The position numbers and the translations under genes are program-made. Below the pieces are notes generated by a model that had not been told where the DNA came from, searched no databases, and saw nothing but the letters and a program-made list of their open reading frames with translations. Below are positions 1-64,000 of a DNA stretch of 64,000 bases, in pieces. How positions within the stretch are numbered: position 1 is the first letter of the stretch; each line of letters opens with the position of its first letter. The stretch comes from Treponemataceae bacterium (GTDB taxonomy: Bacteria > Spirochaetota > Spirochaetia > Treponematales > Rectinemataceae), in contig CAXXVZ010000003.1 in the NCBI GenBank assembly GCA_963678065.2, positions 640,001-704,000 on the forward strand, in the 5' to 3' direction.

Positions 1-876
1 GCCAGCCACTGGAATACGGAAGCCGTTTTGAAGGCCGCCAGTGATTTTGCCACACGCCACGAGATTAAAGATATTCCTGTTGCGGTTGCCATCACCTATA
101 ACTACCGGCACATGAGCCAGGCCAGGCGGGTCACCTACAGCCAAGACCCCAAAACAGGATTCCTGGCAATCATGGATTACTTGAGGCGACTCTGCAACGA
201 CGAGGACTCGCCATATCGGAACGTCCGCGTATTGGCGCATCTTGATCATGCCAATCCGGTCGATGATCAGTGGGCCCTCACGGAAGGCATTGATTACCTT
301 GCGAGCGTGATGTTTGACGCGCAGAATTATCCTCTGGAAGAAAACATAGCTTTGACAAAGGCTTACGCGGAAAAACATTCCGCCAGGGTTCTTGTCGAAG
401 GCATCATGGAGGAACTCAGCGTTCCCGGAAATATTAAAGATCATCGTGGAGATGATTATATTGCGAAAGCCACGGGGTATGTAAAAAGAACAGGCGTTGA
501 CTTTTTAGTGGCGGATTTGGGCACGGAGCAGCAATCAAGCGGGGTGGGAAAGGCGGTCTACCTTAAACAACGCGCCCGTGATCTGACTCTGGCGCTCGGA
601 AAACCAAAACTGGTCTTGCATGGTACTTCCTGTCTGGCAGACGAGCAAATAAGAAGTCTTTCAGAGGATGGCATCATCCGGATGAACATGTGGACGCGCA
701 TCGCCCGAGAGGCGGGGCAATACGCAGCCCAGAAACTTATGGAACGTGCGGTCCGGCTCTTTGCCGGCGATTTTGAGGCTGCCGAATCAAATCAATATCT
801 GCGGGATTCCGTGGAAAAATCGGCACAGATCATGACGAAAACAATGGAGCTGCTGCAGTACGGGAATTTAAGGTAG
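1..876 (+). CDS. Class II fructose/tagatose-bisphosphate aldolase family protein (5' end probably outside the window)
   Basis: Frame is open from base 1. Motifs AHLDH, SVMFDA, VDFLVADLGT, LVLHGTS and RMNMWT match the class II aldolase barrel. Confidence 0.75.
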   Translation, partial: ASHWNTEAVLKAASDFATRHEIKDIPVAVAITYNYRHMSQARRVTYSQDPKTGFLAIMDYLRRLCNDEDSPYRNVRVLAHLDHANPVDDQWALTEGIDYLASVMFDAQNYPLEENIALTKAYAEKHSARVLVEGIMEELSVPGNIKDHRGDDYIAKATGYVKRTGVDFLVADLGTEQQSSGVGKAVYLKQRARDLTLALGKPKLVLHGTSCLADEQIRSLSEDGIIRMNMWTRIAREAGQYAAQKLMERAVRLFAGDFEAAESNQYLRDSVEKSAQIMTKTMELLQYGNLR

Positions 877-959
877 CGATTGTTTCGGGACTCCTGAAAT
901 TGAACTTTTTTCGGTTTCCACATCATCATTTCGGGCCTATAAGGCCAGGAGGTAGGGGT

Positions 960-2255
960 ATGAAAAGGTATTTATTTGTGGGGGCGCTGGTTCTGCTGAC
1001 GCTGTTCGCCTCTTTCGCCGACGACCAGAAATCATCGCAACAGGTCGTCGTAAGAGTGCGAAGCGGATGGAACGAGGCATCGTTGCCGAATTGGCCAGCT
1101 GCGATCAAAAAGTATGAAGCGGATCATCCGAATGTCAAAATTGTAATGGAATATACACCGGCTACTGGAGGCTCCGGCCCCAAACTGATGGCCGAGTTCG
1201 TAGCAGGGAATCCACCCGATGTCGCCCAGGCTTTCAAGACTTTTTTCAATGACTTCGCCAGCAGGAATTTGCTCGAAAAGCTCAATGCCGAATATGACCG
1301 GTACGGCTGGAAGGACGGAGTGCTTATGGGCGGCTCGCGCGCCTGGAGTTCCAAATTGCTCGATGCAGCGAACCCCAAGGCCGATGTCTACGGCGCATCG
1401 GATTATGTCGTGACAAGCGTATTTTTCTACAACACCAAGATTTTTGCGAAATTGGGCTTGAAAGAGCCGACTACTGTCGATGAATTGATCGACGTGGCGC
1501 ACAAGCTTTCGGCGGCCGGTTATAAGCCCCTCGTCGGGGCGGGAAACAAAGCCAATTTTGTCGATCTTCTGGCCAAGGTGCAGGTTCAGTTTACAGGCTT
1601 GCAGTATCTCCTTGACCTCAACAAGGGCGCTGCGAAACTCACTGACGCGCCGATGCTCAAGGCCATGCAGGTTGTGGAACGTCTGATGAAGGCAGGTGTA
1701 GTTGACAAGAGTTGCCTCACCTACACCGAACCGGACGCTGTTGCCGAATTGGTCAAGGGCAAAGCCGGCATGTTCTTCATGCACACCGTTTTTGCCCAAC
1801 AGCTGAATGATGCGAAAAAAGACAATCCTGATTTCGACTTTGGGATCATGAAGGGAATAAAGTTTACGGATAATCCCAAGGTTCTTACTGCCGCCAGTTA
1901 CGGTGGCGTTTGGGTGGTCCCCTCTTCGAGCAAAGTAAAAGAGCAAGCGAAAGATTTCCTCTTTTACATATTGGGGCCGGAAGTCTCCAAGACAAGCGCC
2001 GCCGAAGGCGGGCGCGTAACAGCTCAGCTGTCTGCCAACAGCTATCTCGCCAGTGAAAAGATGAAGGTTGTCACCCAATACCAGCTGCCTGGTCTGACCC
2101 CTGATTCCTTCTATCTGATCGATATGCTTCCTTCGTCAGTTCTCAATTCAATATGGCACGGTATGCAGGAGATGGTTGCCGGCAAGGCGAATGCGGAAAC
2201 TGTTCTTAAAAACGCTCAGGACGAAATGGATAAAGTTCTGGCTGACAAAAAGTAA
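960..2255 (+). CDS. Sugar ABC transporter substrate-binding protein
   Basis: ATG at 960 after GGAGG. Signal peptide MKRYLFVGALVLL..FA, then GNPPDV, FFYNTKIFAKLGLKEPTTVDEL and GKAGM motifs. Followed by two permeases. Confidence 0.9.
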   Translation: MKRYLFVGALVLLTLFASFADDQKSSQQVVVRVRSGWNEASLPNWPAAIKKYEADHPNVKIVMEYTPATGGSGPKLMAEFVAGNPPDVAQAFKTFFNDFASRNLLEKLNAEYDRYGWKDGVLMGGSRAWSSKLLDAANPKADVYGASDYVVTSVFFYNTKIFAKLGLKEPTTVDELIDVAHKLSAAGYKPLVGAGNKANFVDLLAKVQVQFTGLQYLLDLNKGAAKLTDAPMLKAMQVVERLMKAGVVDKSCLTYTEPDAVAELVKGKAGMFFMHTVFAQQLNDAKKDNPDFDFGIMKGIKFTDNPKVLTAASYGGVWVVPSSSKVKEQAKDFLFYILGPEVSKTSAAEGGRVTAQLSANSYLASEKMKVVTQYQLPGLTPDSFYLIDMLPSSVLNSIWHGMQEMVAGKANAETVLKNAQDEMDKVLADKK

Positions 2256-2262
2256 AAAGCAG

Positions 2263-2310
2263 AGTTGTCCGGTATCATGCTGTTCAGTGAATCCATGATA
2301 TCGGACAGCT
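2263..2310 (+). other. Intergenic 17-bp stem-loop (mRNA stabiliser or partial terminator)
   Basis: AGTTGTCCGGTATCATG ... CATGATATCGGACAGCT. Both mismatches are G-U pairs in the + strand RNA. No U-tract follows. Confidence 0.65.
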
Positions 2311-2362
2311 TCAAGAGACCATCCAGATGTTTTACTGATTGATTCCGGGCACAGGAGATTAT

Positions 2363-3265
2363 ATGAATAGGCGATATCGTAGGCATCTCTGGTGTTTCTG
2401 GCTGTTCATATTACCCTCGTTCGCTATCTATACTCTGCTTTGGGTTTCGCCCATGGTGTTCAGCCTGATAATAAGCTTCACCAGTTGGAGCGGTTTTTCG
2501 TTAAGTCAACTCAAATTTGTAGGACTACGCAATTATATTAACGCTTTCAATGACAAAATAGTGGGTCTTTCGATTTCGCACAATTTTATTTTTATGGGAC
2601 TTGGCGTCGTCCTCATACCAGCCTGCGCCTTTTTTGTCGCGTTATTGGTGGAAAAATTTGTAGTAAAAAAGGGATTCTTCCGAACAGTTCTATTCATACC
2701 GGCTTTTTTGCCGATGCTTCTCATTACCATTCTGTTCCGCTGGGTTTATAGCATCGACGGCGGGATGATCAATAGTCTTCTCGAAGTCATCGGACTTGGA
2801 GCGCTGAAGACCGATTTCCTTGGCAATTCCGATACGGCGATCTACGCGCTTTTCTTCATCGGTTTATGGAAAAACATGCCCTTTCACATGCTCATCCTCC
2901 TTTCGGGATTGCAGGGCATTCCGGCAGAGCTGGAAGAAACTGCTGTCATAGATGGTGCAAACTTTTGGCAGGTTGTCACGCAAGTAATAATTCCTATGTT
3001 GAAACCAATTTTCATCGTCGTTTATGGGCTCGTCATTATCGACGCCTTCAGGGTTTTCGATCTGGTATTTGTGACAACATCGGGAGGACCGGGATACTAT
3101 ACTACCGAAGTTCTCAACACATATATCTACCGTACCGCATTTGAGTCATTTCGCCTGGGATATTCAACCGCCCTTTCTACCATCAATATCCTCATGGTGT
3201 CCATTATTTCGCTGATATACTTCCGATTCACGGCAAAACAAAAAAAAGAGAGGGAAACCAAATGA
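2363..3265 (+). CDS. Sugar ABC transporter permease (MalF/UgpA-like)
   Basis: AGGAG before ATG 2363. FVGLRNY motif, EAA loop (LQGIPAELEETAVIDGA), multiple TM segments. Confidence 0.92.
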   Translation: MNRRYRRHLWCFWLFILPSFAIYTLLWVSPMVFSLIISFTSWSGFSLSQLKFVGLRNYINAFNDKIVGLSISHNFIFMGLGVVLIPACAFFVALLVEKFVVKKGFFRTVLFIPAFLPMLLITILFRWVYSIDGGMINSLLEVIGLGALKTDFLGNSDTAIYALFFIGLWKNMPFHMLILLSGLQGIPAELEETAVIDGANFWQVVTQVIIPMLKPIFIVVYGLVIIDAFRVFDLVFVTTSGGPGYYTTEVLNTYIYRTAFESFRLGYSTALSTINILMVSIISLIYFRFTAKQKKERETK

Positions 3266-4101
3266 CGAAAGGCAAACTCGGTTTTCCTGGAAAAATCGTT
3301 GTTTACGCGATTTTGCTGATCCTGGTATTTTGTGCGGTGTTCCCATTGCTGTGGATGTTCATTTCGTCCTTTAAAACAGAATCCGATTTTACCATAAATC
3401 GGTTCGGACTTCCGAAAATCTGGACTGTCGCCAATTATGTAAACTCATGGGGGCGCGGGCATTTCAGTCTTCTTTTCCGCAACAGTATTATTGTTGCCGC
3501 CTTTTCGTTGGTGTTGATGGTCGGATCGGCCTGTATGACTTCCTTTGCCTTTACACGATACCATTTCAAATTTTCGGGAAAAGTGCTTTTTTATTTTCTA
3601 GTCGGTCAAATGCTTTCAACTCAAACAGTGTTGATTCCTGTGTATTTGGAGCTTATCGTCCTGAAATTGAATAATACCCTGATAGGTTTGGCGTTGGTCT
3701 ATGTCGCCGCAGGGTTGCCCTTTGCGATTTTTCTGTTGCAGGGCTTCTTCATAATACTTCCCCACGAGCTTTATGAAGCGGCCGAGATAGACGGCTGTAC
3801 TGAATTAGGCATTTTTGCGAAAATTGCTTTACCCTTGGCAAAGCCGGGAATCGCTTCCGCTTTGATCATCCAGTTTTTGTTTGTCTGGAACGAATTCCCC
3901 CTGGCTCTTGTCGCCTTGAGTAGCGCAAACGTAATTACATTGCCTGTAGGAATATACCGTGTAGTCAATGATATGTATTCTTCCAGTCATACCTTGGCCT
4001 GCGCAGGACTCGCCATAACTGCCTTGCCAATCATCGCCGTTTACGCTTTTTTCCAGCGGCAAATACTTGAAGGAATTACCGCCGGCGCCATCAAGGGTTA
4101 A
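3262..4101 (+). CDS. Sugar ABC transporter permease (MalG/UgpE-like)
   Basis: ATGA overlap with the previous gene. EAA loop (LPHELYEAAEIDGC), WNEF, and C-terminal GITAGAIKG. Confidence 0.92.
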   Translation: MTKGKLGFPGKIVVYAILLILVFCAVFPLLWMFISSFKTESDFTINRFGLPKIWTVANYVNSWGRGHFSLLFRNSIIVAAFSLVLMVGSACMTSFAFTRYHFKFSGKVLFYFLVGQMLSTQTVLIPVYLELIVLKLNNTLIGLALVYVAAGLPFAIFLLQGFFIILPHELYEAAEIDGCTELGIFAKIALPLAKPGIASALIIQFLFVWNEFPLALVALSSANVITLPVGIYRVVNDMYSSSHTLACAGLAITALPIIAVYAFFQRQILEGITAGAIKG

Positions 4102-4135
4102 CCGCTGAAATGTTTCCGCTTACAAGGAGATCGCG

Positions 4136-6313
4136 ATGGAGGACAGACAAAATTCAGCCTATGTCAATTATAAACAGTACGGATTGCGCTTCGATCTTTC
4201 GAATAACTCCTTTTCCTGTTTTTACGGCTCACGCGGCTGCGTAGTAAAAAATGCAGGCGTTGAGGGAGTATATAAACACGGTAAAAAACTCTTTGATCTT
4301 GGAGATTACAGGAGCAGCAGTTTCAGAATTGAACAGGAGATGGACGCCTCGAAACTTGCGATTCATTTTGAAAATGGCCCGGAGGCGTTATCGGAATTGA
4401 CTTTGATTTTCGGCTTAAGCTCTGCAGGAATTCAACTGCGAATGGATACTCGCGGAGATATCGATTACCACTTCAATGGCTCCCTGCAGTGGGGAAAAGA
4501 TATGGAGCATGATACCTTCGCCGTCAACCTGAACAGAGACGGTCAGGATCTGCGCTGCGCGCTTGGGCCCGCTGCTTCCACTGTCGATAACGCTTTGTTT
4601 GATAGAAACGATGACGCTGCCCTTGAGTTTTTCGGAGCAGCGCCAGTACTCTTGCATTATGATTGGTTGGAAAAAACCTATAAGTTTGCCCTGAGCACAG
4701 TCGGGAACGACATAATTCGCGGCTTTGGCATACGAGTTCAAACCCGTGTATATGAAGGGCGCTTCAATATTCCATATTGTGCCATCAACAAGCAAAATAC
4801 CTTTCCGACACCGCCTGCAGGCTGGATGACCTGGTACGCGGTGCAATTTGACGCCAACGAAAATACCGTATTGGAAAATGCAAGATGGCAGGCTAAAAAC
4901 CTTAAGGATTTTGGAGCCAACACAATCTGGGTGGATTGGGAGTGGTTTCACAGTGATATGTCGGGAGTTGGTTATCCCGATACGGACTCATTTCACCCTG
5001 ATCCCCGGCGTTACCCGAACGGGCTCAAGCACGTGGCAGACGAAATCAAAAAACTTGGATTGATTCCCGCGTTGTGGGTCGGCTTCACGAATGATCCTAC
5101 CGAAAATGAACAAATCAAGAATAATCCCGATATTTTGCTGATTAGAAAACCAACGTGGTGCGGACAGTATTTTCTGGATGCAAGCAATCCCAAGTATCTG
5201 AAGGAATATATCCCCGCCGTCTTCCGGCAGGTGCTGGATTGGGGCTATGAAGCCCTCAAATGGGATTGCCTCCCCAATACGCTCGGTTATCTGGACCAGT
5301 GTCATGACAACATGTTTGATCCCGAAATAACTTCGGAAATGGCCCTTCGACAGGCTATCTCAGAGGCTCGTAAGGTTGTGGGCCCCGATTTTTACATGCT
5401 CTCGTGTTCGGGACGAACTTCCCGCGACATCACCATGGCGGTCGATATTTTCGACGCAGCCCGAATTGGCGGGGATATTTTCCAATGGTCTGAGTTTATC
5501 ACCCAATGTGTCCAACGGGCCATGAAATTCTACGCTTTGCACAATGTCGTGATTTACGATGATCCAGATAATGTCATCCTGCGCGAGAAATTCAACAGCT
5601 TCGATCAGGCACGTTCCAGGCTCTCTTTCGTGTCCCTGTTGGGCTTGCCCCTGACTTTGGGTGATTCCTTGCCGCAACTGCCCGAAGATCGAATCGAGCT
5701 TTTGCGACGCGGATTGCCGGCCGTTGACGCGCACCCCATGGATATCCGCGAGAACGTCCACAATTCCCGTATTGTCAAGGTGAACCTGGCCATAGAACGT
5801 CCCTTCGAACGCTGGAACGTCGTGGATGTGCTCAATCTCCTGGTTGAAGACGTTGATATTTCCCTTGACCTGTACACTGATCTTCATCTGCAAGAAGGCA
5901 AATATCTTGTGTACGATTACTGGAAAGATGCTTTTTTAGGAGAGTTTGACACAGCGATTTCCCTGCGTTTGGGCCCCTGCGCCTCTCGCGTTTTATGTGT
6001 GCGTTCCAAGCTCGATCGTCCGCAAATTCTCAGCACTTCCCGCCATATCACGCAGGGAGCCGTGGACATCCGGAGCATGGACTGGAACGAGAAGACAGGG
6101 ACATTATCCGTAACAAGCGATGTGATCGCCAAAGACCCCTATACCGTTACGCTTCATGTCCCTGAGAATCTGAGGCCCTTCAACGAAGGGAACCAAAGTT
6201 ACTCCCCGGAATACAAGAGCGTTGGGGCTTGTCTGTGGCGGTTTACGCTCAAGCCAAAGCAAACAGGAAGTCTCTCTTGGTCTGTGGCTTTCATGTGTAA
6301 ACATCCGGTCTGA
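4136..6313 (+). CDS. Alpha-galactosidase-like glycoside hydrolase (clan GH-D, GH27/GH36)
   Basis: GWMTWY, IWVDWEW, RYPNGLK, GYEALKWD (nucleophile KxD), ARIGGD and DPD motifs. Confidence 0.8.
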   Translation: MEDRQNSAYVNYKQYGLRFDLSNNSFSCFYGSRGCVVKNAGVEGVYKHGKKLFDLGDYRSSSFRIEQEMDASKLAIHFENGPEALSELTLIFGLSSAGIQLRMDTRGDIDYHFNGSLQWGKDMEHDTFAVNLNRDGQDLRCALGPAASTVDNALFDRNDDAALEFFGAAPVLLHYDWLEKTYKFALSTVGNDIIRGFGIRVQTRVYEGRFNIPYCAINKQNTFPTPPAGWMTWYAVQFDANENTVLENARWQAKNLKDFGANTIWVDWEWFHSDMSGVGYPDTDSFHPDPRRYPNGLKHVADEIKKLGLIPALWVGFTNDPTENEQIKNNPDILLIRKPTWCGQYFLDASNPKYLKEYIPAVFRQVLDWGYEALKWDCLPNTLGYLDQCHDNMFDPEITSEMALRQAISEARKVVGPDFYMLSCSGRTSRDITMAVDIFDAARIGGDIFQWSEFITQCVQRAMKFYALHNVVIYDDPDNVILREKFNSFDQARSRLSFVSLLGLPLTLGDSLPQLPEDRIELLRRGLPAVDAHPMDIRENVHNSRIVKVNLAIERPFERWNVVDVLNLLVEDVDISLDLYTDLHLQEGKYLVYDYWKDAFLGEFDTAISLRLGPCASRVLCVRSKLDRPQILSTSRHITQGAVDIRSMDWNEKTGTLSVTSDVIAKDPYTVTLHVPENLRPFNEGNQSYSPEYKSVGACLWRFTLKPKQTGSLSWSVAFMCKHPV

Positions 6314-6461
6314 ATTGTCCTAGAGATGACAAAAGGACTGCTCGCGATACCAGGAAAAACCTCAAGCGATTAAAGGCTCGGTCAGGCTCAGATTCGGAGA
6401 TGTAGCAACACACTACGTGGGTGATTGGCAGATCAGAAACGATAAAGCGAGGAGTGAACAC

Positions 6462-8207
6462 ATGGGCAAGTATGCTATTGAAATAGAAGCAAACGTTCCG
6501 CAGCATGGCGTCACATTGACATCGGGAATCTTCAAGACCGTATTTGATAACAACATTGCATATCTGAAGAGCTTGTCTCAGGACTCCATACTCTATTGGT
6601 TCAGGAAGAAAACTGGTCGTGACGCCCCCGGCGAACCGTATCGGGGACATTTCGAGGACAATATCAAAGGCCAAACTGCAGGGCTTTTTCTCATGGGCGC
6701 TGCGAACAGCCTGCGGTGGGTCGAAGACCCTGAACTCCGGAATCGGGTAACCCAGATAGTCGATGAGATCGAGCAGACTGCGGAACCTGATGGCTTCAAC
6801 CAGCCGATTCCAAAGAGCGCGTTCGGGACGATCGAATATCCCAATTACGTCCGAGTGTGGATGAATTACGGCCTCCTTGCGGCAAATCTGGTCGGAAACA
6901 GGAAGGCTCTCTCTCTGATGCGGGGGATGCAGACTTGGTTCAACCAGTGCGACGAGCGTGTGATCGCCAAAGATCTCGATCTCGGATACCAGGGAGTGAT
7001 CGCGAACACCACGGTCTACTTCACTGAAGTCGGACTGAAGGACGACATCGACGTCACGGTAGACTACTACCAGGAAAACTGGTGGTTAGCCCAGTTCATC
7101 TGCGGGAATCAGAATGCGGTTCACAAGCACCATCGTCCTCATGGGACCGAACTCGAAGCCATCATCGCATACATGGACCTTTACATCGCAACAGGGAAGC
7201 CGCTTTATCTCAATGCCGTCAACGGCGCATACAAGATGTTCAAGAATCAGTGGCAGCACACAGGCGGTGGCATCGTCGCCATAGAGCACGCAGAACTGGA
7301 GCCAGGTTGTCGATGGATCGATCCCGTGCACAAGTACAATGAATTGTGTTGTTCAGCGCATTGGATCTATTTAAATCAGCGTTACCATCAGTTGTTCCCG
7401 AACGTGGAGGAACATGTTGCGGAAATCGAGAAGTCGCTGTACAACATAGCTGTTGCGAATCAGGCCGGGAACGAACATATCAGGTATCACGCATTCCTTG
7501 ATATTCAGAAGGATGAGAATCGGAAAACCCCGGTCTCCTGCTGCGCCGGGCTTGGAACCAGACTCTACGGTTCCTTGCCGGAATTCCTCTACTCGGTCTG
7601 TGACCTTGGTCTCTATGTGGACATTTATTCCAGTTCCAAATTCGTGTTCGATCATCAGGGGCATCAGGTGAGAGTGAGCACCGAGACAGGGCAGCCACTC
7701 GTGGGTGCCGTGAGTATTCGCCTCGATGTCGATGCTCCTCTGGAAATGGTCCTCAGGCTGAGAATCCCGTCGTGGACTGCCGGGAAGGTGCCGGTTCTTG
7801 TCAATGGACAGGCGATCGCCCTTGGCACTCCCGGAACCTATCTGCCTGTCTCCCGCATGTGGAATCCTGGGGATACCGTTACCTTCGAACTGCCGATGGA
7901 AGTGCGCGCCGTCAGGTACTCTGGCATAGACATTGTCCCAGGAAAGGAACGATATGCCTTCGAGTACGGATCGCTCTTGCTCGCAGTGGTGGGGCCGCTG
8001 AATTTTGGCGGCCGGTACATTCTGATAGAACACGATCCTGCCCATCCCGATTCATGGCTCACGCCGATAGAAGGGAATCCCGGCCATTTTTCGATTCTGG
8101 ATATGCCGAGACATCAGATGATACCGTATTACGAAATCGACACTCAGATGTTTACCTGTTTCCCGGTTTTCGGACAGTATAGTTGTTCCTATGTCCAATT
8201 GATGTGA
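6462..8207 (+). CDS. GH127/GH146-like beta-L-arabinofuranosidase family protein
   Basis: GGAG before ATG 6462. NELCC, EKSLYN, SCC..G and LRLRIPSW motifs; WNPGDTVTFELPM C-terminal domain. Confidence 0.85.
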   Translation: MGKYAIEIEANVPQHGVTLTSGIFKTVFDNNIAYLKSLSQDSILYWFRKKTGRDAPGEPYRGHFEDNIKGQTAGLFLMGAANSLRWVEDPELRNRVTQIVDEIEQTAEPDGFNQPIPKSAFGTIEYPNYVRVWMNYGLLAANLVGNRKALSLMRGMQTWFNQCDERVIAKDLDLGYQGVIANTTVYFTEVGLKDDIDVTVDYYQENWWLAQFICGNQNAVHKHHRPHGTELEAIIAYMDLYIATGKPLYLNAVNGAYKMFKNQWQHTGGGIVAIEHAELEPGCRWIDPVHKYNELCCSAHWIYLNQRYHQLFPNVEEHVAEIEKSLYNIAVANQAGNEHIRYHAFLDIQKDENRKTPVSCCAGLGTRLYGSLPEFLYSVCDLGLYVDIYSSSKFVFDHQGHQVRVSTETGQPLVGAVSIRLDVDAPLEMVLRLRIPSWTAGKVPVLVNGQAIALGTPGTYLPVSRMWNPGDTVTFELPMEVRAVRYSGIDIVPGKERYAFEYGSLLLAVVGPLNFGGRYILIEHDPAHPDSWLTPIEGNPGHFSILDMPRHQMIPYYEIDTQMFTCFPVFGQYSCSYVQLM

Positions 8208-8235
8208 TCTTTGCCCCGTCATGTTTAGGATAGAT

Positions 8236-9279
8236 TCACTGAAATCTTCGCGTAGATGATCGTACGACCAGTCTGGTTGGGATGACCTTTTCAACCGTAT
8301 CGACCGGTTCATTCCGAATGAGCTGGAGTAAAAGCTCGGCGCTCTGGCTTCCCAACCCAATGCTGTTTTGGGCCACCGTCGTCAATGGAGGATTCAATAG
8401 CGAAATAAAGTCAATGTCATCGAAACCGACGAGCGAGTACCGCTCAGGGAAAGCGATGGAACGTTGTTGCAGCAATGAAATCACACCCAGCATCATGATG
8501 TCGCTGAACGTAAAAATCGCCGAGAAGTCTATCTCTTCAAGCAACACAGCCATCATTTCATTGTAAGCGCTGTCTTTGTCAGGACGACAAAGTCGGATCA
8601 ACGCTGGGTCAAATTGCATCCCTGCCTCAGCCAAGGCCCTCTTGTACCCTTCCAGACGTTCCTGGGCACTGGAAATGTACTCTGGAGCATTCAGGAATAG
8701 TATCCGACGATGCCCCAAGCGTAACAGATGACTGACGGCATCGTAGGCCCCTTGCTTGTCGTCACTGATAACGCAGGGCACTTTGTGTCTGGAGAAATGT
8801 CGTCCCAAAAGGACAAAGGGAATACGCTTGGACATAAGAAAAACTATATCCTCGTCCTGAGCCTGAGATGGGGTCAGGATGATCCCCTTGGCATTCTGAT
8901 CAACAAGCAGTTCGACGGCCGCTCGTTCCTGCGCATAATTTTCGTCGGTGTTGAACAACATCATCGTATACCCGGCTTTCCGGATTGTCGTCTGAACTCC
9001 CTTAACGATTTGTCCAAAGAACGGATTTGCACTGTCGGTAGTGATCAAGCCGATGATACCTGAATTGCGCATACTTCGTCGCTGGCCTAGAGGATTGAAT
9101 TTATACCCCAACTCGTTGGCGACGTTGATAATCTCATCCCGTGTACCCTTGCTGATATCGTGCTTGTTGCTCAAAGCTTTGGATACAGAGTTAACGGAGA
9201 CGCCTACACGATCGGCGATGTCACGCATTGTTACGTTACGGTGGGATCTCATAGAGTCATTTTTACTATATTCACTCAA
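8236..9279 (-). CDS. LacI family transcriptional regulator (start may be ATG 9252)
   Basis: HTH TMRDIADRVGVSVNSVSKAL, plus GFDDI, PPLTTV and LVVRSST. Confidence 0.95.
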   Translation of the reverse strand: MSEYSKNDSMRSHRNVTMRDIADRVGVSVNSVSKALSNKHDISKGTRDEIINVANELGYKFNPLGQRRSMRNSGIIGLITTDSANPFFGQIVKGVQTTIRKAGYTMMLFNTDENYAQERAAVELLVDQNAKGIILTPSQAQDEDIVFLMSKRIPFVLLGRHFSRHKVPCVISDDKQGAYDAVSHLLRLGHRRILFLNAPEYISSAQERLEGYKRALAEAGMQFDPALIRLCRPDKDSAYNEMMAVLLEEIDFSAIFTFSDIMMLGVISLLQQRSIAFPERYSLVGFDDIDFISLLNPPLTTVAQNSIGLGSQSAELLLQLIRNEPVDTVEKVIPTRLVVRSSTRRFQ

Positions 9280-9473
9280 TAAATATAAGTAGGTTTACTC
9301 GTTCTGAATGAGGACTGTCGGCGCAGACGATCTGACTGTGATAGAGTGTGTCGCATGAAAGTGGAAGGATCAACATACCGTCCTGCGAAGCCCGACTCGG
9401 CTCGCTCAGGCGCCAGGGTCCGACATCCTACCCACATGGCTGCAATCTGCTGCTATGTAAAGGAAGAGTTGTT

Positions 9474-10127
9474 ATGACTGTCCGGAAAATTGCGGGCTGG
9501 TTTTTCCGTTCGTCCCTCGGCATCATCGGATCGGCGGCTGCGGCGCTGGCGGCGGTCTTTGTGCTCGCATCGGGTATCGGCGTCTTCCCGGCCGCAGGGC
9601 TCGGCTTGGCGATTCTTGCTCTCGCGTTCTTCGTGTCCCTGTCGACGAAAAATGGCCTCCGGTTCCTATTGAACCGCAAGGACGGGGATGAGTCGGAGGC
9701 AGCAGGAAAGCTTCTGGCCGAAGCTGCGGAGGCCCGGAAAAGCATGGCAGCGTTGCGCCTCCCCGATCCAGCACTCTCAAAGGCGCGCGACAGGCTCGTC
9801 CTCGAAGCGGGAAAGTTCCTCGAGGATTCGGAGAGAAGGCTTTCCGACAGAAGAGTTGAGACACAGAGTCTTCCTCTCTATGATCCCGAAGCTATCCAGG
9901 CGATTCTCGACGCGCGCCCGGTTCTGGACGCTGTCCTCCACGAACTCGACGAAACCGCATCGGAACGCCGCTTCGGCGCCGAGGACGCCCACCCGGTCCA
10001 GAATCCGGTGGAGAGGGCAATTGCGGTCCTCGAGGACAAAACGCGTGATATACTCAGAGGCAGGGACCGCGTCCGCGGCCTTCCCGATCTTTCGGTACAG
10101 CTGGAAATAGAAGAGGAGCTGAAATGA
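9474..10127 (+). CDS. Hypothetical membrane protein (two N-terminal TM helices plus helical domain); gene 1 of the radical SAM operon
   Basis: ATG 9474 after AGGAAGAG. Hydrophobic N-terminus. Stop overlaps the next start (ATGA 10124-10127). Confidence 0.7.
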   Translation: MTVRKIAGWFFRSSLGIIGSAAAALAAVFVLASGIGVFPAAGLGLAILALAFFVSLSTKNGLRFLLNRKDGDESEAAGKLLAEAAEARKSMAALRLPDPALSKARDRLVLEAGKFLEDSERRLSDRRVETQSLPLYDPEAIQAILDARPVLDAVLHELDETASERRFGAEDAHPVQNPVERAIAVLEDKTRDILRGRDRVRGLPDLSVQLEIEEELK

Positions 10128-11836
10128 ATACGGAGTGCCTGCGGAAAATCCTTCCGGTCCTGTTCGCGACCTGCGCCCTATTCGCTGCGCAAGGCAGCCT
10201 CGGGGCGCTCGACACTTCACCAGTTTCGAGCGATATCACCATCGTCCTCGATCCGCGACTGGAAGCAACGATCACCCAGAGAGTCGAGTGGAAGGCTTCG
10301 GGCGGAAGCATGCATGGATTCTATTTCCAGGGCGAGCCCTTCGAACCCTCCTTCGATTCTTCCCTCTCGTATGCCGACATTCCGGGGGGGACACGACTCG
10401 GCCTCGACATAAAGAATCTCGGTAACGGGAAATACGACGTTCTCCTCGCAGGCGGCGCGGCCTTCTCGGGCACAGCCTTCTACACGCTCTCCTACAAAGC
10501 CCCGTTCGGGAAAGCCGGCCTCGTCGGCTCGACAAAGTCAGGGGAGGGCAAGGACCTCGTCTACTTCGACTATGGCCCCGTGCTCTGGGATTCCCCCCTG
10601 AAATCGCGCACAGTGCGGCTTGTCCTGCCGAGACGCGTCCAGGGCGGCACACTCTCCACCGAGGAGAAGAAAGCCATCCCCGTCCTGACGGAGGCCTCGG
10701 TCAACGAGGAAAATCGAATCGACTGGTACGGAAGCGCAGGCACGGGCGGATCATGGTGGCTCACCGGCCTCTTCTTCCAGGAAAACCTTCCAGCCCGAAA
10801 GACACAGAGGCTCAGACTCTATTTTCCCGCCGACTATCTCGAAATCCAACCTGAAGCCCTCGCCTCGGCAGGGGCTGGCTCCAAACCGCTCATTGGCGGA
10901 AACGGCGACGGAACCGTTGGGGATAGCACAAGAAGTCCACAAAGCGAAGCAGGGGGACCTCGGATAGTGCGTCCCGGTGATCGCTTCATCCCCGTCGTTC
11001 TTGCGGGCGCCTCGCTCGCGGCGGCCGGACTCTTCCTCTACACCCGTCGACTCAAATCCTTTCGTAAAAAGAAAGAGCTTGCAAAGACGATTTCCTGGGC
11101 CGGAGACGCATGGTCTCCCCCCCGCATCCTCGCCGGCAGCTACCAGATTCCCGGTAAAGTGGCGGAAAAGCTCCATCCGGTCGAGGTCGCCATCCTGATG
11201 GAGCTTCCCATGCCGCGGGTCGTGGCAATCATGCTGGAGGGCCTATCCCGCCAGGGCATCGCCGAAGTCATCAGCAGGGATCCACTGCAGATCAGAATTC
11301 TCGGCACAAAAAAGGCAGAAGCGGGTTTCGAGGAAGATTTCCTCGCGGCCTTCGACTCCGAAGGTCGCGTCCTCTCAGGGCTGCTCGCCGATTTTTTCGA
11401 AAAAACCATCGCAGGGCTCCAGGAGAAGACCTGGGATTGCGATCTGGAGGCCACGAAGGCGTATTACCGCGCCCTCATTTCGGATCTCGAGGAAAAAGAG
11501 CGGGCCACATCCGAAACGGAGCGGGAAAGTTTCATGGAGGGGCGCCGGAGCATCCCCTATTACCACTACTGGATGGGGTATTACATGCTTGGCCGCCACG
11601 ACAGCTACGCGGACATGCGCCTTCCCGATGGTTTCTCGGGCGGATACGGGGCCTTCATGAAGAGCGCCGCCTGTTTCTCGGGATGTTTCGCGGCCCCCGG
11701 TGGAACAGTGGATGCCTGCTACTCGGCCTGCCACAATGCCTGTCATGACGCGTGCCACTCCGCCTGTCATTCCGCCTGCCATTCGGCCTGTCACTCCGCC
11801 TGTCACTCGGCCTGCGTGTCCGGAGGCGGTCATTGA
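10124..11836 (+). CDS. Membrane-anchored protein (DUF2207-like layout) with C-terminal Cys-His repeat; putative radical SAM target
   Basis: Signal peptide, beta-rich ectodomain, TM FIPVVLAGASLAAAGLFLY followed by basic residues, and C-terminus ACYSACHNACHDACHSACHSACHSACHSACHSACVSGGGH. Confidence 0.8.
   Translation: MNTECLRKILPVLFATCALFAAQGSLGALDTSPVSSDITIVLDPRLEATITQRVEWKASGGSMHGFYFQGEPFEPSFDSSLSYADIPGGTRLGLDIKNLGNGKYDVLLAGGAAFSGTAFYTLSYKAPFGKAGLVGSTKSGEGKDLVYFDYGPVLWDSPLKSRTVRLVLPRRVQGGTLSTEEKKAIPVLTEASVNEENRIDWYGSAGTGGSWWLTGLFFQENLPARKTQRLRLYFPADYLEIQPEALASAGAGSKPLIGGNGDGTVGDSTRSPQSEAGGPRIVRPGDRFIPVVLAGASLAAAGLFLYTRRLKSFRKKKELAKTISWAGDAWSPPRILAGSYQIPGKVAEKLHPVEVAILMELPMPRVVAIMLEGLSRQGIAEVISRDPLQIRILGTKKAEAGFEEDFLAAFDSEGRVLSGLLADFFEKTIAGLQEKTWDCDLEATKAYYRALISDLEEKERATSETERESFMEGRRSIPYYHYWMGYYMLGRHDSYADMRLPDGFSGGYGAFMKSAACFSGCFAAPGGTVDACYSACHNACHDACHSACHSACHSACHSACHSACVSGGGH
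11714..11815 (+). repeat. 12-nt in-frame coding repeat, A-C-[Y/H]-x units with 9 Cys
   Basis: Cys codons every 12 nt from 11717 to 11813. The five CHSA units each use a different synonymous codon combination. Confidence 0.95.
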
Positions 11837-13248
11837 AGCTGGGCATGTTCCGCGTGAAAAATCCTGCGGCAAAGGCGGTTTCCTCCAGTGGGCGTGAAGA
11901 AGCGGATACCCTCGACGGACTCGAGGAGTACTACCGATCCATCCGCCCCTGGCTCCTGCCGAGGGAGGAAGACTCCACCCTCATCGTGCCGCCCAATCTC
12001 GTTTTCAAACTCGCGGGTTCAGCCTTCCCCCTCTTCTCCTGGCTCGATCGGGGAGGAAGGCTCCGCGATCTGCCCGGAATGGATTATGAGAAACGGGCCG
12101 ATCTCGAGGCCTTCTTCGGGGAGCTGCGTGCAGCCTACGAAGGCCGGGCTCCAGAGGGCTCGCGCGGATTCGGCAGAACTCCCTATGATTTCTCCTTCAC
12201 GGGCCTTCCCGTCCTTGGCGAACTCGCCCTGACATACCGCTGCAACGAGCGGTGTCGCTTCTGTTACGCCGCTTGCGGCGATGTCGCTTGCGGCGATACC
12301 CCCTCTCATCGCCCGGCCGGAGGAAGCACGGCCCAGAGTCCTGAGCGCGGGGAACTTTCCACGGAAGAGGCGAAGCGCGTCATCGAGATATTCAGGAACG
12401 AGGCCAAGATTCCCTTCTTTTCCTTCACAGGCGGCGAGCCACTTCTGCGCCAGGATCTCGAGGAGCTCGCGGACTATGCCCGAACTCTCGGACTCAGGAC
12501 AAACCTCATCACCAACGGGAGCCTCGCAAGTCCCGAGCGCGCTGCCTCCCTGTGGGCTTCGGGAATCGATACCGCCCAGGTCAGCCTCGAGAGTCCCGAC
12601 CCGGAACTCCACGACAATCTCTGCGGCTGCCGGGGCGCCTGGGAGAGGACAGTGGCCGGCATCAAAGCGCTCAAAGGGGCCGGCATCGCCGTCCAGACCA
12701 ACAGCACCCTCACGGCCCTCAACAGGGAGAGTCTTGCCTGCATGCCTGATTTCCTTGCAGGACTCGGAGTTTCCCGTTTTTCCATGAACCTCTTCATTCC
12801 CTCGGGGCGGGGGATAGACGACGGAGAACTCCTTGTCCGATATGCTGATACGGGAGATTTCGTCGAAGGGATACGAAAGAGGGCGAAGGCGGCCGGCCTC
12901 ACATTTTTCTGGTACAGCCCGACGCCGTACTGCATCTACAATCCTGTCGCGAAAGGGCTCGGCAACAAATCTTGCGCTGCCATGGACGGGCTCATCCATG
13001 TGAACCCCTACGGCGAGATCCTGCCTTGCTCATCCTGGCCCGAGAGCGTCGGAGACATACTCGTCGGGTCCTTCCGCGAAATCTGGTTCTCGGAGCGGGC
13101 GCGGTTTTTCAAACAGAAGCATTTCGCCCCCGTCGCCTGCGAAGGCTGTGGGAGCTTCGTCGCCTGCCAGGGGGCCTGTCCCCTCTATTTCAGAGTACTC
13201 GGAGAAACGGAAATCGAGCATGCCCGGGGAGGATTCCATGGAAAATGA
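11833..13248 (+). CDS. Radical SAM/SPASM-domain maturase with N-terminal PqqD/RRE-like region
   Basis: CNERCRFC (CxxxCxxC), FTGGEPLL, LITNG and QVSLES. SPASM motifs SCAAMDGLIHVNPYGEILPC and CEGCGSFVACQGACP. Likely TTG start 11833 overlapping the upstream TGA with GGAGG at 11822; alternative ATG 11845. Confidence 0.93.
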   Translation: MKLGMFRVKNPAAKAVSSSGREEADTLDGLEEYYRSIRPWLLPREEDSTLIVPPNLVFKLAGSAFPLFSWLDRGGRLRDLPGMDYEKRADLEAFFGELRAAYEGRAPEGSRGFGRTPYDFSFTGLPVLGELALTYRCNERCRFCYAACGDVACGDTPSHRPAGGSTAQSPERGELSTEEAKRVIEIFRNEAKIPFFSFTGGEPLLRQDLEELADYARTLGLRTNLITNGSLASPERAASLWASGIDTAQVSLESPDPELHDNLCGCRGAWERTVAGIKALKGAGIAVQTNSTLTALNRESLACMPDFLAGLGVSRFSMNLFIPSGRGIDDGELLVRYADTGDFVEGIRKRAKAAGLTFFWYSPTPYCIYNPVAKGLGNKSCAAMDGLIHVNPYGEILPCSSWPESVGDILVGSFREIWFSERARFFKQKHFAPVACEGCGSFVACQGACPLYFRVLGETEIEHARGGFHGK

Positions 13249-14149
13249 TTTCAGGTTCTTCAGACTGGACACAGGAGCGAGGCTGGCGCTGGCCGGCTCG
13301 CTCTTCCTCGCCGGAGTGGCTGTCGGAATAGCCTCGGACAACCTCGTCGCCCCGGCCTTCGTCCTGTCCGCTGTGGGCTGGACCCCCCTCATGCTGAAGA
13401 AGATCACGAACAGACCCGACGATCAGGGGCTTGAGGAGTGGAGGGCCGTCTCGATGGCCGAAGTGGATAGGCTCGATGACGCGATGCGCGCGACCACGAA
13501 GACTATGGCCAAGAGCGGCGAAATCCTGATCAAGGTCTTCGGAACCTTCATCCTCGCCCTCATTCTCTTCGCGGCGATGGCGGGCTTCGTCGCGGGGAGG
13601 CGGGACATCGGATTTGTCCTCGCGGAAGCAGGAATATTTCTCGTTCCGGCCCTGCTGTTCGGGAGACTCGTCCTGCACAAGCCGAAGGAAATCGCCTTCA
13701 AAATGCCCTCGTTCCGCGCACTTTTGGGAGAAAGCATCCCCGCGAAAGTCACGGTCACACCGTATATTCGCTTCGACAAGGACTCGAAGGGCGCAGACGT
13801 GCCTGAAGATCTCCGGGTGATGTACGAAACGAAGCGCGGTCCCGCAGATTTTGTCGGCATCCAGGTACAGTGCGCGAAGAACAAGGGTCCAAACGGCGAA
13901 GTGCCTTATCTCTACGCAGTCATTCTGACAAAGGGTCGCTCGGGAGCGACATACCGGCAGGCCTCGAACCTCGAATCTCCGGGTTTCGTCGTGGAGACGG
14001 GCGGCGACGAAGAGTATGGCACCGTCGTCATACGCCAGGCGACTGAGGGTAAAGGCTACCACACGACAACATCCGACTGCGCGAAGCTGGGGCGGCTCTG
14101 TGGTCAGATTGCCGCCAGATTCGCCGCCGACCTTTCCCCCGATGCCTGA
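13238..14149 (+). CDS. Hypothetical membrane protein (about 4 TM plus soluble C-terminal domain); gene 4 of the radical SAM operon
   Basis: GGAGG before ATG 13238, overlapping the radical SAM stop at 13248. Four hydrophobic segments. Confidence 0.75.
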   Translation: MENDFRFFRLDTGARLALAGSLFLAGVAVGIASDNLVAPAFVLSAVGWTPLMLKKITNRPDDQGLEEWRAVSMAEVDRLDDAMRATTKTMAKSGEILIKVFGTFILALILFAAMAGFVAGRRDIGFVLAEAGIFLVPALLFGRLVLHKPKEIAFKMPSFRALLGESIPAKVTVTPYIRFDKDSKGADVPEDLRVMYETKRGPADFVGIQVQCAKNKGPNGEVPYLYAVILTKGRSGATYRQASNLESPGFVVETGGDEEYGTVVIRQATEGKGYHTTTSDCAKLGRLCGQIAARFAADLSPDA

Positions 14150-14186
14150 TTTCCTGTAGTCCTGATTAGGGGGGTGACCGCAGGCC

Positions 14187-15350
14187 TCAAGCCCAGCGGG
14201 AAAGGATCTGCCGGTAGCGCGACGCCACTTCTTCGATGACGTTTTCCCAGGATCTGCAGAGCGTGCGACGTGCCTGGGAGCCGGCTTCGGCGCGGAGTCC
14301 CGCATCGTTCAGAATGTCGATGATGCGCGCGGAGTATGCCTCTGTGTCGTTTTCCGCGAGGAATCCGTTTTCTCCGTCCCTGATCACCTCCGAGGCGGTG
14401 GAACCCTGTATGAGAAGGGCCGGCGTCCGGAAGGCGGCCGCCTCCCTGACCACGAGCGGCGCGTTGTCGTAGAGAGAAGGGAAGAGGAAGAGGTCGCCCC
14501 TGGCGTAGATCTGCTTGAGTATCTCCCTGTCGTAGACGACATCGTGGAAAAGTACCCGTTCCCTTATTCCGAGCTCGGTGCATATCTCCATGAGTCGCTC
14601 TTTCGCGTAGCCCTGACCAACGAATACCATCCGGAAATCGCGGATGGCCGAGGCGACCGCGGGCAGGGACCGGACGAGGAATTCCAGGTTTTTTTCGAGT
14701 ATGTGCTGGCCGACATAAAGTCCCACGGGTATCCCTTCCGGAAGTCCCAAAAGCCGGGCTCCCTTTTCCCGGAAAGGGGCGGGATCCTCCGGGGGAACTA
14801 TGTCGATGCCGTTCTCCACGACATCGTAAGGACCCTTGTACCCGTACAGGCGAAGCGTCTTCGCGACGGCTTCCTGAGGCACCCAGACATGGTCGACATG
14901 GTAATAATAGTCGACAATGCGTTTTATCTGGTCATCGACGATGTATTTGACGGGCATCGCGCGCAGAAGGTCATCCCGGTACTTGGAGTGAAAGGTTGTG
15001 ATGATTGGTATCCCTTTCTCTCTCGCTGTCCGGAGGGCGATGAGCCCCGCGCCGAAGGGCGAGTGGGAATGGACAAGATTGAGATCGCGTTTGCGGAGCA
15101 CGAGCTGAAGATTGAGGTCAAGGTCGGGCAAACCGATGCGGTATGGAGGTCGAACTATCGTCGGCACCGAGAGGAAGCGTATAACGGGGAAGCTCTCGCT
15201 GTCGATTGTGTTGGGAGCCGAGGGAGTGACGACGCAGGCCGGTCCGGATTTTCTGTTGAGCCAGTAGGCGTAATTCCTGACAGTGATAGTGACGCCATCC
15301 ATGATGGGGACATAGCCATCGCAGAACAGTCCGACAGAAATCTCTTTCAT
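14187..15350 (-). CDS. Glycosyltransferase family 4 (diacylglycerol glucosyltransferase-like)
   Basis: DGYVPIMDGV, HSHSPF, TTFHSKY, EKNLEFL and FPSLYDNAPLVVREA motifs. Confidence 0.9.
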   Translation of the reverse strand: MKEISVGLFCDGYVPIMDGVTITVRNYAYWLNRKSGPACVVTPSAPNTIDSESFPVIRFLSVPTIVRPPYRIGLPDLDLNLQLVLRKRDLNLVHSHSPFGAGLIALRTAREKGIPIITTFHSKYRDDLLRAMPVKYIVDDQIKRIVDYYYHVDHVWVPQEAVAKTLRLYGYKGPYDVVENGIDIVPPEDPAPFREKGARLLGLPEGIPVGLYVGQHILEKNLEFLVRSLPAVASAIRDFRMVFVGQGYAKERLMEICTELGIRERVLFHDVVYDREILKQIYARGDLFLFPSLYDNAPLVVREAAAFRTPALLIQGSTASEVIRDGENGFLAENDTEAYSARIIDILNDAGLRAEAGSQARRTLCRSWENVIEEVASRYRQILSRWA

Positions 15351-15485
15351 CTGTTAAGATATAATAAATAAAATGAACAAGGTCAACGGGAGGCCGGAGC
15401 CTGGATGACGCCGGAAGCAGCCTTGCCACGAAGGATCGCTGATGGTATACTCTTTCCCATCAAACTTATTTTCAGAGGTAAATCC

Positions 15486-15656
15486 ATGGCACATAAGATC
15501 ACCGATGCGTGCGTAAACTGCGGAGCTTGCGAGGGCGAGTGCCCCACCGGCGCAATCAGCGAGAAGAACGGCGCTCGCTGGATCGATCCCGGCACCTGCG
15601 TGGACTGCGGCGCCTGTGTTTCCGCCTGCCCCACCGAAGCCATCGTCGCCCCCTGA
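15486..15656 (+). CDS. 2[4Fe-4S] clostridial-type ferredoxin
   Basis: GAGG before ATG 15486. Two CxxCxxCxxxCP motifs in 56 aa. Confidence 0.95.
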   Translation: MAHKITDACVNCGACEGECPTGAISEKNGARWIDPGTCVDCGACVSACPTEAIVAP

Positions 15657-15683
15657 CACACCGTCCCGACAGCGATCCGCTGC

Positions 15684-15716
15684 AAGATCCGGCCCCTTCG
15701 GCCGGGTCTTTTTTTT
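15684..15716 (+). terminator. Rho-independent terminator after ferredoxin
   Basis: AAGATCCGGCC..GGCCGGGTCTT hairpin followed by a T-run. Confidence 0.85.
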
Positions 15717-15796
15717 GTCACAATGACTTCCCATTCGCGTAAATATCGTCACAAGATGAAAATAAGGCCTCAAGCACAAAAAAATCCGAGACAGTA

Positions 15797-15825
15797 TTGA
15801 CAGGGCAGGGAGCCTGACATATTCT
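15797..15825 (+). promoter_or_regulatory. Sigma70-type promoter
   Basis: TTGACA-17 bp-TATTCT, about 30 bp upstream of the deacetylase start. Confidence 0.75.
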
Positions 15826-15856
15826 ATTTATTAGTAGTAAAAGTGGGAGCTCTAAA

Positions 15857-16843
15857 TTGAAAAAAACAATCTTTTCCGGAAAGTTGTCGTTTTTTCTTCT
15901 TGCATCCCTTGCCCTCGTTTCCTGCGGACAATTTTTTTCCGTGCCCGAAACAAAGCCATCCACAGAGGTTGGCACGGGTGAGGACCCTATCGTTCCGGGC
16001 AGCGGCGATCTCGCCTTCGAGAACAGCCTTCTCGAGAGTGATCTTTCGACACCTTCGTATTCCGAAGCTCCGAGGGCTCTCTCAGCTTCCTCCTCCAAGG
16101 TTCTGATCCTTATGTATCACCACCTCATAAACGCAGGTACTCCCGAGGAATACGACAGGACGGTCGCCGATTTCCGCAACGATATGAGCTACCTGCGGAG
16201 CAAGGGAATCGTCGTAATTGACTTTGACGACCTTCTCGCGATTCAGGCAGGAACGATGCTTCCGCCCGCAGAAAGGCTCGCCATCATCAGTTTTGACGAC
16301 GGCTACGCCTCTATGTACAAGTATGCCTTCCCCATACTCAAGGAATTCGCTTACAAGGCTACTTTTTTCCTCATCACTTCCTATGTCGCCAATCCCTCCG
16401 GGAATCTGGACGAATCCGGCAAACCTTACTTCCTCCGCTGGAAGGAAGTGAAGGAAATGTCTGCCTATAGGGATCCCGCGACGGGGAGTCGCCTCTTCAC
16501 CATGGGTTCGCACACTGTCGACCATCCCTTCCTCCAGGACCGGGCCTCGAGCTTTGCGACACGAAATGCATACCTGCAATGGCTCAACAAGGAACTGAAC
16601 CAGTCCAAGGCCGCAATCGAGAGGAATGTGAGTCAAGGCGCCATGTTCCTGGCTCTGCCCTACGGTGACGGGTACGGAAACTCAGACATCATCGCCGCAG
16701 CCAAGCGCTTTAACTACAAAGGTATCCGGACTTCCAAATGGGGATCGTTCAGCCCCGCCGACGTGGATAACTTCAAGCTCAAGAGCCTGCCGATATTGGG
16801 CGACACCGATATCGCCTACGTGGATACAGCGTTCACCTACTGA
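15857..16843 (+). CDS. Polysaccharide deacetylase (CE4/NodB) lipoprotein
   Basis: Lipobox LVSC. LMYHH, ISFDDG, GSHTVDH and ALPYG motifs. Confidence 0.9.
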   Translation: MKKTIFSGKLSFFLLASLALVSCGQFFSVPETKPSTEVGTGEDPIVPGSGDLAFENSLLESDLSTPSYSEAPRALSASSSKVLILMYHHLINAGTPEEYDRTVADFRNDMSYLRSKGIVVIDFDDLLAIQAGTMLPPAERLAIISFDDGYASMYKYAFPILKEFAYKATFFLITSYVANPSGNLDESGKPYFLRWKEVKEMSAYRDPATGSRLFTMGSHTVDHPFLQDRASSFATRNAYLQWLNKELNQSKAAIERNVSQGAMFLALPYGDGYGNSDIIAAAKRFNYKGIRTSKWGSFSPADVDNFKLKSLPILGDTDIAYVDTAFTY

Positions 16844-16872
16844 GAACCCCGCTTTGCGGTGGTGCAAAGACC

Positions 16873-16908
16873 ATGAAAAAACCGAGCCAGAAGGCCCGGT
16901 TTTTTCAT
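16873..16908. terminator. Bidirectional terminator between convergent genes
   Basis: ATGAAAAAACCGAGCC-AGAA-GGCCCGGTTTTTTCAT, with A and T tracts on both sides. Confidence 0.8.
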
Positions 16909-16942
16909 ATCCGTGGGGAATCAGGACAGGCCGGAGAGACGC

Positions 16943-18433
16943 TCACATACCGAGACGGTACGCGACTTCGTTCCAGCGAATCTCCTTGCGCAACTCCTCC
17001 GGATCGGTCTTCGCGTCGATGAGGAGGAATTCGATTCCCGCCATCTCGGCGTAATCCCTGAGCCACTCCGTCTTGACCGCGCGGGAGTATCCGGTGTGGT
17101 GGGCGCCGCCCGCGATAATCCAGGATTCGGCCGCGCGGGCGAGGTCGGGCTTCGGAGCCCAGAGCACGCGGGCCACAGGCAGCTTCGGCATGGATTTTTC
17201 GACAGACAGGGCTTCGACCTCGTTCACGATCATCCTGAACCGGTTGCCCATGTCGATGATGGTGGCATTGAGCGCCTGACCAGGCTCCCCGGCGAAAACG
17301 AGACGCGCGGGGTCCGCCTTGCCGCCGATGCCGAGGGGATGGACCTCGAGCCTGACTTTGCCCGCAGCGATGCTCGGGCAGACTTCGAGCATGTGAGCCC
17401 CGAGAACCGCTTGCTTGCCGGGCTCGAAATGGTAGGTGTAATCTTCCATGAAAGACGTGCCGCCGGGCAGCCCAGCTGCCATGACCTTCATGGTCCTGAC
17501 GAGGGCGGCCGTCTTCCAGTCTCCCTCGCCGCCGAAGCCGTAGCCTTCGGCCATGAGGCGCTGGACGGCGAGGCCCGGGAGCTGGGGAAGCCCATGGAGA
17601 TCCTGGAAAGTGGTGGTGAAAGCGCAGAATCCGCCACCCGCGAGGAAGCCGCGCATGGCGAGCTCGATCCTGGCCTGTTCGCGAACCCGGACCGCGCCAG
17701 CGCCGGAGAGAGCATCGGAGGCGAGTTCGTAGGTCTCGGCATATTCGCGCACGAGGTTGTCCACATCGGATTCGGCGATCGCCGCGGCCGCGCGGACGAG
17801 ATCGCCCACGCCCCAGCCGTTTACGGACCATCCGAACTTGATCTGGGCTTCGACTTTGTCTCCCTCGGTGACCGCGACTTCGCGCATGTTGTCGCCGAAC
17901 CGGGCGACCTTCATCGTCTTTCCTTCAGCGAAGGCCGAGGCGGCGCGCATCCAGCCCGCTATTCTGTCGACGACCGCGCTTTCGCGCCAGAAGCCGACGA
18001 CGACCTTCCGCGGCAGGCGCATTCTCGCCCCTATGAAGCCGTGTTCGCGGTCTCCGTGCGCCGACTGATTGAGGTTCATGAAGTCCATGTCGATGCTGTC
18101 CCAGGGAATGTCGCGGTTGTACTGAGTGTGGAGGTGGCACAGCGGCTTCGCGAGCTCGGAGAATCCGGCGATCCACATCTTGGAGGGACTGAAGGTGTGC
18201 ATCCAGGTGATGATGCCCGCGCAAGCCGGATCGGAGTTGGCCTTCCTTATGAGATCGAGGATGGCGGCCGGACCTGTGAGGACGGACTTCCAGACGAGTC
18301 GACAGGGAAGCCTCAGAGCCAACTCCGCTACAATGGCAGAGGAATGGGCATCGACCTGTCGGAGAGTTTCGTCTCCGTACAGATGCTGGCTTCCAGTCAC
18401 AAACCAGAATTCATTCTTTGAAATGTCGATCAC
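16943..18433 (-). CDS. araA: L-arabinose isomerase
   Basis: [40 protein letters not shown] and GGAHH motifs. Confidence 0.98.
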
Positions 18434-20139
18434 GCTGTCTCCTTCTCGACGAAAGCGCCGAGTGCAAGGTATCTCTTGTATAGTTTGTCGTACAGTTTTA
18501 CCCTGACTGGATCGGGCCTGTAGACTCTCTCCGCTCCCGCGCTCATCGATGCCTGTGCATCGAGCACGGTGGGGTAGAGTCCGGCCGCGGTCGCGGCGAA
18601 CATCGCGGCGCCAAGTGCGCAGGACTGGTCGCTCGAGGTGACAGAGATTTCCATGCCGAGGACATCCGCCGTCGTCTGCATGATGAAGGCGCTCTTTCTC
18701 GCGACGCCGCCGACAGCGGCCACCTTGCTGACTGGAACACCCTCGGAGCTGAGGCGCTCGACTATCGCCCGCGAGCCGAAAGCGGCGGCCTCGACGAGGG
18801 CTCGGTAGACGGCGGGGGCATCGGTGCCGAGGGAAAGTCCCGTGATGGCTCCGGTCAGGCTCTGATCGGCGTCCGGTGTGCGCCGGCCGTTGAGCCAGTC
18901 GAGGGCGAGAACGCCCGACGAGTTCGTCGGGCCTGTAGAGCCGGGCCCGAGGGCGAGGGCAGCCTTCTCCAGTGCGGGGAGGATAGCGTCCTCGAATCCT
19001 GCGGGCACGCCGGCGGCGCCCGGAATGTTGGCGAGAGGCCAGGCGAGGAGCCTCTTGAACCAGGCGAAGATGTCGCCGAAGGCCGACTGCCCGGCCTCGT
19101 AACCGATGAATCCGGGTATGACCGATCCGTCGACCTGTCCGCAGATGCCTGCGACGAGTTTCTCGCCTTCAAAGGCCACTCCCGCGCCAGCCTCTGAAGC
19201 GGCCGCAAGGCGGGGTCCGATGAGGATGTCGCAGGTGCTCGTCCCCATGATTTTGAGGAGGGTACCGGGCGACACATCTCCGCCGACAGCGCCGATGTGC
19301 GCGTCGAAGGCGCCGACCGACACGACGACAGACTCCGGAAGGCCAAGACGGGCGGCCCATTCGGGACAGAGGGTCCCGAAAACCTTGTCCGCCTCGAAGG
19401 TCTCTCTGCCAAGGCTCGGCGCGAGCTCGGCGAGGCGGGGATGAAGGGCGGAAAGAAAGTCCACCGGCGGATAGCCGCCCCAGGACGCGTGCCACATGGC
19501 CTTGTGCCCCGCCGCGCAGCGACTGCGCCTGATGGAGGGAATGTCCGTCACGCCTGCGAGGAGGGCCGGCATCCAGTCGCAGTGCTCTATGATGGTGGAG
19601 GCTGCAAAGGCGACTCCGTGGTTGGTCTCGACGACGCGCAGAGCCTTGGCCCAGAACCATTCCGAGGAATAGATGCCTCCCTCATAGCGGGTATAATCCC
19701 CATCCTCCCAGCTTCGAGCGAGTTCATTGATGCGCTGGGCCTGTGAAAGGCCTGTGTGGTCCTTCCAGAGGATGAACATGGCGTCGGGATCCTCGGCGAA
19801 GCGGGGGGAGAGGGCGAGTGGCACACCGTTCCCGTCCGCGAAACAGGGAGTCGAGCCAGTCGTGTCGATGCACAGAGCTCTGACCTTCTCGGCGGCGCCA
19901 GGACCTGCGGCCGCGAGGGCCCCTCCTACAGCGGCCTCGAGGCTCTCGATGTAATCCAAAGGATGCTGGCGGAAGCGATTGGAGGCGGGGTCGCAGAACA
20001 TGCCGCGCGCCCAGCGGGAATAGGCGCTCACGCCGCTGCCTTTTTCGCTGCCATCCGCCGCGTCGACGACGAGGACCCGGACCGAGTCGGTCCCGTAATC
20101 CACGCCGAGAACATAGTCTCGGTCTTTGGGAATGCTCAT
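18430..20139 (-). CDS. araB: Ribulokinase
   Basis: [32 protein letters not shown] and [10 protein letters not shown] motifs. Coupled to araA. Confidence 0.96.
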
Positions 20140-21221
20140 GGTCTCTCCTTCTTGGCCAAGGATGCTGTTCCCGCGGACCGATAGGGTTCGGCGCAGGGAG
20201 CGTTTTCCTTGAAAAACACATCTATCGGCAAAAGCCTCTCATTTTCGACGGGGGAACCGAAGGCGGCTGTGCGGAAAAGAAGCTCGAGGCCTATCCGGGT
20301 CTGCTCTTCAGGTCTCTGGGAAAGGACACAGTCGATTCTGCCTTCGCAGAGAGCTCTGTAGTTCTCGGGGACAAGATCCCACGACACGAGGGCGCAGGCA
20401 GCCTTGCGACCTTCGTCCGAAAGCCAGTGGCCGACATGGTGGCCACTGGCGTTGACGACGAGGATGCCGGAAATATCGTTTTCGCGGGCGAAGAGTCCTT
20501 CCATGAACTCGTGGCGGGAATCCGAGTCGTCGATCCGGCGGCAATCTCCGACGACGGACAGGCGCCCGCGGTCGGAAAGAGCTGCGAGGAAACCCTCGAT
20601 CCTGCGGCCGATATGGATATCTTCGCCGTGCGCGTTGACGGCGGCGAGAATTCCGCGAGGAGCAAGAAGGCAGAGTAGCTTCCCTGCGAGGTATCCGCTC
20701 CGGAACGCATCCTGATAGATCGAGAACCGGGGTCTTCGCCCTTCGATCCATCCATCGAAGAATGCGTAGGGAAGTTCCGGATCGAGGCAATCGAGGAATC
20801 CCGCGAAGTCCTCGGGCAATACGGGGGCGAGCAGAAGTCCGTCTCCGGGCTCCGCCGCCACGGAGGCGAGAATGTTGCGACAGGCGGCTCTGTCGTAGCG
20901 GTCAAAGCTGTCCACGGTGACGGAGACACGGTAGGCCGCGAGTTCTTCGACCGCCCTGTCCACTCCCTCGCGGCAGAGCTTCCAGTATCCCGAATCCTGA
21001 CTGTCTTCGGGCATGACGACACGGAAGCGCCAGTCTTTTCCGAGAGAGAGTTGGCGAGCGATGAGATCGGGCTTGTAATCTCCGTCCCGGGCTATGGTTT
21101 CGATCTTCCTGCGCGTTTCATCCGAGACGCCGCCTCTGTCGTGGAGGACGCGGTCCACAGTGCCGATGGAGACCCCGGCGAGGCGGGCGATTTCCTTCAC
21201 TGTCAGTTTTACCTGTGACAC
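20136..21221 (-). CDS. LacI family regulator of the ara operon
   Basis: HTH LTVKEIARLAGVSIGTVDRVLHDRG. Likely GTG start 21221 after GGAG. Overlaps the araB start. Confidence 0.92.
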   Translation of the reverse strand: MSQVKLTVKEIARLAGVSIGTVDRVLHDRGGVSDETRRKIETIARDGDYKPDLIARQLSLGKDWRFRVVMPEDSQDSGYWKLCREGVDRAVEELAAYRVSVTVDSFDRYDRAACRNILASVAAEPGDGLLLAPVLPEDFAGFLDCLDPELPYAFFDGWIEGRRPRFSIYQDAFRSGYLAGKLLCLLAPRGILAAVNAHGEDIHIGRRIEGFLAALSDRGRLSVVGDCRRIDDSDSRHEFMEGLFARENDISGILVVNASGHHVGHWLSDEGRKAACALVSWDLVPENYRALCEGRIDCVLSQRPEEQTRIGLELLFRTAAFGSPVENERLLPIDVFFKENAPCAEPYRSAGTASLAKKERP

Positions 21222-21226
21222 GTTCG

Positions 21227-21278
21227 CTCCGTGAACGTACACGAGAGGAGATTGAAAGCACCGTGTACGTTCACGGAG
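21227..21278. promoter_or_regulatory. Paired LacI-type operators (perfect 17-bp inverted repeat)
   Basis: CTCCGTGAACGTACACG-18 bp-CGTGTACGTTCACGGAG. Each arm is a CG-centred quasi-palindrome. Confidence 0.8.
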
Positions 21279-21281
21279 AAA

Positions 21282-21310
21282 ATCTTAGCACAAGTTTAGG
21301 TGGCCGTCAA
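21282..21310 (-). promoter_or_regulatory. Sigma70 promoter of the lacI-araB-araA operon
   Basis: Minus strand TTGACG-17 bp-TAAGAT with an extended -10 TG, immediately upstream of the operators. Confidence 0.75.
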
Positions 21311-21334
21311 CGAAGAATCGCGCATCAGTCGGTG

Positions 21335-22192
21335 TCAGCCCCGGGCAGCGCGGCGCGCCGACACCGCGGAAGAGGCGGTGACGGACAGAAGGATTATGAG
21401 GCCGCCCGCGATGCTCGCGGGGCCAGGGAGTTCACCTGTGGCGAGGAAAACCCAGAAGGGGTTGCAGACGGGCTCGATGCCGGCGACGAGGATGCCCTGG
21501 AGAGCCGTGATGCGCTTGATCCCGTAAGAGAGAAGAACCGTCGCGAGTCCTATCTGGACGACGCCGAGTACGAGGATGACGCCGGCGGAGCGCACAGTGA
21601 TCTGGGGCGCGGGGAGGAAACAGGCGATCGCTGCGGCGATGATCATCGTGAATATGTGGGCCAAAAGCCCCGATTCCAGAGGAGATCCGTCCTTCTGCAT
21701 GCGCATGAAGACAAAATAGAAGGCGAAGGTGATGCCCGAGGCGACCGCCGCGATATTGCCCGCGAGGTTTCCTCCCGAGATGTCATCCTTGAAAAAAAGG
21801 ACCATGCCGAAGGCGATGCAGACGAGGGCTATCCAGTGTTCGGGTCGAACTTTCTCTTTCAGAAAGATGAAGCCGAAGAAGGCTGTATAGATGGGAGCGC
21901 CATACTGCAGAAGGATGGCGTTGGCCGAACTCGTCGTCTTGTTGGCGTAGATGAAGAGAAGCATGGTGAGCGCCGAGCAGACGGCGGCCGCGAGCTGGGG
22001 AAACGAGAAGGTGAAATGCGGTTTTTTGAGCCAGACCAGGATGAAGATACCGGCCACGAAGCTCCTGCCCGCGGCGATGGCGAAGGGGTTCCAGTCGATG
22101 AGCTTGATGAGGATGCCCGCGATGCTCCACAGGAAGGCACAGCCTGCCACGGCGACGAGACCGGCGACGTTGTACGGAGATTTCGAATTCAT
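21335..22192 (-). CDS. DMT/EamA family transporter
   Basis: About 10 TM segments; ANAILLQYGAPIY and IEPVCNPFW motifs. Confidence 0.9.
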   Translation of the reverse strand: MNSKSPYNVAGLVAVAGCAFLWSIAGILIKLIDWNPFAIAAGRSFVAGIFILVWLKKPHFTFSFPQLAAAVCSALTMLLFIYANKTTSSANAILLQYGAPIYTAFFGFIFLKEKVRPEHWIALVCIAFGMVLFFKDDISGGNLAGNIAAVASGITFAFYFVFMRMQKDGSPLESGLLAHIFTMIIAAAIACFLPAPQITVRSAGVILVLGVVQIGLATVLLSYGIKRITALQGILVAGIEPVCNPFWVFLATGELPGPASIAGGLIILLSVTASSAVSARRAARG

Positions 22193-22268
22193 TGTCCGCG
22201 GATGCTAGCCTGAAAAACATGAACGGAACAATGGGGCCATCGCTCGTCGGACCGCGGACTCCGTCAGC

Positions 22269-22649
22269 TCAGATCCCACCGAATCCTATCCGCTCTCCCG
22301 CGAGGATACCTGCGGCCGCGCAGAAGAATCCGCCGAGATTGGCGATGGCGGCCACGAGGAGGGCGGCGCCGATCCTCCCTGTCCGCAGGGAGGACACGAT
22401 GTCGAGGGTGTATGTCGAAAAGGTGGTGAAACCGCCGAGGAAGCCGGTCATGAGGAGGAGGCGTGCGGCGGGCGAGATGAGGTTCCGGCCGAAAAAGGAA
22501 AAAACGAGGCCGATCAGGAAGGATCCCGCCAGGTTGATGGCGAGGGTCGTCGCCCCGACGCCGAGACCTATCGTCTTCCCGGCGAGACCCACGAGATGCC
22601 GCGCGACGGCTCCCGCGCCCCCGCCCGCGAATACCAACACAAAATCCAT
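22269..22649 (-). CDS. crcB: Fluoride channel Fluc
   Basis: GGGAGAVAR, TLAINLAGSFLIG and TGFLGGFTTFST signature. GGAGG before ATG 22649. Confidence 0.93.
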   Translation of the reverse strand: MDFVLVFAGGGAGAVARHLVGLAGKTIGLGVGATTLAINLAGSFLIGLVFSFFGRNLISPAARLLLMTGFLGGFTTFSTYTLDIVSSLRTGRIGAALLVAAIANLGGFFCAAAGILAGERIGFGGI

Positions 22650-22675
22650 GGGAAGCACCTCCAGGGCCGGATCAC

Positions 22676-25600
22676 TCAAACATACTCTTCCCAGGGCTTG
22701 ATCTCCAATCCCTTCTCTTTGTTGTACAGGAGGGCGTCGGTCAACTGCTTGGCCACCTTGATGTCAGTGATGAGAGGGATGTCGAAATCGATGGCCATAC
22801 GGCGGATAAGATAGTCGTTGCGCAGCTCCGTGTCCCGATTGTTCTTGGGCACGTTGATGACGAGGTCGAACTCGCGCGCGCGCAGCATGGTGGCGATGTT
22901 CGGCTCTTTGCGGTCGAGTGGCCAGTACAACGGTGTCGTCACGACGCCGTTGTCCGCGAGAAACTGAGCAGTTCCTTTGGAGGCATACAGTTCGTAACCC
23001 ATGCTGGTAAGTTTTCTTGCGCCTTCGAGGAAGTCGAGCTTGTTCTCGAGCGGCCCCGTGGAGAGGAGTATCTTCTTGCACGGCACACGGTAGCCGACCG
23101 AGAGCATGGCCTTGAGGAAGGCGTCGTCGAGATCGGTGCCGATGCAGCCGACTTCGCCGGTGGAGGCCATCTCGACTCCGGGGACCGGGTCGGCGCCGTG
23201 GAGGCGGGAGAAGCTGAATTGGGCCGCCTTGACTCCGACCCAATCGAGGTCGAGAGCCGAGGAGGGCGCCTTCTGGATCTCGGCGTCGAGCATGGCGCGG
23301 GTGGCCATCTCGATCATGTTGACGCGGCTGACCTTGGAGCAGAAGGGGAAACTGCGCGAGGCCCTGAGGTTGCACTCGATGACGCGGACCCGGTTGCGCT
23401 GCGCGAGAAACTGAATGTTGAAAGGACCGGTGATGTCGAGGGAGGCGGCTATCCTGCCAGCGATTTTGCGGATCTTGCGGATGGTCTCGATGTAGAGCCT
23501 CTGCGCGGGGAGGACGACTGTGGCGTCGCCGGAGTGGACGCCTGCGTTCTCGATGTGCTCGGTTATGGCGTGGAAGAGTATTTCGCCGCGTTTGGCGACG
23601 GCGTCGATCTCGATCTCCTTGGAGTTCTCGACGAACTTGGAGATGACGACAGGGTGGTCCTCGGAGACTTCGGCGGCCATGCCGAGGAAGCGCTCGAGGC
23701 TCTCGTCGTCCCAGGCGACATTCATGGCTGCGCCGGAGAGCACGTAGCTCGGGCGGATGAGGACGGGGTAGCCGACGTCGCGTGCGAAATTCTTGGCCGA
23801 TTCGGTGTCCGTGAGTTCGCGCCAGGCGGGCTGCTCGATGCCAAGAGTGTCGAGGAGGGCGGAGAACTTGTTGCGGTCCTCGGCCTTGTCGATGTTGGCC
23901 GGGCTCGTGCCGAAAATGACCGCTCCCGCATCGTACAGTTTCATGGCGAGGTTGTTCGGGATCTGGCCTCCCATGGAGAGAATGAGTCCCTCGGGACACT
24001 CGCGCTCATAGATGTCGAGCACTCGCTCGAGGCTCAGCTCCTCGAAGTAGAGCCTGTCGCATACATCGTAGTCGGTGCTCACCGTTTCCGGGTTGCAGTT
24101 CACCATTATCGTATGTTTTTGTAGACTTCGTGAAGTCTGTACGGCGTTGACGCAGCACCAGTCGAACTCGACGCTCGACCCGATCCGGTAGGAGCCCGAG
24201 CCGAGGACCATGACACCTTTGTTGGATGGTTCGACATCGTCGGAGATGCCCGAATAGGTCATGTAGAGGTAGTTCGTCCGCGCGGGATATTCGGCCGCGA
24301 GGGTGTCTATCTGCTTGATGGCCGGCTTGATGTCGAGCTCGTCGCGGAGCTTGCGGATCTGATTTTCGCTCGCGCCGACGAGGCTTCCGATGCGGGCGTC
24401 GGAAAATCCGAGACGTTTCGCGTGGCAAAGGAGGGCTTTGGCAGGCAGGCCCTCGCCCGCACGGAGTTCCGTTTCGCAGGCGAGGATATTCACCATTTTC
24501 CCGAGGAACCAGCGGTCGATCTTTGTCATGGAATGGATTTTCTCGACGCTCCAGCCCTCGGAGAGGGCCTTGTACACGGCGAAAATCCGTCTGTCCGTGG
24601 GAATCCCGAGAGCTTCCTTCACCGTGGTGAAGCCTGCGCCGAGAATGCTTGGTTCTGCGCAGAGACCTGGCGCTCCGATGCCTGTCATTCTGAGGGCCTT
24701 CTGGAGGGCTTCCTCGAAGGTCCGTCCAATGGACATGACCTCCCCGACGGATTTCATCTCGCTGCCGATGCTGACCTCGACATTCTTGAACTTGGCGAGG
24801 TCCCATCGGGGAACTTTGACGACGACATAGTCGAGGGCGGGCTCGAAACAGGACATTGTCACCCGGGTGATGCGGTTTTCGATGTCGGCGAGCGAGTATC
24901 CGAGGGCGAGTTTTGTTGCCACGAAGGCGAGGGGATAGCCGGTGGCCTTGGAGGCGAGGGCTGAGCTTCGCGAGAGGCGCGCGTTCACCTCGATGATGCG
25001 GTAATCCTCCGAGTCGGGATCGAGGGCATACTGGATGTTGCACTCGCCGACTATGCCGATGTGGCGGATGACCTCGATGGCGATGCGCCTCAATTTGTGG
25101 TATTCGGCGTCGGTGAGGGTCTGGGAGGGCGCGACGACGATGCTCTCTCCGGTGTGGATGCCCAGGGGGTCGAAGTTCTCCATGTTGCAGACGGTGATGC
25201 AGTTGTCGAAACGGTCCCTTACGACCTCGTACTCGATTTCCTTCCAGCCGCCGAGCCACTCTTCGACGAGGACCTGGGGAGAGACCGAGAAGGCTTTTTC
25301 GCAGCGTTTGCGGAGTTCGGCCTCGTTCCGGCAGATGCCGGAGCCTGAGCCGCCGAGTGCGTACGCTACGCGGATCATGACAGGATAGCCGATAGCCTCG
25401 GCCGACAGGACGGCATCGTCCGTGTTCGTCGCAGCCGAGCTGCGGGGTGTCTTTGCGCCGATCTGGTCGAGCTTTTTGACGAAGAGGTCGCGATCCTCCG
25501 TTTCCTCGATCGCGCTGACCGGCGTGCCGAGCACTGTGACGCCGTGCCGGGCGAGGGTTCCGTCCCTGTGGAGGGCCACGCCGCAGTTGAGCGCGGTCTG

Positions 25601-25867
25601 GCCACCGAAGGAGAGGAGGATGCCGTCGGGATTCTCCTTCTCGATGACCTTTGTGACGAATTCCGGAGTGACTGGCAGGAAGTAGGTCGCGTCCGCCATC
25701 CCTTCGCTCGTCTGGATGGTGGCAATGTTCGGATTGATGAGCACGGTCTTGATTCCCTCTTCCCTGAGGGCTTTGAGGGCCTGTGAACCCGAATAGTCGA
25801 ACTCGCCCGCCTGGCCGATCTTGAGTCCGCCGGATCCGAGGATGAGTATTTTGCTGGGTTTGCTCAT
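22676..25867 (-). CDS. carB: Carbamoyl-phosphate synthase large subunit
   Basis: KILILGSGGLKIGQAGEFDYSGSQA, GIHTGES, EVNARLSRSSALASKATG, duplicated ATP-grasp and MGS domain. Real start ATG 25867. Confidence 0.98.
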   Translation of the reverse strand: MSKPSKILILGSGGLKIGQAGEFDYSGSQALKALREEGIKTVLINPNIATIQTSEGMADATYFLPVTPEFVTKVIEKENPDGILLSFGGQTALNCGVALHRDGTLARHGVTVLGTPVSAIEETEDRDLFVKKLDQIGAKTPRSSAATNTDDAVLSAEAIGYPVMIRVAYALGGSGSGICRNEAELRKRCEKAFSVSPQVLVEEWLGGWKEIEYEVVRDRFDNCITVCNMENFDPLGIHTGESIVVAPSQTLTDAEYHKLRRIAIEVIRHIGIVGECNIQYALDPDSEDYRIIEVNARLSRSSALASKATGYPLAFVATKLALGYSLADIENRITRVTMSCFEPALDYVVVKVPRWDLAKFKNVEVSIGSEMKSVGEVMSIGRTFEEALQKALRMTGIGAPGLCAEPSILGAGFTTVKEALGIPTDRRIFAVYKALSEGWSVEKIHSMTKIDRWFLGKMVNILACETELRAGEGLPAKALLCHAKRLGFSDARIGSLVGASENQIRKLRDELDIKPAIKQIDTLAAEYPARTNYLYMTYSGISDDVEPSNKGVMVLGSGSYRIGSSVEFDWCCVNAVQTSRSLQKHTIMVNCNPETVSTDYDVCDRLYFEELSLERVLDIYERECPEGLILSMGGQIPNNLAMKLYDAGAVIFGTSPANIDKAEDRNKFSALLDTLGIEQPAWRELTDTESAKNFARDVGYPVLIRPSYVLSGAAMNVAWDDESLERFLGMAAEVSEDHPVVISKFVENSKEIEIDAVAKRGEILFHAITEHIENAGVHSGDATVVLPAQRLYIETIRKIRKIAGRIAASLDITGPFNIQFLAQRNRVRVIECNLRASRSFPFCSKVSRVNMIEMATRAMLDAEIQKAPSSALDLDWVGVKAAQFSFSRLHGADPVPGVEMASTGEVGCIGTDLDDAFLKAMLSVGYRVPCKKILLSTGPLENKLDFLEGARKLTSMGYELYASKGTAQFLADNGVVTTPLYWPLDRKEPNIATMLRAREFDLVINVPKNNRDTELRNDYLIRRMAIDFDIPLITDIKVAKQLTDALLYNKEKGLEIKPWEEYV

Positions 25868-27114
25868 GCCCGGCTCCTTTTTACGAGGTCGATGAATCTG
25901 TCTATGAGGAATTCCGTATCCCGGGGGCCGGGACAGCCTTCGGGATGGAACTGGACGGCGGAGAAGAGGCCGTCCGAGGAGCGGATACCCTCGATCGTGC
26001 CATCGTTGGCGTTGAGAAACCAGGGTTCCCAACCAGCGGGGAGGGTGTTGCCCCGGACGGCGTAACCGTGGTTCTGACTCGTGATGTAGCAGCGCTTCGT
26101 TCCCACCTCGACGCAGGGCTGATTCTGGCTACGGTGGCCGTATGGCAGTTTGTACGTGTCGGCTCCCGCGGCGAGGGCGAGGATCTGGTTGCCGAGGCAG
26201 ATGCCAAAGACCGGCTTGCGACCGCGGAGGCTCCGGCGCAGTGTGGCGATCGTCTTTCCGCAGGCCTTCGGGTCCCCGGGGCCGTTGGAGAGGAAAATTC
26301 CATCGTAGTCGAGTCCTTCGAGATCGTGGTTCCAGGGAACTTGGATAACGCGGACTTTGCGGGCGAGGAGGCAGCGCAGGATGTTGGCCTTGGCTCCGCA
26401 ATCCACGAGAACGATGGTGGGGACACCCGGGTCCGTTGCGCAAAGCTGTCCGGCAGTCTCCGCCGCGGGGTGGGGGATGGTCGTCCCTCCTGCTCCCTGC
26501 GAGAGCGGGAATTCCGCGACTGTTCCGCTCGAAGGGTCGTAGATGCGGACTGTCTGGGGCGAGACTTCGGCGACAGGGTGGCCCTGAACTCCGGCGTGGG
26601 CTGACATTCCCGGGCTGCCGGGCTGCCGCGTCTGTGCCCGGACATCGCCAGGACAGTCCTGCGCGCCATCCCCACCGATAAGGATCCTTCCGTTCATGAC
26701 TCCGCGGTTGCGGAGCAGCTTGGTCAGGGCTCGCGTGTCGATGCCGCCGATGCCCGGGATACCCTGGGCGTCCATCCAGTCGGCGAGGGTTGTCGAGCAC
26801 GCAAAATGACTTGGCTCAGAGCATACTTCCCCGACGATGAAGCCCGCGGCCTGGATGCGATCGGACTCGAATTGCAGAGGTATTCCGTAACAGTCCCTGC
26901 GGAATTCGGGAACGCCGTAGTTTCCGACAAGGGGGAAGGTGGAAACGAGAATCTGTCCTCGAAAGGAGGGATCTGTGAGGTATTGCGGGTAGCCAGTCAT
27001 GCCGGTCGTGAATACGACTTCGCCGCTGACTGAAGCGGATTTTCCGAAAGACAGACCCTCGAAGCACGTTCCGTCTTCAAGGACGAGCCGGGCTGGAATT
27101 TCTTCTCTCTGCAA
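25864..27114 (-). CDS. carA: Carbamoyl-phosphate synthase small subunit
   Basis: GEVVFTTGMTGY..TDPS, LSNGPGDP, GICLGNQ, SQNHG and QFHPE. TTG start after AAGGAG. Confidence 0.97.
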   Translation of the reverse strand: MQREEIPARLVLEDGTCFEGLSFGKSASVSGEVVFTTGMTGYPQYLTDPSFRGQILVSTFPLVGNYGVPEFRRDCYGIPLQFESDRIQAAGFIVGEVCSEPSHFACSTTLADWMDAQGIPGIGGIDTRALTKLLRNRGVMNGRILIGGDGAQDCPGDVRAQTRQPGSPGMSAHAGVQGHPVAEVSPQTVRIYDPSSGTVAEFPLSQGAGGTTIPHPAAETAGQLCATDPGVPTIVLVDCGAKANILRCLLARKVRVIQVPWNHDLEGLDYDGIFLSNGPGDPKACGKTIATLRRSLRGRKPVFGICLGNQILALAAGADTYKLPYGHRSQNQPCVEVGTKRCYITSQNHGYAVRGNTLPAGWEPWFLNANDGTIEGIRSSDGLFSAVQFHPEGCPGPRDTEFLIDRFIDLVKRSRA

Positions 27115-27141
27115 ACGATATCTCCTTCCGGTGGATATCGT

Positions 27142-27198
27142 CTACAGTGAATCGATGAGCCACCGGTTCGCCACCAGGGAGTCCCGCACGTTTTCCAC
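27142..27198 (-). CDS. Putative 18-aa leader peptide upstream of carA (MENVRDSLVANRWLIDSL)
   Basis: AGGAG then GTG...TAG, directly downstream of a TTGCAT-18-TATCTT promoter candidate. SD spacing is short. Confidence 0.35.
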   Translation of the reverse strand: MENVRDSLVANRWLIDSL

Positions 27199-27295
27199 GG
27201 TCTCCTGATGTTGAATGAAGATACCGAAATTTCTGTATTTTATGCAATACCCTTTCGATATTCCCGATTACCCAGCATTCTGGCTTTGCGCTTTC

Positions 27296-28192
27296 TCAAA
27301 GTTTTTCCACGGAGTAGGCGACTCGCGTAGCGTGCGAGGTGCCCGAGAGGAGGGTTATGCGCCCGTCGAGGCAGGTCGCGGTCTCGACGCAGAGAAATTC
27401 CTTCCACCCTTCTCCGATCTCGGCATTTTTGCCTGCCGCAGCAGCCCAGGGATTCCAGACGACAGTGGCCCCGGAGCCGGATTTTTCGACGCGTATCTTC
27501 CGTCCCATGACCGGGTCGACGATGGCGCAGGAGGCAGGATCGCGCATGTATGCGTTGACAGTTTCGCCCGAGAGGACGAGGGTGCCGTGCTGGACCGCCC
27601 GTGAGTCTGACTTCATCCTGTCGATGTAGGCCACGCCGTCCATGCCCGTCACTTCGGCCTGGGCGGGATCTCCGACCTTGAAATACGTGTGCAGGCAGTC
27701 TTCGTACGTGAATGGCTCGCCGCCTGTGTTGGTCGCCTCGAGTTCGCACTCGAGAGTCTTCCCCACAGTGAAGGTCATGCCGAGGCGGAAGTCATGGGGC
27801 CAGTAAGCGCGGGAAGCGCCGTCGGAAGCCGTCGAGAGCGCAATCCTCGTCCGTCCGTCGGAGAGTGTCGCGGTTGAACGCAATTCCCAGACCCTGTAGC
27901 GGACGAAACCGTGGACGGGAAAAGTTTTTTCGCTGCGATGAGGGCCAAACCAGGGGAAACAGACGGGGACGCCGCCGCGGATTCCCTTTCCGATCTCGAA
28001 GGGGCTCGCAGGGCTCACCCACAGGACCGGCTCTTCGCCCGCGGGCCTGAAATGGGTCAGGTGGCCGGCATAGAGCATGAGTTCGGCTTCGGCGTGGACA
28101 TTGGTGACGCGGATTACGGGAAGTCCGCCCGGACCTTCGGAGATGCTCAGAGTCCCTGGCAATTCGAATGCTTTCAGATCCTTCAGTTCCAT
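27296..28192 (-). CDS. D-hexose-6-phosphate mutarotase / aldose 1-epimerase family
   Basis: IRGGVPVCFPWFG, HGFVR, LHTYF, VVWNPW and FLCVE motifs. Confidence 0.93.
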   Translation of the reverse strand: MELKDLKAFELPGTLSISEGPGGLPVIRVTNVHAEAELMLYAGHLTHFRPAGEEPVLWVSPASPFEIGKGIRGGVPVCFPWFGPHRSEKTFPVHGFVRYRVWELRSTATLSDGRTRIALSTASDGASRAYWPHDFRLGMTFTVGKTLECELEATNTGGEPFTYEDCLHTYFKVGDPAQAEVTGMDGVAYIDRMKSDSRAVQHGTLVLSGETVNAYMRDPASCAIVDPVMGRKIRVEKSGSGATVVWNPWAAAAGKNAEIGEGWKEFLCVETATCLDGRITLLSGTSHATRVAYSVEKL

Positions 28193-28230
28193 GTTCTGCT
28201 CCTTCGCCGGAACAAGTCCGGTCTCTTCAA

Positions 28231-28746
28231 TTATCGTTCAGGATTGTCGGGATAAAGACGGCGCGAGGCGAGCTCGACGGCGTCGACGATCTGCTGGTAG
28301 CCTGTACAGCGGCAGAGATTGCCCGCGAGGGCTTTCCGAATGGCATCCCGGTCCGGCCGCGGGTTCCGCCTGAGGAAGGCGTAGGTGGTCATGACCATGC
28401 CCGGAGTGCAGAAGCCACACTGGATGGCGCCAGAGTCGATGAAGGACTGCTGGATGGGATGAAGCCCTGCTTCCGGCGAGCCGAGCTCCTCGATGGTGAT
28501 GATCTCCTTGCCGAGGACGGCGCTGACCTTGGTGGTGCAGGAACGCCGCGCCATGCCGCCGACGACCACTGTGCAGCTGCCGCAGGCGCCGATGTCGCAG
28601 CCACGCTTCGTTCCCGTAAGGTCGAGGACATCGCGCAGATAGTCGATGAGAAAGAGGTCGAGTTCCTCTCCGCCGGGGATGTGGTCCCGGCCGTTGATCC
28701 TTACCGCGTCGGCCCGGACCGGAGTTCCGTTTTCGGAGTCTGTCAT
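28231..28746 (-). CDS. [2Fe-2S] subunit of xanthine dehydrogenase / CoxS family
   Basis: GTKRGCDIGACGSCTV, QCGFCTPG and NLCRCTGY motifs. Confidence 0.95.
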   Translation of the reverse strand: MTDSENGTPVRADAVRINGRDHIPGGEELDLFLIDYLRDVLDLTGTKRGCDIGACGSCTVVVGGMARRSCTTKVSAVLGKEIITIEELGSPEAGLHPIQQSFIDSGAIQCGFCTPGMVMTTYAFLRRNPRPDRDAIRKALAGNLCRCTGYQQIVDAVELASRRLYPDNPER

Positions 28747-31004
28747 GCGAGCTCCTTGGGATCGATCCTGATCGGAAGGCTGGTGAAACGGATTCCCGTC
28801 GCGTTATACACGGCATTGGCTATGGCCGCAGTCATAAGCTCGAGGGCGGGCTCCCCTATGCCCTTGGCTCCGGTGGGGGAAGTGGGATCGTAGTTTTCGA
28901 CGATGATGCCGGTGATCTCCGGCATGTCCCTCGCCTTCGGAATCCTGTAACTGTTGAAGTTGAGGTTGTGTATCCGGCCTCCCTCGATGCCGATATCTTC
29001 CATAAGAGCCTGACCCGTGGCCTGTGCGATGCCACCGTACATCTGGCCGAGGATCATCGGCCTGTTGACCGCCTTGCCGATATCGTGTCCCGCCACCATG
29101 TTGATGAGCCTCACGGCGCCTGTCTTCCTGTCCACCTCGAGTTCGACGGCCTGGCAGCTGTAGACATAGGTGAAGTAGGCCTCGCCCTGGCCGGTCTTTT
29201 CATCCCAGGAAACCTCGGGCGCGCGGAAAGAGCCAAACGCGTAAGGGTAGACGCACATGCCGTGGAGGAGCTTCACCGCCTTCTCCCAAGGGATGCTGGC
29301 CCCTAATGGCGAGGCGAGGCAGTCGTTCGCGAAGGCTACTTCTTCGGGCCTGCATCCGAGCTCGCCCGCGAGGGCGTCCGACATGATCTTTTTCAGATTG
29401 CGGGCGGCGACCGCGACAGCCCCTCCGCCCATGAGGGTGCCGCGGGTCGCGACGGTCGTGCCGCCGTCCGGAATGTTCGAGGTCGAGGGTTGGCGGTAGC
29501 GGATCCGCGAAACCGGCACACCGAGTTCCTTCGCCAGAATGAGTATCTGGGCGGATTCCGCGCCCTGTCCGTTCTCGTGGATGGCCGCCTCGAGGAGGAT
29601 GGAGCCGTCCTGCTGGCAGTTCACGATGGCGCAGCAGTAGTCCATGCCCTCGGCTCCGAGGCTCGCGCCGCGGTAGCTCGTCGCGATGCCGATGCCGTAG
29701 AGTTTCTCCTCCCCGGCGCGCCCTCGCGAAGAGCGGGCGAATTTCTGGTCGAAATCTATCTTCGCCGCGACCTTGTCCATGACAGATTCCAGGCTGACGG
29801 TGTGATTGTCGAGAACCTGCCCGGTTATCGTCGTCGAGCCCTGCTTGACCATGTTGATCCTGCGAATCTCGAGGGGCGACAGCCCGAGCCTCTCGGCGGC
29901 CATGTCCATGAGCTGTTCCACGGCGAAGTGGACCTGGGGGGCGCCGAAGCCGCGCATCGCTCCCGTGAAGACATTGTTCGTGGCGACCGCGCGGATGTCC
30001 ATGCGGACATTGTCCACCATGTAGGGTCCGCAACACTGGGCGGTGCTGCGCCAGTTGACCCAGGGAGTGACCGAGAGGTAGGCGCCTGAATCCGCGAGCA
30101 TGTCGATCTCCGCGGCGCGCAGGCGGCCGGATTTTTCAAAACCGAGCCTGTAGGTGAGACGGTAAGGATGACGTTTGTAGCTCTCCCGCATCGACCACTC
30201 GCGGTCGTAGCGGATCTTGACCGGCCTGCCGGTGATCCGCGCCGCGAGGGCGGCCCGGGCGCAGATGATGGCCGCCGTGTCATCCTTGCCGCCGAAGCCT
30301 CCTCCCATGACGACATTGAACACTTCGATGTCGGCCAGAGGCTCCGCGAGGATGGCGGCGACGAAGCGCCGGGTGGAGTAAGGGTGCTGCATGCTCCCGT
30401 AAATCCCCATGGTGCCGTCGGGGCGGGGAAGGGCGAGGGCGGCCTCGGGCTCCATGTAGGCGTGTTCGACGTGCTGGGTCCTGAAAGTTTCGGCGACAAC
30501 GAGATCGCAGGATGCCATCGCTCCGGGAGCATTCCCGCGCCTGACACAGCCGTGGTTGACCAGATTCGTGTCCCGACCTTCGAGGATGCGCGGAGCGCCG
30601 GAAGAGAGGGCCAGCTCGGGGTCGGTGAGCGCAGGCAGCTCCTCCGCGTCCATGGCGACGAGTCGCGCCGCGGCTAGGGCGTGAGCCCGCGTGTCCGCCA
30701 CCACGAGAGCCGCGACATCCCCCTCACACATGATCGAGTCGGAGACGAGCATCGCGTAATCCTGCTCGATCTGGCCATACTTCGCGCTGCCAGGGATGTC
30801 CTTTGCAGTCAAAACGCGGACGACGCCTGCGGCTGCCTTCGCCTTTGCCGTATCGAGGACGAGGGATTTGGCCCTCACCCAGGGAGTGTAGACGGGTACT
30901 GCGTGCAGCATGCCGGGCGCTTTGAGATCGTCGGTGTATTTGGCGCGGCCCGTGACTTTTGCCGCCGCGTCGTTTCTGAAAACGGATCCCTCCGGGTATC
31001 GCAT
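28743..31004 (-). CDS. Molybdopterin-binding subunit, xanthine dehydrogenase/aldehyde oxidoreductase family
   Basis: KVTGRAKYTDD, HAYMEPE, MGGGFGGK, AMRGFGAPQ and AKGIGEP motifs. Confidence 0.95.
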   Translation of the reverse strand: MRYPEGSVFRNDAAAKVTGRAKYTDDLKAPGMLHAVPVYTPWVRAKSLVLDTAKAKAAAGVVRVLTAKDIPGSAKYGQIEQDYAMLVSDSIMCEGDVAALVVADTRAHALAAARLVAMDAEELPALTDPELALSSGAPRILEGRDTNLVNHGCVRRGNAPGAMASCDLVVAETFRTQHVEHAYMEPEAALALPRPDGTMGIYGSMQHPYSTRRFVAAILAEPLADIEVFNVVMGGGFGGKDDTAAIICARAALAARITGRPVKIRYDREWSMRESYKRHPYRLTYRLGFEKSGRLRAAEIDMLADSGAYLSVTPWVNWRSTAQCCGPYMVDNVRMDIRAVATNNVFTGAMRGFGAPQVHFAVEQLMDMAAERLGLSPLEIRRINMVKQGSTTITGQVLDNHTVSLESVMDKVAAKIDFDQKFARSSRGRAGEEKLYGIGIATSYRGASLGAEGMDYCCAIVNCQQDGSILLEAAIHENGQGAESAQILILAKELGVPVSRIRYRQPSTSNIPDGGTTVATRGTLMGGGAVAVAARNLKKIMSDALAGELGCRPEEVAFANDCLASPLGASIPWEKAVKLLHGMCVYPYAFGSFRAPEVSWDEKTGQGEAYFTYVYSCQAVELEVDRKTGAVRLINMVAGHDIGKAVNRPMILGQMYGGIAQATGQALMEDIGIEGGRIHNLNFNSYRIPKARDMPEITGIIVENYDPTSPTGAKGIGEPALELMTAAIANAVYNATGIRFTSLPIRIDPKELA

Positions 31005-31229
31005 CGGGTACTCCTTGCTTAGCGATAGTACAGGTTTATCGTGTCGCGATCAACAACGAATACTTTGTCTCTGCCATCCTGCGTGCCCGGGAAAATTCCT
31101 GAAAATAGTTTCTTTTAATAGAAACATATTGCCACGCGCATACCTTCCATGGTAAAACCGGACACAATCTGATGTATCTATTCAAAGAAACAAAAATGAT
31201 TCTGTCGCGAAGAATCCGAGGAGGCCGGA

Positions 31230-32624
31230 ATGTCGATCATCGAAAAGAAGCCGCGGACACCGATCCGCATCACTCTGTCCGAGGCTGAGATGCCGCGCCA
31301 GTGGTACAATCTGGCCGCCGATTTTACCACTCCCATGCTCCCGCCCCTTGGTCCGGACGGAAACCCGGTGACGCCCGAGATGATGTCGGCCATCTTCCCC
31401 ATGAACCTGATAGAACAGGAGATGAGCAGCGAGCGGCACATCGACATTCCCGAAGAAGTTTTGGAGATACTGTATTCATGGAGGCCCTCTCCCCTGCACC
31501 GCGCGGTGGCTCTCGAGCGCGCCTTGAAGACGCCGGCGCGCATCTACTACAAGAACGAAAGCGTGTCGCCCGCAGGAAGCCACAAACCGAATACTGCCGT
31601 GGCCCAGGCCTATTACAACAAGGTCGCAGGGGTCAAACATCTGACCACCGAAACCGGAGCGGGGCAGTGGGGGAGTGCGCTGTCTTTCGCCTGCTCCCTC
31701 ATGGGGCTGAGCTGCCGCGTCTACATGGTCAAAGTGAGTTTCGAGCAGAAACCCTTCCGCAAACTCATGATGAACACCTGGGGCGGAGAGTGCATCCCCA
31801 GTCCGAGCACCCGGACAAAAGCCGGGCGCGATGTCCTCGCGAAGGACCCCGACTGCCCAGGCAGTCTCGCGATAGCCATCAGCGAGGCCGTGGAGGATGC
31901 GGTCTCCGATTCGAGCGGGAAGACAAAGTACGCTCTCGGATCCGTCCTCAACCACGTCATGCTCCACCAGACTATCATCGGCCAGGAGACTATCGCGCAG
32001 CTCGCAAAGGCGGGGGAAGGCATGCCGGATTCGGTCATCGCCTGCGTCGGCGGAGGATCGAACTTCGCGGGTCTCTCATTCCCCTTTATCAGAGAAAAGA
32101 TCGGAGGACGCGAGATGGACATCATCGCCGTCGAACCATCCTCCTGTCCCACGCTCACCAAAGGGCGTTTCGCCTACGATATCGGGGACATGTCGGGCAT
32201 GACGCCCCTCCTGCCCATGCACACACTCGGCCACGAGTTCATTCCGCCCACCATTCACGCGGGGGGACTTCGGTACCACGGCATGTCTCCCCTGGTTTCC
32301 AAGGCGGTGACGGACGGACTCGTCGAGCCGCGGGCGGTGAATCAGCTCGAATGTTACGGAGCGGCAGTGACTTTTGCGCGGACCGAGGGCATAATTGTGG
32401 CTCCCGAGACGAGTCACGCGGTGGCCATGGCCATCCGCGAGGCGAACAAAGCCAGGGAAGAGGGCAAGGAAAAAGTCATTGTCTTCGGACTGTCCGGACA
32501 CGGTCTTCTGGACCTTGCCGGCTATGAGAAGTATTTCAGTGGCCATCTTTCCGACTATGAGCTTTCGGCGGACGCCATCGAGGAGTCGCTGGCCTGCATA
32601 GCGGGCTTTCCTCCCGTGGCATGA
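31230..32624 (+). CDS. trpB2: TrpB2-type tryptophan synthase beta-like PLP enzyme
   Basis: [27 protein letters not shown] and HAGGLRYHG motifs. No trpA adjacent. Confidence 0.93.
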
Positions 32625-32701
32625 GAACCCAGGCAGGCAGTGTGCGGCGCATCGGCCGCCGCGCTGCCTGCGGGCGTTCCCGAACGCTTCAACGGAGGCG
32701 A

Positions 32702-33517
32702 ATGATGCGGCTGGCGCTTGTCCAGAGCGAACCAGTGTTCGGCGAAGCAGAGAAAAACGTGGAGTCGCTCTGTCGTCTCATGGATTCGGCGCAGGCCGAC
32801 CTCTATGTCCTTCCGGAGCTGTGCACGACAGGCTACCAGTTCCGTTCACGGAATGAGGCCCTGGATCTGGCCGAAACTCCGGAGGGACCGGCTGTGTCGC
32901 GGTTGCGGAACGAGGCCGCCCGACGGGATGCGGCCATCGTCTTCGGATTCGCCGAATCGACGGGCTCGTCGCTCTTCAACAGCTCGCTCGCGGCTCTGCC
33001 CGACGGCACTTTTGCGCTCTACCGCAAAACCCACCTCTTTCACCGCGAGACCCTCGTGTTCGACAGAGGGGATACAGGCTTCCCTGTTTTTGACTTCAGG
33101 GGAGCGCGCGTAGGTATGGCCATCTGCTTCGACTGGATCTTTCCGGAGAGCTTCAGGACCCTTGCGCTGAAAGGATCCGACATCGTGGCGCACTGTTCGA
33201 ACCTCGTCCTGCCCTTCTGCCAGAGGGCCGATTTCACGCGCGCGATCGAAAATCGCGTGTTCGTGGCCACGGCCAACCGTGTCGGACTGGAAGATCGCCT
33301 CGGCGCGGACAGAGGCGAAGCGGATGACCGCGCCGCCCTGCGTTTCACGGGAGAGAGTGTCCTCGTCTCGCCGTTGGGAGACTACATCCTGCGTCTGGAT
33401 GCTGAGAAACCCGACTCCTGTGCCGCAACGATCGATCCGGACTTGGCGCGCGACAAGTCGATCAATCCGTACAATAACCTCGTTGCGGACAGAAGGCCGG
33501 AGTTCTACGCCCGATAG
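32702..33517 (+). CDS. Nitrilase / carbon-nitrogen hydrolase family
   Basis: E-K-C triad in VLPEL, YRKTHLF and ICFDW. GGAGG before ATG 32702. Confidence 0.92.
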   Translation: MMRLALVQSEPVFGEAEKNVESLCRLMDSAQADLYVLPELCTTGYQFRSRNEALDLAETPEGPAVSRLRNEAARRDAAIVFGFAESTGSSLFNSSLAALPDGTFALYRKTHLFHRETLVFDRGDTGFPVFDFRGARVGMAICFDWIFPESFRTLALKGSDIVAHCSNLVLPFCQRADFTRAIENRVFVATANRVGLEDRLGADRGEADDRAALRFTGESVLVSPLGDYILRLDAEKPDSCAATIDPDLARDKSINPYNNLVADRRPEFYAR

Positions 33518-33620
33518 ACCGGAGTCCGATGCTATAGAGCTACGGGTGTGAAACTCACGTCGGGATGAACGAACCCCGGAGCAGCTTCGGGGTATGGACC
33601 CGCATGCGGATCAAAACCAC

Positions 33621-35054
33621 TCAGAACGCGCTCCCTTCGACAATCTTCCTCAGTTGTAAGGCCGCAATCTTCGGATTGGTGAGGGTCGAGGGGCCGGCTA
33701 AGCAGCCCCCCGCACAGGCCATCACCTCGACGAAGTTAGCGAGACAATTCCCTTCGGCGTATGATCGGAGGGTCTTCATGGATTCCGGGTTGAGACCGTT
33801 CACCGTCTCGCCCCGAAGAATCTCCGGCCGGGAAAGTCTGGCCCTGACTGCGCCCAGCACGCCACCCGAGGCCGCAAACCCCCGCCCCATCCCGCTCGCC
33901 TGCCGGGGCCCTGTCTCGTCAGGCATATCCTGCACATCGATGTCGAGGGCGACGAAGAGAGCTCCGAGCTCCTCTGCAGAGATGGCGAAATCGACCAGAG
34001 GATCGTCCTGGACCTCCTTTCGCTTGGCGACGCAGGGGCCGATGAACACCCTGCAGGCCTCCGGCGCCTCCCTGTGCGCGATTTCCGCGGTGTAATGCAT
34101 GGGGCTCCGTGTACTGGAAACTCTCGGTTTCAATGCCGGTATGTGCCTGTCCACTGTCTGGACGAAGGCGGGACAGCAGCTCGTCGTCATGAAGCCCGTA
34201 CCTTCCGTCATCCTCTCCCCGAACTCCGCCGCTTCTCGCGCCGAAGTGATGTCGGCGCCCAGAGCGACTTCGAATACATCGGAGAATCCCGCCCTGCGCA
34301 AGGCAGCCTCTAGCTTGCCGAGCGGGGCGCGGAACTGGGCAGCAACTGCCGGGGCGTACAGCGCGGCGAGCTTCCCGCCCGCGAGGAGGCGCTTCGTCAC
34401 GTCGACAATGGAAGATCGCTCCATCATGGCCCCGAAAGGGCATTCGCGGATGCAGTTCCCGCAATACACGCATTTCGTGTAATCGATCCTCTCCTCGCCC
34501 TCCGCGTTTTTCGTCACCGCCCCGACCGGGCAGGCTTCCTCGCAGGGGACTGGCAACTTGATAATCGCATGGTAGGGGCAGACCTGTTGACAGATGCCAC
34601 AGTTGACACAGGTTTCCTTGTCGATGACGGCGTGCCCCTCCAGCATGGTCACAGCCTTTCGGGGACAATTCATGGAGCATGGCCTGGCGAGACATCCCTG
34701 GCAGGCATTGGTCACGAGGAAGCGGGTTCTCACGCAGGCGTTGCAGGCTTCATCCAGAACGGTGAGGATGGGGCCGGCCATCGTCTCCCGCGAGAGGGCT
34801 CCTTCCGCCCATTCCGAAAGAGGCGCGCCATCCTCTGCCATATCCTCGACGGAGAAGCCGAGCCAGGCGAGAAGTCGGTATCGCATGATCACTCTGTCGT
34901 GGTGGACACAACAGCGCACCGGGCTGTATCCCGACCCCGTCATGCGGTAGGGGATTCGGTCGATCTCTTCAACAAGGCGTCCGCTCTTCATGAGTTCGAG
35001 GATATGAATGAGAAGCTCACGCTTGATCTGGGAAGAGTGATTGTTGTAGTGCAT
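33621..35054 (-). CDS. Monomeric [FeFe]-hydrogenase (group B-like)
   Basis: H-cluster motifs TTSCCP, GPCVAKRKE and EVMACAGGCLAGP; three N-terminal ferredoxin Cys motifs. Confidence 0.92.
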   Translation of the reverse strand: MHYNNHSSQIKRELLIHILELMKSGRLVEEIDRIPYRMTGSGYSPVRCCVHHDRVIMRYRLLAWLGFSVEDMAEDGAPLSEWAEGALSRETMAGPILTVLDEACNACVRTRFLVTNACQGCLARPCSMNCPRKAVTMLEGHAVIDKETCVNCGICQQVCPYHAIIKLPVPCEEACPVGAVTKNAEGEERIDYTKCVYCGNCIRECPFGAMMERSSIVDVTKRLLAGGKLAALYAPAVAAQFRAPLGKLEAALRRAGFSDVFEVALGADITSAREAAEFGERMTEGTGFMTTSCCPAFVQTVDRHIPALKPRVSSTRSPMHYTAEIAHREAPEACRVFIGPCVAKRKEVQDDPLVDFAISAEELGALFVALDIDVQDMPDETGPRQASGMGRGFAASGGVLGAVRARLSRPEILRGETVNGLNPESMKTLRSYAEGNCLANFVEVMACAGGCLAGPSTLTNPKIAALQLRKIVEGSAF

Positions 35055-35058
35055 GGCC

Positions 35059-35313
35059 TCACCCTACGAGGGCGGTTATCCGCTCAAGGATGAGGGGGAT
35101 CGTCGCCAAGGGAAGAATCTCACCGCCGATTTTCGCGTAGGGGGCTGCGCCGTAGCGCCTGTCCTTGCACAGGCCAAGGCAGGGGGAACCCTCGACAGAA
35201 ACCTTTTCGCGCAGGTGTGGGGGAATGCTCTCTTCAAGTAGGAGAAGTTCTGATCCGCCCATGACATAGCAGGTTGTCCCCGAGCAGATGGTTACGGTGA
35301 GTTTCGGCTCCAT
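35059..35313 (-). CDS. Thioredoxin-like [2Fe-2S] ferredoxin (NuoE-like)
   Basis: ICSGTTCYVMG and CLGLC motifs. AGGAG before ATG 35313. Confidence 0.85.
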   Translation of the reverse strand: MEPKLTVTICSGTTCYVMGGSELLLLEESIPPHLREKVSVEGSPCLGLCKDRRYGAAPYAKIGGEILPLATIPLILERITALVG

Positions 35314-35353
35314 GGTCGTTCTCCTTGACACGCCGGAAGAAATCCGGTCTGGG

Positions 35354-36562
35354 TCACTGGTAATGGATGTGCGTTTCCTTGAGGTATCGCTCCTCGAGGA
35401 GGGACGCGATTTTCTTGACTACGTTTCTGCGGATTTCGAGTTCCACTGGCATGGCGGGATCTTGGTGAGCCTCGTTTATTTTCGTCCCAACATGAAAATC
35501 GATGATATCGCTGTCCAGAAAAAAATCGACGATCTGCATGGCGGGCGAGAGAGTCGCCCTGTCTCCGGAATCGCCGGGCCTCTCGAGAATTTCCGCCACC
35601 GCGCCGAGGGTGATGATCCCTTCAGTCACAAGATCGGCTCCATCCATCGAGGAGGTGGGGGGCAGCCCCGCACCCCATCTCTTAAGGTCCACTTTGACGA
35701 CGCGGCCGAGTTCCCGTGAGAGGATATTCGCCGTCGTACCTCCACAGATGATCTTTTTCCCGGGAAATGAATTGAATACCTGAGCGATTACGCCGTCCCT
35801 CGATCGGTCGATGGAAGGTCCCGTCATGAGCATGAGTCTGCGTGGCTCCCGGAAGTATATGACGCCGCAGCTTATGTCGTCCTTGGGCCTGTAGCCGTCT
35901 TTCCGCCCCGCCTCGTGCACGAACTCCCGCGCGAGTTCGCGCGCCGAGATGCGGGGATCGTCTCGGATCGCCTCCAGAGCGAAGGACCGCGCGGAAGGAT
36001 TCCCCCAACCGAGAGGGTAGGCGGGACTTCCCATGCCGGACTGGGAGACACCGTCGGAAAAGAACACGAGCCTGTCACCCGGACGCGCGGAGAATTCCGA
36101 ATACCGCAAAATGGCCTCAGTCTTTCCATGTCCCTGCGCCCGGGCATCCAGCTCAGCCCTCTGGATGGAGATCCCGCTCATGATCGGCTCGACGAGGGTG
36201 TTCTCGCGCACGAGGATATAGGGAGGATTGTCGTACTCGATGATCCTGACCTCCCGCGAGCGCTCTATGTCGATGATCGTGAAAGTCGCATAGCTGATCC
36301 GGCGCTGTCTGCAGACAGGCAGCGTCTTCATGATGATTCCTGCCGCTCGCCTGATGGGGATGTCGTCTGCCACGAATTTCAGTGCCATCGTCGCGGTCAG
36401 GGTTGCGAGCACTCCAGCCTTCACACCGGAGCCGAGCCCATCGGAGAGCACCGAGATGATCCTGCCCTCGGAAGTTTTTTTCGACAGAAAGACATCCCCG
36501 GGAGCGGCCTGTCCCCACTTGTTCTCCTGGTAGTGTCCTACTTCGACGAATACGGGATTCAT
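35354..36562 (-). CDS. SpoIIE/PP2C-family Ser/Thr phosphatase (HfsC-like)
   Basis: VLSDGLGSG, YATFTI, FFSDGV, KDDIS and ICGGTTA motifs. Start ATG 36562 overlaps the upstream stop. Confidence 0.88.
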   Translation of the reverse strand: MNPVFVEVGHYQENKWGQAAPGDVFLSKKTSEGRIISVLSDGLGSGVKAGVLATLTATMALKFVADDIPIRRAAGIIMKTLPVCRQRRISYATFTIIDIERSREVRIIEYDNPPYILVRENTLVEPIMSGISIQRAELDARAQGHGKTEAILRYSEFSARPGDRLVFFSDGVSQSGMGSPAYPLGWGNPSARSFALEAIRDDPRISARELAREFVHEAGRKDGYRPKDDISCGVIYFREPRRLMLMTGPSIDRSRDGVIAQVFNSFPGKKIICGGTTANILSRELGRVVKVDLKRWGAGLPPTSSMDGADLVTEGIITLGAVAEILERPGDSGDRATLSPAMQIVDFFLDSDIIDFHVGTKINEAHQDPAMPVELEIRRNVVKKIASLLEERYLKETHIHYQ

Positions 36563-38403
36563 ACCGCACTGTCCCGTCTGGTTTTCTTTCTGCCTTGTCC
36601 CGGACCCCTTCCATCCTGTCCTTCTTCCCCGTCGAAGGATTCGATGATGGAATTGAGGATGGTTTCGGTTTCCGCGGCGTTCTCGCCGAGGAGATAGGCT
36701 ATCTTCTGGACGACGGCCAGGTTTTTCTCGATGACTTTGCGCGACTGATTCACGATTCTGTCCTTGCGGACCCAGGGAATGGTCACATCCTGGAAGACGC
36801 CGCCAGCGAGGTTCCCTGACTCGATCGCGAATACCGCGCCGTGGAGTATCCTGTTTCCGATATGGATGTCCCGGTCCACAGAGTCGGCTCCCGCGAGGAC
36901 ATCGGCGAATAGTTTGTGGAAAACCGCCGTTTTTTCGAGCTCGGCTCCCTCGAGTCCGGGTTTCAGGTCCCAGAGCGCCGCTGTTTCCTCGTCCATAAGG
37001 CGGGCGAAATTCCGGTTGCACTCGACGATCCGGAGATCCCTGTCGACAATGACGACGCCCGAGGGTATGGCGCGAAAGAGGCCATTCGCCTTTTTCTGGG
37101 CAAGTTTGCGCATGTAGGAGACGCACATCGCGGCTTCGGCCTTGTTCTCTAGAACGGCGCGCGCGAAGTCCCGGCAGCAGTCGTACCCGCAGCCTCCGCA
37201 GTTGAGCTCATCAGTGCGGCTGTACTTGCCCGTACGTCTCAGCACGGCCTCCAGTTCGGCATCGGAGAAAGTCGACCCGCAGACGGGGATGACAGAGTAG
37301 CGGTTCGAGATCTCGGTATCCCCGGGAAGATTGTCTCCGCCTGCGTCGCGAGCATAACCGAGCACCTTCAGCCGCTTCGTTATCGTGCCCTTTCTCGTCG
37401 CACAGCGGGGTCCATTGACACAGCCACCCTCGCAGGCGAGGAGTTCGAGGAAGACTGGCCCGTCCATCCCGGCCCCCCCGTCCGCCTCGAGTTCTCCGAG
37501 GGCGCGATCGATCTCCTTCAGTCCGCTGAAGGACATGAAACTGATGCCGCGGGGAGGGTCCCAGGCCTTGATGGCAGCTATCATGCCGCCGTCCACCGGG
37601 TACAGAGCGCCCTTTCCGGCACGGGCCGGCCTGAAGACTTGATCTGGTCCGCCTGGCTCTTCTGCAGGGTCTATGCAGGCATCGGCAAACCATTCTCGGA
37701 TATCGTGGAAGTCGATGGACGCGTCCACGAGTTCGCGGTGAAGGTCGGATTCGTGTTTTTTGGCGATGCAGGGTCCGATGAAAACGACTCCGGTCTCCTC
37801 ACCGTAGAAATCGCGTAAAAATCGCGCCTGGGCGAGGAGGGGCGAATGGAAGGGTACAATTCCGGAGGAAAATTCAGGGTAGTATTTCATGATGTATTCA
37901 ACGACGGTCGGGCAGGCCGATGAGATGACGAACTTGCCCCTTCCGGCACTCGGAGCGCCTCCCTCGCTTCCGGCGCGCCCCTCAGCCCGGCTTCCTGCCC
38001 CGGCATCCGCGACCATGAGCGACAGATCGTGGGCGATGCGCCGCGAGACTATGTCGGCGCCCAGGGCCGTCTCGCATACCTCGGCGAAACCGAGTTTTTT
38101 AAGGGAGGCGATGATGACATCGGTCCTGAGACCGGGGAATTCGGAAACGAAGGAGGGTGCGAGTGAAGCGATGACCTTTTTGCCCGAAGCGAGGAGGGAG
38201 CGCACGCGCGGCAGATCCTTCCTGACCTTTTTCGCTCCGACAGGGCAGACTTCCACGCAGTGGCCGCAGAGTACACAGCGTTCAGGAACTATGGCGGCCC
38301 GGCCCTGTGAGATCTTTATCGCCTTCACCGTGCATTCACGGAGGCATTTGTAGCAGTCCTGGCACTCTGCCTTTTCGGTGTGCACCGGATTGAACGCGTC
38401 CAT
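36559..38403 (-). CDS. PAS-domain sensory [FeFe]-hydrogenase (group C, HydS/HfsB-like)
   Basis: Two ferredoxin motifs; ISSACP, GPCIAKKHE and ELLACEGGCVNGP; LNCGGCGY..C cluster; C-terminal PAS (IPSGVVIVD..IVECN). Confidence 0.9.
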   Translation of the reverse strand: MDAFNPVHTEKAECQDCYKCLRECTVKAIKISQGRAAIVPERCVLCGHCVEVCPVGAKKVRKDLPRVRSLLASGKKVIASLAPSFVSEFPGLRTDVIIASLKKLGFAEVCETALGADIVSRRIAHDLSLMVADAGAGSRAEGRAGSEGGAPSAGRGKFVISSACPTVVEYIMKYYPEFSSGIVPFHSPLLAQARFLRDFYGEETGVVFIGPCIAKKHESDLHRELVDASIDFHDIREWFADACIDPAEEPGGPDQVFRPARAGKGALYPVDGGMIAAIKAWDPPRGISFMSFSGLKEIDRALGELEADGGAGMDGPVFLELLACEGGCVNGPRCATRKGTITKRLKVLGYARDAGGDNLPGDTEISNRYSVIPVCGSTFSDAELEAVLRRTGKYSRTDELNCGGCGYDCCRDFARAVLENKAEAAMCVSYMRKLAQKKANGLFRAIPSGVVIVDRDLRIVECNRNFARLMDEETAALWDLKPGLEGAELEKTAVFHKLFADVLAGADSVDRDIHIGNRILHGAVFAIESGNLAGGVFQDVTIPWVRKDRIVNQSRKVIEKNLAVVQKIAYLLGENAAETETILNSIIESFDGEEGQDGRGPGQGRKKTRRDSAV

Positions 38404-38405
38404 GG

Positions 38406-38663
38406 TCAGACTCCGGCCTGTGCGAGCGGCGCGAGGATGTCCTGAAGATCGGCGGGCATCACATGCCGATAGACCCTGTCGTCGACTATTATGATAGGGC
38501 CGTCCTTGCACATGCCCTCGCACAGGGTGCCCGAGAAGGCGATCGTGATGTCGAGTTTCTTCTCCTCCAAAAAGCGCTGTATCAGTTCGACATTGAGCCC
38601 GTTACCCCTGGAAAAACACGAACTGCCCATGCAGATTTTGATAGAGCTGGCGGCTGGGGACAT
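38406..38663 (-). CDS. Thioredoxin-like [2Fe-2S] ferredoxin (HfsA-like)
   Basis: ICMGSSCFSRGN and LCEGMCKDGP motifs. GGAGG before ATG 38663. Confidence 0.88.
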   Translation of the reverse strand: MSPAASSIKICMGSSCFSRGNGLNVELIQRFLEEKKLDITIAFSGTLCEGMCKDGPIIIVDDRVYRHVMPADLQDILAPLAQAGV

Positions 38664-39004
38664 GGCACCTCCGGATTGAATGTGTCGGAGCAGACAGCCT
38701 CTGGCCACGTCTTTAAGCGATCGTAGGGTGGGAAATAGCGGCCTGAGGGAATATTCGACACGATTAATATATAAATTAATATCGATATGATCAATCCCTT
38801 CTTCGCAAGAATATGGACCGGAAGAAGCGGTGTCCCGGAGCGAAGGACCGATGGCATAAGGGAAAAGCCAAGGAAAAAGTTTCATTAAAATGATGATTTT
38901 TATTGATGCTTGATTCCATCCATTGTATCATTGCGCGAATTACCATTCTCATCTGGAGGGCAAGCGTAGGTCACGTACCTCACGGTGACCAAGGCGAGGC
39001 AGGA

Positions 39005-40147
39005 ATGAAGGATATCGCATCACTCCACCGGGCCGAGTACGACGCGCCGCCCGACATAATCGCCGCGGCTCCGGGAGTCGTCAAATTTCTCGGCGAGCAG
39101 ACCGACGTTTCGGATGCACTTGTACTCGCTTCCTCCATCTCTTTCGAACTCCGGGTTGGCGTTTCCCCCCGGCGGGACTCTTCCCTCCGCTTCCTCGCCG
39201 CCGATTTCGGCGAACGCAAGCGTGCCACGGTAGGAAACCTGAAATACAAGAGGGAAGACCGCTGGGCGAACTACCCCAAGGCTGTGTACGAACTCATGGT
39301 CCGCGAAGGACTCGTCTCCAAGGGTGTCAATTTCACGATCTCGGGAGACATCCCCATCGGCCTCGGACTGGCCTCATCATCCGCCCTCGGTCTCGCCTCC
39401 GCTTTGGCCCTCAAGGAGCTTTTTGGCCTCAATTTCAAGAATGAGGCCCTCGCCGAGTTCGCGCGCCGGGCCGAATCCGAGTTCATGGAAAAACCGGTTC
39501 CTCCTCACGACTACTTTTCGGCGACTGCGCCCGGAGCGGGAACCATCTCCATCGTGGACGTCAAAAACTCGAGGCGCCGTGCGCTTCCATTCCTGTCGGA
39601 CGATTGGGCCATCGTTCTCACCGATTCCAAGGTTCCCCGAATGTCCGTGGATGCGGAACTCGCCCTGCGGAACGACGAGTGCAAACGCTGCTTTTCCATA
39701 ATTTCTGAAAATGGCCGCCGCTCCCTGCGCGACGTCAACGTCGACGAGCTGGATGACCTCATGGGTCTGCTCCCCGAAAGCGTACGCCGTCGCTGCCTCC
39801 ATGTCGTGGAAGAGCTCTCCCGCGTCAAGGAAGCGGAGGAGGCCCTGATCAAGGGAGATGCTCCCGCCTTCGGCCGTGTCATCAACAAATCCCACGCCTC
39901 CCTGCGCAATCTATTCGAAGTCTCCTGCCCCGAGATCGATTGGCTCGCCAAACGGGCAATGGAGATCGAGGGAGTGCTCTGTTCGCGCCTCACGGGCAAG
40001 GGTTTCGGCGGCTGCACCGTGTCCGTCATGAAACCTCAGGCCATTCCGGAGTACCGCAAGCGCCTCGAGGATTACGAACGCATCTTCGGATTCCGTCCGG
40101 TGATCTACGAGACTCGTGTATCGGGGGGCATGCGCATCACGGAATAA
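39005..40147 (+). CDS. Galactokinase-like GHMP kinase with divergent sugar-binding motif
   Basis: IPIGLGLASSSA, SHASLR..FEVSCPEID and SRLTGKGFGGC. N-terminal motif APGVVKFLGEQTDV departs from the GalK consensus. Confidence 0.8.
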   Translation: MKDIASLHRAEYDAPPDIIAAAPGVVKFLGEQTDVSDALVLASSISFELRVGVSPRRDSSLRFLAADFGERKRATVGNLKYKREDRWANYPKAVYELMVREGLVSKGVNFTISGDIPIGLGLASSSALGLASALALKELFGLNFKNEALAEFARRAESEFMEKPVPPHDYFSATAPGAGTISIVDVKNSRRRALPFLSDDWAIVLTDSKVPRMSVDAELALRNDECKRCFSIISENGRRSLRDVNVDELDDLMGLLPESVRRRCLHVVEELSRVKEAEEALIKGDAPAFGRVINKSHASLRNLFEVSCPEIDWLAKRAMEIEGVLCSRLTGKGFGGCTVSVMKPQAIPEYRKRLEDYERIFGFRPVIYETRVSGGMRITE

Positions 40148-40200
40148 GGTGCGGATCTATTCGTGTCCCGACAGAAACTATTTTCCCGGAGAACAAACAC

Positions 40201-40932
40201 ATGCGAATACTTGTCACAAACGACGATGGAATCAATGCTCCAGGACTTGACGCCCTGGTCCGCGCCCTGGAGCGGGACAACGAAGTCTGGGTCGTCGCTC
40301 CCGACATTCAGCGCTCGGGCGTATCTCACGCTATCACCCTCCATCACCCCGGCAAAATCCGTAAAACCGGCGAACACCGCTATTCCTGTTCCGGCACACC
40401 TGTCGATTGCGTCATCCTCGCCGGGCTCGGTGCCATCCCCTTCGTTCCCGAACTCATCATTTCCGGCATCAATGAAGGCCCGAACCTCGGGACAGACATT
40501 ATTTTTTCCGGGACCTGCGGCGCGGCGCGGCAGGCTGCGCTCAACGGAATCCCAGGCATCGCCGTCTCCTGCGCTACATACGTCGCCCCTTTCATCTACG
40601 ACGCGGCGGCAGGCTTTGTCGCGGACAACCTGAAAAAACTCGTCGCGGCATGCGTTCCGGGAATTTTCATCAACATAAACGTCCCCTCCACGAGTGACAG
40701 ATCCCTTGAGGCCGAATGGGTGGCTCCGGGAAAGAACCGCTATATGGACAAGCTCAGCTCCTTCGAAGCCCCGGACGGCTACACCTACCACTTCCTCGCC
40801 GGCGGAAAACACGAGGTCTGCGAGGAGGCATCCTGCGATCACCCGGCCATCGCCGCCGGCCGCATTTCGATAAGCCCCATCCTCGTCAATCCGCAGTCCC
40901 CCCCCGACTTTGTGGCGGGCAGACCTTTCTGA
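40201..40932 (+). CDS. surE: 5'/3'-nucleotidase SurE
   Basis: MRILVTNDDGI, GTPVDCV and SGINEGPNLG..FSGT motifs. Confidence 0.96.
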   Translation: MRILVTNDDGINAPGLDALVRALERDNEVWVVAPDIQRSGVSHAITLHHPGKIRKTGEHRYSCSGTPVDCVILAGLGAIPFVPELIISGINEGPNLGTDIIFSGTCGAARQAALNGIPGIAVSCATYVAPFIYDAAAGFVADNLKKLVAACVPGIFININVPSTSDRSLEAEWVAPGKNRYMDKLSSFEAPDGYTYHFLAGGKHEVCEEASCDHPAIAAGRISISPILVNPQSPPDFVAGRPF

Positions 40933-40993
40933 AACACGCGGCCTCGCAGTGCAAACCGCCGCATCTGTGGCTCTCTCGCGGATCATTTCCCGC

Positions 40994-41023
40994 TTGACTC
41001 GAATTCCGGGTTTCGGCTATAGT
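40994..41023 (+). promoter_or_regulatory. Sigma70 promoter of the tRNA pair
   Basis: TTGACT-18 bp-TATAGT just upstream of tRNA-Thr. Confidence 0.65.
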
Positions 41024-41039
41024 CGGCTTCGTCTTCGAG

Positions 41040-41112
41040 GCCATCTTAGCTCAGTTGGAAGAGCACGTGACTTGTAATCTCGGGGTCCTCGGTTCGATTC
41101 CGGGAGATGGCT
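41040..41112 (+). tRNA. tRNA-Thr(TGT)
   Basis: Acceptor GCCATCT/AGATGGC, D arm TAGCTCAGTTGG, anticodon loop CTTGTAA, T loop TTCGATT. CCA not encoded. Confidence 0.93.
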
Positions 41113-41144
41113 CGAGAAAGTTCTTTGATGGTTTCGTTTCCCCT

Positions 41145-41227
41145 GGGGAGATTCCCGAGTGGTCAAAGGGGGCAGACTGTAAATCTGTTGGCTTACGCCT
41201 TCGAAGGTTCAAATCCTTCTCTCCCCA
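41145..41227 (+). tRNA. tRNA-Tyr(GTA)
   Basis: Acceptor GGGGAGA/TCTCCCC, anticodon loop CTGTAAA, long variable arm, T loop TTCAAAT. Confidence 0.96.
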
Positions 41228-41230
41228 ATC

Positions 41231-41260
41231 CCTCCTCTCAGTCGAGAGGAGGTTTTTTTT
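41231..41260 (+). terminator. Rho-independent terminator after the tRNAs
   Basis: CCTCCTCTC-AGTC-GAGAGGAGG followed by T8. Confidence 0.92.
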
Positions 41261-41281
41261 CGAGCCAAGGAGTGCCGCGCA

Positions 41282-41830
41282 GTGAAGGACGAGGTGTTTT
41301 ATTCACGCGGTCTGCGCTTTGCATGCACCCGATGCTCATCCTGCTGCAGGGGTGAGCCCGGTTTCGTATTCCTCTCCCGGGACGATCTCTTTCGTCTGCT
41401 CGCTGCCCTCGGCACCGACTTCCGCAGCTTTTTCCGACACTACGCGCTACTCGTCGACACAGGCTCCGGTTTGGCTCTTTCCCTGCGAGAAAAGCCCGGC
41501 AACGACTGCATTTTCTGGTCCACATCAGGTTGTCTGGTGTATGAATCCCGCCCCATCCAATGCTCCACCTATCCCTTCTGGTCAGGGATCGCCGACTCGG
41601 CGAAGGCCTGGGCAGAGGAGAGCGTATCCTGCCCGGGGATCGGTCAGGGAGAACTTCTTCCGCGCTCCCGAATCGAAGAGGCCCTGTACGCAAGGCGCGC
41701 CGCAGGGACAATTCTCTTCCCCCATGGCTTCGATCCCGAGGTTTCAAGACTTCCCGACTTCCTTGCCGCCAAAGACGAGGCCGATGGCGAGGCGGGCAGA
41801 GTCGGCACCGGAGCCGGCGACGGCCGGTAG
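41282..41830 (+). CDS. YkgJ family Cys-cluster protein
   Basis: FACTRCSSCC, DCIF, CLVYESRPIQCSTYPFW and CPGIG motifs. Confidence 0.88.
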   Translation: MKDEVFYSRGLRFACTRCSSCCRGEPGFVFLSRDDLFRLLAALGTDFRSFFRHYALLVDTGSGLALSLREKPGNDCIFWSTSGCLVYESRPIQCSTYPFWSGIADSAKAWAEESVSCPGIGQGELLPRSRIEEALYARRAAGTILFPHGFDPEVSRLPDFLAAKDEADGEAGRVGTGAGDGR

Positions 41831-41834
41831 CGCC

Positions 41835-42155
41835 ATGGCCGTCCACAGCTTCGCCGCACCCTCCGGCCCGCCTGTTTCCCTGACAGCCGACAAACCAGAG
41901 ACCTTGCGCATCGAGATGACACTCGACGAGGCCGTCTCTCTCTATCGGCTTCTCGCCGACTCGGACAGGCAACTCGACGGTCGCCAGCTCGGCCTGGTGC
42001 GGGAACTCAGGGACTTCCTGCATTCTCGACTCTCCCTGCGCGAGATCGAGGGAGAGGATCAGGATGGGGGCCTTGAAGGCGCGAAGTCCCTCTTGCCGGA
42101 AATCCGGGAACCCGTTTCCGGTGCGGAACCACGGAAGCCGACGGAGCAGCGATGA
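41835..42155 (+). CDS. Small hypothetical protein
   Basis: Fills the gap between the YkgJ gene and mltG; its stop overlaps the mltG ATG. No motif recognised. Confidence 0.4.
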   Translation: MAVHSFAAPSGPPVSLTADKPETLRIEMTLDEAVSLYRLLADSDRQLDGRQLGLVRELRDFLHSRLSLREIEGEDQDGGLEGAKSLLPEIREPVSGAEPRKPTEQR

Positions 42156-43186
42156 AAAAACACGCCGGAGCTGCCATGAAAACAATTGCCCTCGGTGCAG
42201 GCATCCTCGCCGCTATCCTTATCATCCTCATGCTCGGGCTTGCGTTCATCCCCATCTCCGGAATTCCGTCCGGCGGGAAAATATACAAGGTCGAAAAGGG
42301 GGAAGGGGCCGCCATCCTCGCGCGAGGCCTTGAATCCGAAGGCCTCATCCGCTCCGCCGTAGTCTTCATGATCGCCGCGCGCCTCGGCGGCGCGAGCTCT
42401 TCCCTCAAGGCAGGCACCTACAAGCTCGAACCAGGCATGAACCTCGTCGCCGTCCTCTCCGCCATCGCGAACGGTCGACAGTACACGGTGCGGATAACCA
42501 TTCCCGAGGGGTACACAGCCCGGATGATCGCGGGCATGCTCGCGGAGGCAGGCATCGTGAGGAAGGATGAGTTCCTCTCGGCGGTCACGGACAGAAAACT
42601 CTGTACAAGCCTCGGCGTACCGGCTTCCAGCCTCGAAGGTTACCTCTTTCCGGACACGTATTTTTTCCCGCCCGAAGCGGATGCGCGGGAAGTGGCGGGG
42701 CGCATGGTCGGGGCTTTCAGGGAAAGGCTCTCTGAGTTTCCGGAGGCCTCCTCCATGGACCCGGTCAAACTGCATGAGACAGTGATACTCGCCTCCATCA
42801 TCGAGCGTGAATACCGTATCCCCTCCGACGCTCCCCTCATGGCCTCCGTTTTCCTGAACCGACTGGCTATCGGCATGCGTCTCCAGTCCTGCGCGACCGT
42901 CGTCTATGTCATCACCGAAAAAGAGGGCAAGCCCCATCCCGAGATCGTGACCCGGAAGGACCTGACCATACCCGACGCCTACAATACATACCTGCACAAG
43001 GGGCTTCCGCCGGGACCCATCTCGAATCCGGGCATGACTTCCTTCAGGGCAGTATTCTTTCCGGCAAAAACACCGTACTTTTACTTCAGGCTGACCGATC
43101 CCGCCACGGGCAGCCACCGTTTCTCCAGAACACTGGATGAACATGTCGATACGGGATCTTACATCGTCAAGAAACCGGGGAAGTGA
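42152..43186 (+). CDS. mltG: Endolytic transglycosylase MltG
   Basis: LKAGTY, ITIPEG, LEGYLFPDTY, ASIIERE and YNTY..GLPPGPISNPG motifs. Confidence 0.95.
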   Translation: MKKHAGAAMKTIALGAGILAAILIILMLGLAFIPISGIPSGGKIYKVEKGEGAAILARGLESEGLIRSAVVFMIAARLGGASSSLKAGTYKLEPGMNLVAVLSAIANGRQYTVRITIPEGYTARMIAGMLAEAGIVRKDEFLSAVTDRKLCTSLGVPASSLEGYLFPDTYFFPPEADAREVAGRMVGAFRERLSEFPEASSMDPVKLHETVILASIIEREYRIPSDAPLMASVFLNRLAIGMRLQSCATVVYVITEKEGKPHPEIVTRKDLTIPDAYNTYLHKGLPPGPISNPGMTSFRAVFFPAKTPYFYFRLTDPATGSHRFSRTLDEHVDTGSYIVKKPGK

Positions 43187-44991
43187 TGTCTCGAATACCC
43201 GAAAGCGTCATCGGCGAGATACTTCAGAAAACGGATGCGGTCGCAGTCATCGGAGACAAGGTCCGTCTGGCCAAAAAGGGAGGACGCTGGATCGGGCTCT
43301 GTCCTTTCCATGGCGAGAAGACTCCCTCGTTTTCCGTGGACGCCGACAAGGGACTCTTCTACTGTTTCGGCTGCCACAAGGGTGGCAGTGTCGTCGACTT
43401 TCTCATGGAGCTCGACAAGCTGAACTACCGGGAAGCCCTCGAGGAGCTCGCTTCCCGCGCGGGAGTCGTCATCCCCGCGGACAGACAGGAAGATCCGGCA
43501 GAGGACAGGGAAAGAAAATCTCTCTATGAGCTCCACGAGAGACTGGCCGGAACCTTTCACTGGTTCCTCACTTCCCATCCTTCAGGCGAACGGACAAAAG
43601 AGATTCTCCTCTCCCGAGGCCTGTCCACATCGATCATCGAGGATTTTCGCCTCGGCTACGCGCCGGCCGACCCCCGCTGGCTCTATGGTTTTCTCTCATC
43701 GAAAGGCTATTCCGCGGACTTTCTCTCAAGGACAGGACTCTTCGGCGGCAGGACGGGGACGTGGCCGATTTTCACCGACAGGATGATGTTTCCCATCGCC
43801 GACAATAGGGGAAAGGTCATCGCCTTCGGCGGACGCCTCCTCGGAGGCGATGGTCCCAAATACCTCAATAGCCCCGAAACAGCCATCTTCAAGAAACACG
43901 ACACGCTCTTCGCCCTGGACAAGGCCCTTTCCGCCATCAAGAAAGAGAGCCGGGTGCTCATCTGCGAAGGATATATGGACGCGCTCTCCTTCCACGCGGC
44001 CGGGCTCGGTTTCGCTGTCGCCCCTCTCGGCACCGCCTTCACGCCGAGCCAGGCCCGTCAGCTCAAACGCTGGAGCGACACCGTCATACTCTGTTTCGAT
44101 GCCGACGAGGCGGGCCGGAAGGCGGCCGAACGCTCCTGCGCCATCGCCGCCGCCGCTGGACTGGACGTGAAAGTCGCCAGAATGCAGGGTGGAAAGGACG
44201 CTTCCGAAATTCTGGAAAAAGTCGGAGGCGAAGCATTGAAAAAAATCCCGGATTCCACTATAAATGGAGGGGATTTTCTCGTACGGCGCGCACGGGAGCT
44301 TTTTGACGTCTCCACAGTGGAAGGCAAATCGAAAGCCATCGGTTTTTTGTACCCTTATATCGGAGCGCTGGACTCCGAAGTAAAACGTTCCGCATTTATC
44401 GAGTCAGCCTCGCGTGAGCTGGGAGCGAACCCCGTCTCCGTGCGGGCGGACTATGAGAGTGCGGCCCGTACTGGAGCGCAGAGGGGCCAGGCGCGCGAAC
44501 GGGACCATGCGGAGATAGAGACTTCCCAGGCGGGGATGCCTGCCCGGACGGGGGACCTCGTCCTTCTTTCGGCCCTCGTGCTCAATCCCGAACGTTTCGG
44601 CGGGATACGCGAGTCGCTTGTGCCGGGCGATCTCGACGATGCGCGTGCGAGAGACCTGTATTTCGCCCTCGAGGAATCCTGGCGGGCGGGGGAGAGGAGC
44701 GTGGAAGCCGCGCTCGCGCGTGTCGGCGACGAAGCTGCCCGGCGCTTCGTGCTCTCCGTCGCCGCTGCAGGCGAACTGTCGGCCAATGCTGACAGATTTA
44801 TCGACGATGGCCTCGCCGTCGTCAAGAGACGGACTCTGGAACGGAGGAGGGAACGATTGCTGTCTGCCATGGCGCACCCCGATGCCTCTGAAGACGGAGA
44901 CGGTCCGTCCCTCAATGATCTCCTGTACGAGAAAATGACACTCGACACAGAGCTTGCTGCACTTAAAGGTGAGGTTGATGAACGATCTTGA
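43186..44991 (+). CDS. dnaG: DNA primase
   Basis: Zn finger [25 protein letters not shown] and FDADEAG motifs. Confidence 0.98.
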
Positions 44992-46702
44992 ACTTGATCC
45001 CGCGATCGCGAAGCTCCTCGAATACGCGAAAACCAAAAAATCCATAAGCTTCGACGAACTTTCGGATTTCCTCCCCGAGTCGATTCTCAACTCCGACAAG
45101 ATAGACGGTATCCTCGCCCTCCTGGAGAGCAACAACATCCAGCTCGAGGAAGAAGAAATCCAGGTCGAAGAAGAGCCAGCGGCAAAACGTGAGGTCGAGA
45201 AAAAGCGACTGGTCTACAACGACAAGGAATCCTCGGTCGACGATCCGATCCGGCTTTACCTCCGGGAGATCGGCAAGGAGAACCTCCTCACCGCCGAACA
45301 GGAAGTCGAGCTCTCCAAATCCATGGAGGAGGGCGAGGAGATCATAAAGAGGATCATCCTCAAGTCCGGCGTTCTCATCCCGGAATTCCACGTGATCGCC
45401 GTCAAGGCGACGCGGCGCGATTCCAAGGATTCATCCAATCTTCGCAAGGAAAACACTGAAAAAATCGCCGAAAGACGGCGTCTCAACCAGTTTTACCGCG
45501 ACATCATCCGTGATTGCCTTGTTGAGCTGAAGGAGTATGTCGAAATCAAGCGACGCATCGTGTCGCGCGGCGGCGACGTGTTCTCCGACCAGGATCTCAC
45601 CCAGCGAAGAAACACCCTCCTGGCCCGGATCGCTGTCGCGGAGATACACCCGGAGGAGATCAACAGCTTCTCCGAGAAGTTCATCAACGCCGCGCGCAAG
45701 ATCCGGAAATACCGCAAGGAGCAGGAACGCCTCGAGCGCATCCTCAACATAAGCTCGGTAAAGGAACTCAGGACTCTCGGCCGCAATCTCACCGTAAAGG
45801 AAAAGCGGACAGAAATCGAAGAATACCTCGGCCTGTCCTCCGATGAAATAAAGGAGAAGATCCGCCAGGTCCAGGTCACCGAGAAAAAACTCAAGGAGTA
45901 CGAAATCTCCTTCGAGTCCGACTGCGATCACATCATCATCATGGCCAAGGAGATAAACCGTGGCCGCATCATGATGAAGAACGCCAAGGACCGCCTGATC
46001 AAGGCCAACCTCAGGCTCGTCGTCTCGATCGCCAAGAAATACACCAACCGCGGACTCCACTTCTTCGACCTTGTCCAGGAAGGCAACATCGGCCTCATCA
46101 AGGCAGTCGAGAAGTTCGAGTACCGCAAGGGCTACAAGTTCTCGACCTACGCCACCTGGTGGATACGCCAGGCCATCACCCGCTCCATCTCCGACCAGGC
46201 GAGGACGATCCGCGTGCCTGTCCACATGATCGAGCAGATCAACAAGGTCGTGCGCGAATCCAGGCAACTCATGCAGAAACTAGGGCGGGAGCCTACGGAC
46301 GAGGAAGTCGCCGGCCAGCTCGGCTGGCCTGTTTCCCGCGTCAAGAGCGTCAAGAACGTCGCCCGCGAACCGATTTCCCTCGAGACACCTATCGGCGAGG
46401 ACGAGGATTCCCTTCTCGGCGATTTCATCGAAGACAAAGAAGTCGAGAACCCCTCCGTCCAGACCGACTACAAGCTCCTCCAGGAGCAGATTCGCTCCGT
46501 CCTCTCCACGCTCCCCCCCCGCGAGCAAGAGGTTCTGCGCATGCGCTTCGGCCTCGACGACGGGTATTCTCTCACGCTGGAAGAGGTGGGGCTCTACTTC
46601 AACGTCACCCGCGAGCGTATCCGCCAGATCGAGGCGAAGGCGCTCAAAAAACTCAGACATTTCAAACGGAGCCAGAAGCTCCGCGATTACATGGATCATT
46701 AG
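44978..46702 (+). CDS. rpoD: RNA polymerase sigma-70 factor
   Basis: [39 protein letters not shown] and TRERIRQIE. Follows dnaG. Confidence 0.98.
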
Positions 46703-46716
46703 GCGAGGTGCCCCAC

Positions 46717-47580
46717 ATGCTGATGGAAGAACGACTACAGAAACTTGAAGAATACCAGGCCATACTCACCAGGCGCGTAGCCGTCGAGAAAGAAGTCCAC
46801 GAGATCCCGAAGGCGCTGGATGTCCAGATCGAGCTTCTTACCAGGATCAAGCGCTCCTATTCCGAGAAGGCACAGGCCTTCGCCACCGCTGAGACACGCG
46901 TGCGCGAACTGCGCCAGCTTCTCGCCGAAGCCGAGGCCACGCGCGAAACGGCCGAAAAACAGATGGACGTCATCAAGACCCAGCGCGAGTACGAGGCCCT
47001 CAACAAGGAAATCCGCGACGCGACAGAGCACGAGCACTCGTACCGCAAGGATCTCCAGAGAGAGGAGCGCGATCTCGCCGAACTCGAGGAGTCCCTTCGC
47101 CGCGAAGAATCCATGATCCAGCTCCAGGAGTCCGAGATCGCCGAGAAGAGCGAGAGGATCAACGCCGAGAAGGATTCCAAGCTGGCGGAAATCACGGAAC
47201 TCACGGTGCAGGGGGCGGAGGTCTCCGAGGGCATCGAAAAGGAAATCCTCGACAAATTCGAGAGGATCATCAGGTCAAAACAGAATGTCGGCATCGTCAA
47301 CATCAAAGGCTGTGTCTGTACGGGATGCTACATGGTCCTGCCCGCCCAGTTTGTCAACGATGTCCGCCAGCAGAACAAGATCGTTTTCTGCCCCTACTGC
47401 TCCCGCGTACTCAAATACCAGGAAACCGGAGATCAGGAGGGAGACCAGCTCTTCATCGACATCGAGTCGGGATCCCTTTCGGACCTCGAGGACTATGCCG
47501 AGGAGGGCGAGGACGACTCCTACGACGAGGATTCCGATGACGACGACAAGGATTCTCCGATGGACGATTCGGAGAACTGA
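46717..47580 (+). CDS. Coiled-coil C4 zinc-ribbon protein (DUF164-like) with acidic tail
   Basis: Long heptad region, CTGC...CPYCSRVL, and a D/E-rich C-terminus. Confidence 0.88.
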   Translation: MLMEERLQKLEEYQAILTRRVAVEKEVHEIPKALDVQIELLTRIKRSYSEKAQAFATAETRVRELRQLLAEAEATRETAEKQMDVIKTQREYEALNKEIRDATEHEHSYRKDLQREERDLAELEESLRREESMIQLQESEIAEKSERINAEKDSKLAEITELTVQGAEVSEGIEKEILDKFERIIRSKQNVGIVNIKGCVCTGCYMVLPAQFVNDVRQQNKIVFCPYCSRVLKYQETGDQEGDQLFIDIESGSLSDLEDYAEEGEDDSYDEDSDDDDKDSPMDDSEN

Positions 47581-47598
47581 TTGCATAGTGTAGTAATA

Positions 47599-48109
47599 GG
47601 CGGGCCGTGCCGCCGCTTCGCGTCCGGTGACGGGCGTGGAGAGGAAAGTCCGGGCTCGATAGAGTGCGATGCCGGGTAACACCCGGGCTTCGGATCTGAC
47701 CGGTCCCCGAAAGGGAGCCAAGGCGGATTCCGGGGACAGAGAGCGCCACAGAAAACAAACCGCCGGACGCGATGGCAGGGGCGCAAGCCCCGAACATTGC
47801 GAGGTAAGGGTGAAAAGGTGGGGTAAGAGCCCACCGCGGAACTGGCAACGGTTCCGGCATGGCAAGCCTCGTCGCGAGCAAGGCCGAGCAGCGAAGGGTT
47901 ACTCGCCCCGCGCCACCGCACCGTTTCCCCGGGTATGCCTTCGGGCGATCCGGGAGGCAGCCGATGGTGCAATTCGCGGGTAGGTCGCTTGATTCCGGGG
48001 GAGACTCCGGGACCAGATGGATGGCGGCAGCCTCGTCGCGGTGGATCGGGTTTCCGAAAGGAAACGCGGTTTCTTCGGCGGGGAACAGAACCCGGCTTAC
48101 AGGTCCGCC
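47599..48109 (+). ncRNA. rnpB: RNase P RNA (type A)
   Basis: GAGGAAAGTCCGGGCTC, GCCACAGAAA, GGGTGAAA..GGTAAGAG and AGAACCCGGCTTA conserved regions. P1 GGCGGGCC/GGTCCGCC; T-run follows. Confidence 0.96.
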
Positions 48110-48196
48110 TTTTTTTGAAAGTCCATCTTCATTGACGATATGGTGCTTAGTATGGTAAATGTTTCTCTGACAATACTGTGGCGCAAGTAGGCCCGA

Positions 48197-49168
48197 ATGA
48201 AATTTTTCTCCGGAACCCGGATCAAGCCTCCTGTCGACTATATTTCCCGGCGCCGCCGCATGCGCATCGCCGTTATCCTTTCCGCCCTTGCCATCCTCGC
48301 CTTCGCTCTCTCCGTAGTTGGCGCGGCCATCGACAGAGGTCCATTTTCCTCTGCGGGAGGTTCAAGGCCCGTACCGAAATCCGCGATACTGAACCAGTGG
48401 AAGGCGAAGGACTACGACACAGTCCTCCAGTCCACCGGGAACTCCCTGGGTGCGCGCCCCATCGACCCATTCTACCTTGTCTTCAACGGGCTCGCTTCCT
48501 TCTACAAGGCGGTGGCCATGCCGGAGAGCGATGAGCGCACCGCACTCCTCGACAACACTGTTGTATCGATCCGAAAGGCGCTCTCGTCGGGCAGGAAGAT
48601 GCCGGTGCGCGCCCAGGCTGAATATGTGCTCGGCAAGGCTTACTACCACAAAGGCTCCGACTACTACGACCTCGCGGCAGTCTATCTGGAAGCTTCTGTC
48701 GGGCATGGCTATGTCGCAAATGACAGCCATGAATACCTTGGAGCGCTGTATGCCGGTCTCGGCCAGAGCGCGAAGGCGATCGGCCACTTCGAAAAAGCGC
48801 TGGAAGTGGGGAAATCAGACCTTCTCCTCCTCTCGACGGCCAAAGCCTATGCCGAGGCCGGAGAGAACGGAAAATCCGAAGCCCTTCTCCAGGAGATTAT
48901 CTCCACGGGAACCGATGCGCTGATCCGCGAGAAAGCCGGCCTTCTTCTCGGCAACATTTTCCGGGGCCGAAGGGAGTTCGCGCGCGCGGAAGAGTTCTTC
49001 AACGCCGTCCTGTCCAAAAATCCGGATTCCGCGGATGCGTACTACAATCTGGGGCTCGTCTACCAGGATAAAGGCGATCCGGTCCGCGCGCGCGCAGCCT
49101 GGAGAAAGGCGGTGTCCATCGATCCGATGCACCAGGCGTCACGACAGAAACTGAGCGAAAAGCTCTGA
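48197..49168 (+). CDS. Membrane-anchored TPR protein
   Basis: N-terminal TM; TPR units [14 protein letters not shown] and AYYNLGLVY. Confidence 0.85.
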
Positions 49169-49185
49169 TCATTCAGGAGGAAACA

Positions 49186-50229
49186 ATGGCTGGATTCAAT
49201 ATATTCAATTATTTCTCTCTCGATATCGGCATCGACCTCGGAACCTGCAACACCCTCATCTATGTCAGCGGCAAGGGAATCGTCGTGAATGAACCCTCCG
49301 TCGTCGCCGTGGAGCGGGGAACAGGCAGAGTCCTCGCAGTCGGGACCGAGGCGAAGGCCATGCTCTGGAAGACGCCCGGCGACATCATCGCCAAGCGTCC
49401 CTTGCGCGACGGCGTCATCGCCGATCCCGACATGACCGAAAAGATGATCAAGTACTTCATCCAGAAAGTCATAGCCCGCAACTGGTTCGTGAAGCCGAGG
49501 GTCGTCATCGGCGTCCCCTCGTGCATCACCAAAGTCGAAGAAAACGCTGTCATCGATTCCGCCTACAAGGCGGGAGCGAGATCGGTGAAGGTCATAACCG
49601 AGTCCCTGGCCGCCGCCATCGGCGCGGGCATACCCATCGTCGAGCCGGCCGGCCACATGATCTGCGATATCGGCGGTGGAACATCGGAAATATCGGTCAT
49701 CTCTCTCAAGGGAATGGTCGTCACGAGCGCCATCCGTGTCGGCGGCGACAAGTTCGACGAGGGCATCATCAAGCATATCCGGAATGTCCACAATCTCATA
49801 ATCGGCGAACAGACGGCCGAGAAGCTCAAAATCGAGATAGGCAACGCCACGCCCGAAAAAACCATCGAGAAGATGGAGATAAAGGGAACAGACGCGATCA
49901 CGGGACTTCCGCGTCGCTTCGAAGTCGATTCCGTGGAGATCCGCGAAGCCCTCATCGGCCCGGTCACCCTCATCGTCGAAGAGATCAAGAAGGTCCTCGG
50001 CCGCACGCCCCCGGAACTCGCCGCCGACATCGTCGAGCGCGGCATCGTCATGGCGGGAGGAGGATCCCTTCTCAAAGGCTTCCCCAAACTCGTGGCCAAG
50101 GAGACGGGCGTTCCCGTCATTCTGGCCGAAAAACCCCTCGAGTGCGTGGCCATCGGTGCGGGAAAGTATTTCGAGACCATGAAGAGCCGCGAAGGTGCGG
50201 CCAGCGTGTACGACAGCCTGAATCTCTAG
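49186..50229 (+). CDS. mreB: Rod shape-determining actin-like protein
   Basis: [23 protein letters not shown] and TPPELAADI motifs. Confidence 0.98.
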
Positions 50230-50238
50230 GCAGCGCGC

Positions 50239-51117
50239 GTGTCCGCCACAGTCTCCAAGCCGGGCAACCGGCAAAGAACGATACTTCCTCTGATTCTTCT
50301 CGTGATGAGCCTCCTTGTCCTCTCGGTCTCGACAAACAGGCTTGAATCTGCCACACGGGACTTCGGACTGACGGTCGCCGGCGTATTCCAGAAGGGATTC
50401 GCCGGGGTTGGCGACTTCGTTTCCGGGTTCTTCAACTCGATAGGCGAACTGCGGCGACTCCGGAAGGAGTATGCCCTTCTCTCCGGCAAGCTCGAAAAAT
50501 ACTCCAATCTCGAGCGGGATTTTGCGGACATCAAGCTCGAAAACGAGAGACTGAAAGAGCAGCTCGGTTTTTCGGAACTCGTGGGTTACGAGCGGATACC
50601 CGCCAGAATCATCGCCAAAGACCCGGAAAGCCGTTATCTGACTCTCACTATCGATCAAGGTTCGACGGACGGTGTCAGGAAAAATATGGCCGTCGTGGCA
50701 TTTCAGGGAGGCGTGGAAGCCGTCGTCGGAAAAGTTGTCGCCGTCGGAGCCCACACTTCCATGGTCATTCCGATAAACGACTCGCGATCCTTTGTCGCCG
50801 CGCGGATCTCCACCACCCGGAACGAGGGCCTCGTGACCGGCCAAGGTTCCGAATACAAACCCCTCCTTCTGAAATATGTTGCCAAATCGGCGGGAACCTC
50901 GATTCAATTCGGGGATCTCGTCGTGACCTCAGGATACGAATCGGTATTCCCGCCCGATATCGCGATCGGCCGCGTCAGAAAAATCAACACACCCGATTAT
51001 CTGACCTCTGCTGAAATCGAACTGGACCGTGCGTTGGACTTCTCGCGGATCGAGTATGTCTTCGTCATCAGCAGGACCGCGGAAGAGGCCAAAACCATCG
51101 CGGAGACCAAGAAATGA
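50239..51117 (+). CDS. mreC: Rod shape-determining protein MreC
   Basis: TM, coiled coil ENERLKEQL, IDQGSTDGV and VVTSG..FPPDIAIG. Operon position. Confidence 0.95.
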   Translation: MSATVSKPGNRQRTILPLILLVMSLLVLSVSTNRLESATRDFGLTVAGVFQKGFAGVGDFVSGFFNSIGELRRLRKEYALLSGKLEKYSNLERDFADIKLENERLKEQLGFSELVGYERIPARIIAKDPESRYLTLTIDQGSTDGVRKNMAVVAFQGGVEAVVGKVVAVGAHTSMVIPINDSRSFVAARISTTRNEGLVTGQGSEYKPLLLKYVAKSAGTSIQFGDLVVTSGYESVFPPDIAIGRVRKINTPDYLTSAEIELDRALDFSRIEYVFVISRTAEEAKTIAETKK

Positions 51118-51620
51118 CGTCCGTGATTTTCCTTTCGACTATCCTTCTCTCCACGATGGGCATTATCCAAGGCACATGGCTCAAGGATCTGACGATCCTC
51201 GGTGCGGCTCCTGATTTCCCGATGCTCATCCTCATGTGGCTCTCTTTCAACAATGCCCGGGGCGAAGGGCCCGTTTCGGGCTTCCTCGCAGGGCTTGTCG
51301 AGGATATCATCTCTTCGGCGCCTTTCGGCTTCCACGCCTTCAACCGGACACTCGTGGCATATATCGCTTCGCTCTTCCACGGATCATTCCACATAGATAA
51401 TATCATCATGCCCGCGCTGTTCGGCATCGGCGGGACTCTCCTCAAAGCCCTGTCATCATTCCTCCTCTCCCTCTTGTTCGGGGCTGCCATTTTCACCTAT
51501 TCACTAGTAGAATCTTCTTTCTGGATTCAGTGCGGAATGAACGGCATACTCGCCCCTCTCGTATTCTTCCTTCTGTCCAAGACACGGCGCTATCTGGTCA
51601 CGGACGATAAAAAGCGATGA
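51114..51620 (+). CDS. mreD: Rod shape-determining protein MreD
   Basis: Hydrophobic 168 aa with PDF and GFLAGLVED. Lies between mreC and pbp2. Confidence 0.92.
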   Translation: MTSVIFLSTILLSTMGIIQGTWLKDLTILGAAPDFPMLILMWLSFNNARGEGPVSGFLAGLVEDIISSAPFGFHAFNRTLVAYIASLFHGSFHIDNIIMPALFGIGGTLLKALSSFLLSLLFGAAIFTYSLVESSFWIQCGMNGILAPLVFFLLSKTRRYLVTDDKKR

Positions 51621-53506
51621 AACGGAACGATTCAGGGAACAGACCAGAAAATAAGTCGGATTCTTCTCCCACAGGGCGGATAAAAGTCCTTTACAGCATC
51701 TGCATGGGGCTCTTCCTCATCTATGCCGGCTATCTCTTCTATCTTCAGGCTATCAGAGGGAACGACTTCCGGACCAAGGCCGAGAAAATCGCCATGCAGG
51801 CCAACATCCTCCCCGCGCAGAGGGGCGAGATCCGCGACAGGACCGGCAAGAAGGACTTGGTCTTCAACACGGACTCGTTCGCGATCAGCGTGGTGCCAGC
51901 AAACCTTCCGGCGGAAAAGCGGGACTCGGTTTTCGCCCTGCTCGCATCAACTATCGGTATCCCCGAGCAGGATCTCAGGAAAAAGGTACCGCCGGTCTAC
52001 TATCGCATGTACCAGCCCATCGAGCTTGTATCGTCGGTTCCCTTCTCCACTATCACCAAAATAGCAGAAAACCTGGACGACTTCCCGGGCGTCGAATGGC
52101 GTTCGAAACCCATTCGCAGCTATTCAGGACCAGGCTCCCTCGCTCACATCGTCGGATACGTAGGCGATATCACCCGCGAAGAGTACAAGCTTCTGTACAA
52201 TGAGAACTACACCTCCACCGATGTGATAGGCAAGGCGGGAGTCGAGAAGCAGTACGACAAGATACTGAAAGGCAAAGATGGAAGGGAACTCAAGGCTGTG
52301 GATGTGAAGGGCCGGAATATACCCTCCGAATCGGACCGCGTCGAACCACCTGTCCAGGGAACGAATCTTATCCTCTCCATCGACGCGAATATTCAGGAAA
52401 TTGCCGAAAAGGCGCTCGGTCCCCGTATGGGCTCTGCCATTGTCCTCAAGCCTGCGACCGGCGAGATTCTTGCGATGGTCTCTTACCCCTGGTACGACCC
52501 CGCGCTGTTCGCCGGAAAAAATGCCGGCAACGAATACGCGAAACTTCTCGAGGACCCCAACAAACCCCTCCTCAACAGGGCGATCCAGTCGAGCTACCCG
52601 CCGGCCTCGACATTCAAGACAGTGCTCACGACTGCCCTTTACGAGGAAAAATCCTTTCCTGCCGAGAGCAAGATCGTCTGCCATGGCGAGCTGTCCTACG
52701 GCGAGAGGGTCTTCAATTGCTGGATCAAGAGACCTGGCCACGGCCCCCTCGATCTCCGGGGCGGATTGGCTCAGTCCTGCGACGTCTACTACTGGACCGT
52801 CGGAAGGGACTACATCGGGGTCGAAAACATCGTCACGTACGCGAAGGACTACGGTTACGGCAAAAAGACGAGCATCGATCTTCCTTCCGAGACTGAGGGA
52901 CTCGTGCCCACGCCGCAGTGGAAGGAGAGACAGTACAACGAGAAGTGGTCGGGCGGAGACACGATGAATCTCTCCATCGGCCAAGGTTACATGCTGGCCA
53001 CGCCCATACAGGTCGCAGACATGATGGCCATGATCGTGAACGACGGCATCATCTACAAGCCCCACCTCGTCAGGGAATTCCGCGATGCATCCTCTGGCGC
53101 CCTCGTCAGGCGTGTGGAACCGGAAGCCCTCATACGTTCGAGGATTTCCCGCTCGACATTCGCAGCGACCCGCTCGGCGCTGCGCGGGGTCATCTCCGAT
53201 GGAACGGCAAGGGTTCCGATCAACACGAAGGCCGTCCTCATCGCAGGAAAAACGGGCACCGCCGAGGTCGGCCTGAAAGATCGCTGGCACTCCTGGTTCG
53301 CCTCATTCGGCCCATATGACGCTAAGCCCGAGGACATGATCGTCGTCGTCGTCATGGTGGAGGCGACAAACAAATGGGAGTGGTGGGCTCCCTATGCATC
53401 CAACATCATCTACCAGGCCATTTTCGCCAGACAGGACTTCGAAACCGCTGTCAGAACCCTTGGACTTTCCGCGACCATGGGGCAGAGCAGGGGGAGGGTG
53501 GAGTGA
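51617..53506 (+). CDS. mrdA: Penicillin-binding protein 2
   Basis: RGEIRDR, GKAGVEKQYD, YPPASTFK (SxxK), SCD and KTGT motifs. Confidence 0.96.
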   Translation: MKRNDSGNRPENKSDSSPTGRIKVLYSICMGLFLIYAGYLFYLQAIRGNDFRTKAEKIAMQANILPAQRGEIRDRTGKKDLVFNTDSFAISVVPANLPAEKRDSVFALLASTIGIPEQDLRKKVPPVYYRMYQPIELVSSVPFSTITKIAENLDDFPGVEWRSKPIRSYSGPGSLAHIVGYVGDITREEYKLLYNENYTSTDVIGKAGVEKQYDKILKGKDGRELKAVDVKGRNIPSESDRVEPPVQGTNLILSIDANIQEIAEKALGPRMGSAIVLKPATGEILAMVSYPWYDPALFAGKNAGNEYAKLLEDPNKPLLNRAIQSSYPPASTFKTVLTTALYEEKSFPAESKIVCHGELSYGERVFNCWIKRPGHGPLDLRGGLAQSCDVYYWTVGRDYIGVENIVTYAKDYGYGKKTSIDLPSETEGLVPTPQWKERQYNEKWSGGDTMNLSIGQGYMLATPIQVADMMAMIVNDGIIYKPHLVREFRDASSGALVRRVEPEALIRSRISRSTFAATRSALRGVISDGTARVPINTKAVLIAGKTGTAEVGLKDRWHSWFASFGPYDAKPEDMIVVVVMVEATNKWEWWAPYASNIIYQAIFARQDFETAVRTLGLSATMGQSRGRVE

Positions 53507-54828
53507 CATTGACGACAAGAAGCTTGCCCAAATTCATCACCGACATGGATTTCCTCCTTCTCGGGGCGACAGTTGCCCTCGTGGCTATCGGCGTTTTTTC
53601 CATCTACTCCGTCGGAATCACGGCGGAAGGCTTTCTCGTATCGAACGAGTATCTGAAGCAGATCATCTGGGCAGTCTCCGGATTCTTCCTCATGCTCCTC
53701 GTCATCTCCATAGACTACCAACGGTACAAAGATTACTCCTTCGTCATCTACGGATTCTTCATGCTCCTCCTCGTATATACCAGGATCGGGGGGAGGGTAG
53801 TGAATGGTGCGCGCTCATGGCTCGGCTTCGGGGAAATCGGCATCCAGCCTTCCGAGTTCGCAAAAATTGCGACCATCCTTTTCCTTGCTCAATATCTTTC
53901 CATGTCAGAACATGAAAGCTCTTTCAAGCGCCTCGCCGTCTCGTTCGGGATCATCTCGCTGCCCGTAGTCCTCATCCTCTCACAGCCGGATTTCGGCACC
54001 TCCCTCGTATTTTTTCCGATCCTGATCTTTATGGCCTTCGTCGCGGGGCTCGACAGGAAGTTCATTGTCTTCCTCCTTCTGGTCATTGGCCTGACCTTCA
54101 TATTCCTCATCATGCCGCTGTGGGAAACATATATCCTGAAGGCACCTGCGCCCCTCGTGTTCATTTTCTACAAGACGCCGTACAACTTCATCGTTCTCGC
54201 GGTGGCTATTCTCGTTCTCGGCCTTTCTGCTTATGGCTGGATTTCCTTCAGAAAGAAATACTATTTCTGGATAGCCTATTTCTCTCTCCTCCTCGTCGGA
54301 GCCCTGACCGTTTCTATACTCGGGCACAAAGTGCTCAAGGAATACCAGATCATGCGACTCATGGTCTTCCTCGATCCCGGAATCGACCCGCGAGGTTCCG
54401 GATGGAACATTCTCCAAGCCATCACCGCCATCGGTTCCGGAGGCATCACGGGCAAAGGTTACCTTCAGGGAACCCAAAGCCACTACCGCTACATACCTCA
54501 GCAGAGTACGGATTTCATCTTTTCCATCGTGGCGGAGGAATGGGGCTTCGTCGGCGGGGTATCGGTGTTCGCCCTTTTCTATACCCTGCTCAACCGCTGC
54601 GTCAAACTCATCTCGACCGTCAAAGACCACTATGCCTCCTATGTCGTGGCCGGCGTCATGGGGATGCTGTTCTTCCACTTCATGATCAACGCCGGGATGG
54701 TGATGGGCATCATGCCCATCACCGGAATCCCCCTCTATTTTCTCTCCTACGGAGGTTCCTCCCTCTGGGCGGTTCTTGTGTCCGTAGGTATTCTCCTGGG
54801 CATTTCGGCCCGAAGGTACAGAATGTGA
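53503..54828 (+). CDS. rodA: Rod shape-determining protein RodA
   Basis: GARSW, QPSEFAK, QPDFGT, TDFIF and PITGIPL..SYGGSS. GTG start overlaps the mrdA stop. Confidence 0.96.
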   Translation: MTLTTRSLPKFITDMDFLLLGATVALVAIGVFSIYSVGITAEGFLVSNEYLKQIIWAVSGFFLMLLVISIDYQRYKDYSFVIYGFFMLLLVYTRIGGRVVNGARSWLGFGEIGIQPSEFAKIATILFLAQYLSMSEHESSFKRLAVSFGIISLPVVLILSQPDFGTSLVFFPILIFMAFVAGLDRKFIVFLLLVIGLTFIFLIMPLWETYILKAPAPLVFIFYKTPYNFIVLAVAILVLGLSAYGWISFRKKYYFWIAYFSLLLVGALTVSILGHKVLKEYQIMRLMVFLDPGIDPRGSGWNILQAITAIGSGGITGKGYLQGTQSHYRYIPQQSTDFIFSIVAEEWGFVGGVSVFALFYTLLNRCVKLISTVKDHYASYVVAGVMGMLFFHFMINAGMVMGIMPITGIPLYFLSYGGSSLWAVLVSVGILLGISARRYRM

Positions 54829-57410
54829 CAAAATCCCGAAAAGAGCCGGTGCATCCCCTCCTGGACATCGGCCCTGAACTTCTTTCCGTTGAAAAACCTG
54901 CGCGATACTTGGGCGGAGAATATGGATCGATCAGGAAAAAACGCGATGAGGGCCTATTCACGATCGCCCTATGTTTTCCCGACCTCTACGAGATCGGCAT
55001 GTCCAACAACGCCATCCGTATCTTGTACGAGGGGCTCAACGCGCTGCATGATATCCGCTGCGAACGAGTTTTCGCCCCTGCGTCCGATTTTGCCATGCTT
55101 CTTTCCCGGAAAGGGCTCCCTCTCTACACCCTCGAATCCGGGATTCCCCTCGACTCTGTCGACATGATCGGTTTTTCCATAGGATACGAACTCTGCGCCA
55201 CCAACATCCTCGCCGTTCTCGATTCGGGCAGAGTACCTCTGCTCAGGACGGAGAGAGCCGACGACGATCCCATCGTGATCGCTGGAGGGCCCGCGATCAC
55301 AAATCCGCATCCTTTCTCCCTCTTCCTCGACGCAGTCTACATCGGAGAGGCGGAGGCCGGGTTCTACGATCTCGTCTCGCAGCTCTCTGACATGAAGCGG
55401 GCAGGGAAGGGGAGGAACGAAATCCTCGGCGCACTCGGCGAGCATCCCTCTGTCTGGACCCCCGAAGGAGAAAGCCGGCATAGTTCCGGAAACGGAGGGC
55501 ACAGGAAGGCTGTCCGGGCGATCTTCACGGATTTTCCGCAACACGAGTACTCCACAGCCCTTCCACTTCCTACAACGAAGACAGTCCAGGATCACGGGAC
55601 CGTCGAGATCATGCGTGGATGCCCGAACGGCTGCCGTTTCTGTCATGCGGGATACTTTTACCGACCGCAGAGGGTAAAGTCGCCCGAAGTCATATTCGCG
55701 GAAGTCGAGCGTCTCATCAAAACAGGCGGTTATCGGGAAATTACTCTCGCATCGCTCTCTTCCGGCGACTATCCGGGCATCGGTGATCTCATAGTGGAAC
55801 TCAATCGGCGATGGTCGAAACGCAGGGTCTCCTTCCAGCTGCCCTCGCTAAAGGTCGATACTTTCACGCTACCCCTCCTTGAACAGCTCTCGGAGGTACG
55901 GAAATCCGGCCTCACTTTCGCCGTGGAGACGCCCATCGAATCCTGGCAGGCCTCGATCAATAAGGCCGTCTCCTTCGATCGTACTGTGGCAATCCTCGAG
56001 GAGGCCCGCAGAAAAGGATTCAGGCAGGCCAAGTTCTATTTCATGATCGGCTTGCCTGTTGCGGGATTCGGCGAAGGGGAGGCCGACGCCATCATCGCTT
56101 TCCTGGAAAAAATCTGTCACCTCACCTCACTGTCTCTCTCTGTGAATATCGGAACCTTCGTTCCCAAGCCCCATACGCCCTTCGAGCGCTCCGCCCAGCT
56201 CTCCGAAGAGCAGGCCCTTCTTGCGCTTTCAAAGATAAAAAACGCCCTGAGACGCTTCAGGAATCTCAAGGTGTCTTATCATTCACCCTTCGTATCCATG
56301 CTCGAGGGAATCATCTCCCGCGGCGACGACAGTGTCGGAGAGCTGCTCCTTTCCGCATACCGCAAAGGAGCCAGACTGGATGCCTGGGAAGAACACTTCA
56401 ACCGCGAACTCTGGAGATCTGTTCTTGATGGGGCGGTGGAAGGTGCGGTGCCGCGACTCCTCTCCGCCAAAAACGCAGAGGAGTCGCTCCCATGGGAAGA
56501 TATATCGATACGAGTCTCGCCAGCATATCTCGAACGAGAGTTTGAAAAATCAAAAGCAGAAATTTTTACAGATGCATGTGTTGATAAATGCACATATCAG
56601 TGTGGATCGTGTTCCAAGGAATTACATATTGTGCATTATAATACACATATTGAATCAATTTCATCTCAGATTATCGAAAATCCAACTGACGTCGTTGCAC
56701 CACCTGACGCGCTTCGACGACACTGGGTTGTACTTTCGTACAGAAAACGCGGCGTCGCCGCGTACTACCAACATCTCTCTATAGTTGAGTTCTTTTCGCG
56801 CGGATTCATGCTGAACGACATTCCTGTGGCATATTCAGAAGGATTCAATCCAATGCCCCGCATCGAGACAACGCCGCCACTAAGCATGGGCGCAGAATCC
56901 CTGTGCGAAGTGATGCAGATTCCCCTCGATTCCGAGTCGATCGATCTTCCCGGACTGATCAGTACCCTGAACACATCGCTTCCCGAAGGCATAGAGATAA
57001 CCAAGGCGCGAATTCGAGTCCCACAGACTGCTGGGAGTCGCCACAGATCGATCGGATCCCTCTATGCGGCGTCAGTTTTCCGTGTCCAGGCGATCGCCGC
57101 AGCCGCAGCTAAAGACGGAACTGTCGATGTCGACAAAGACCGCGACCATGAGCCCTTCGATGTCAAAGCCTCAGTCATGACTTCCTTGTGTGAATACCTG
57201 ACTGGACTCGGAGCGACCGATCTGACCCGGATCGATCTACACACTGTGGAGTTTGTTCTACCTGATAAGTCAGGCGGCGAACGCAATCTTGTGAGGATAC
57301 TCGAAAGGTTCACGGACCTCCGTCCAGCTCTCCGAGTCTTCCGAGTCCTCAGATTGGCGACCATGCTCGACAACGACGGAAAGTTTGAAGATTTGTACGA
57401 TTCGATCTGA
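54825..57410 (+). CDS. B12-binding-like radical SAM protein (TIGR03960-type) fused to a radical-SAM-linked DUF2344 domain
   Basis: VEKPARYLGGE, FPDLYEIGMSN, RGCPNGCRFC, FVPKPHTPF and C-terminal AYSEGFNPMPRI..PLSMG. GTG start 54825. Confidence 0.9.
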   Translation: MTKSRKEPVHPLLDIGPELLSVEKPARYLGGEYGSIRKKRDEGLFTIALCFPDLYEIGMSNNAIRILYEGLNALHDIRCERVFAPASDFAMLLSRKGLPLYTLESGIPLDSVDMIGFSIGYELCATNILAVLDSGRVPLLRTERADDDPIVIAGGPAITNPHPFSLFLDAVYIGEAEAGFYDLVSQLSDMKRAGKGRNEILGALGEHPSVWTPEGESRHSSGNGGHRKAVRAIFTDFPQHEYSTALPLPTTKTVQDHGTVEIMRGCPNGCRFCHAGYFYRPQRVKSPEVIFAEVERLIKTGGYREITLASLSSGDYPGIGDLIVELNRRWSKRRVSFQLPSLKVDTFTLPLLEQLSEVRKSGLTFAVETPIESWQASINKAVSFDRTVAILEEARRKGFRQAKFYFMIGLPVAGFGEGEADAIIAFLEKICHLTSLSLSVNIGTFVPKPHTPFERSAQLSEEQALLALSKIKNALRRFRNLKVSYHSPFVSMLEGIISRGDDSVGELLLSAYRKGARLDAWEEHFNRELWRSVLDGAVEGAVPRLLSAKNAEESLPWEDISIRVSPAYLEREFEKSKAEIFTDACVDKCTYQCGSCSKELHIVHYNTHIESISSQIIENPTDVVAPPDALRRHWVVLSYRKRGVAAYYQHLSIVEFFSRGFMLNDIPVAYSEGFNPMPRIETTPPLSMGAESLCEVMQIPLDSESIDLPGLISTLNTSLPEGIEITKARIRVPQTAGSRHRSIGSLYAASVFRVQAIAAAAAKDGTVDVDKDRDHEPFDVKASVMTSLCEYLTGLGATDLTRIDLHTVEFVLPDKSGGERNLVRILERFTDLRPALRVFRVLRLATMLDNDGKFEDLYDSI

Positions 57411-57512
57411 ACCCTTTGCGGATGATGTCTCGACTCAAGGAGGTATCGACAGTGCCGATTGTGAGAATTGGAGGATATCCTGCAGGCTTTTTGGTTTCCC
57501 CGTATACTTCTC

Positions 57513-57540
57513 AGTAGACAGAATATACATTATACGAAGT
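57513..57540 (-). other. dif: dif-like XerC/XerD recombination site
   Basis: Minus strand ACTTCGTATAA-TGTATA-TTCTGTCTACT (11-6-11), intergenic, at the convergence of two long gene blocks. Confidence 0.8.
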
Positions 57541-57677
57541 AATGGATGGGTGGCCTTCTGAGTTTTGAGCGCTAAGTATTTGTGGTATATGGATATGACT
57601 GGTTATAAATGAGTTACAGATTTTGTGCTGTACTCGTAAAAACAATTATATAGGGGTTTGAAGCATGGCCCGCGTTG

Positions 57678-58409
57678 TCAGTTCGGGATGAAGGTAAAAT
57701 ATGACGTCGTATAGTTGGGGTAACTCGGAATGACTGTCAGAGGGCTCTGGGAATCCTGGCCGTACGCGACGCCATAGAAAACGAAATACAGCGTATCGGG
57801 CGATGAATAGCTTCCGGCATAGTCCACATTGCCGGCCAGATAGCCGGTTTTCAGGTAGAATGGCTGACTTGTCGTAGAGCCGGAGGGATACCGACGAAGG
57901 TAATGCCGGTTTGCAGTCACATCGGGATCTGCGCCGTTCGCCGTGTAGTACCAGTCTTCGGAACCCTTCAAGTAAACGGTAAAATAGTTGGCGCTGCTCG
58001 CGACGAAATCTTTCAGGATGGGCCGGTCATCGTAAGGATTGGACGTATCGTCGGCATTGTAGACCCGCTTGAATCCGAGGGTTTCGAGCTTCGAGAAGGC
58101 CAGCGCCGGGGAACCGTCAGAGCGGTCTATTTCTGACTGCATCGCCGCAATCGCTGATTCGGCCTCTCCCGAGCTTGTATACGCTCTATAATATATTTCA
58201 TACCCTACGAAATACTGTATCGCCGAGAGGGAATCGTAATTCAGGATATTGTGGACCAGTCTGAAGGTATTGGCCGACTCACCCGAGTCGGTGAGAGTCG
58301 GCGGATAGTAGAATGGTACATCCTGTATTCCACAGGACGTCGCCGCGATAGCGCACAGCGCGGCGACGATGACGAGGAATACTCCCGAGCCTGACCTGCG
58401 GGTTGTCAT
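57678..58409 (-). CDS. Hypothetical lipoprotein
   Basis: GGGGAGGG before ATG 58409. Lipobox-like ATSC; Tyr/Ser-rich mature region. Confidence 0.75.
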   Translation of the reverse strand: MTTRRSGSGVFLVIVAALCAIAATSCGIQDVPFYYPPTLTDSGESANTFRLVHNILNYDSLSAIQYFVGYEIYYRAYTSSGEAESAIAAMQSEIDRSDGSPALAFSKLETLGFKRVYNADDTSNPYDDRPILKDFVASSANYFTVYLKGSEDWYYTANGADPDVTANRHYLRRYPSGSTTSQPFYLKTGYLAGNVDYAGSYSSPDTLYFVFYGVAYGQDSQSPLTVIPSYPNYTTSYFTFIPN

Positions 58410-58482
58410 CCGAGCCCCTCCCCTATAAACGTCGGCCCGGGTTTCCCCGGGCCGCGTGCGGATATACGAGAGCAAACAACGT

Positions 58483-59199
58483 TTACTTGGCGAGGTTACC
58501 CGCGTTTATAAAAATGATCCTGTCCTTGGCGAGCTTGGCCCAATCCTCGTCGGGAAATTTTGCGATGGCGTCTTCATACGACTTCAGAGCTGACTTGTAA
58601 TCCTTCTGGCCCTCATGGAGGCGGCCGATGGAGAAATATGCGTGCGCGAGGCCCACAGCACTCTCGGAGAACTTGCTCACGATCTTGTTGTAGTACTCGA
58701 GAGCCTTTTCGGGAGCTCCCCGTTCTTCAGCTGCGTTCGCGGCTCCCTGGAGGGCCAGGGCTGCAACATAGCTGGCAGCCTTTCTCTCGGAAGCCTTCAC
58801 CCAGAGCTTCTCCGCTCCCTCGAAGTCTTTCTTCGTCTCGAGCAGGCGCGCTTGCGTGATGTATGCCTGCTGGGCGGCAAAAGATCCCGACCATCTCTTT
58901 TCAATATCCGTGAGGGATTTCTCGAGTTCGGTGAGCATCTTGTCTTTCTTGGCCTGGTCATTTTCGGCCTGCCAGGCGGCGTAGTCCTTCTCTGCCTTTT
59001 CCATTCCGGCCGTCGAATTGCGGAGGGTCGACGAGGATATCGTGGTCCACAGCACTATCACAAGGAAAACAACGAGAAGTGCAGCGATTACGGCAAGGAA
59101 AACCGTCCGGTATTTCCTGATGAAGTCGGAAATCTTCTCGACGAGGGTCTTTTTCGCCTCGACCTGGCCCGGAGCTTTCCGGGAAGCGCTTTTTTCCAT
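58483..59199 (-). CDS. Membrane-anchored TPR protein (YfgM-like)
   Basis: AGGAG before ATG 59199. One TM, then TPRs (AYFSIGRLHE). Confidence 0.85.
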   Translation of the reverse strand: MEKSASRKAPGQVEAKKTLVEKISDFIRKYRTVFLAVIAALLVVFLVIVLWTTISSSTLRNSTAGMEKAEKDYAAWQAENDQAKKDKMLTELEKSLTDIEKRWSGSFAAQQAYITQARLLETKKDFEGAEKLWVKASERKAASYVAALALQGAANAAEERGAPEKALEYYNKIVSKFSESAVGLAHAYFSIGRLHEGQKDYKSALKSYEDAIAKFPDEDWAKLAKDRIIFINAGNLAK

Positions 59200-59204
59200 A
59201 TGTT

Positions 59205-60716
59205 CTACTCCTTGGGATTCACGATGTCCAATTCTTTTACCAGACGGGACAGATAGGTTCTCTGAATGTCGAGGATCCGGGCCGTTTCGGTCTGGTTCCA
59301 CCGATGCGCCTCGAGGGCTGCGGAAATGAAATGCCGCTTGAACGTGGTCAACGCGTCTTTAAGGGTTTTTCCCTTGAAGTCACCCTGGCCGCTGGACGCT
59401 TTTCCGAGCATGAGATCGCCCGAGTCGATCCAGGAATCCTTCGAGATTACCACGGCGCGTTCAATGGCGTTTTCCAGTTCGCGAATGTTGCCCGGCCACG
59501 AGTAAGAGAGCATGAGCTCGATGGCCGAATCCGTGAAACCGGAGAAGCGCTTGTTCGTCTCGCGCGAGAACCGCCTGAGAAAATGCTCGGCGAGGGCTGC
59601 GATGTCTTCCTGCCTCTGCCGTAAAGGCGGCACGAGTATGGGAAGGACGTTGAGCCGGTAATAGAGGTCTGAGCGGAACTCTCCTTTGTCGACGAGTCCC
59701 TCGATGTCGCGGTTGGTGGCGGCCACGATGCGCACGTCCACAGTCAGCGAATCGCTCGAGCCGACCCTCTCGAAGGTCTTCTGCTGCAGGACTCTGAGGA
59801 GCTTCGACTGTAACCTGAGGGGAACTTCGCCGATTTCGTCGAGGAAGATGGTCCCGCCGTCCGCCATCTCGAAGCGTCCTTTGCGATCCTGCACAGCGTC
59901 CGTAAAAGCTCCCCGCACGTGCCCGAAAAGCTCGCTCTCGAGAAGGCCTTCCGGCAAGGCCGCACAATTTACTCGCACAAAGGAGCGCTCGGCCCGGTTC
60001 GAGCCGAGGTGTATCCGCTCGGCGAAAAGCTCCTTCCCTACCCCGCTTTCGCCGAGGATGAGGACGGAGGATTCGGTTCTCGCGATGCGGTCGACGAGGT
60101 CAAGTTTTTCCAGGATTGAAGGAGAGCGCGCCACGAGTGTGTGCCAACCCTTTTTTTCCTGGACCTGATTCCGCAGAAAGGATAACTCTTCCTGGGCTTT
60201 CTCGAAGTAGCGGGCGTTCTCTATGGCGATGGCCGCCTGCACCGAAAACACCTCGAGCCACTGGAGGTCCTCGTCGGTGAAGTATTTTTTGTCGTGTTTG
60301 TTGATTATTTCGATGACACCGACCGTGGCGTCGCGGACGCGCATGGGCACGGCGAGTATCGACCATGTCGGGAAACCGATGGAGGCAGAAATGCCTGAGT
60401 TGAACCGTGCGTCATTCTCAACATCGTTGACGATGAGCGAACGCCCGTGTTCGATGGCCCAGCCCGCGATGCCCTCTCCGGGGTTGAGAAGATACTTCTT
60501 GACGTCCCGGCCTTTGGGGCCGATGGCGATCTCGAAACGGAGCTTGCCGGAGGCCTGATCCTTCAACACGAGGGAAGCGGCCTCCCCTTCTACCAGTCTT
60601 GTTGCCGATTCAAGGATATGCGTCAGCAGCGATGTGGCGTCACCATAGTTCGAATTTATCAGCGCACTGATTTCGAGCAGTGTCCCGAATTTTACGGGGT
60701 CTATGGTTCCAAACAT
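59205..60716 (-). CDS. GAF-domain sigma54-dependent activator (NifA/FhlA-like)
   Basis: GAF domain, GESGVGKE, ESELFGH..GAFTDA, FLDEIG, WPGNIREL and a Fis-type HTH. Confidence 0.93.
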   Translation of the reverse strand: MFGTIDPVKFGTLLEISALINSNYGDATSLLTHILESATRLVEGEAASLVLKDQASGKLRFEIAIGPKGRDVKKYLLNPGEGIAGWAIEHGRSLIVNDVENDARFNSGISASIGFPTWSILAVPMRVRDATVGVIEIINKHDKKYFTDEDLQWLEVFSVQAAIAIENARYFEKAQEELSFLRNQVQEKKGWHTLVARSPSILEKLDLVDRIARTESSVLILGESGVGKELFAERIHLGSNRAERSFVRVNCAALPEGLLESELFGHVRGAFTDAVQDRKGRFEMADGGTIFLDEIGEVPLRLQSKLLRVLQQKTFERVGSSDSLTVDVRIVAATNRDIEGLVDKGEFRSDLYYRLNVLPILVPPLRQRQEDIAALAEHFLRRFSRETNKRFSGFTDSAIELMLSYSWPGNIRELENAIERAVVISKDSWIDSGDLMLGKASSGQGDFKGKTLKDALTTFKRHFISAALEAHRWNQTETARILDIQRTYLSRLVKELDIVNPKE

Positions 60717-60749
60717 CGCAGCTGACGCCTTGTCTAGACGCAAAAGCGT

Positions 60750-62477
60750 CTAGACATTCTTCTTGCCGCCGTCCCTCTGTTTGAGAAGGTCGCCGAGCGT
60801 GTAGCCGTCAGAACTGTCGTCCTGCATGAAGCGGGACATCTCTTCCCTTTGCTGGCGGTGTACGAGATCGCGGATGGAGAGACCGAGCTTCTGCCTGTCG
60901 GGGCTGAGTTCGACCACCGTCGCCTTGACTGCCATGCCCGCCTGGAAGCGCTTGAGCGCGTCGTCGTAGAGCTCGTCCTTGTTTTCGGAGAGATCCTGCT
61001 TCTTGATGAGTCCCTCGATCTCGCCCTGCACCTTCACGAAGACGCCGAAATCGGTGACGGAGGTGACCACGCCTTCGACGATCGAGCCCATGCGGAAAGC
61101 TTTGGCGAAGGAGCGCCAGGGATCCTCGGAGAGCTGTTTGATGCCGAGCCTGATGTTCCTGTCCGCGGGATCGCTCTCGATGACCATGACTTCGACTTCC
61201 TGCCCGACCTCGAACTCGGAGGCCACATTCTTGATCTTTTTGGTCCAGGAGATATCGTCGACATGGAGGAACCCGTCTATGCCCTCTTCCAGCTCGACAA
61301 AGGCGCCCGCTGCAGTGATCTTGACGATCTTGCGGGTCAGCCTCATGCCGAAGGGATAGCGTTCGGAGACGTTGTCCCATGGATTCTGCTGTATCTGCTT
61401 GAGGCCGAGGGAAACCTTGCCGGCTTGGAGGTCGTAGTTGAGGATCATGCAGTCCACAAGGTCGCCGGGATGGAGCATCTCTTCCGGCTTGCGGAGTTTG
61501 CGCACCCAAGAGAACTCGGAGATGTGTGCGAGGCCCTCGATGCCCTCTTCCACCTCGATGAAGGCGCCATAGTCGGTGAGCTTGGTGACCTTGCCCTTGA
61601 CGATGTCGCCGACATGGTAGCGCTCTTCGAAGGTGAACCAGGGATCAGGGGTGAAATGCTTGAGGGAGAGGTTGATCCGGCGCTCTTCAGGCTCCATGCG
61701 GATGACTTTGAGCTCGATCTCCTGCCCTTTCTTCACGAAATCCTTGGGCCGGGTGACGTGGCCCCAGCTCATGTCGTTGATGTGGAGCAGTCCATCGAAG
61801 CCACCGAGATCGATGAAGGCGCCGAAGCTGGTGAAGCTCTTGACCTCGCCCTTGACGGTGTCGCCGATCTGGATGTTGCCGAAGAAGGCTTCGCGGCGCT
61901 TGTCGATATCCTCTTCCATCCATTTACGGCGGTTGAGGACGATGTTTACTTTCTTCTCGGAGTACAGGCGCTCAAGATAGAACATGGTCTTGAGTCCGAT
62001 GAGCTTGTCGCCTTTCTCTATTCTCTGGACATCGGCCTTGGAAGCGGGAAGGAAGCCTTTCAGTCCGTGTCCGAGATCGACTTCGAAACCACCTTTTATC
62101 TCCTTCTCGATTGTGCCTTCCACAGGAAGGTGATCCTTGAAGGAGTTGGCGATCATTTTCCAGTACATCTTTTCGTCGGCCCGTTTCTTGGACACGACGA
62201 TGTCGCCGGAATGAGTCTCTTTCTTGACGAGGATGACGCTGACGGTATCTCCAACCTTGGGCGCCACTTCGCCGAACTCGGCCATGGGGATCTTGCCTTC
62301 GGACTTGTATCCGATGTCGACGAAAACAAAATCACCGGTCACTTGGATGACGTGACCTTCTATAAGGTCGCCCTCCTCCAGGCCCTCAAGGCTCTTGAGG
62401 TACTGCTCCTGCAATTGTGTCTGGAATTCGTCCCGGGAGGGTGCGGCGGCTTCCATTTCCACTTCCTTAATGCCCAT
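60750..62477 (-). CDS. rpsA: 30S ribosomal protein S1
   Basis: Six S1 repeats (FGAFIDLGGFDGLLHI, YGAFIEVEEGIEGLAHISE). Follows cmk. Confidence 0.97.
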   Translation of the reverse strand: MGIKEVEMEAAAPSRDEFQTQLQEQYLKSLEGLEEGDLIEGHVIQVTGDFVFVDIGYKSEGKIPMAEFGEVAPKVGDTVSVILVKKETHSGDIVVSKKRADEKMYWKMIANSFKDHLPVEGTIEKEIKGGFEVDLGHGLKGFLPASKADVQRIEKGDKLIGLKTMFYLERLYSEKKVNIVLNRRKWMEEDIDKRREAFFGNIQIGDTVKGEVKSFTSFGAFIDLGGFDGLLHINDMSWGHVTRPKDFVKKGQEIELKVIRMEPEERRINLSLKHFTPDPWFTFEERYHVGDIVKGKVTKLTDYGAFIEVEEGIEGLAHISEFSWVRKLRKPEEMLHPGDLVDCMILNYDLQAGKVSLGLKQIQQNPWDNVSERYPFGMRLTRKIVKITAAGAFVELEEGIDGFLHVDDISWTKKIKNVASEFEVGQEVEVMVIESDPADRNIRLGIKQLSEDPWRSFAKAFRMGSIVEGVVTSVTDFGVFVKVQGEIEGLIKKQDLSENKDELYDDALKRFQAGMAVKATVVELSPDRQKLGLSIRDLVHRQQREEMSRFMQDDSSDGYTLGDLLKQRDGGKKNV

Positions 62478-63120
62478 ATAATTCCCTTTGATGAAGAATT
62501 TTCCTGTATACTTTCTCATAAACTTGACCCATGGTCAAGTCTGAGCTGTCCAAATATTCCGCATCCGCGGCAATTTTGAGCGGTCCGACGGATTTGCTCC
62601 GGTCGATTTCATCCCGCATCGCGATATTCGCGACTATTTTTGCATAATCGTCGCCGCTCGTCCCCTGGGAAAGACGCCGTCTCGCGCGCGCGCCGATGCT
62701 GGCGTCGAGGAAAAACTTGACTTCGGCATCGGGAAAAACGACGGTCGTCATGTCCCGACCTTCCGCGACCACGTCCCCCCGTCCCGCTATCTGCCTGACA
62801 TGGATGTTCACCACTTCGCGCAAGGCGGGGATGGCCGAGACCTGGGCCACACGTGCGTCGACCTCGGCTGAATGGAGCTTGTCCTCAACGTCGACGCCAT
62901 CCAGAAAGAGACGCTGCCCGCGGTACTGTATGTCCGCGCCAGCGGCGCAGGCAGTCATGGCTGCAGTGTCGGAGAGTCCGATACCGCAGAGGATACCCCG
63001 CAGGGTCATCGCCCTGTAGAGGTTCCCGGAATTGACGTACACGAAGCCGAGGGTTTCGGCCACCATCTTCGCGATCGAGGACTTGCCCGATCCGGCCGGA
63101 CCATCTATGGCGACGACCAT
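62467..63120 (-). CDS. cmk: Cytidylate kinase
   Basis: VAIDGPAGSGKS, SGNLYRA and EGRDMTTVVFPDA motifs. Confidence 0.96.
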   Translation of the reverse strand: MVVAIDGPAGSGKSSIAKMVAETLGFVYVNSGNLYRAMTLRGILCGIGLSDTAAMTACAAGADIQYRGQRLFLDGVDVEDKLHSAEVDARVAQVSAIPALREVVNIHVRQIAGRGDVVAEGRDMTTVVFPDAEVKFFLDASIGARARRRLSQGTSGDDYAKIVANIAMRDEIDRSKSVGPLKIAADAEYLDSSDLTMGQVYEKVYRKILHQRELYGH

Positions 63121-63122
63121 GC

Positions 63123-63902
63123 TCACCCCCTGTCCCTGAGGGCTTCCGCCCTGAGTCTTTCGACCTCGAAGGGCGTAAGATCGCGGAAGGTCCCCACGGG
63201 AAGCCCGGCGACGGTCAGAAAACCTATCCTGATGCGACACAGCGAGAGGGCCCGGAGCCCGAATGCCTCGAGGACACGCCGGATTTCCCTGTTCCTTCCT
63301 TCCACGAGGACGACGCTGGCTGTGGTCGGACCAGTCGGCTCGACCCTGAGCGCCCGGTAGCGCTGCCCTTCGATGACGATGCCGCTCCGGAAGCGGGTGG
63401 CGAAATCGCGGGGAAGAGGGAGATCGGCGACGACTTCGTACTCCTTTTCGATCCTGCCCGAGGGATGACCGAGGAGGGCTGCGAAATCGCCATCGTTAGT
63501 GAAGAGGATGAGTCCGGAAGACCACTGGTCGAGCCTTCCGATGTTGTACACCCGCTCGGTCACCGCGTCCGGCAGCAAATCGACGGCGAGGGGCCGGCCT
63601 TCCGGATCCGACATGGAACAGAGATAGCCGGCAGGCTTGTGCAGAAGGATATAGCGCAGCCTCTCCTGTATCCGCACACGGTTCCCGTCGAGACAGACCT
63701 CGTCGGAGGCCTCCACCTTGGTTCCCAGCACCGAAACGACCGCGCCGTTGACGGATACGCGTCCAGCCGTGATGAGTTCCTCCGAGGCTCTGCGGGAGGC
63801 TACTCCAGCCCGGGCTAGGAAGAGCTGGAGACGCATGGGACCTCTGCCGGAACCGCCGGAGTCGGGGGCCGGTCCGGGACTCGGTGATTTATTGTTCATC
63901 AT
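63123..63902 (-). CDS. rluB: rRNA pseudouridine synthase (RluB/RsuA family)
   Basis: S4 domain RLQLFLARAGVASRR, HKPAG, IGRLD and EGRNREIRR. Follows scpB. Confidence 0.88.
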   Translation of the reverse strand: MMNNKSPSPGPAPDSGGSGRGPMRLQLFLARAGVASRRASEELITAGRVSVNGAVVSVLGTKVEASDEVCLDGNRVRIQERLRYILLHKPAGYLCSMSDPEGRPLAVDLLPDAVTERVYNIGRLDQWSSGLILFTNDGDFAALLGHPSGRIEKEYEVVADLPLPRDFATRFRSGIVIEGQRYRALRVEPTGPTTASVVLVEGRNREIRRVLEAFGLRALSLCRIRIGFLTVAGLPVGTFRDLTPFEVERLRAEALRDRG

Positions 63903-64000
63903 CTGATCTGAACCTCTCTCGTTCCAGTTCATTCAATTTCGGAAGGTCGGCTATGGATCCCAGCCGGAAATACTTGAGGAATTCCTTGGTTGTTCCGTAT
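63889..64000 (-). CDS. scpB: SMC-Scp complex subunit ScpB, 3' end only
   Basis: Manual translation YGTTKEFLKYFRLGSIADLPKLNELERERFRSDDEQ* matches the ScpB C-terminal motif. Confidence 0.85.
   Translation of the reverse strand, partial: YGTTKEFLKYFRLGSIADLPKLNELERERFRSDDEQ

Follow-up and report, generated by a model that had tools for sequence, protein, structure and literature searches.

The window, a 64,000-nucleotide stretch of DNA, contains four open reading frames on the + strand (A to D) between positions 9474 and 14149, each of which overlaps its neighbour. The first-pass annotation had described four overlapping same-strand genes, and this description is borne out: A and B share ATGA (10124-10127), B and C share TTGA (11833-11836), and C and D overlap at 13238-13248. 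The B/C overlap requires a TTG start codon for C, with an alternative ATG at 11845. Of 55 adjacent B-C pairs elsewhere, 44 have a start codon within a few bases of the B stop codon, TTG in 20 of them. Promoter and terminator scans of the locus gave results at chance level. Three lake metatranscriptome runs, all from one study, include contigs that cover B in part and span the B-C junction, with 7000-9340 uncovered; as such contigs cannot reveal transcription or its level, they are left out as support. One DNA run is identical to 7000-12960 and may be the source sample.

Gene A (9474..10127, + strand) encodes a 217 aa protein with two predicted N-terminal transmembrane (TM) helices within residues 13-62 and a helical cytoplasmic part. 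Its match to PF10112 (XpaC-like) is weak (E=0.007, 16.8 bits against a cut-off of 29.8). A is accessory: it is present at 25/27 spirochaete loci and at only 15 of the 80 wide loci, 14 of these 15 being spirochaete records. Gene D (13238..14149, + strand; 303 aa) has four predicted TM helices and a conserved soluble C-terminal domain, with the conserved motifs N..V.G..YPY.Y.V and VIRQ.T..GY.T. No Pfam family matches more than two of 33 D members, no PDB sequence match was found, and ESM Atlas matches are to unnamed clusters only. D is present at 63 of the 80 wide loci and is a core member of the cassette with the His-type tail described below. The conserved unit is thus three genes, B-C-D, with A an addition mostly in spirochaetes, and the four-gene system initially proposed is reduced accordingly. 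The topologies assigned in that proposal (two TM helices in A, a signal peptide and a TM helix in B, four TM helices in D) are supported by averaged hydropathy.

The carrier protein and its Cys tail

Gene B (10124..11836, + strand) encodes a 570-aa predicted type I membrane carrier that ends in a Cys-His tail. A predicted signal peptide (10124..10204, approximately residues 1-27) is suggested by hydropathy and by a helix at residues 3-25 in the structure model. It is followed by a beta-sandwich ectodomain (10205..10843), assigned from structure comparison and the DUF2207 N-terminal model. Both VIA-align and Foldseek relate this ectodomain to the luminal domain of ribophorin I/Ost1 and to the non-catalytic N-domain of M1 aminopeptidases (VIA-align: 6c26_1, Z 15.2, rmsd 2.7, 179 aligned; 6s7o_E, Z 15.1; ERAP1, Z 14.1). 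Because the likeness to ribophorin I is that of a fold common to M1 aminopeptidase N-domains, at 6-11% identity, no role in glycosylation is claimed. A single TM helix is predicted by hydropathy at residues 284-310 (10973..11053). Lys and Arg average 3.2 in the 12 residues after this helix versus 0.8 before it, consistent with a cytoplasmic C-terminus.

The cytoplasmic domain (11156..11623) gives weak leads only: DUF2207_C clusters in the ESM Atlas (0.88), TIGR04222 (13.7 bits versus a cut-off of 43), and the GPP34-like proteins GOLPH3 (Z 6.0) and Vps74 (Z 5.5) in VIA-align. The DUF2207 N-terminal model (PF09972) matches 12/50 B homologues at E<0.05, with B itself unmatched, and one long homologue exceeds the cut-off (27.6 versus 24.4). 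The B family thus appears to be a remote relative of DUF2207.

A segment conserved among relatives (11624..11689; P501..Y508-x-x-F511-M512-x-S514..C517-x3-C521) precedes the repeats and is a candidate leader-like recognition site. The tail itself, the predicted substrate core (11717..11833), has nine Cys in (H-x-A-C) repeats and ends in C-V-S-G-G-x-H. Its order in B is C-Y-S-A, C-H-N-A, C-H-D-A, five C-H-S-A, then C-V-S-G-G-G-H, in agreement with the formula (C-[YH]-x-A)8-C given at first reading. A six-frame scan of the 5.27 Mb genome gives four Cxxx-periodic strings, of which only this repeat ends a gene. Wherever the Cys are spaced by 6, the His at -3 and the Ala at -1 are both retained (56/56), so that H-x-A-C, and not C-H-x-A, is the unit that repeats. 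The residue preceding Cys is Ala at 94% of positions in tails of this His type, and Ala, Gly or Ser at 99% of positions in a sister type, the Cys-Ala tail. Codon differences in the tails of 33 relatives (567 synonymous versus 45 non-synonymous) indicate that the tail is under purifying selection; in view of the synonymous diversity, slippage was rejected as the origin of the repeat. The tail is helical in the structure model at a confidence below 50, and this helix was not used as evidence.

It is improbable that B serves as a very long leader from which the modified tail is released by an unlinked protease, or that the tail is made separately from an internal start. Gene callers do predict short ORFs at the tail, position 512 is Met in 33/56 scored tails, and the structure model has a low-confidence linker ahead of the repeats. 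However, codon 512 is Leu or Ile, with no usual start codon, in 19 of the 56, and a conserved internal start was rejected as a general feature on this basis. The carrier domains are also conserved along their full length, and no peptidase or exporter recurs at His-type loci.

Co-occurrence of the tail with a dedicated enzyme

A tail-only scan of GTDB yielded 80 readable loci, at 79 of which the tail ends the same carrier protein. A cognate gene for an enzyme with RRE, radical SAM and SPASM domains adjoins the tail in 74/80 loci, and five more genomes encode the enzyme elsewhere. In a set of 301 Spirochaetota genomes, 20/20 carriers have the enzyme. The cassette ranges from spirochaetes through many other bacterial phyla to Asgard archaea, and one cultured organism with the carrier is Desulfobulbus alkaliphilus DSM 24258. 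The sister family pairs its Cys-Ala tail with its own sister enzyme in 12/12 cases (151 genomes, a Chloroflexi-centred sample), and both pairs of tail and enzyme coexist in one genome. Across 82 pairs, carrier and enzyme distances are correlated with a Spearman coefficient of 0.91, or 0.78 when the His type is taken alone. The Cys-Ala type is a single clade in both trees, which were built from one in three spirochaete pairs and near full-length genes, without named reference enzymes. Agreement of this kind would be expected of any adjacent genes that travel as a unit.

Exceptions are few. G321, a genome that is 94% complete, has C and no detected carrier. In three of 15 metagenome Cys-Ala loci, a methyltransferase gene adjoins the tail and no enzyme is found on the 4-7 kb contigs. 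An apparently truncated enzyme in G065 was rejected as a case of decay, as it abuts a run of N. The carrier, its tail and one dedicated radical SAM clade occur together across phyla, and tails that lack an enzyme are rare and mostly lie at assembly breaks. The first-pass annotation's statement that no short precursor, peptidase or exporter is visible also holds for the recurrent neighbours of the loci, among which none of the three was found.

Enzyme C and the proposed modification

Gene C (11833..13248, + strand) encodes the predicted enzyme. An N-terminal RRE-like domain (11911..12144) is modelled as three strands followed by helices; the C profile aligns through the RRE of both SkfB and SuiB, and residues 1-120 alone match no NCBIfam model. 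The radical SAM domain (PF04055, 94.5 bits) includes a CxxxCxxC motif (C133, C137, C140; 12241..12264) that is invariant in 41/41 sequences. The SPASM domain (12931..13212, C363 to E456; PF13186, 33 bits; TIGR04085, 36.8 versus 27) has six Cys invariant in 41/41 (C377, C395, C432, C435, C441, C445). It was initially taken to carry a complete set of SPASM Cys. The domain is indeed above the cut-offs but non-canonical: the usual last Cys is absent, and an upstream C363 (40/41) and E456 (36/41) are conserved instead.

No curated maturase family claims C: it falls far under the NCBIfam cut-offs of SkfB, StsB, AlbA, PqqE, MftC, ScmE/F, HxsC, GeoRSP and ACGX. Its top scores, also sub-threshold, are to AhbD (138 bits) and NirJ2 (133 bits), both with cut-offs of 500, and a further AhbD/NirJ heme-enzyme model scores 99 against 515; on family scores alone, C would thus not be assigned to the peptide maturases. 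Cys/His arrays can bind metals without modification. From these observations, the tail could stay unmodified and serve as an array of metal or Fe-S ligands for docking or feeding C, which would itself act on a cofactor, lipid or tetrapyrrole. We consider this quite unlikely: the fused RRE aligns with those of SkfB and SuiB, no cofactor-pathway genes recur near the loci, and the two tail types go with separate enzyme clades, even within one genome. Despite the Ahb/NirJ models' top sub-threshold scores, the RRE and SkfB as the closest solved structure speak against grouping C with those enzymes.

SkfB is the best solved match of C both by profile (E 9e-38, residues 24-403, RRE included) and by fold comparison. 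To compare C with the active-site profile of Group 1 sactisynthases, six of its residues (Y141-T195-I222-S247-S396-S397) were aligned with StsB Y113, T147, I174, S199, K338 and L339, positions placed from the published text description rather than from the figure. By this placement, C is identical to StsB at 4/6 positions (the fifth and sixth differ), to SkfB at 3/6, to PqqE at two and to SuiB at one. The Y-T-I-S pattern occurs in none of nine other radical SAM proteins from the genome and the loci.

Two other peptide chemistries were considered. C might form a three-residue cyclophane from His to the Ala beta-carbon of each H-x-A, leaving the Cys as free metal ligands. H-x-A fits the aromatic-X-X motif of triceptide (3-CyFE) substrates perfectly, and HaaB is reported to join His1-C2 to Ala3-beta (PMC11499958). 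Common replacements of His are limited to Tyr (32 of 1103) and Phe (6 of 1103). In SuiB and anSME, the first auxiliary cluster has its fourth site closed, and C363 could fill that site in C. Thioether synthases, CrpC among them, are thought to keep it open for a substrate Cys (PMC13692751). Cyclophane formation is nonetheless unlikely: Tyr and Phe are mostly confined to the first repeat, the Cys-Ala tail has no aromatic residue (and hence no such motif) yet is paired with a homologous enzyme, and the cyclophane synthase ChlB matches C far less well than SkfB does (E 1e-9 versus 9e-38).

There is likewise a small chance that C alters the tail backbone without crosslinks, through a mass-silent or oxidative change such as epimerisation at Ala or Cys, to give free thiols in a special conformation. 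The alternating Cys-Ala of the sister tail would suit alternating D/L geometry, as in polytheonamide-type peptides. C also sits in a neighbourhood termed polyfunctional by Precord et al. 2023 (PMC10288494). Against this, the match of C to the epimerase YydG/EpeE is poor (E 3e-9), and the active-site profile of C is sactisynthase-like.

Taken together, a peptide-modifying type of enzyme and a conserved carrier with a near-invariant tail suggest that C crosslinks the tail of a membrane protein rather than a secreted peptide. That the tail is the substrate of C is very probable; if so, thioether formation is a fairly probable chemistry. For the full proposal, that C installs several thioethers from Cys sulfur to alpha-carbon in a RiPP-like core held at the membrane, the balance tips modestly in favour. 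The original notion of a RiPP-like core fused to a membrane protein gains support from genomic linkage and from the 79/80 tails on large carriers, while modification of the tail and its retention on the carrier are predictions. From sequence and predicted topology, B would be inserted with its ribophorin-I-like ectodomain outside and its tail inside. The RRE of C would then bind the conserved segment just ahead of the repeats, and a 5'-deoxyadenosyl radical would abstract the alpha-hydrogen of a small residue beside a Cys. The preferred register uses the Ala directly before each Cys, which would give a six-membered ring as in enteropeptins, the precedent for sactionines between adjacent residues (PMC12395415); the second choice links Cys to Ala/Gly at +3. 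Whole-protein thioether formation has precedents in QhpD and CrpC (PMC13692751), and four tails of this sort received RODEO scores as precursors of the sacti/ranthi type (PMC10288494).

A rigid, His-lined tail could conceivably be a cytoplasmic metal- or partner-binding output of a B-D complex linked to envelope or metal stress, although this function is doubtful. A broader reading, for which the odds are close to even but somewhat against, is of an ancient system in which a thioether ladder on the tail of the intact membrane protein turns a RiPP core into a permanently tethered domain for signalling or metal binding. The two tail chemistries would be interchangeable, each served by its own enzyme. 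Few cases of thioether formation by radical SAM enzymes on a whole protein have been tested (QhpC, CrpA), and we found none in an integral membrane protein. The tail is short, invariant and easily expressed as a fusion, and the claim is therefore directly testable. If true, an enzyme that walks along repeats on a large protein would be a possible tool for stapling protein tags, and the system would open to biochemistry, for the first time, a DUF2207-like family whose range extends to Asgard archaea.

Comparison with known systems

The system had been proposed as undescribed. No curated family fits it, but four tails of the superfamily are already in a published table of predicted precursors, listed as 65-175 aa "Other Uncharacterized" peptides; SSN group 40 and one singleton in this table hold both tail types with RRE-radical SAM accessions (PMC10288494). 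Genes over 600 bp were discarded there as false positives, and the fusion of tail to carrier was consequently missed (PMC10288494). Pipelines that drop long genes in this way would leave a widespread family invisible or mis-called as short peptides.

Like SkfB, StsB and AlbA, C has the RRE-radical SAM-SPASM architecture and a predicted substrate of Cys and small residues. In contrast to these sactisynthases, it scores far under the family cut-offs (StsB, 83 versus 625), the predicted core is a repeat rather than a hairpin, and it terminates a membrane protein of 500-1000 aa, with no exporter or peptidase. The sactipeptide hallmark of a short leader-core precursor gene is absent, 79/80 tails ending a large carrier. 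CrpC/CrpA of Methanococcus voltae (TIGR04463) and QhpD/QhpC resemble this system in their RRE-radical SAM/SPASM enzymes, in C-terminal Cys repeats and in whole-protein thioethers, which are predicted here; however, CrpA, of 29 kDa, carries C-x-x-Q/D motifs, its links are ranthionines, and no membrane carrier is described for it (PMC13692751). The 25 best NCBIfam matches listed for C do not include TIGR04463, and none of the tail strings occurs in the supplements of that paper.

The CXXX-repeat radical SAM targets (TIGR04117, TIGR04118, TIGR04114) also have a Cys at every fourth position and a radical SAM enzyme encoded next to them, but are free peptides of approximately 100 aa. The tail scores 14.8 and 20.9 versus 50, and 11.2 versus 35, against the TIGR04117/TIGR04118 models, and a TIGR04115-type maturase is not among the top matches of C. 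DUF2207 proteins (PF09972, PF20990) share the signal peptide, the ectodomain, the TM helix and a related cytoplasmic domain; the parts of the DUF2207 literature consulted report neither a Cys tail nor a radical SAM partner. Finally, TIGR04222 proteins encoded beside MNIO enzymes are likewise membrane proteins with a Cys-rich tail proposed as the substrate of a RiPP-type enzyme (PMC12452194). No MNIO was found among the recurrent neighbours scanned here. That system differs in its enzyme class and in its loose linkage, a third of genomes having no MNIO, and its tails are predicted to be periplasmic and variable (PMC12452194), whereas the B tail is predicted to be cytoplasmic and is near-invariant.

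Cassette architecture

The cassette at window positions 9474-14149 is real, widespread and outside curated families. On re-examination of the sequence, its four overlapping plus-strand genes and the tail are all as the first-pass annotation described. A encodes a two-TM protein, B the carrier (a membrane protein with a Cys tail), C an RRE-radical SAM/SPASM enzyme and D a four-TM protein. The B-C overlap requires a TTG start for C; in other genomes, a start codon lies at the stop of B in 44 of 55 adjacent B-C pairs (11 more loci were left unclassified, and 7 are divergent). Judged from sequence, the tail is conserved at the protein level, and comparison of its last 35 codons between 33 relatives and the window gives 567 synonymous versus 45 non-synonymous differences over 1155 codons.

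The B model (pLDDT 82) opens with a signal helix; a beta-sandwich (28-240) follows, then a single TM helix, a cytoplasmic domain and a tail without resolved structure. By comparison of this model, the beta-sandwich is closest to Ost1/ribophorin I (Z 15), with M1 aminopeptidase N-domains at Z 11-14, and the cytoplasmic domain has a weak likeness to GOLPH3/Vps74 (Z 5.5-6). B is a remote relative of DUF2207; in Streptococcus mutans, knocking out one DUF2207 gene reportedly causes sensitivity to acid and peroxide (PMC10457818). C (model pLDDT 89) is closest to SkfB by both profile and fold, followed by SuiB, in an alignment spanning the RRE; no NCBIfam family reaches its cut-off for C, and no known family matched D.

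Upstream (3262-9279) are a sugar ABC permease, two glycoside-hydrolase-like genes and a LacI regulator, unrelated to the cassette and of lower GC (0.45-0.53 versus 0.60). Downstream (14187-20139) are a GT4 glycosyltransferase, a small ferredoxin-like ORF, a polysaccharide deacetylase and arabinose isomerase/ribulokinase-like genes, whose adjacency to the cassette is not conserved. In an RNA contig from a related strain, 17 bases are inserted directly after the end of D (14146-14150).

Distribution and gene content

Named B homologues are from Spirochaetia. B is present in 37 of 61 related genomes, and C lies directly 3' of B in 33 of 39 loci, the remaining six contigs stopping within B. Among 301 evenly sampled Spirochaetota genomes, 20 have B and 22 have the C clade; C is present in all 20 B genomes (adjacent in 19, separated by contig ends in one). 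One of the two C-only genomes has a tail at a contig edge; in the other (G321, 94% complete) the carrier was looked for and not detected, and its enzyme (L203, G321:C23:53-1423) is possibly an orphan. In one spirochaete family (L205:7623-10355, minus strand; L206; L207), carriers of 900-1080 aa have additional ectodomains, their tail is a variant that ends C-V-S-S-F, and D was not detected at these loci; in genome G312, carrier matches lie on two contigs.

GTDB was searched with a DNA pattern covering only the tail, yielding at least 120 stretches, 80 with flanks; these were scored with profiles built without the tail. The records are labelled Spirochaetota, Planctomycetota, Myxococcota, Acidobacteriota, Clostridia, Chloroflexi, Gemmatimonadota, WOR-3, Aminicenantes, Desulfobacterales, Gammaproteobacteria, Verrucomicrobia and Thorarchaeota, among others. 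Among the matches listed, a B homologue ends in the tail at 79 of 80 loci (the remaining tail is at a contig edge), and the same locus holds the C clade in 74, D in 63 and A in 15, bearing out the co-occurrence of tail and radical SAM clade. Because of these counts, we regard B-C-D as the bacterial core and A as an add-on: the conserved unit has three genes, one fewer than the operon proposed earlier. Of the six tail loci without C, one is in a genome that also has a complete locus and four have C elsewhere (390-654 bits); for the last, an archaeal contig beginning inside B, C was not found, and in its relatives C is divergent and upstream. D was not detected in the Thorarchaeota loci.

Gene order in Acidobacteriota loci L066, L114 and L130 is carrier, D, enzyme. 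Myxococcales and Proteobacteria enzymes (L072, L075, L084, L133) nest among spirochaete enzymes in the tree, and some of these loci have two carrier-D pairs per enzyme; transfer and duplication are likely. A conserved 130-aa soluble protein with no Pfam or NCBIfam match is encoded just upstream of the carrier at 15 loci with the His-type (H-x-A-C repeat) tail, including L093:3917-4306; in Thorarchaeota its gene separates the carrier from the divergent enzyme.

Sister Cys-Ala system

A distant B homologue leads into a family that comprises at least 4595 clusters; in all 120 members listed, the C-terminus is a Cys-Ala repeat and then GGGR. In a Chloroflexi-centred sample of 151 genomes, this carrier occurs in 12, with a related enzyme directly downstream in 12/12; the sister enzyme clade is limited to those genomes and one His-type genome. 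Genome G371 holds both carrier-enzyme pairs. Among 15 metagenome Cys-Ala loci, the enzyme is present in nine, three have less than 1 kb of downstream sequence, and three have a methyltransferase gene with the enzyme absent from the contig. Carrier and enzyme distances correlate (0.91 over 82 pairs; 0.78 within the His type) and the Cys-Ala type forms one clade in each tree, both also expected of neighbours moving together.

Extra genes at sister loci encode a methyltransferase, a two-TM zinc-ribbon protein and a Cys-less paralogue of C. The second, with a C-terminal zinc ribbon and ending EEPKW, is directly upstream of the carrier (L234:5154-5549 and 13 other loci) and also occurs in L191, a likely archaeal locus. 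The paralogue (L234:9702-10841 and most Chloroflexi sister loci) has an RRE and lacks the CxxxCxxC and SPASM cysteines; it is a pseudo-enzyme and possibly an adaptor.

Proposed tail chemistry and known systems

The repeat unit of 143 distinct His-type tails is H-x-A-C, and an aromatic residue is absent from 125 Cys-Ala-type tails. Only the position before Cys holds a small non-Cys residue in both types. Precord et al. define six active-site proximity residues (PMC10288494). At these, His-type enzymes have Y-T-I/V-S-S/A-S in 36/36 rows, sister enzymes Y-T-x-T-Q-S (5 rows) and StsB, a proven sactisynthase, Y-T-I-S-K-L (PMC10288494). Since a small residue precedes Cys in both tails and the proximity residues partly match those of StsB, we infer Cys-to-alpha-carbon thioethers, in an uncertain register; enteropeptins show that a link between Cys and the residue before it can form (PMC12395415). 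A point that speaks against thioethers is C363, which may close the first auxiliary cluster. Modification to HaaB-type cyclophanes instead would also fit, the H-x-A of the tail matching that motif (PMC11499958). C would bind the tail as substrate, and the tail would stay on carrier B.

No paper describing the cassette was found in a literature search covering mainly open-access papers. The Precord supplement (PMC10288494) places three Cys-Ala tails in group 40 and one His-type tail as a singleton, labelling all four 'Other Uncharacterized' precursors; the singleton is, except for its first residue, the last 65 residues of the 921-aa carrier ORF at L206, and the method excluded genes >600 bp (PMC10288494). 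TIGR04222 membrane proteins have been proposed as MNIO substrates (PMC12452194). Thioethers on whole proteins are known from CrpC/CrpA and QhpD/QhpC (PMC13692751). The putative function of the cassette is a RiPP-like protein modification of new form, with a substrate predicted to be tethered to the membrane.
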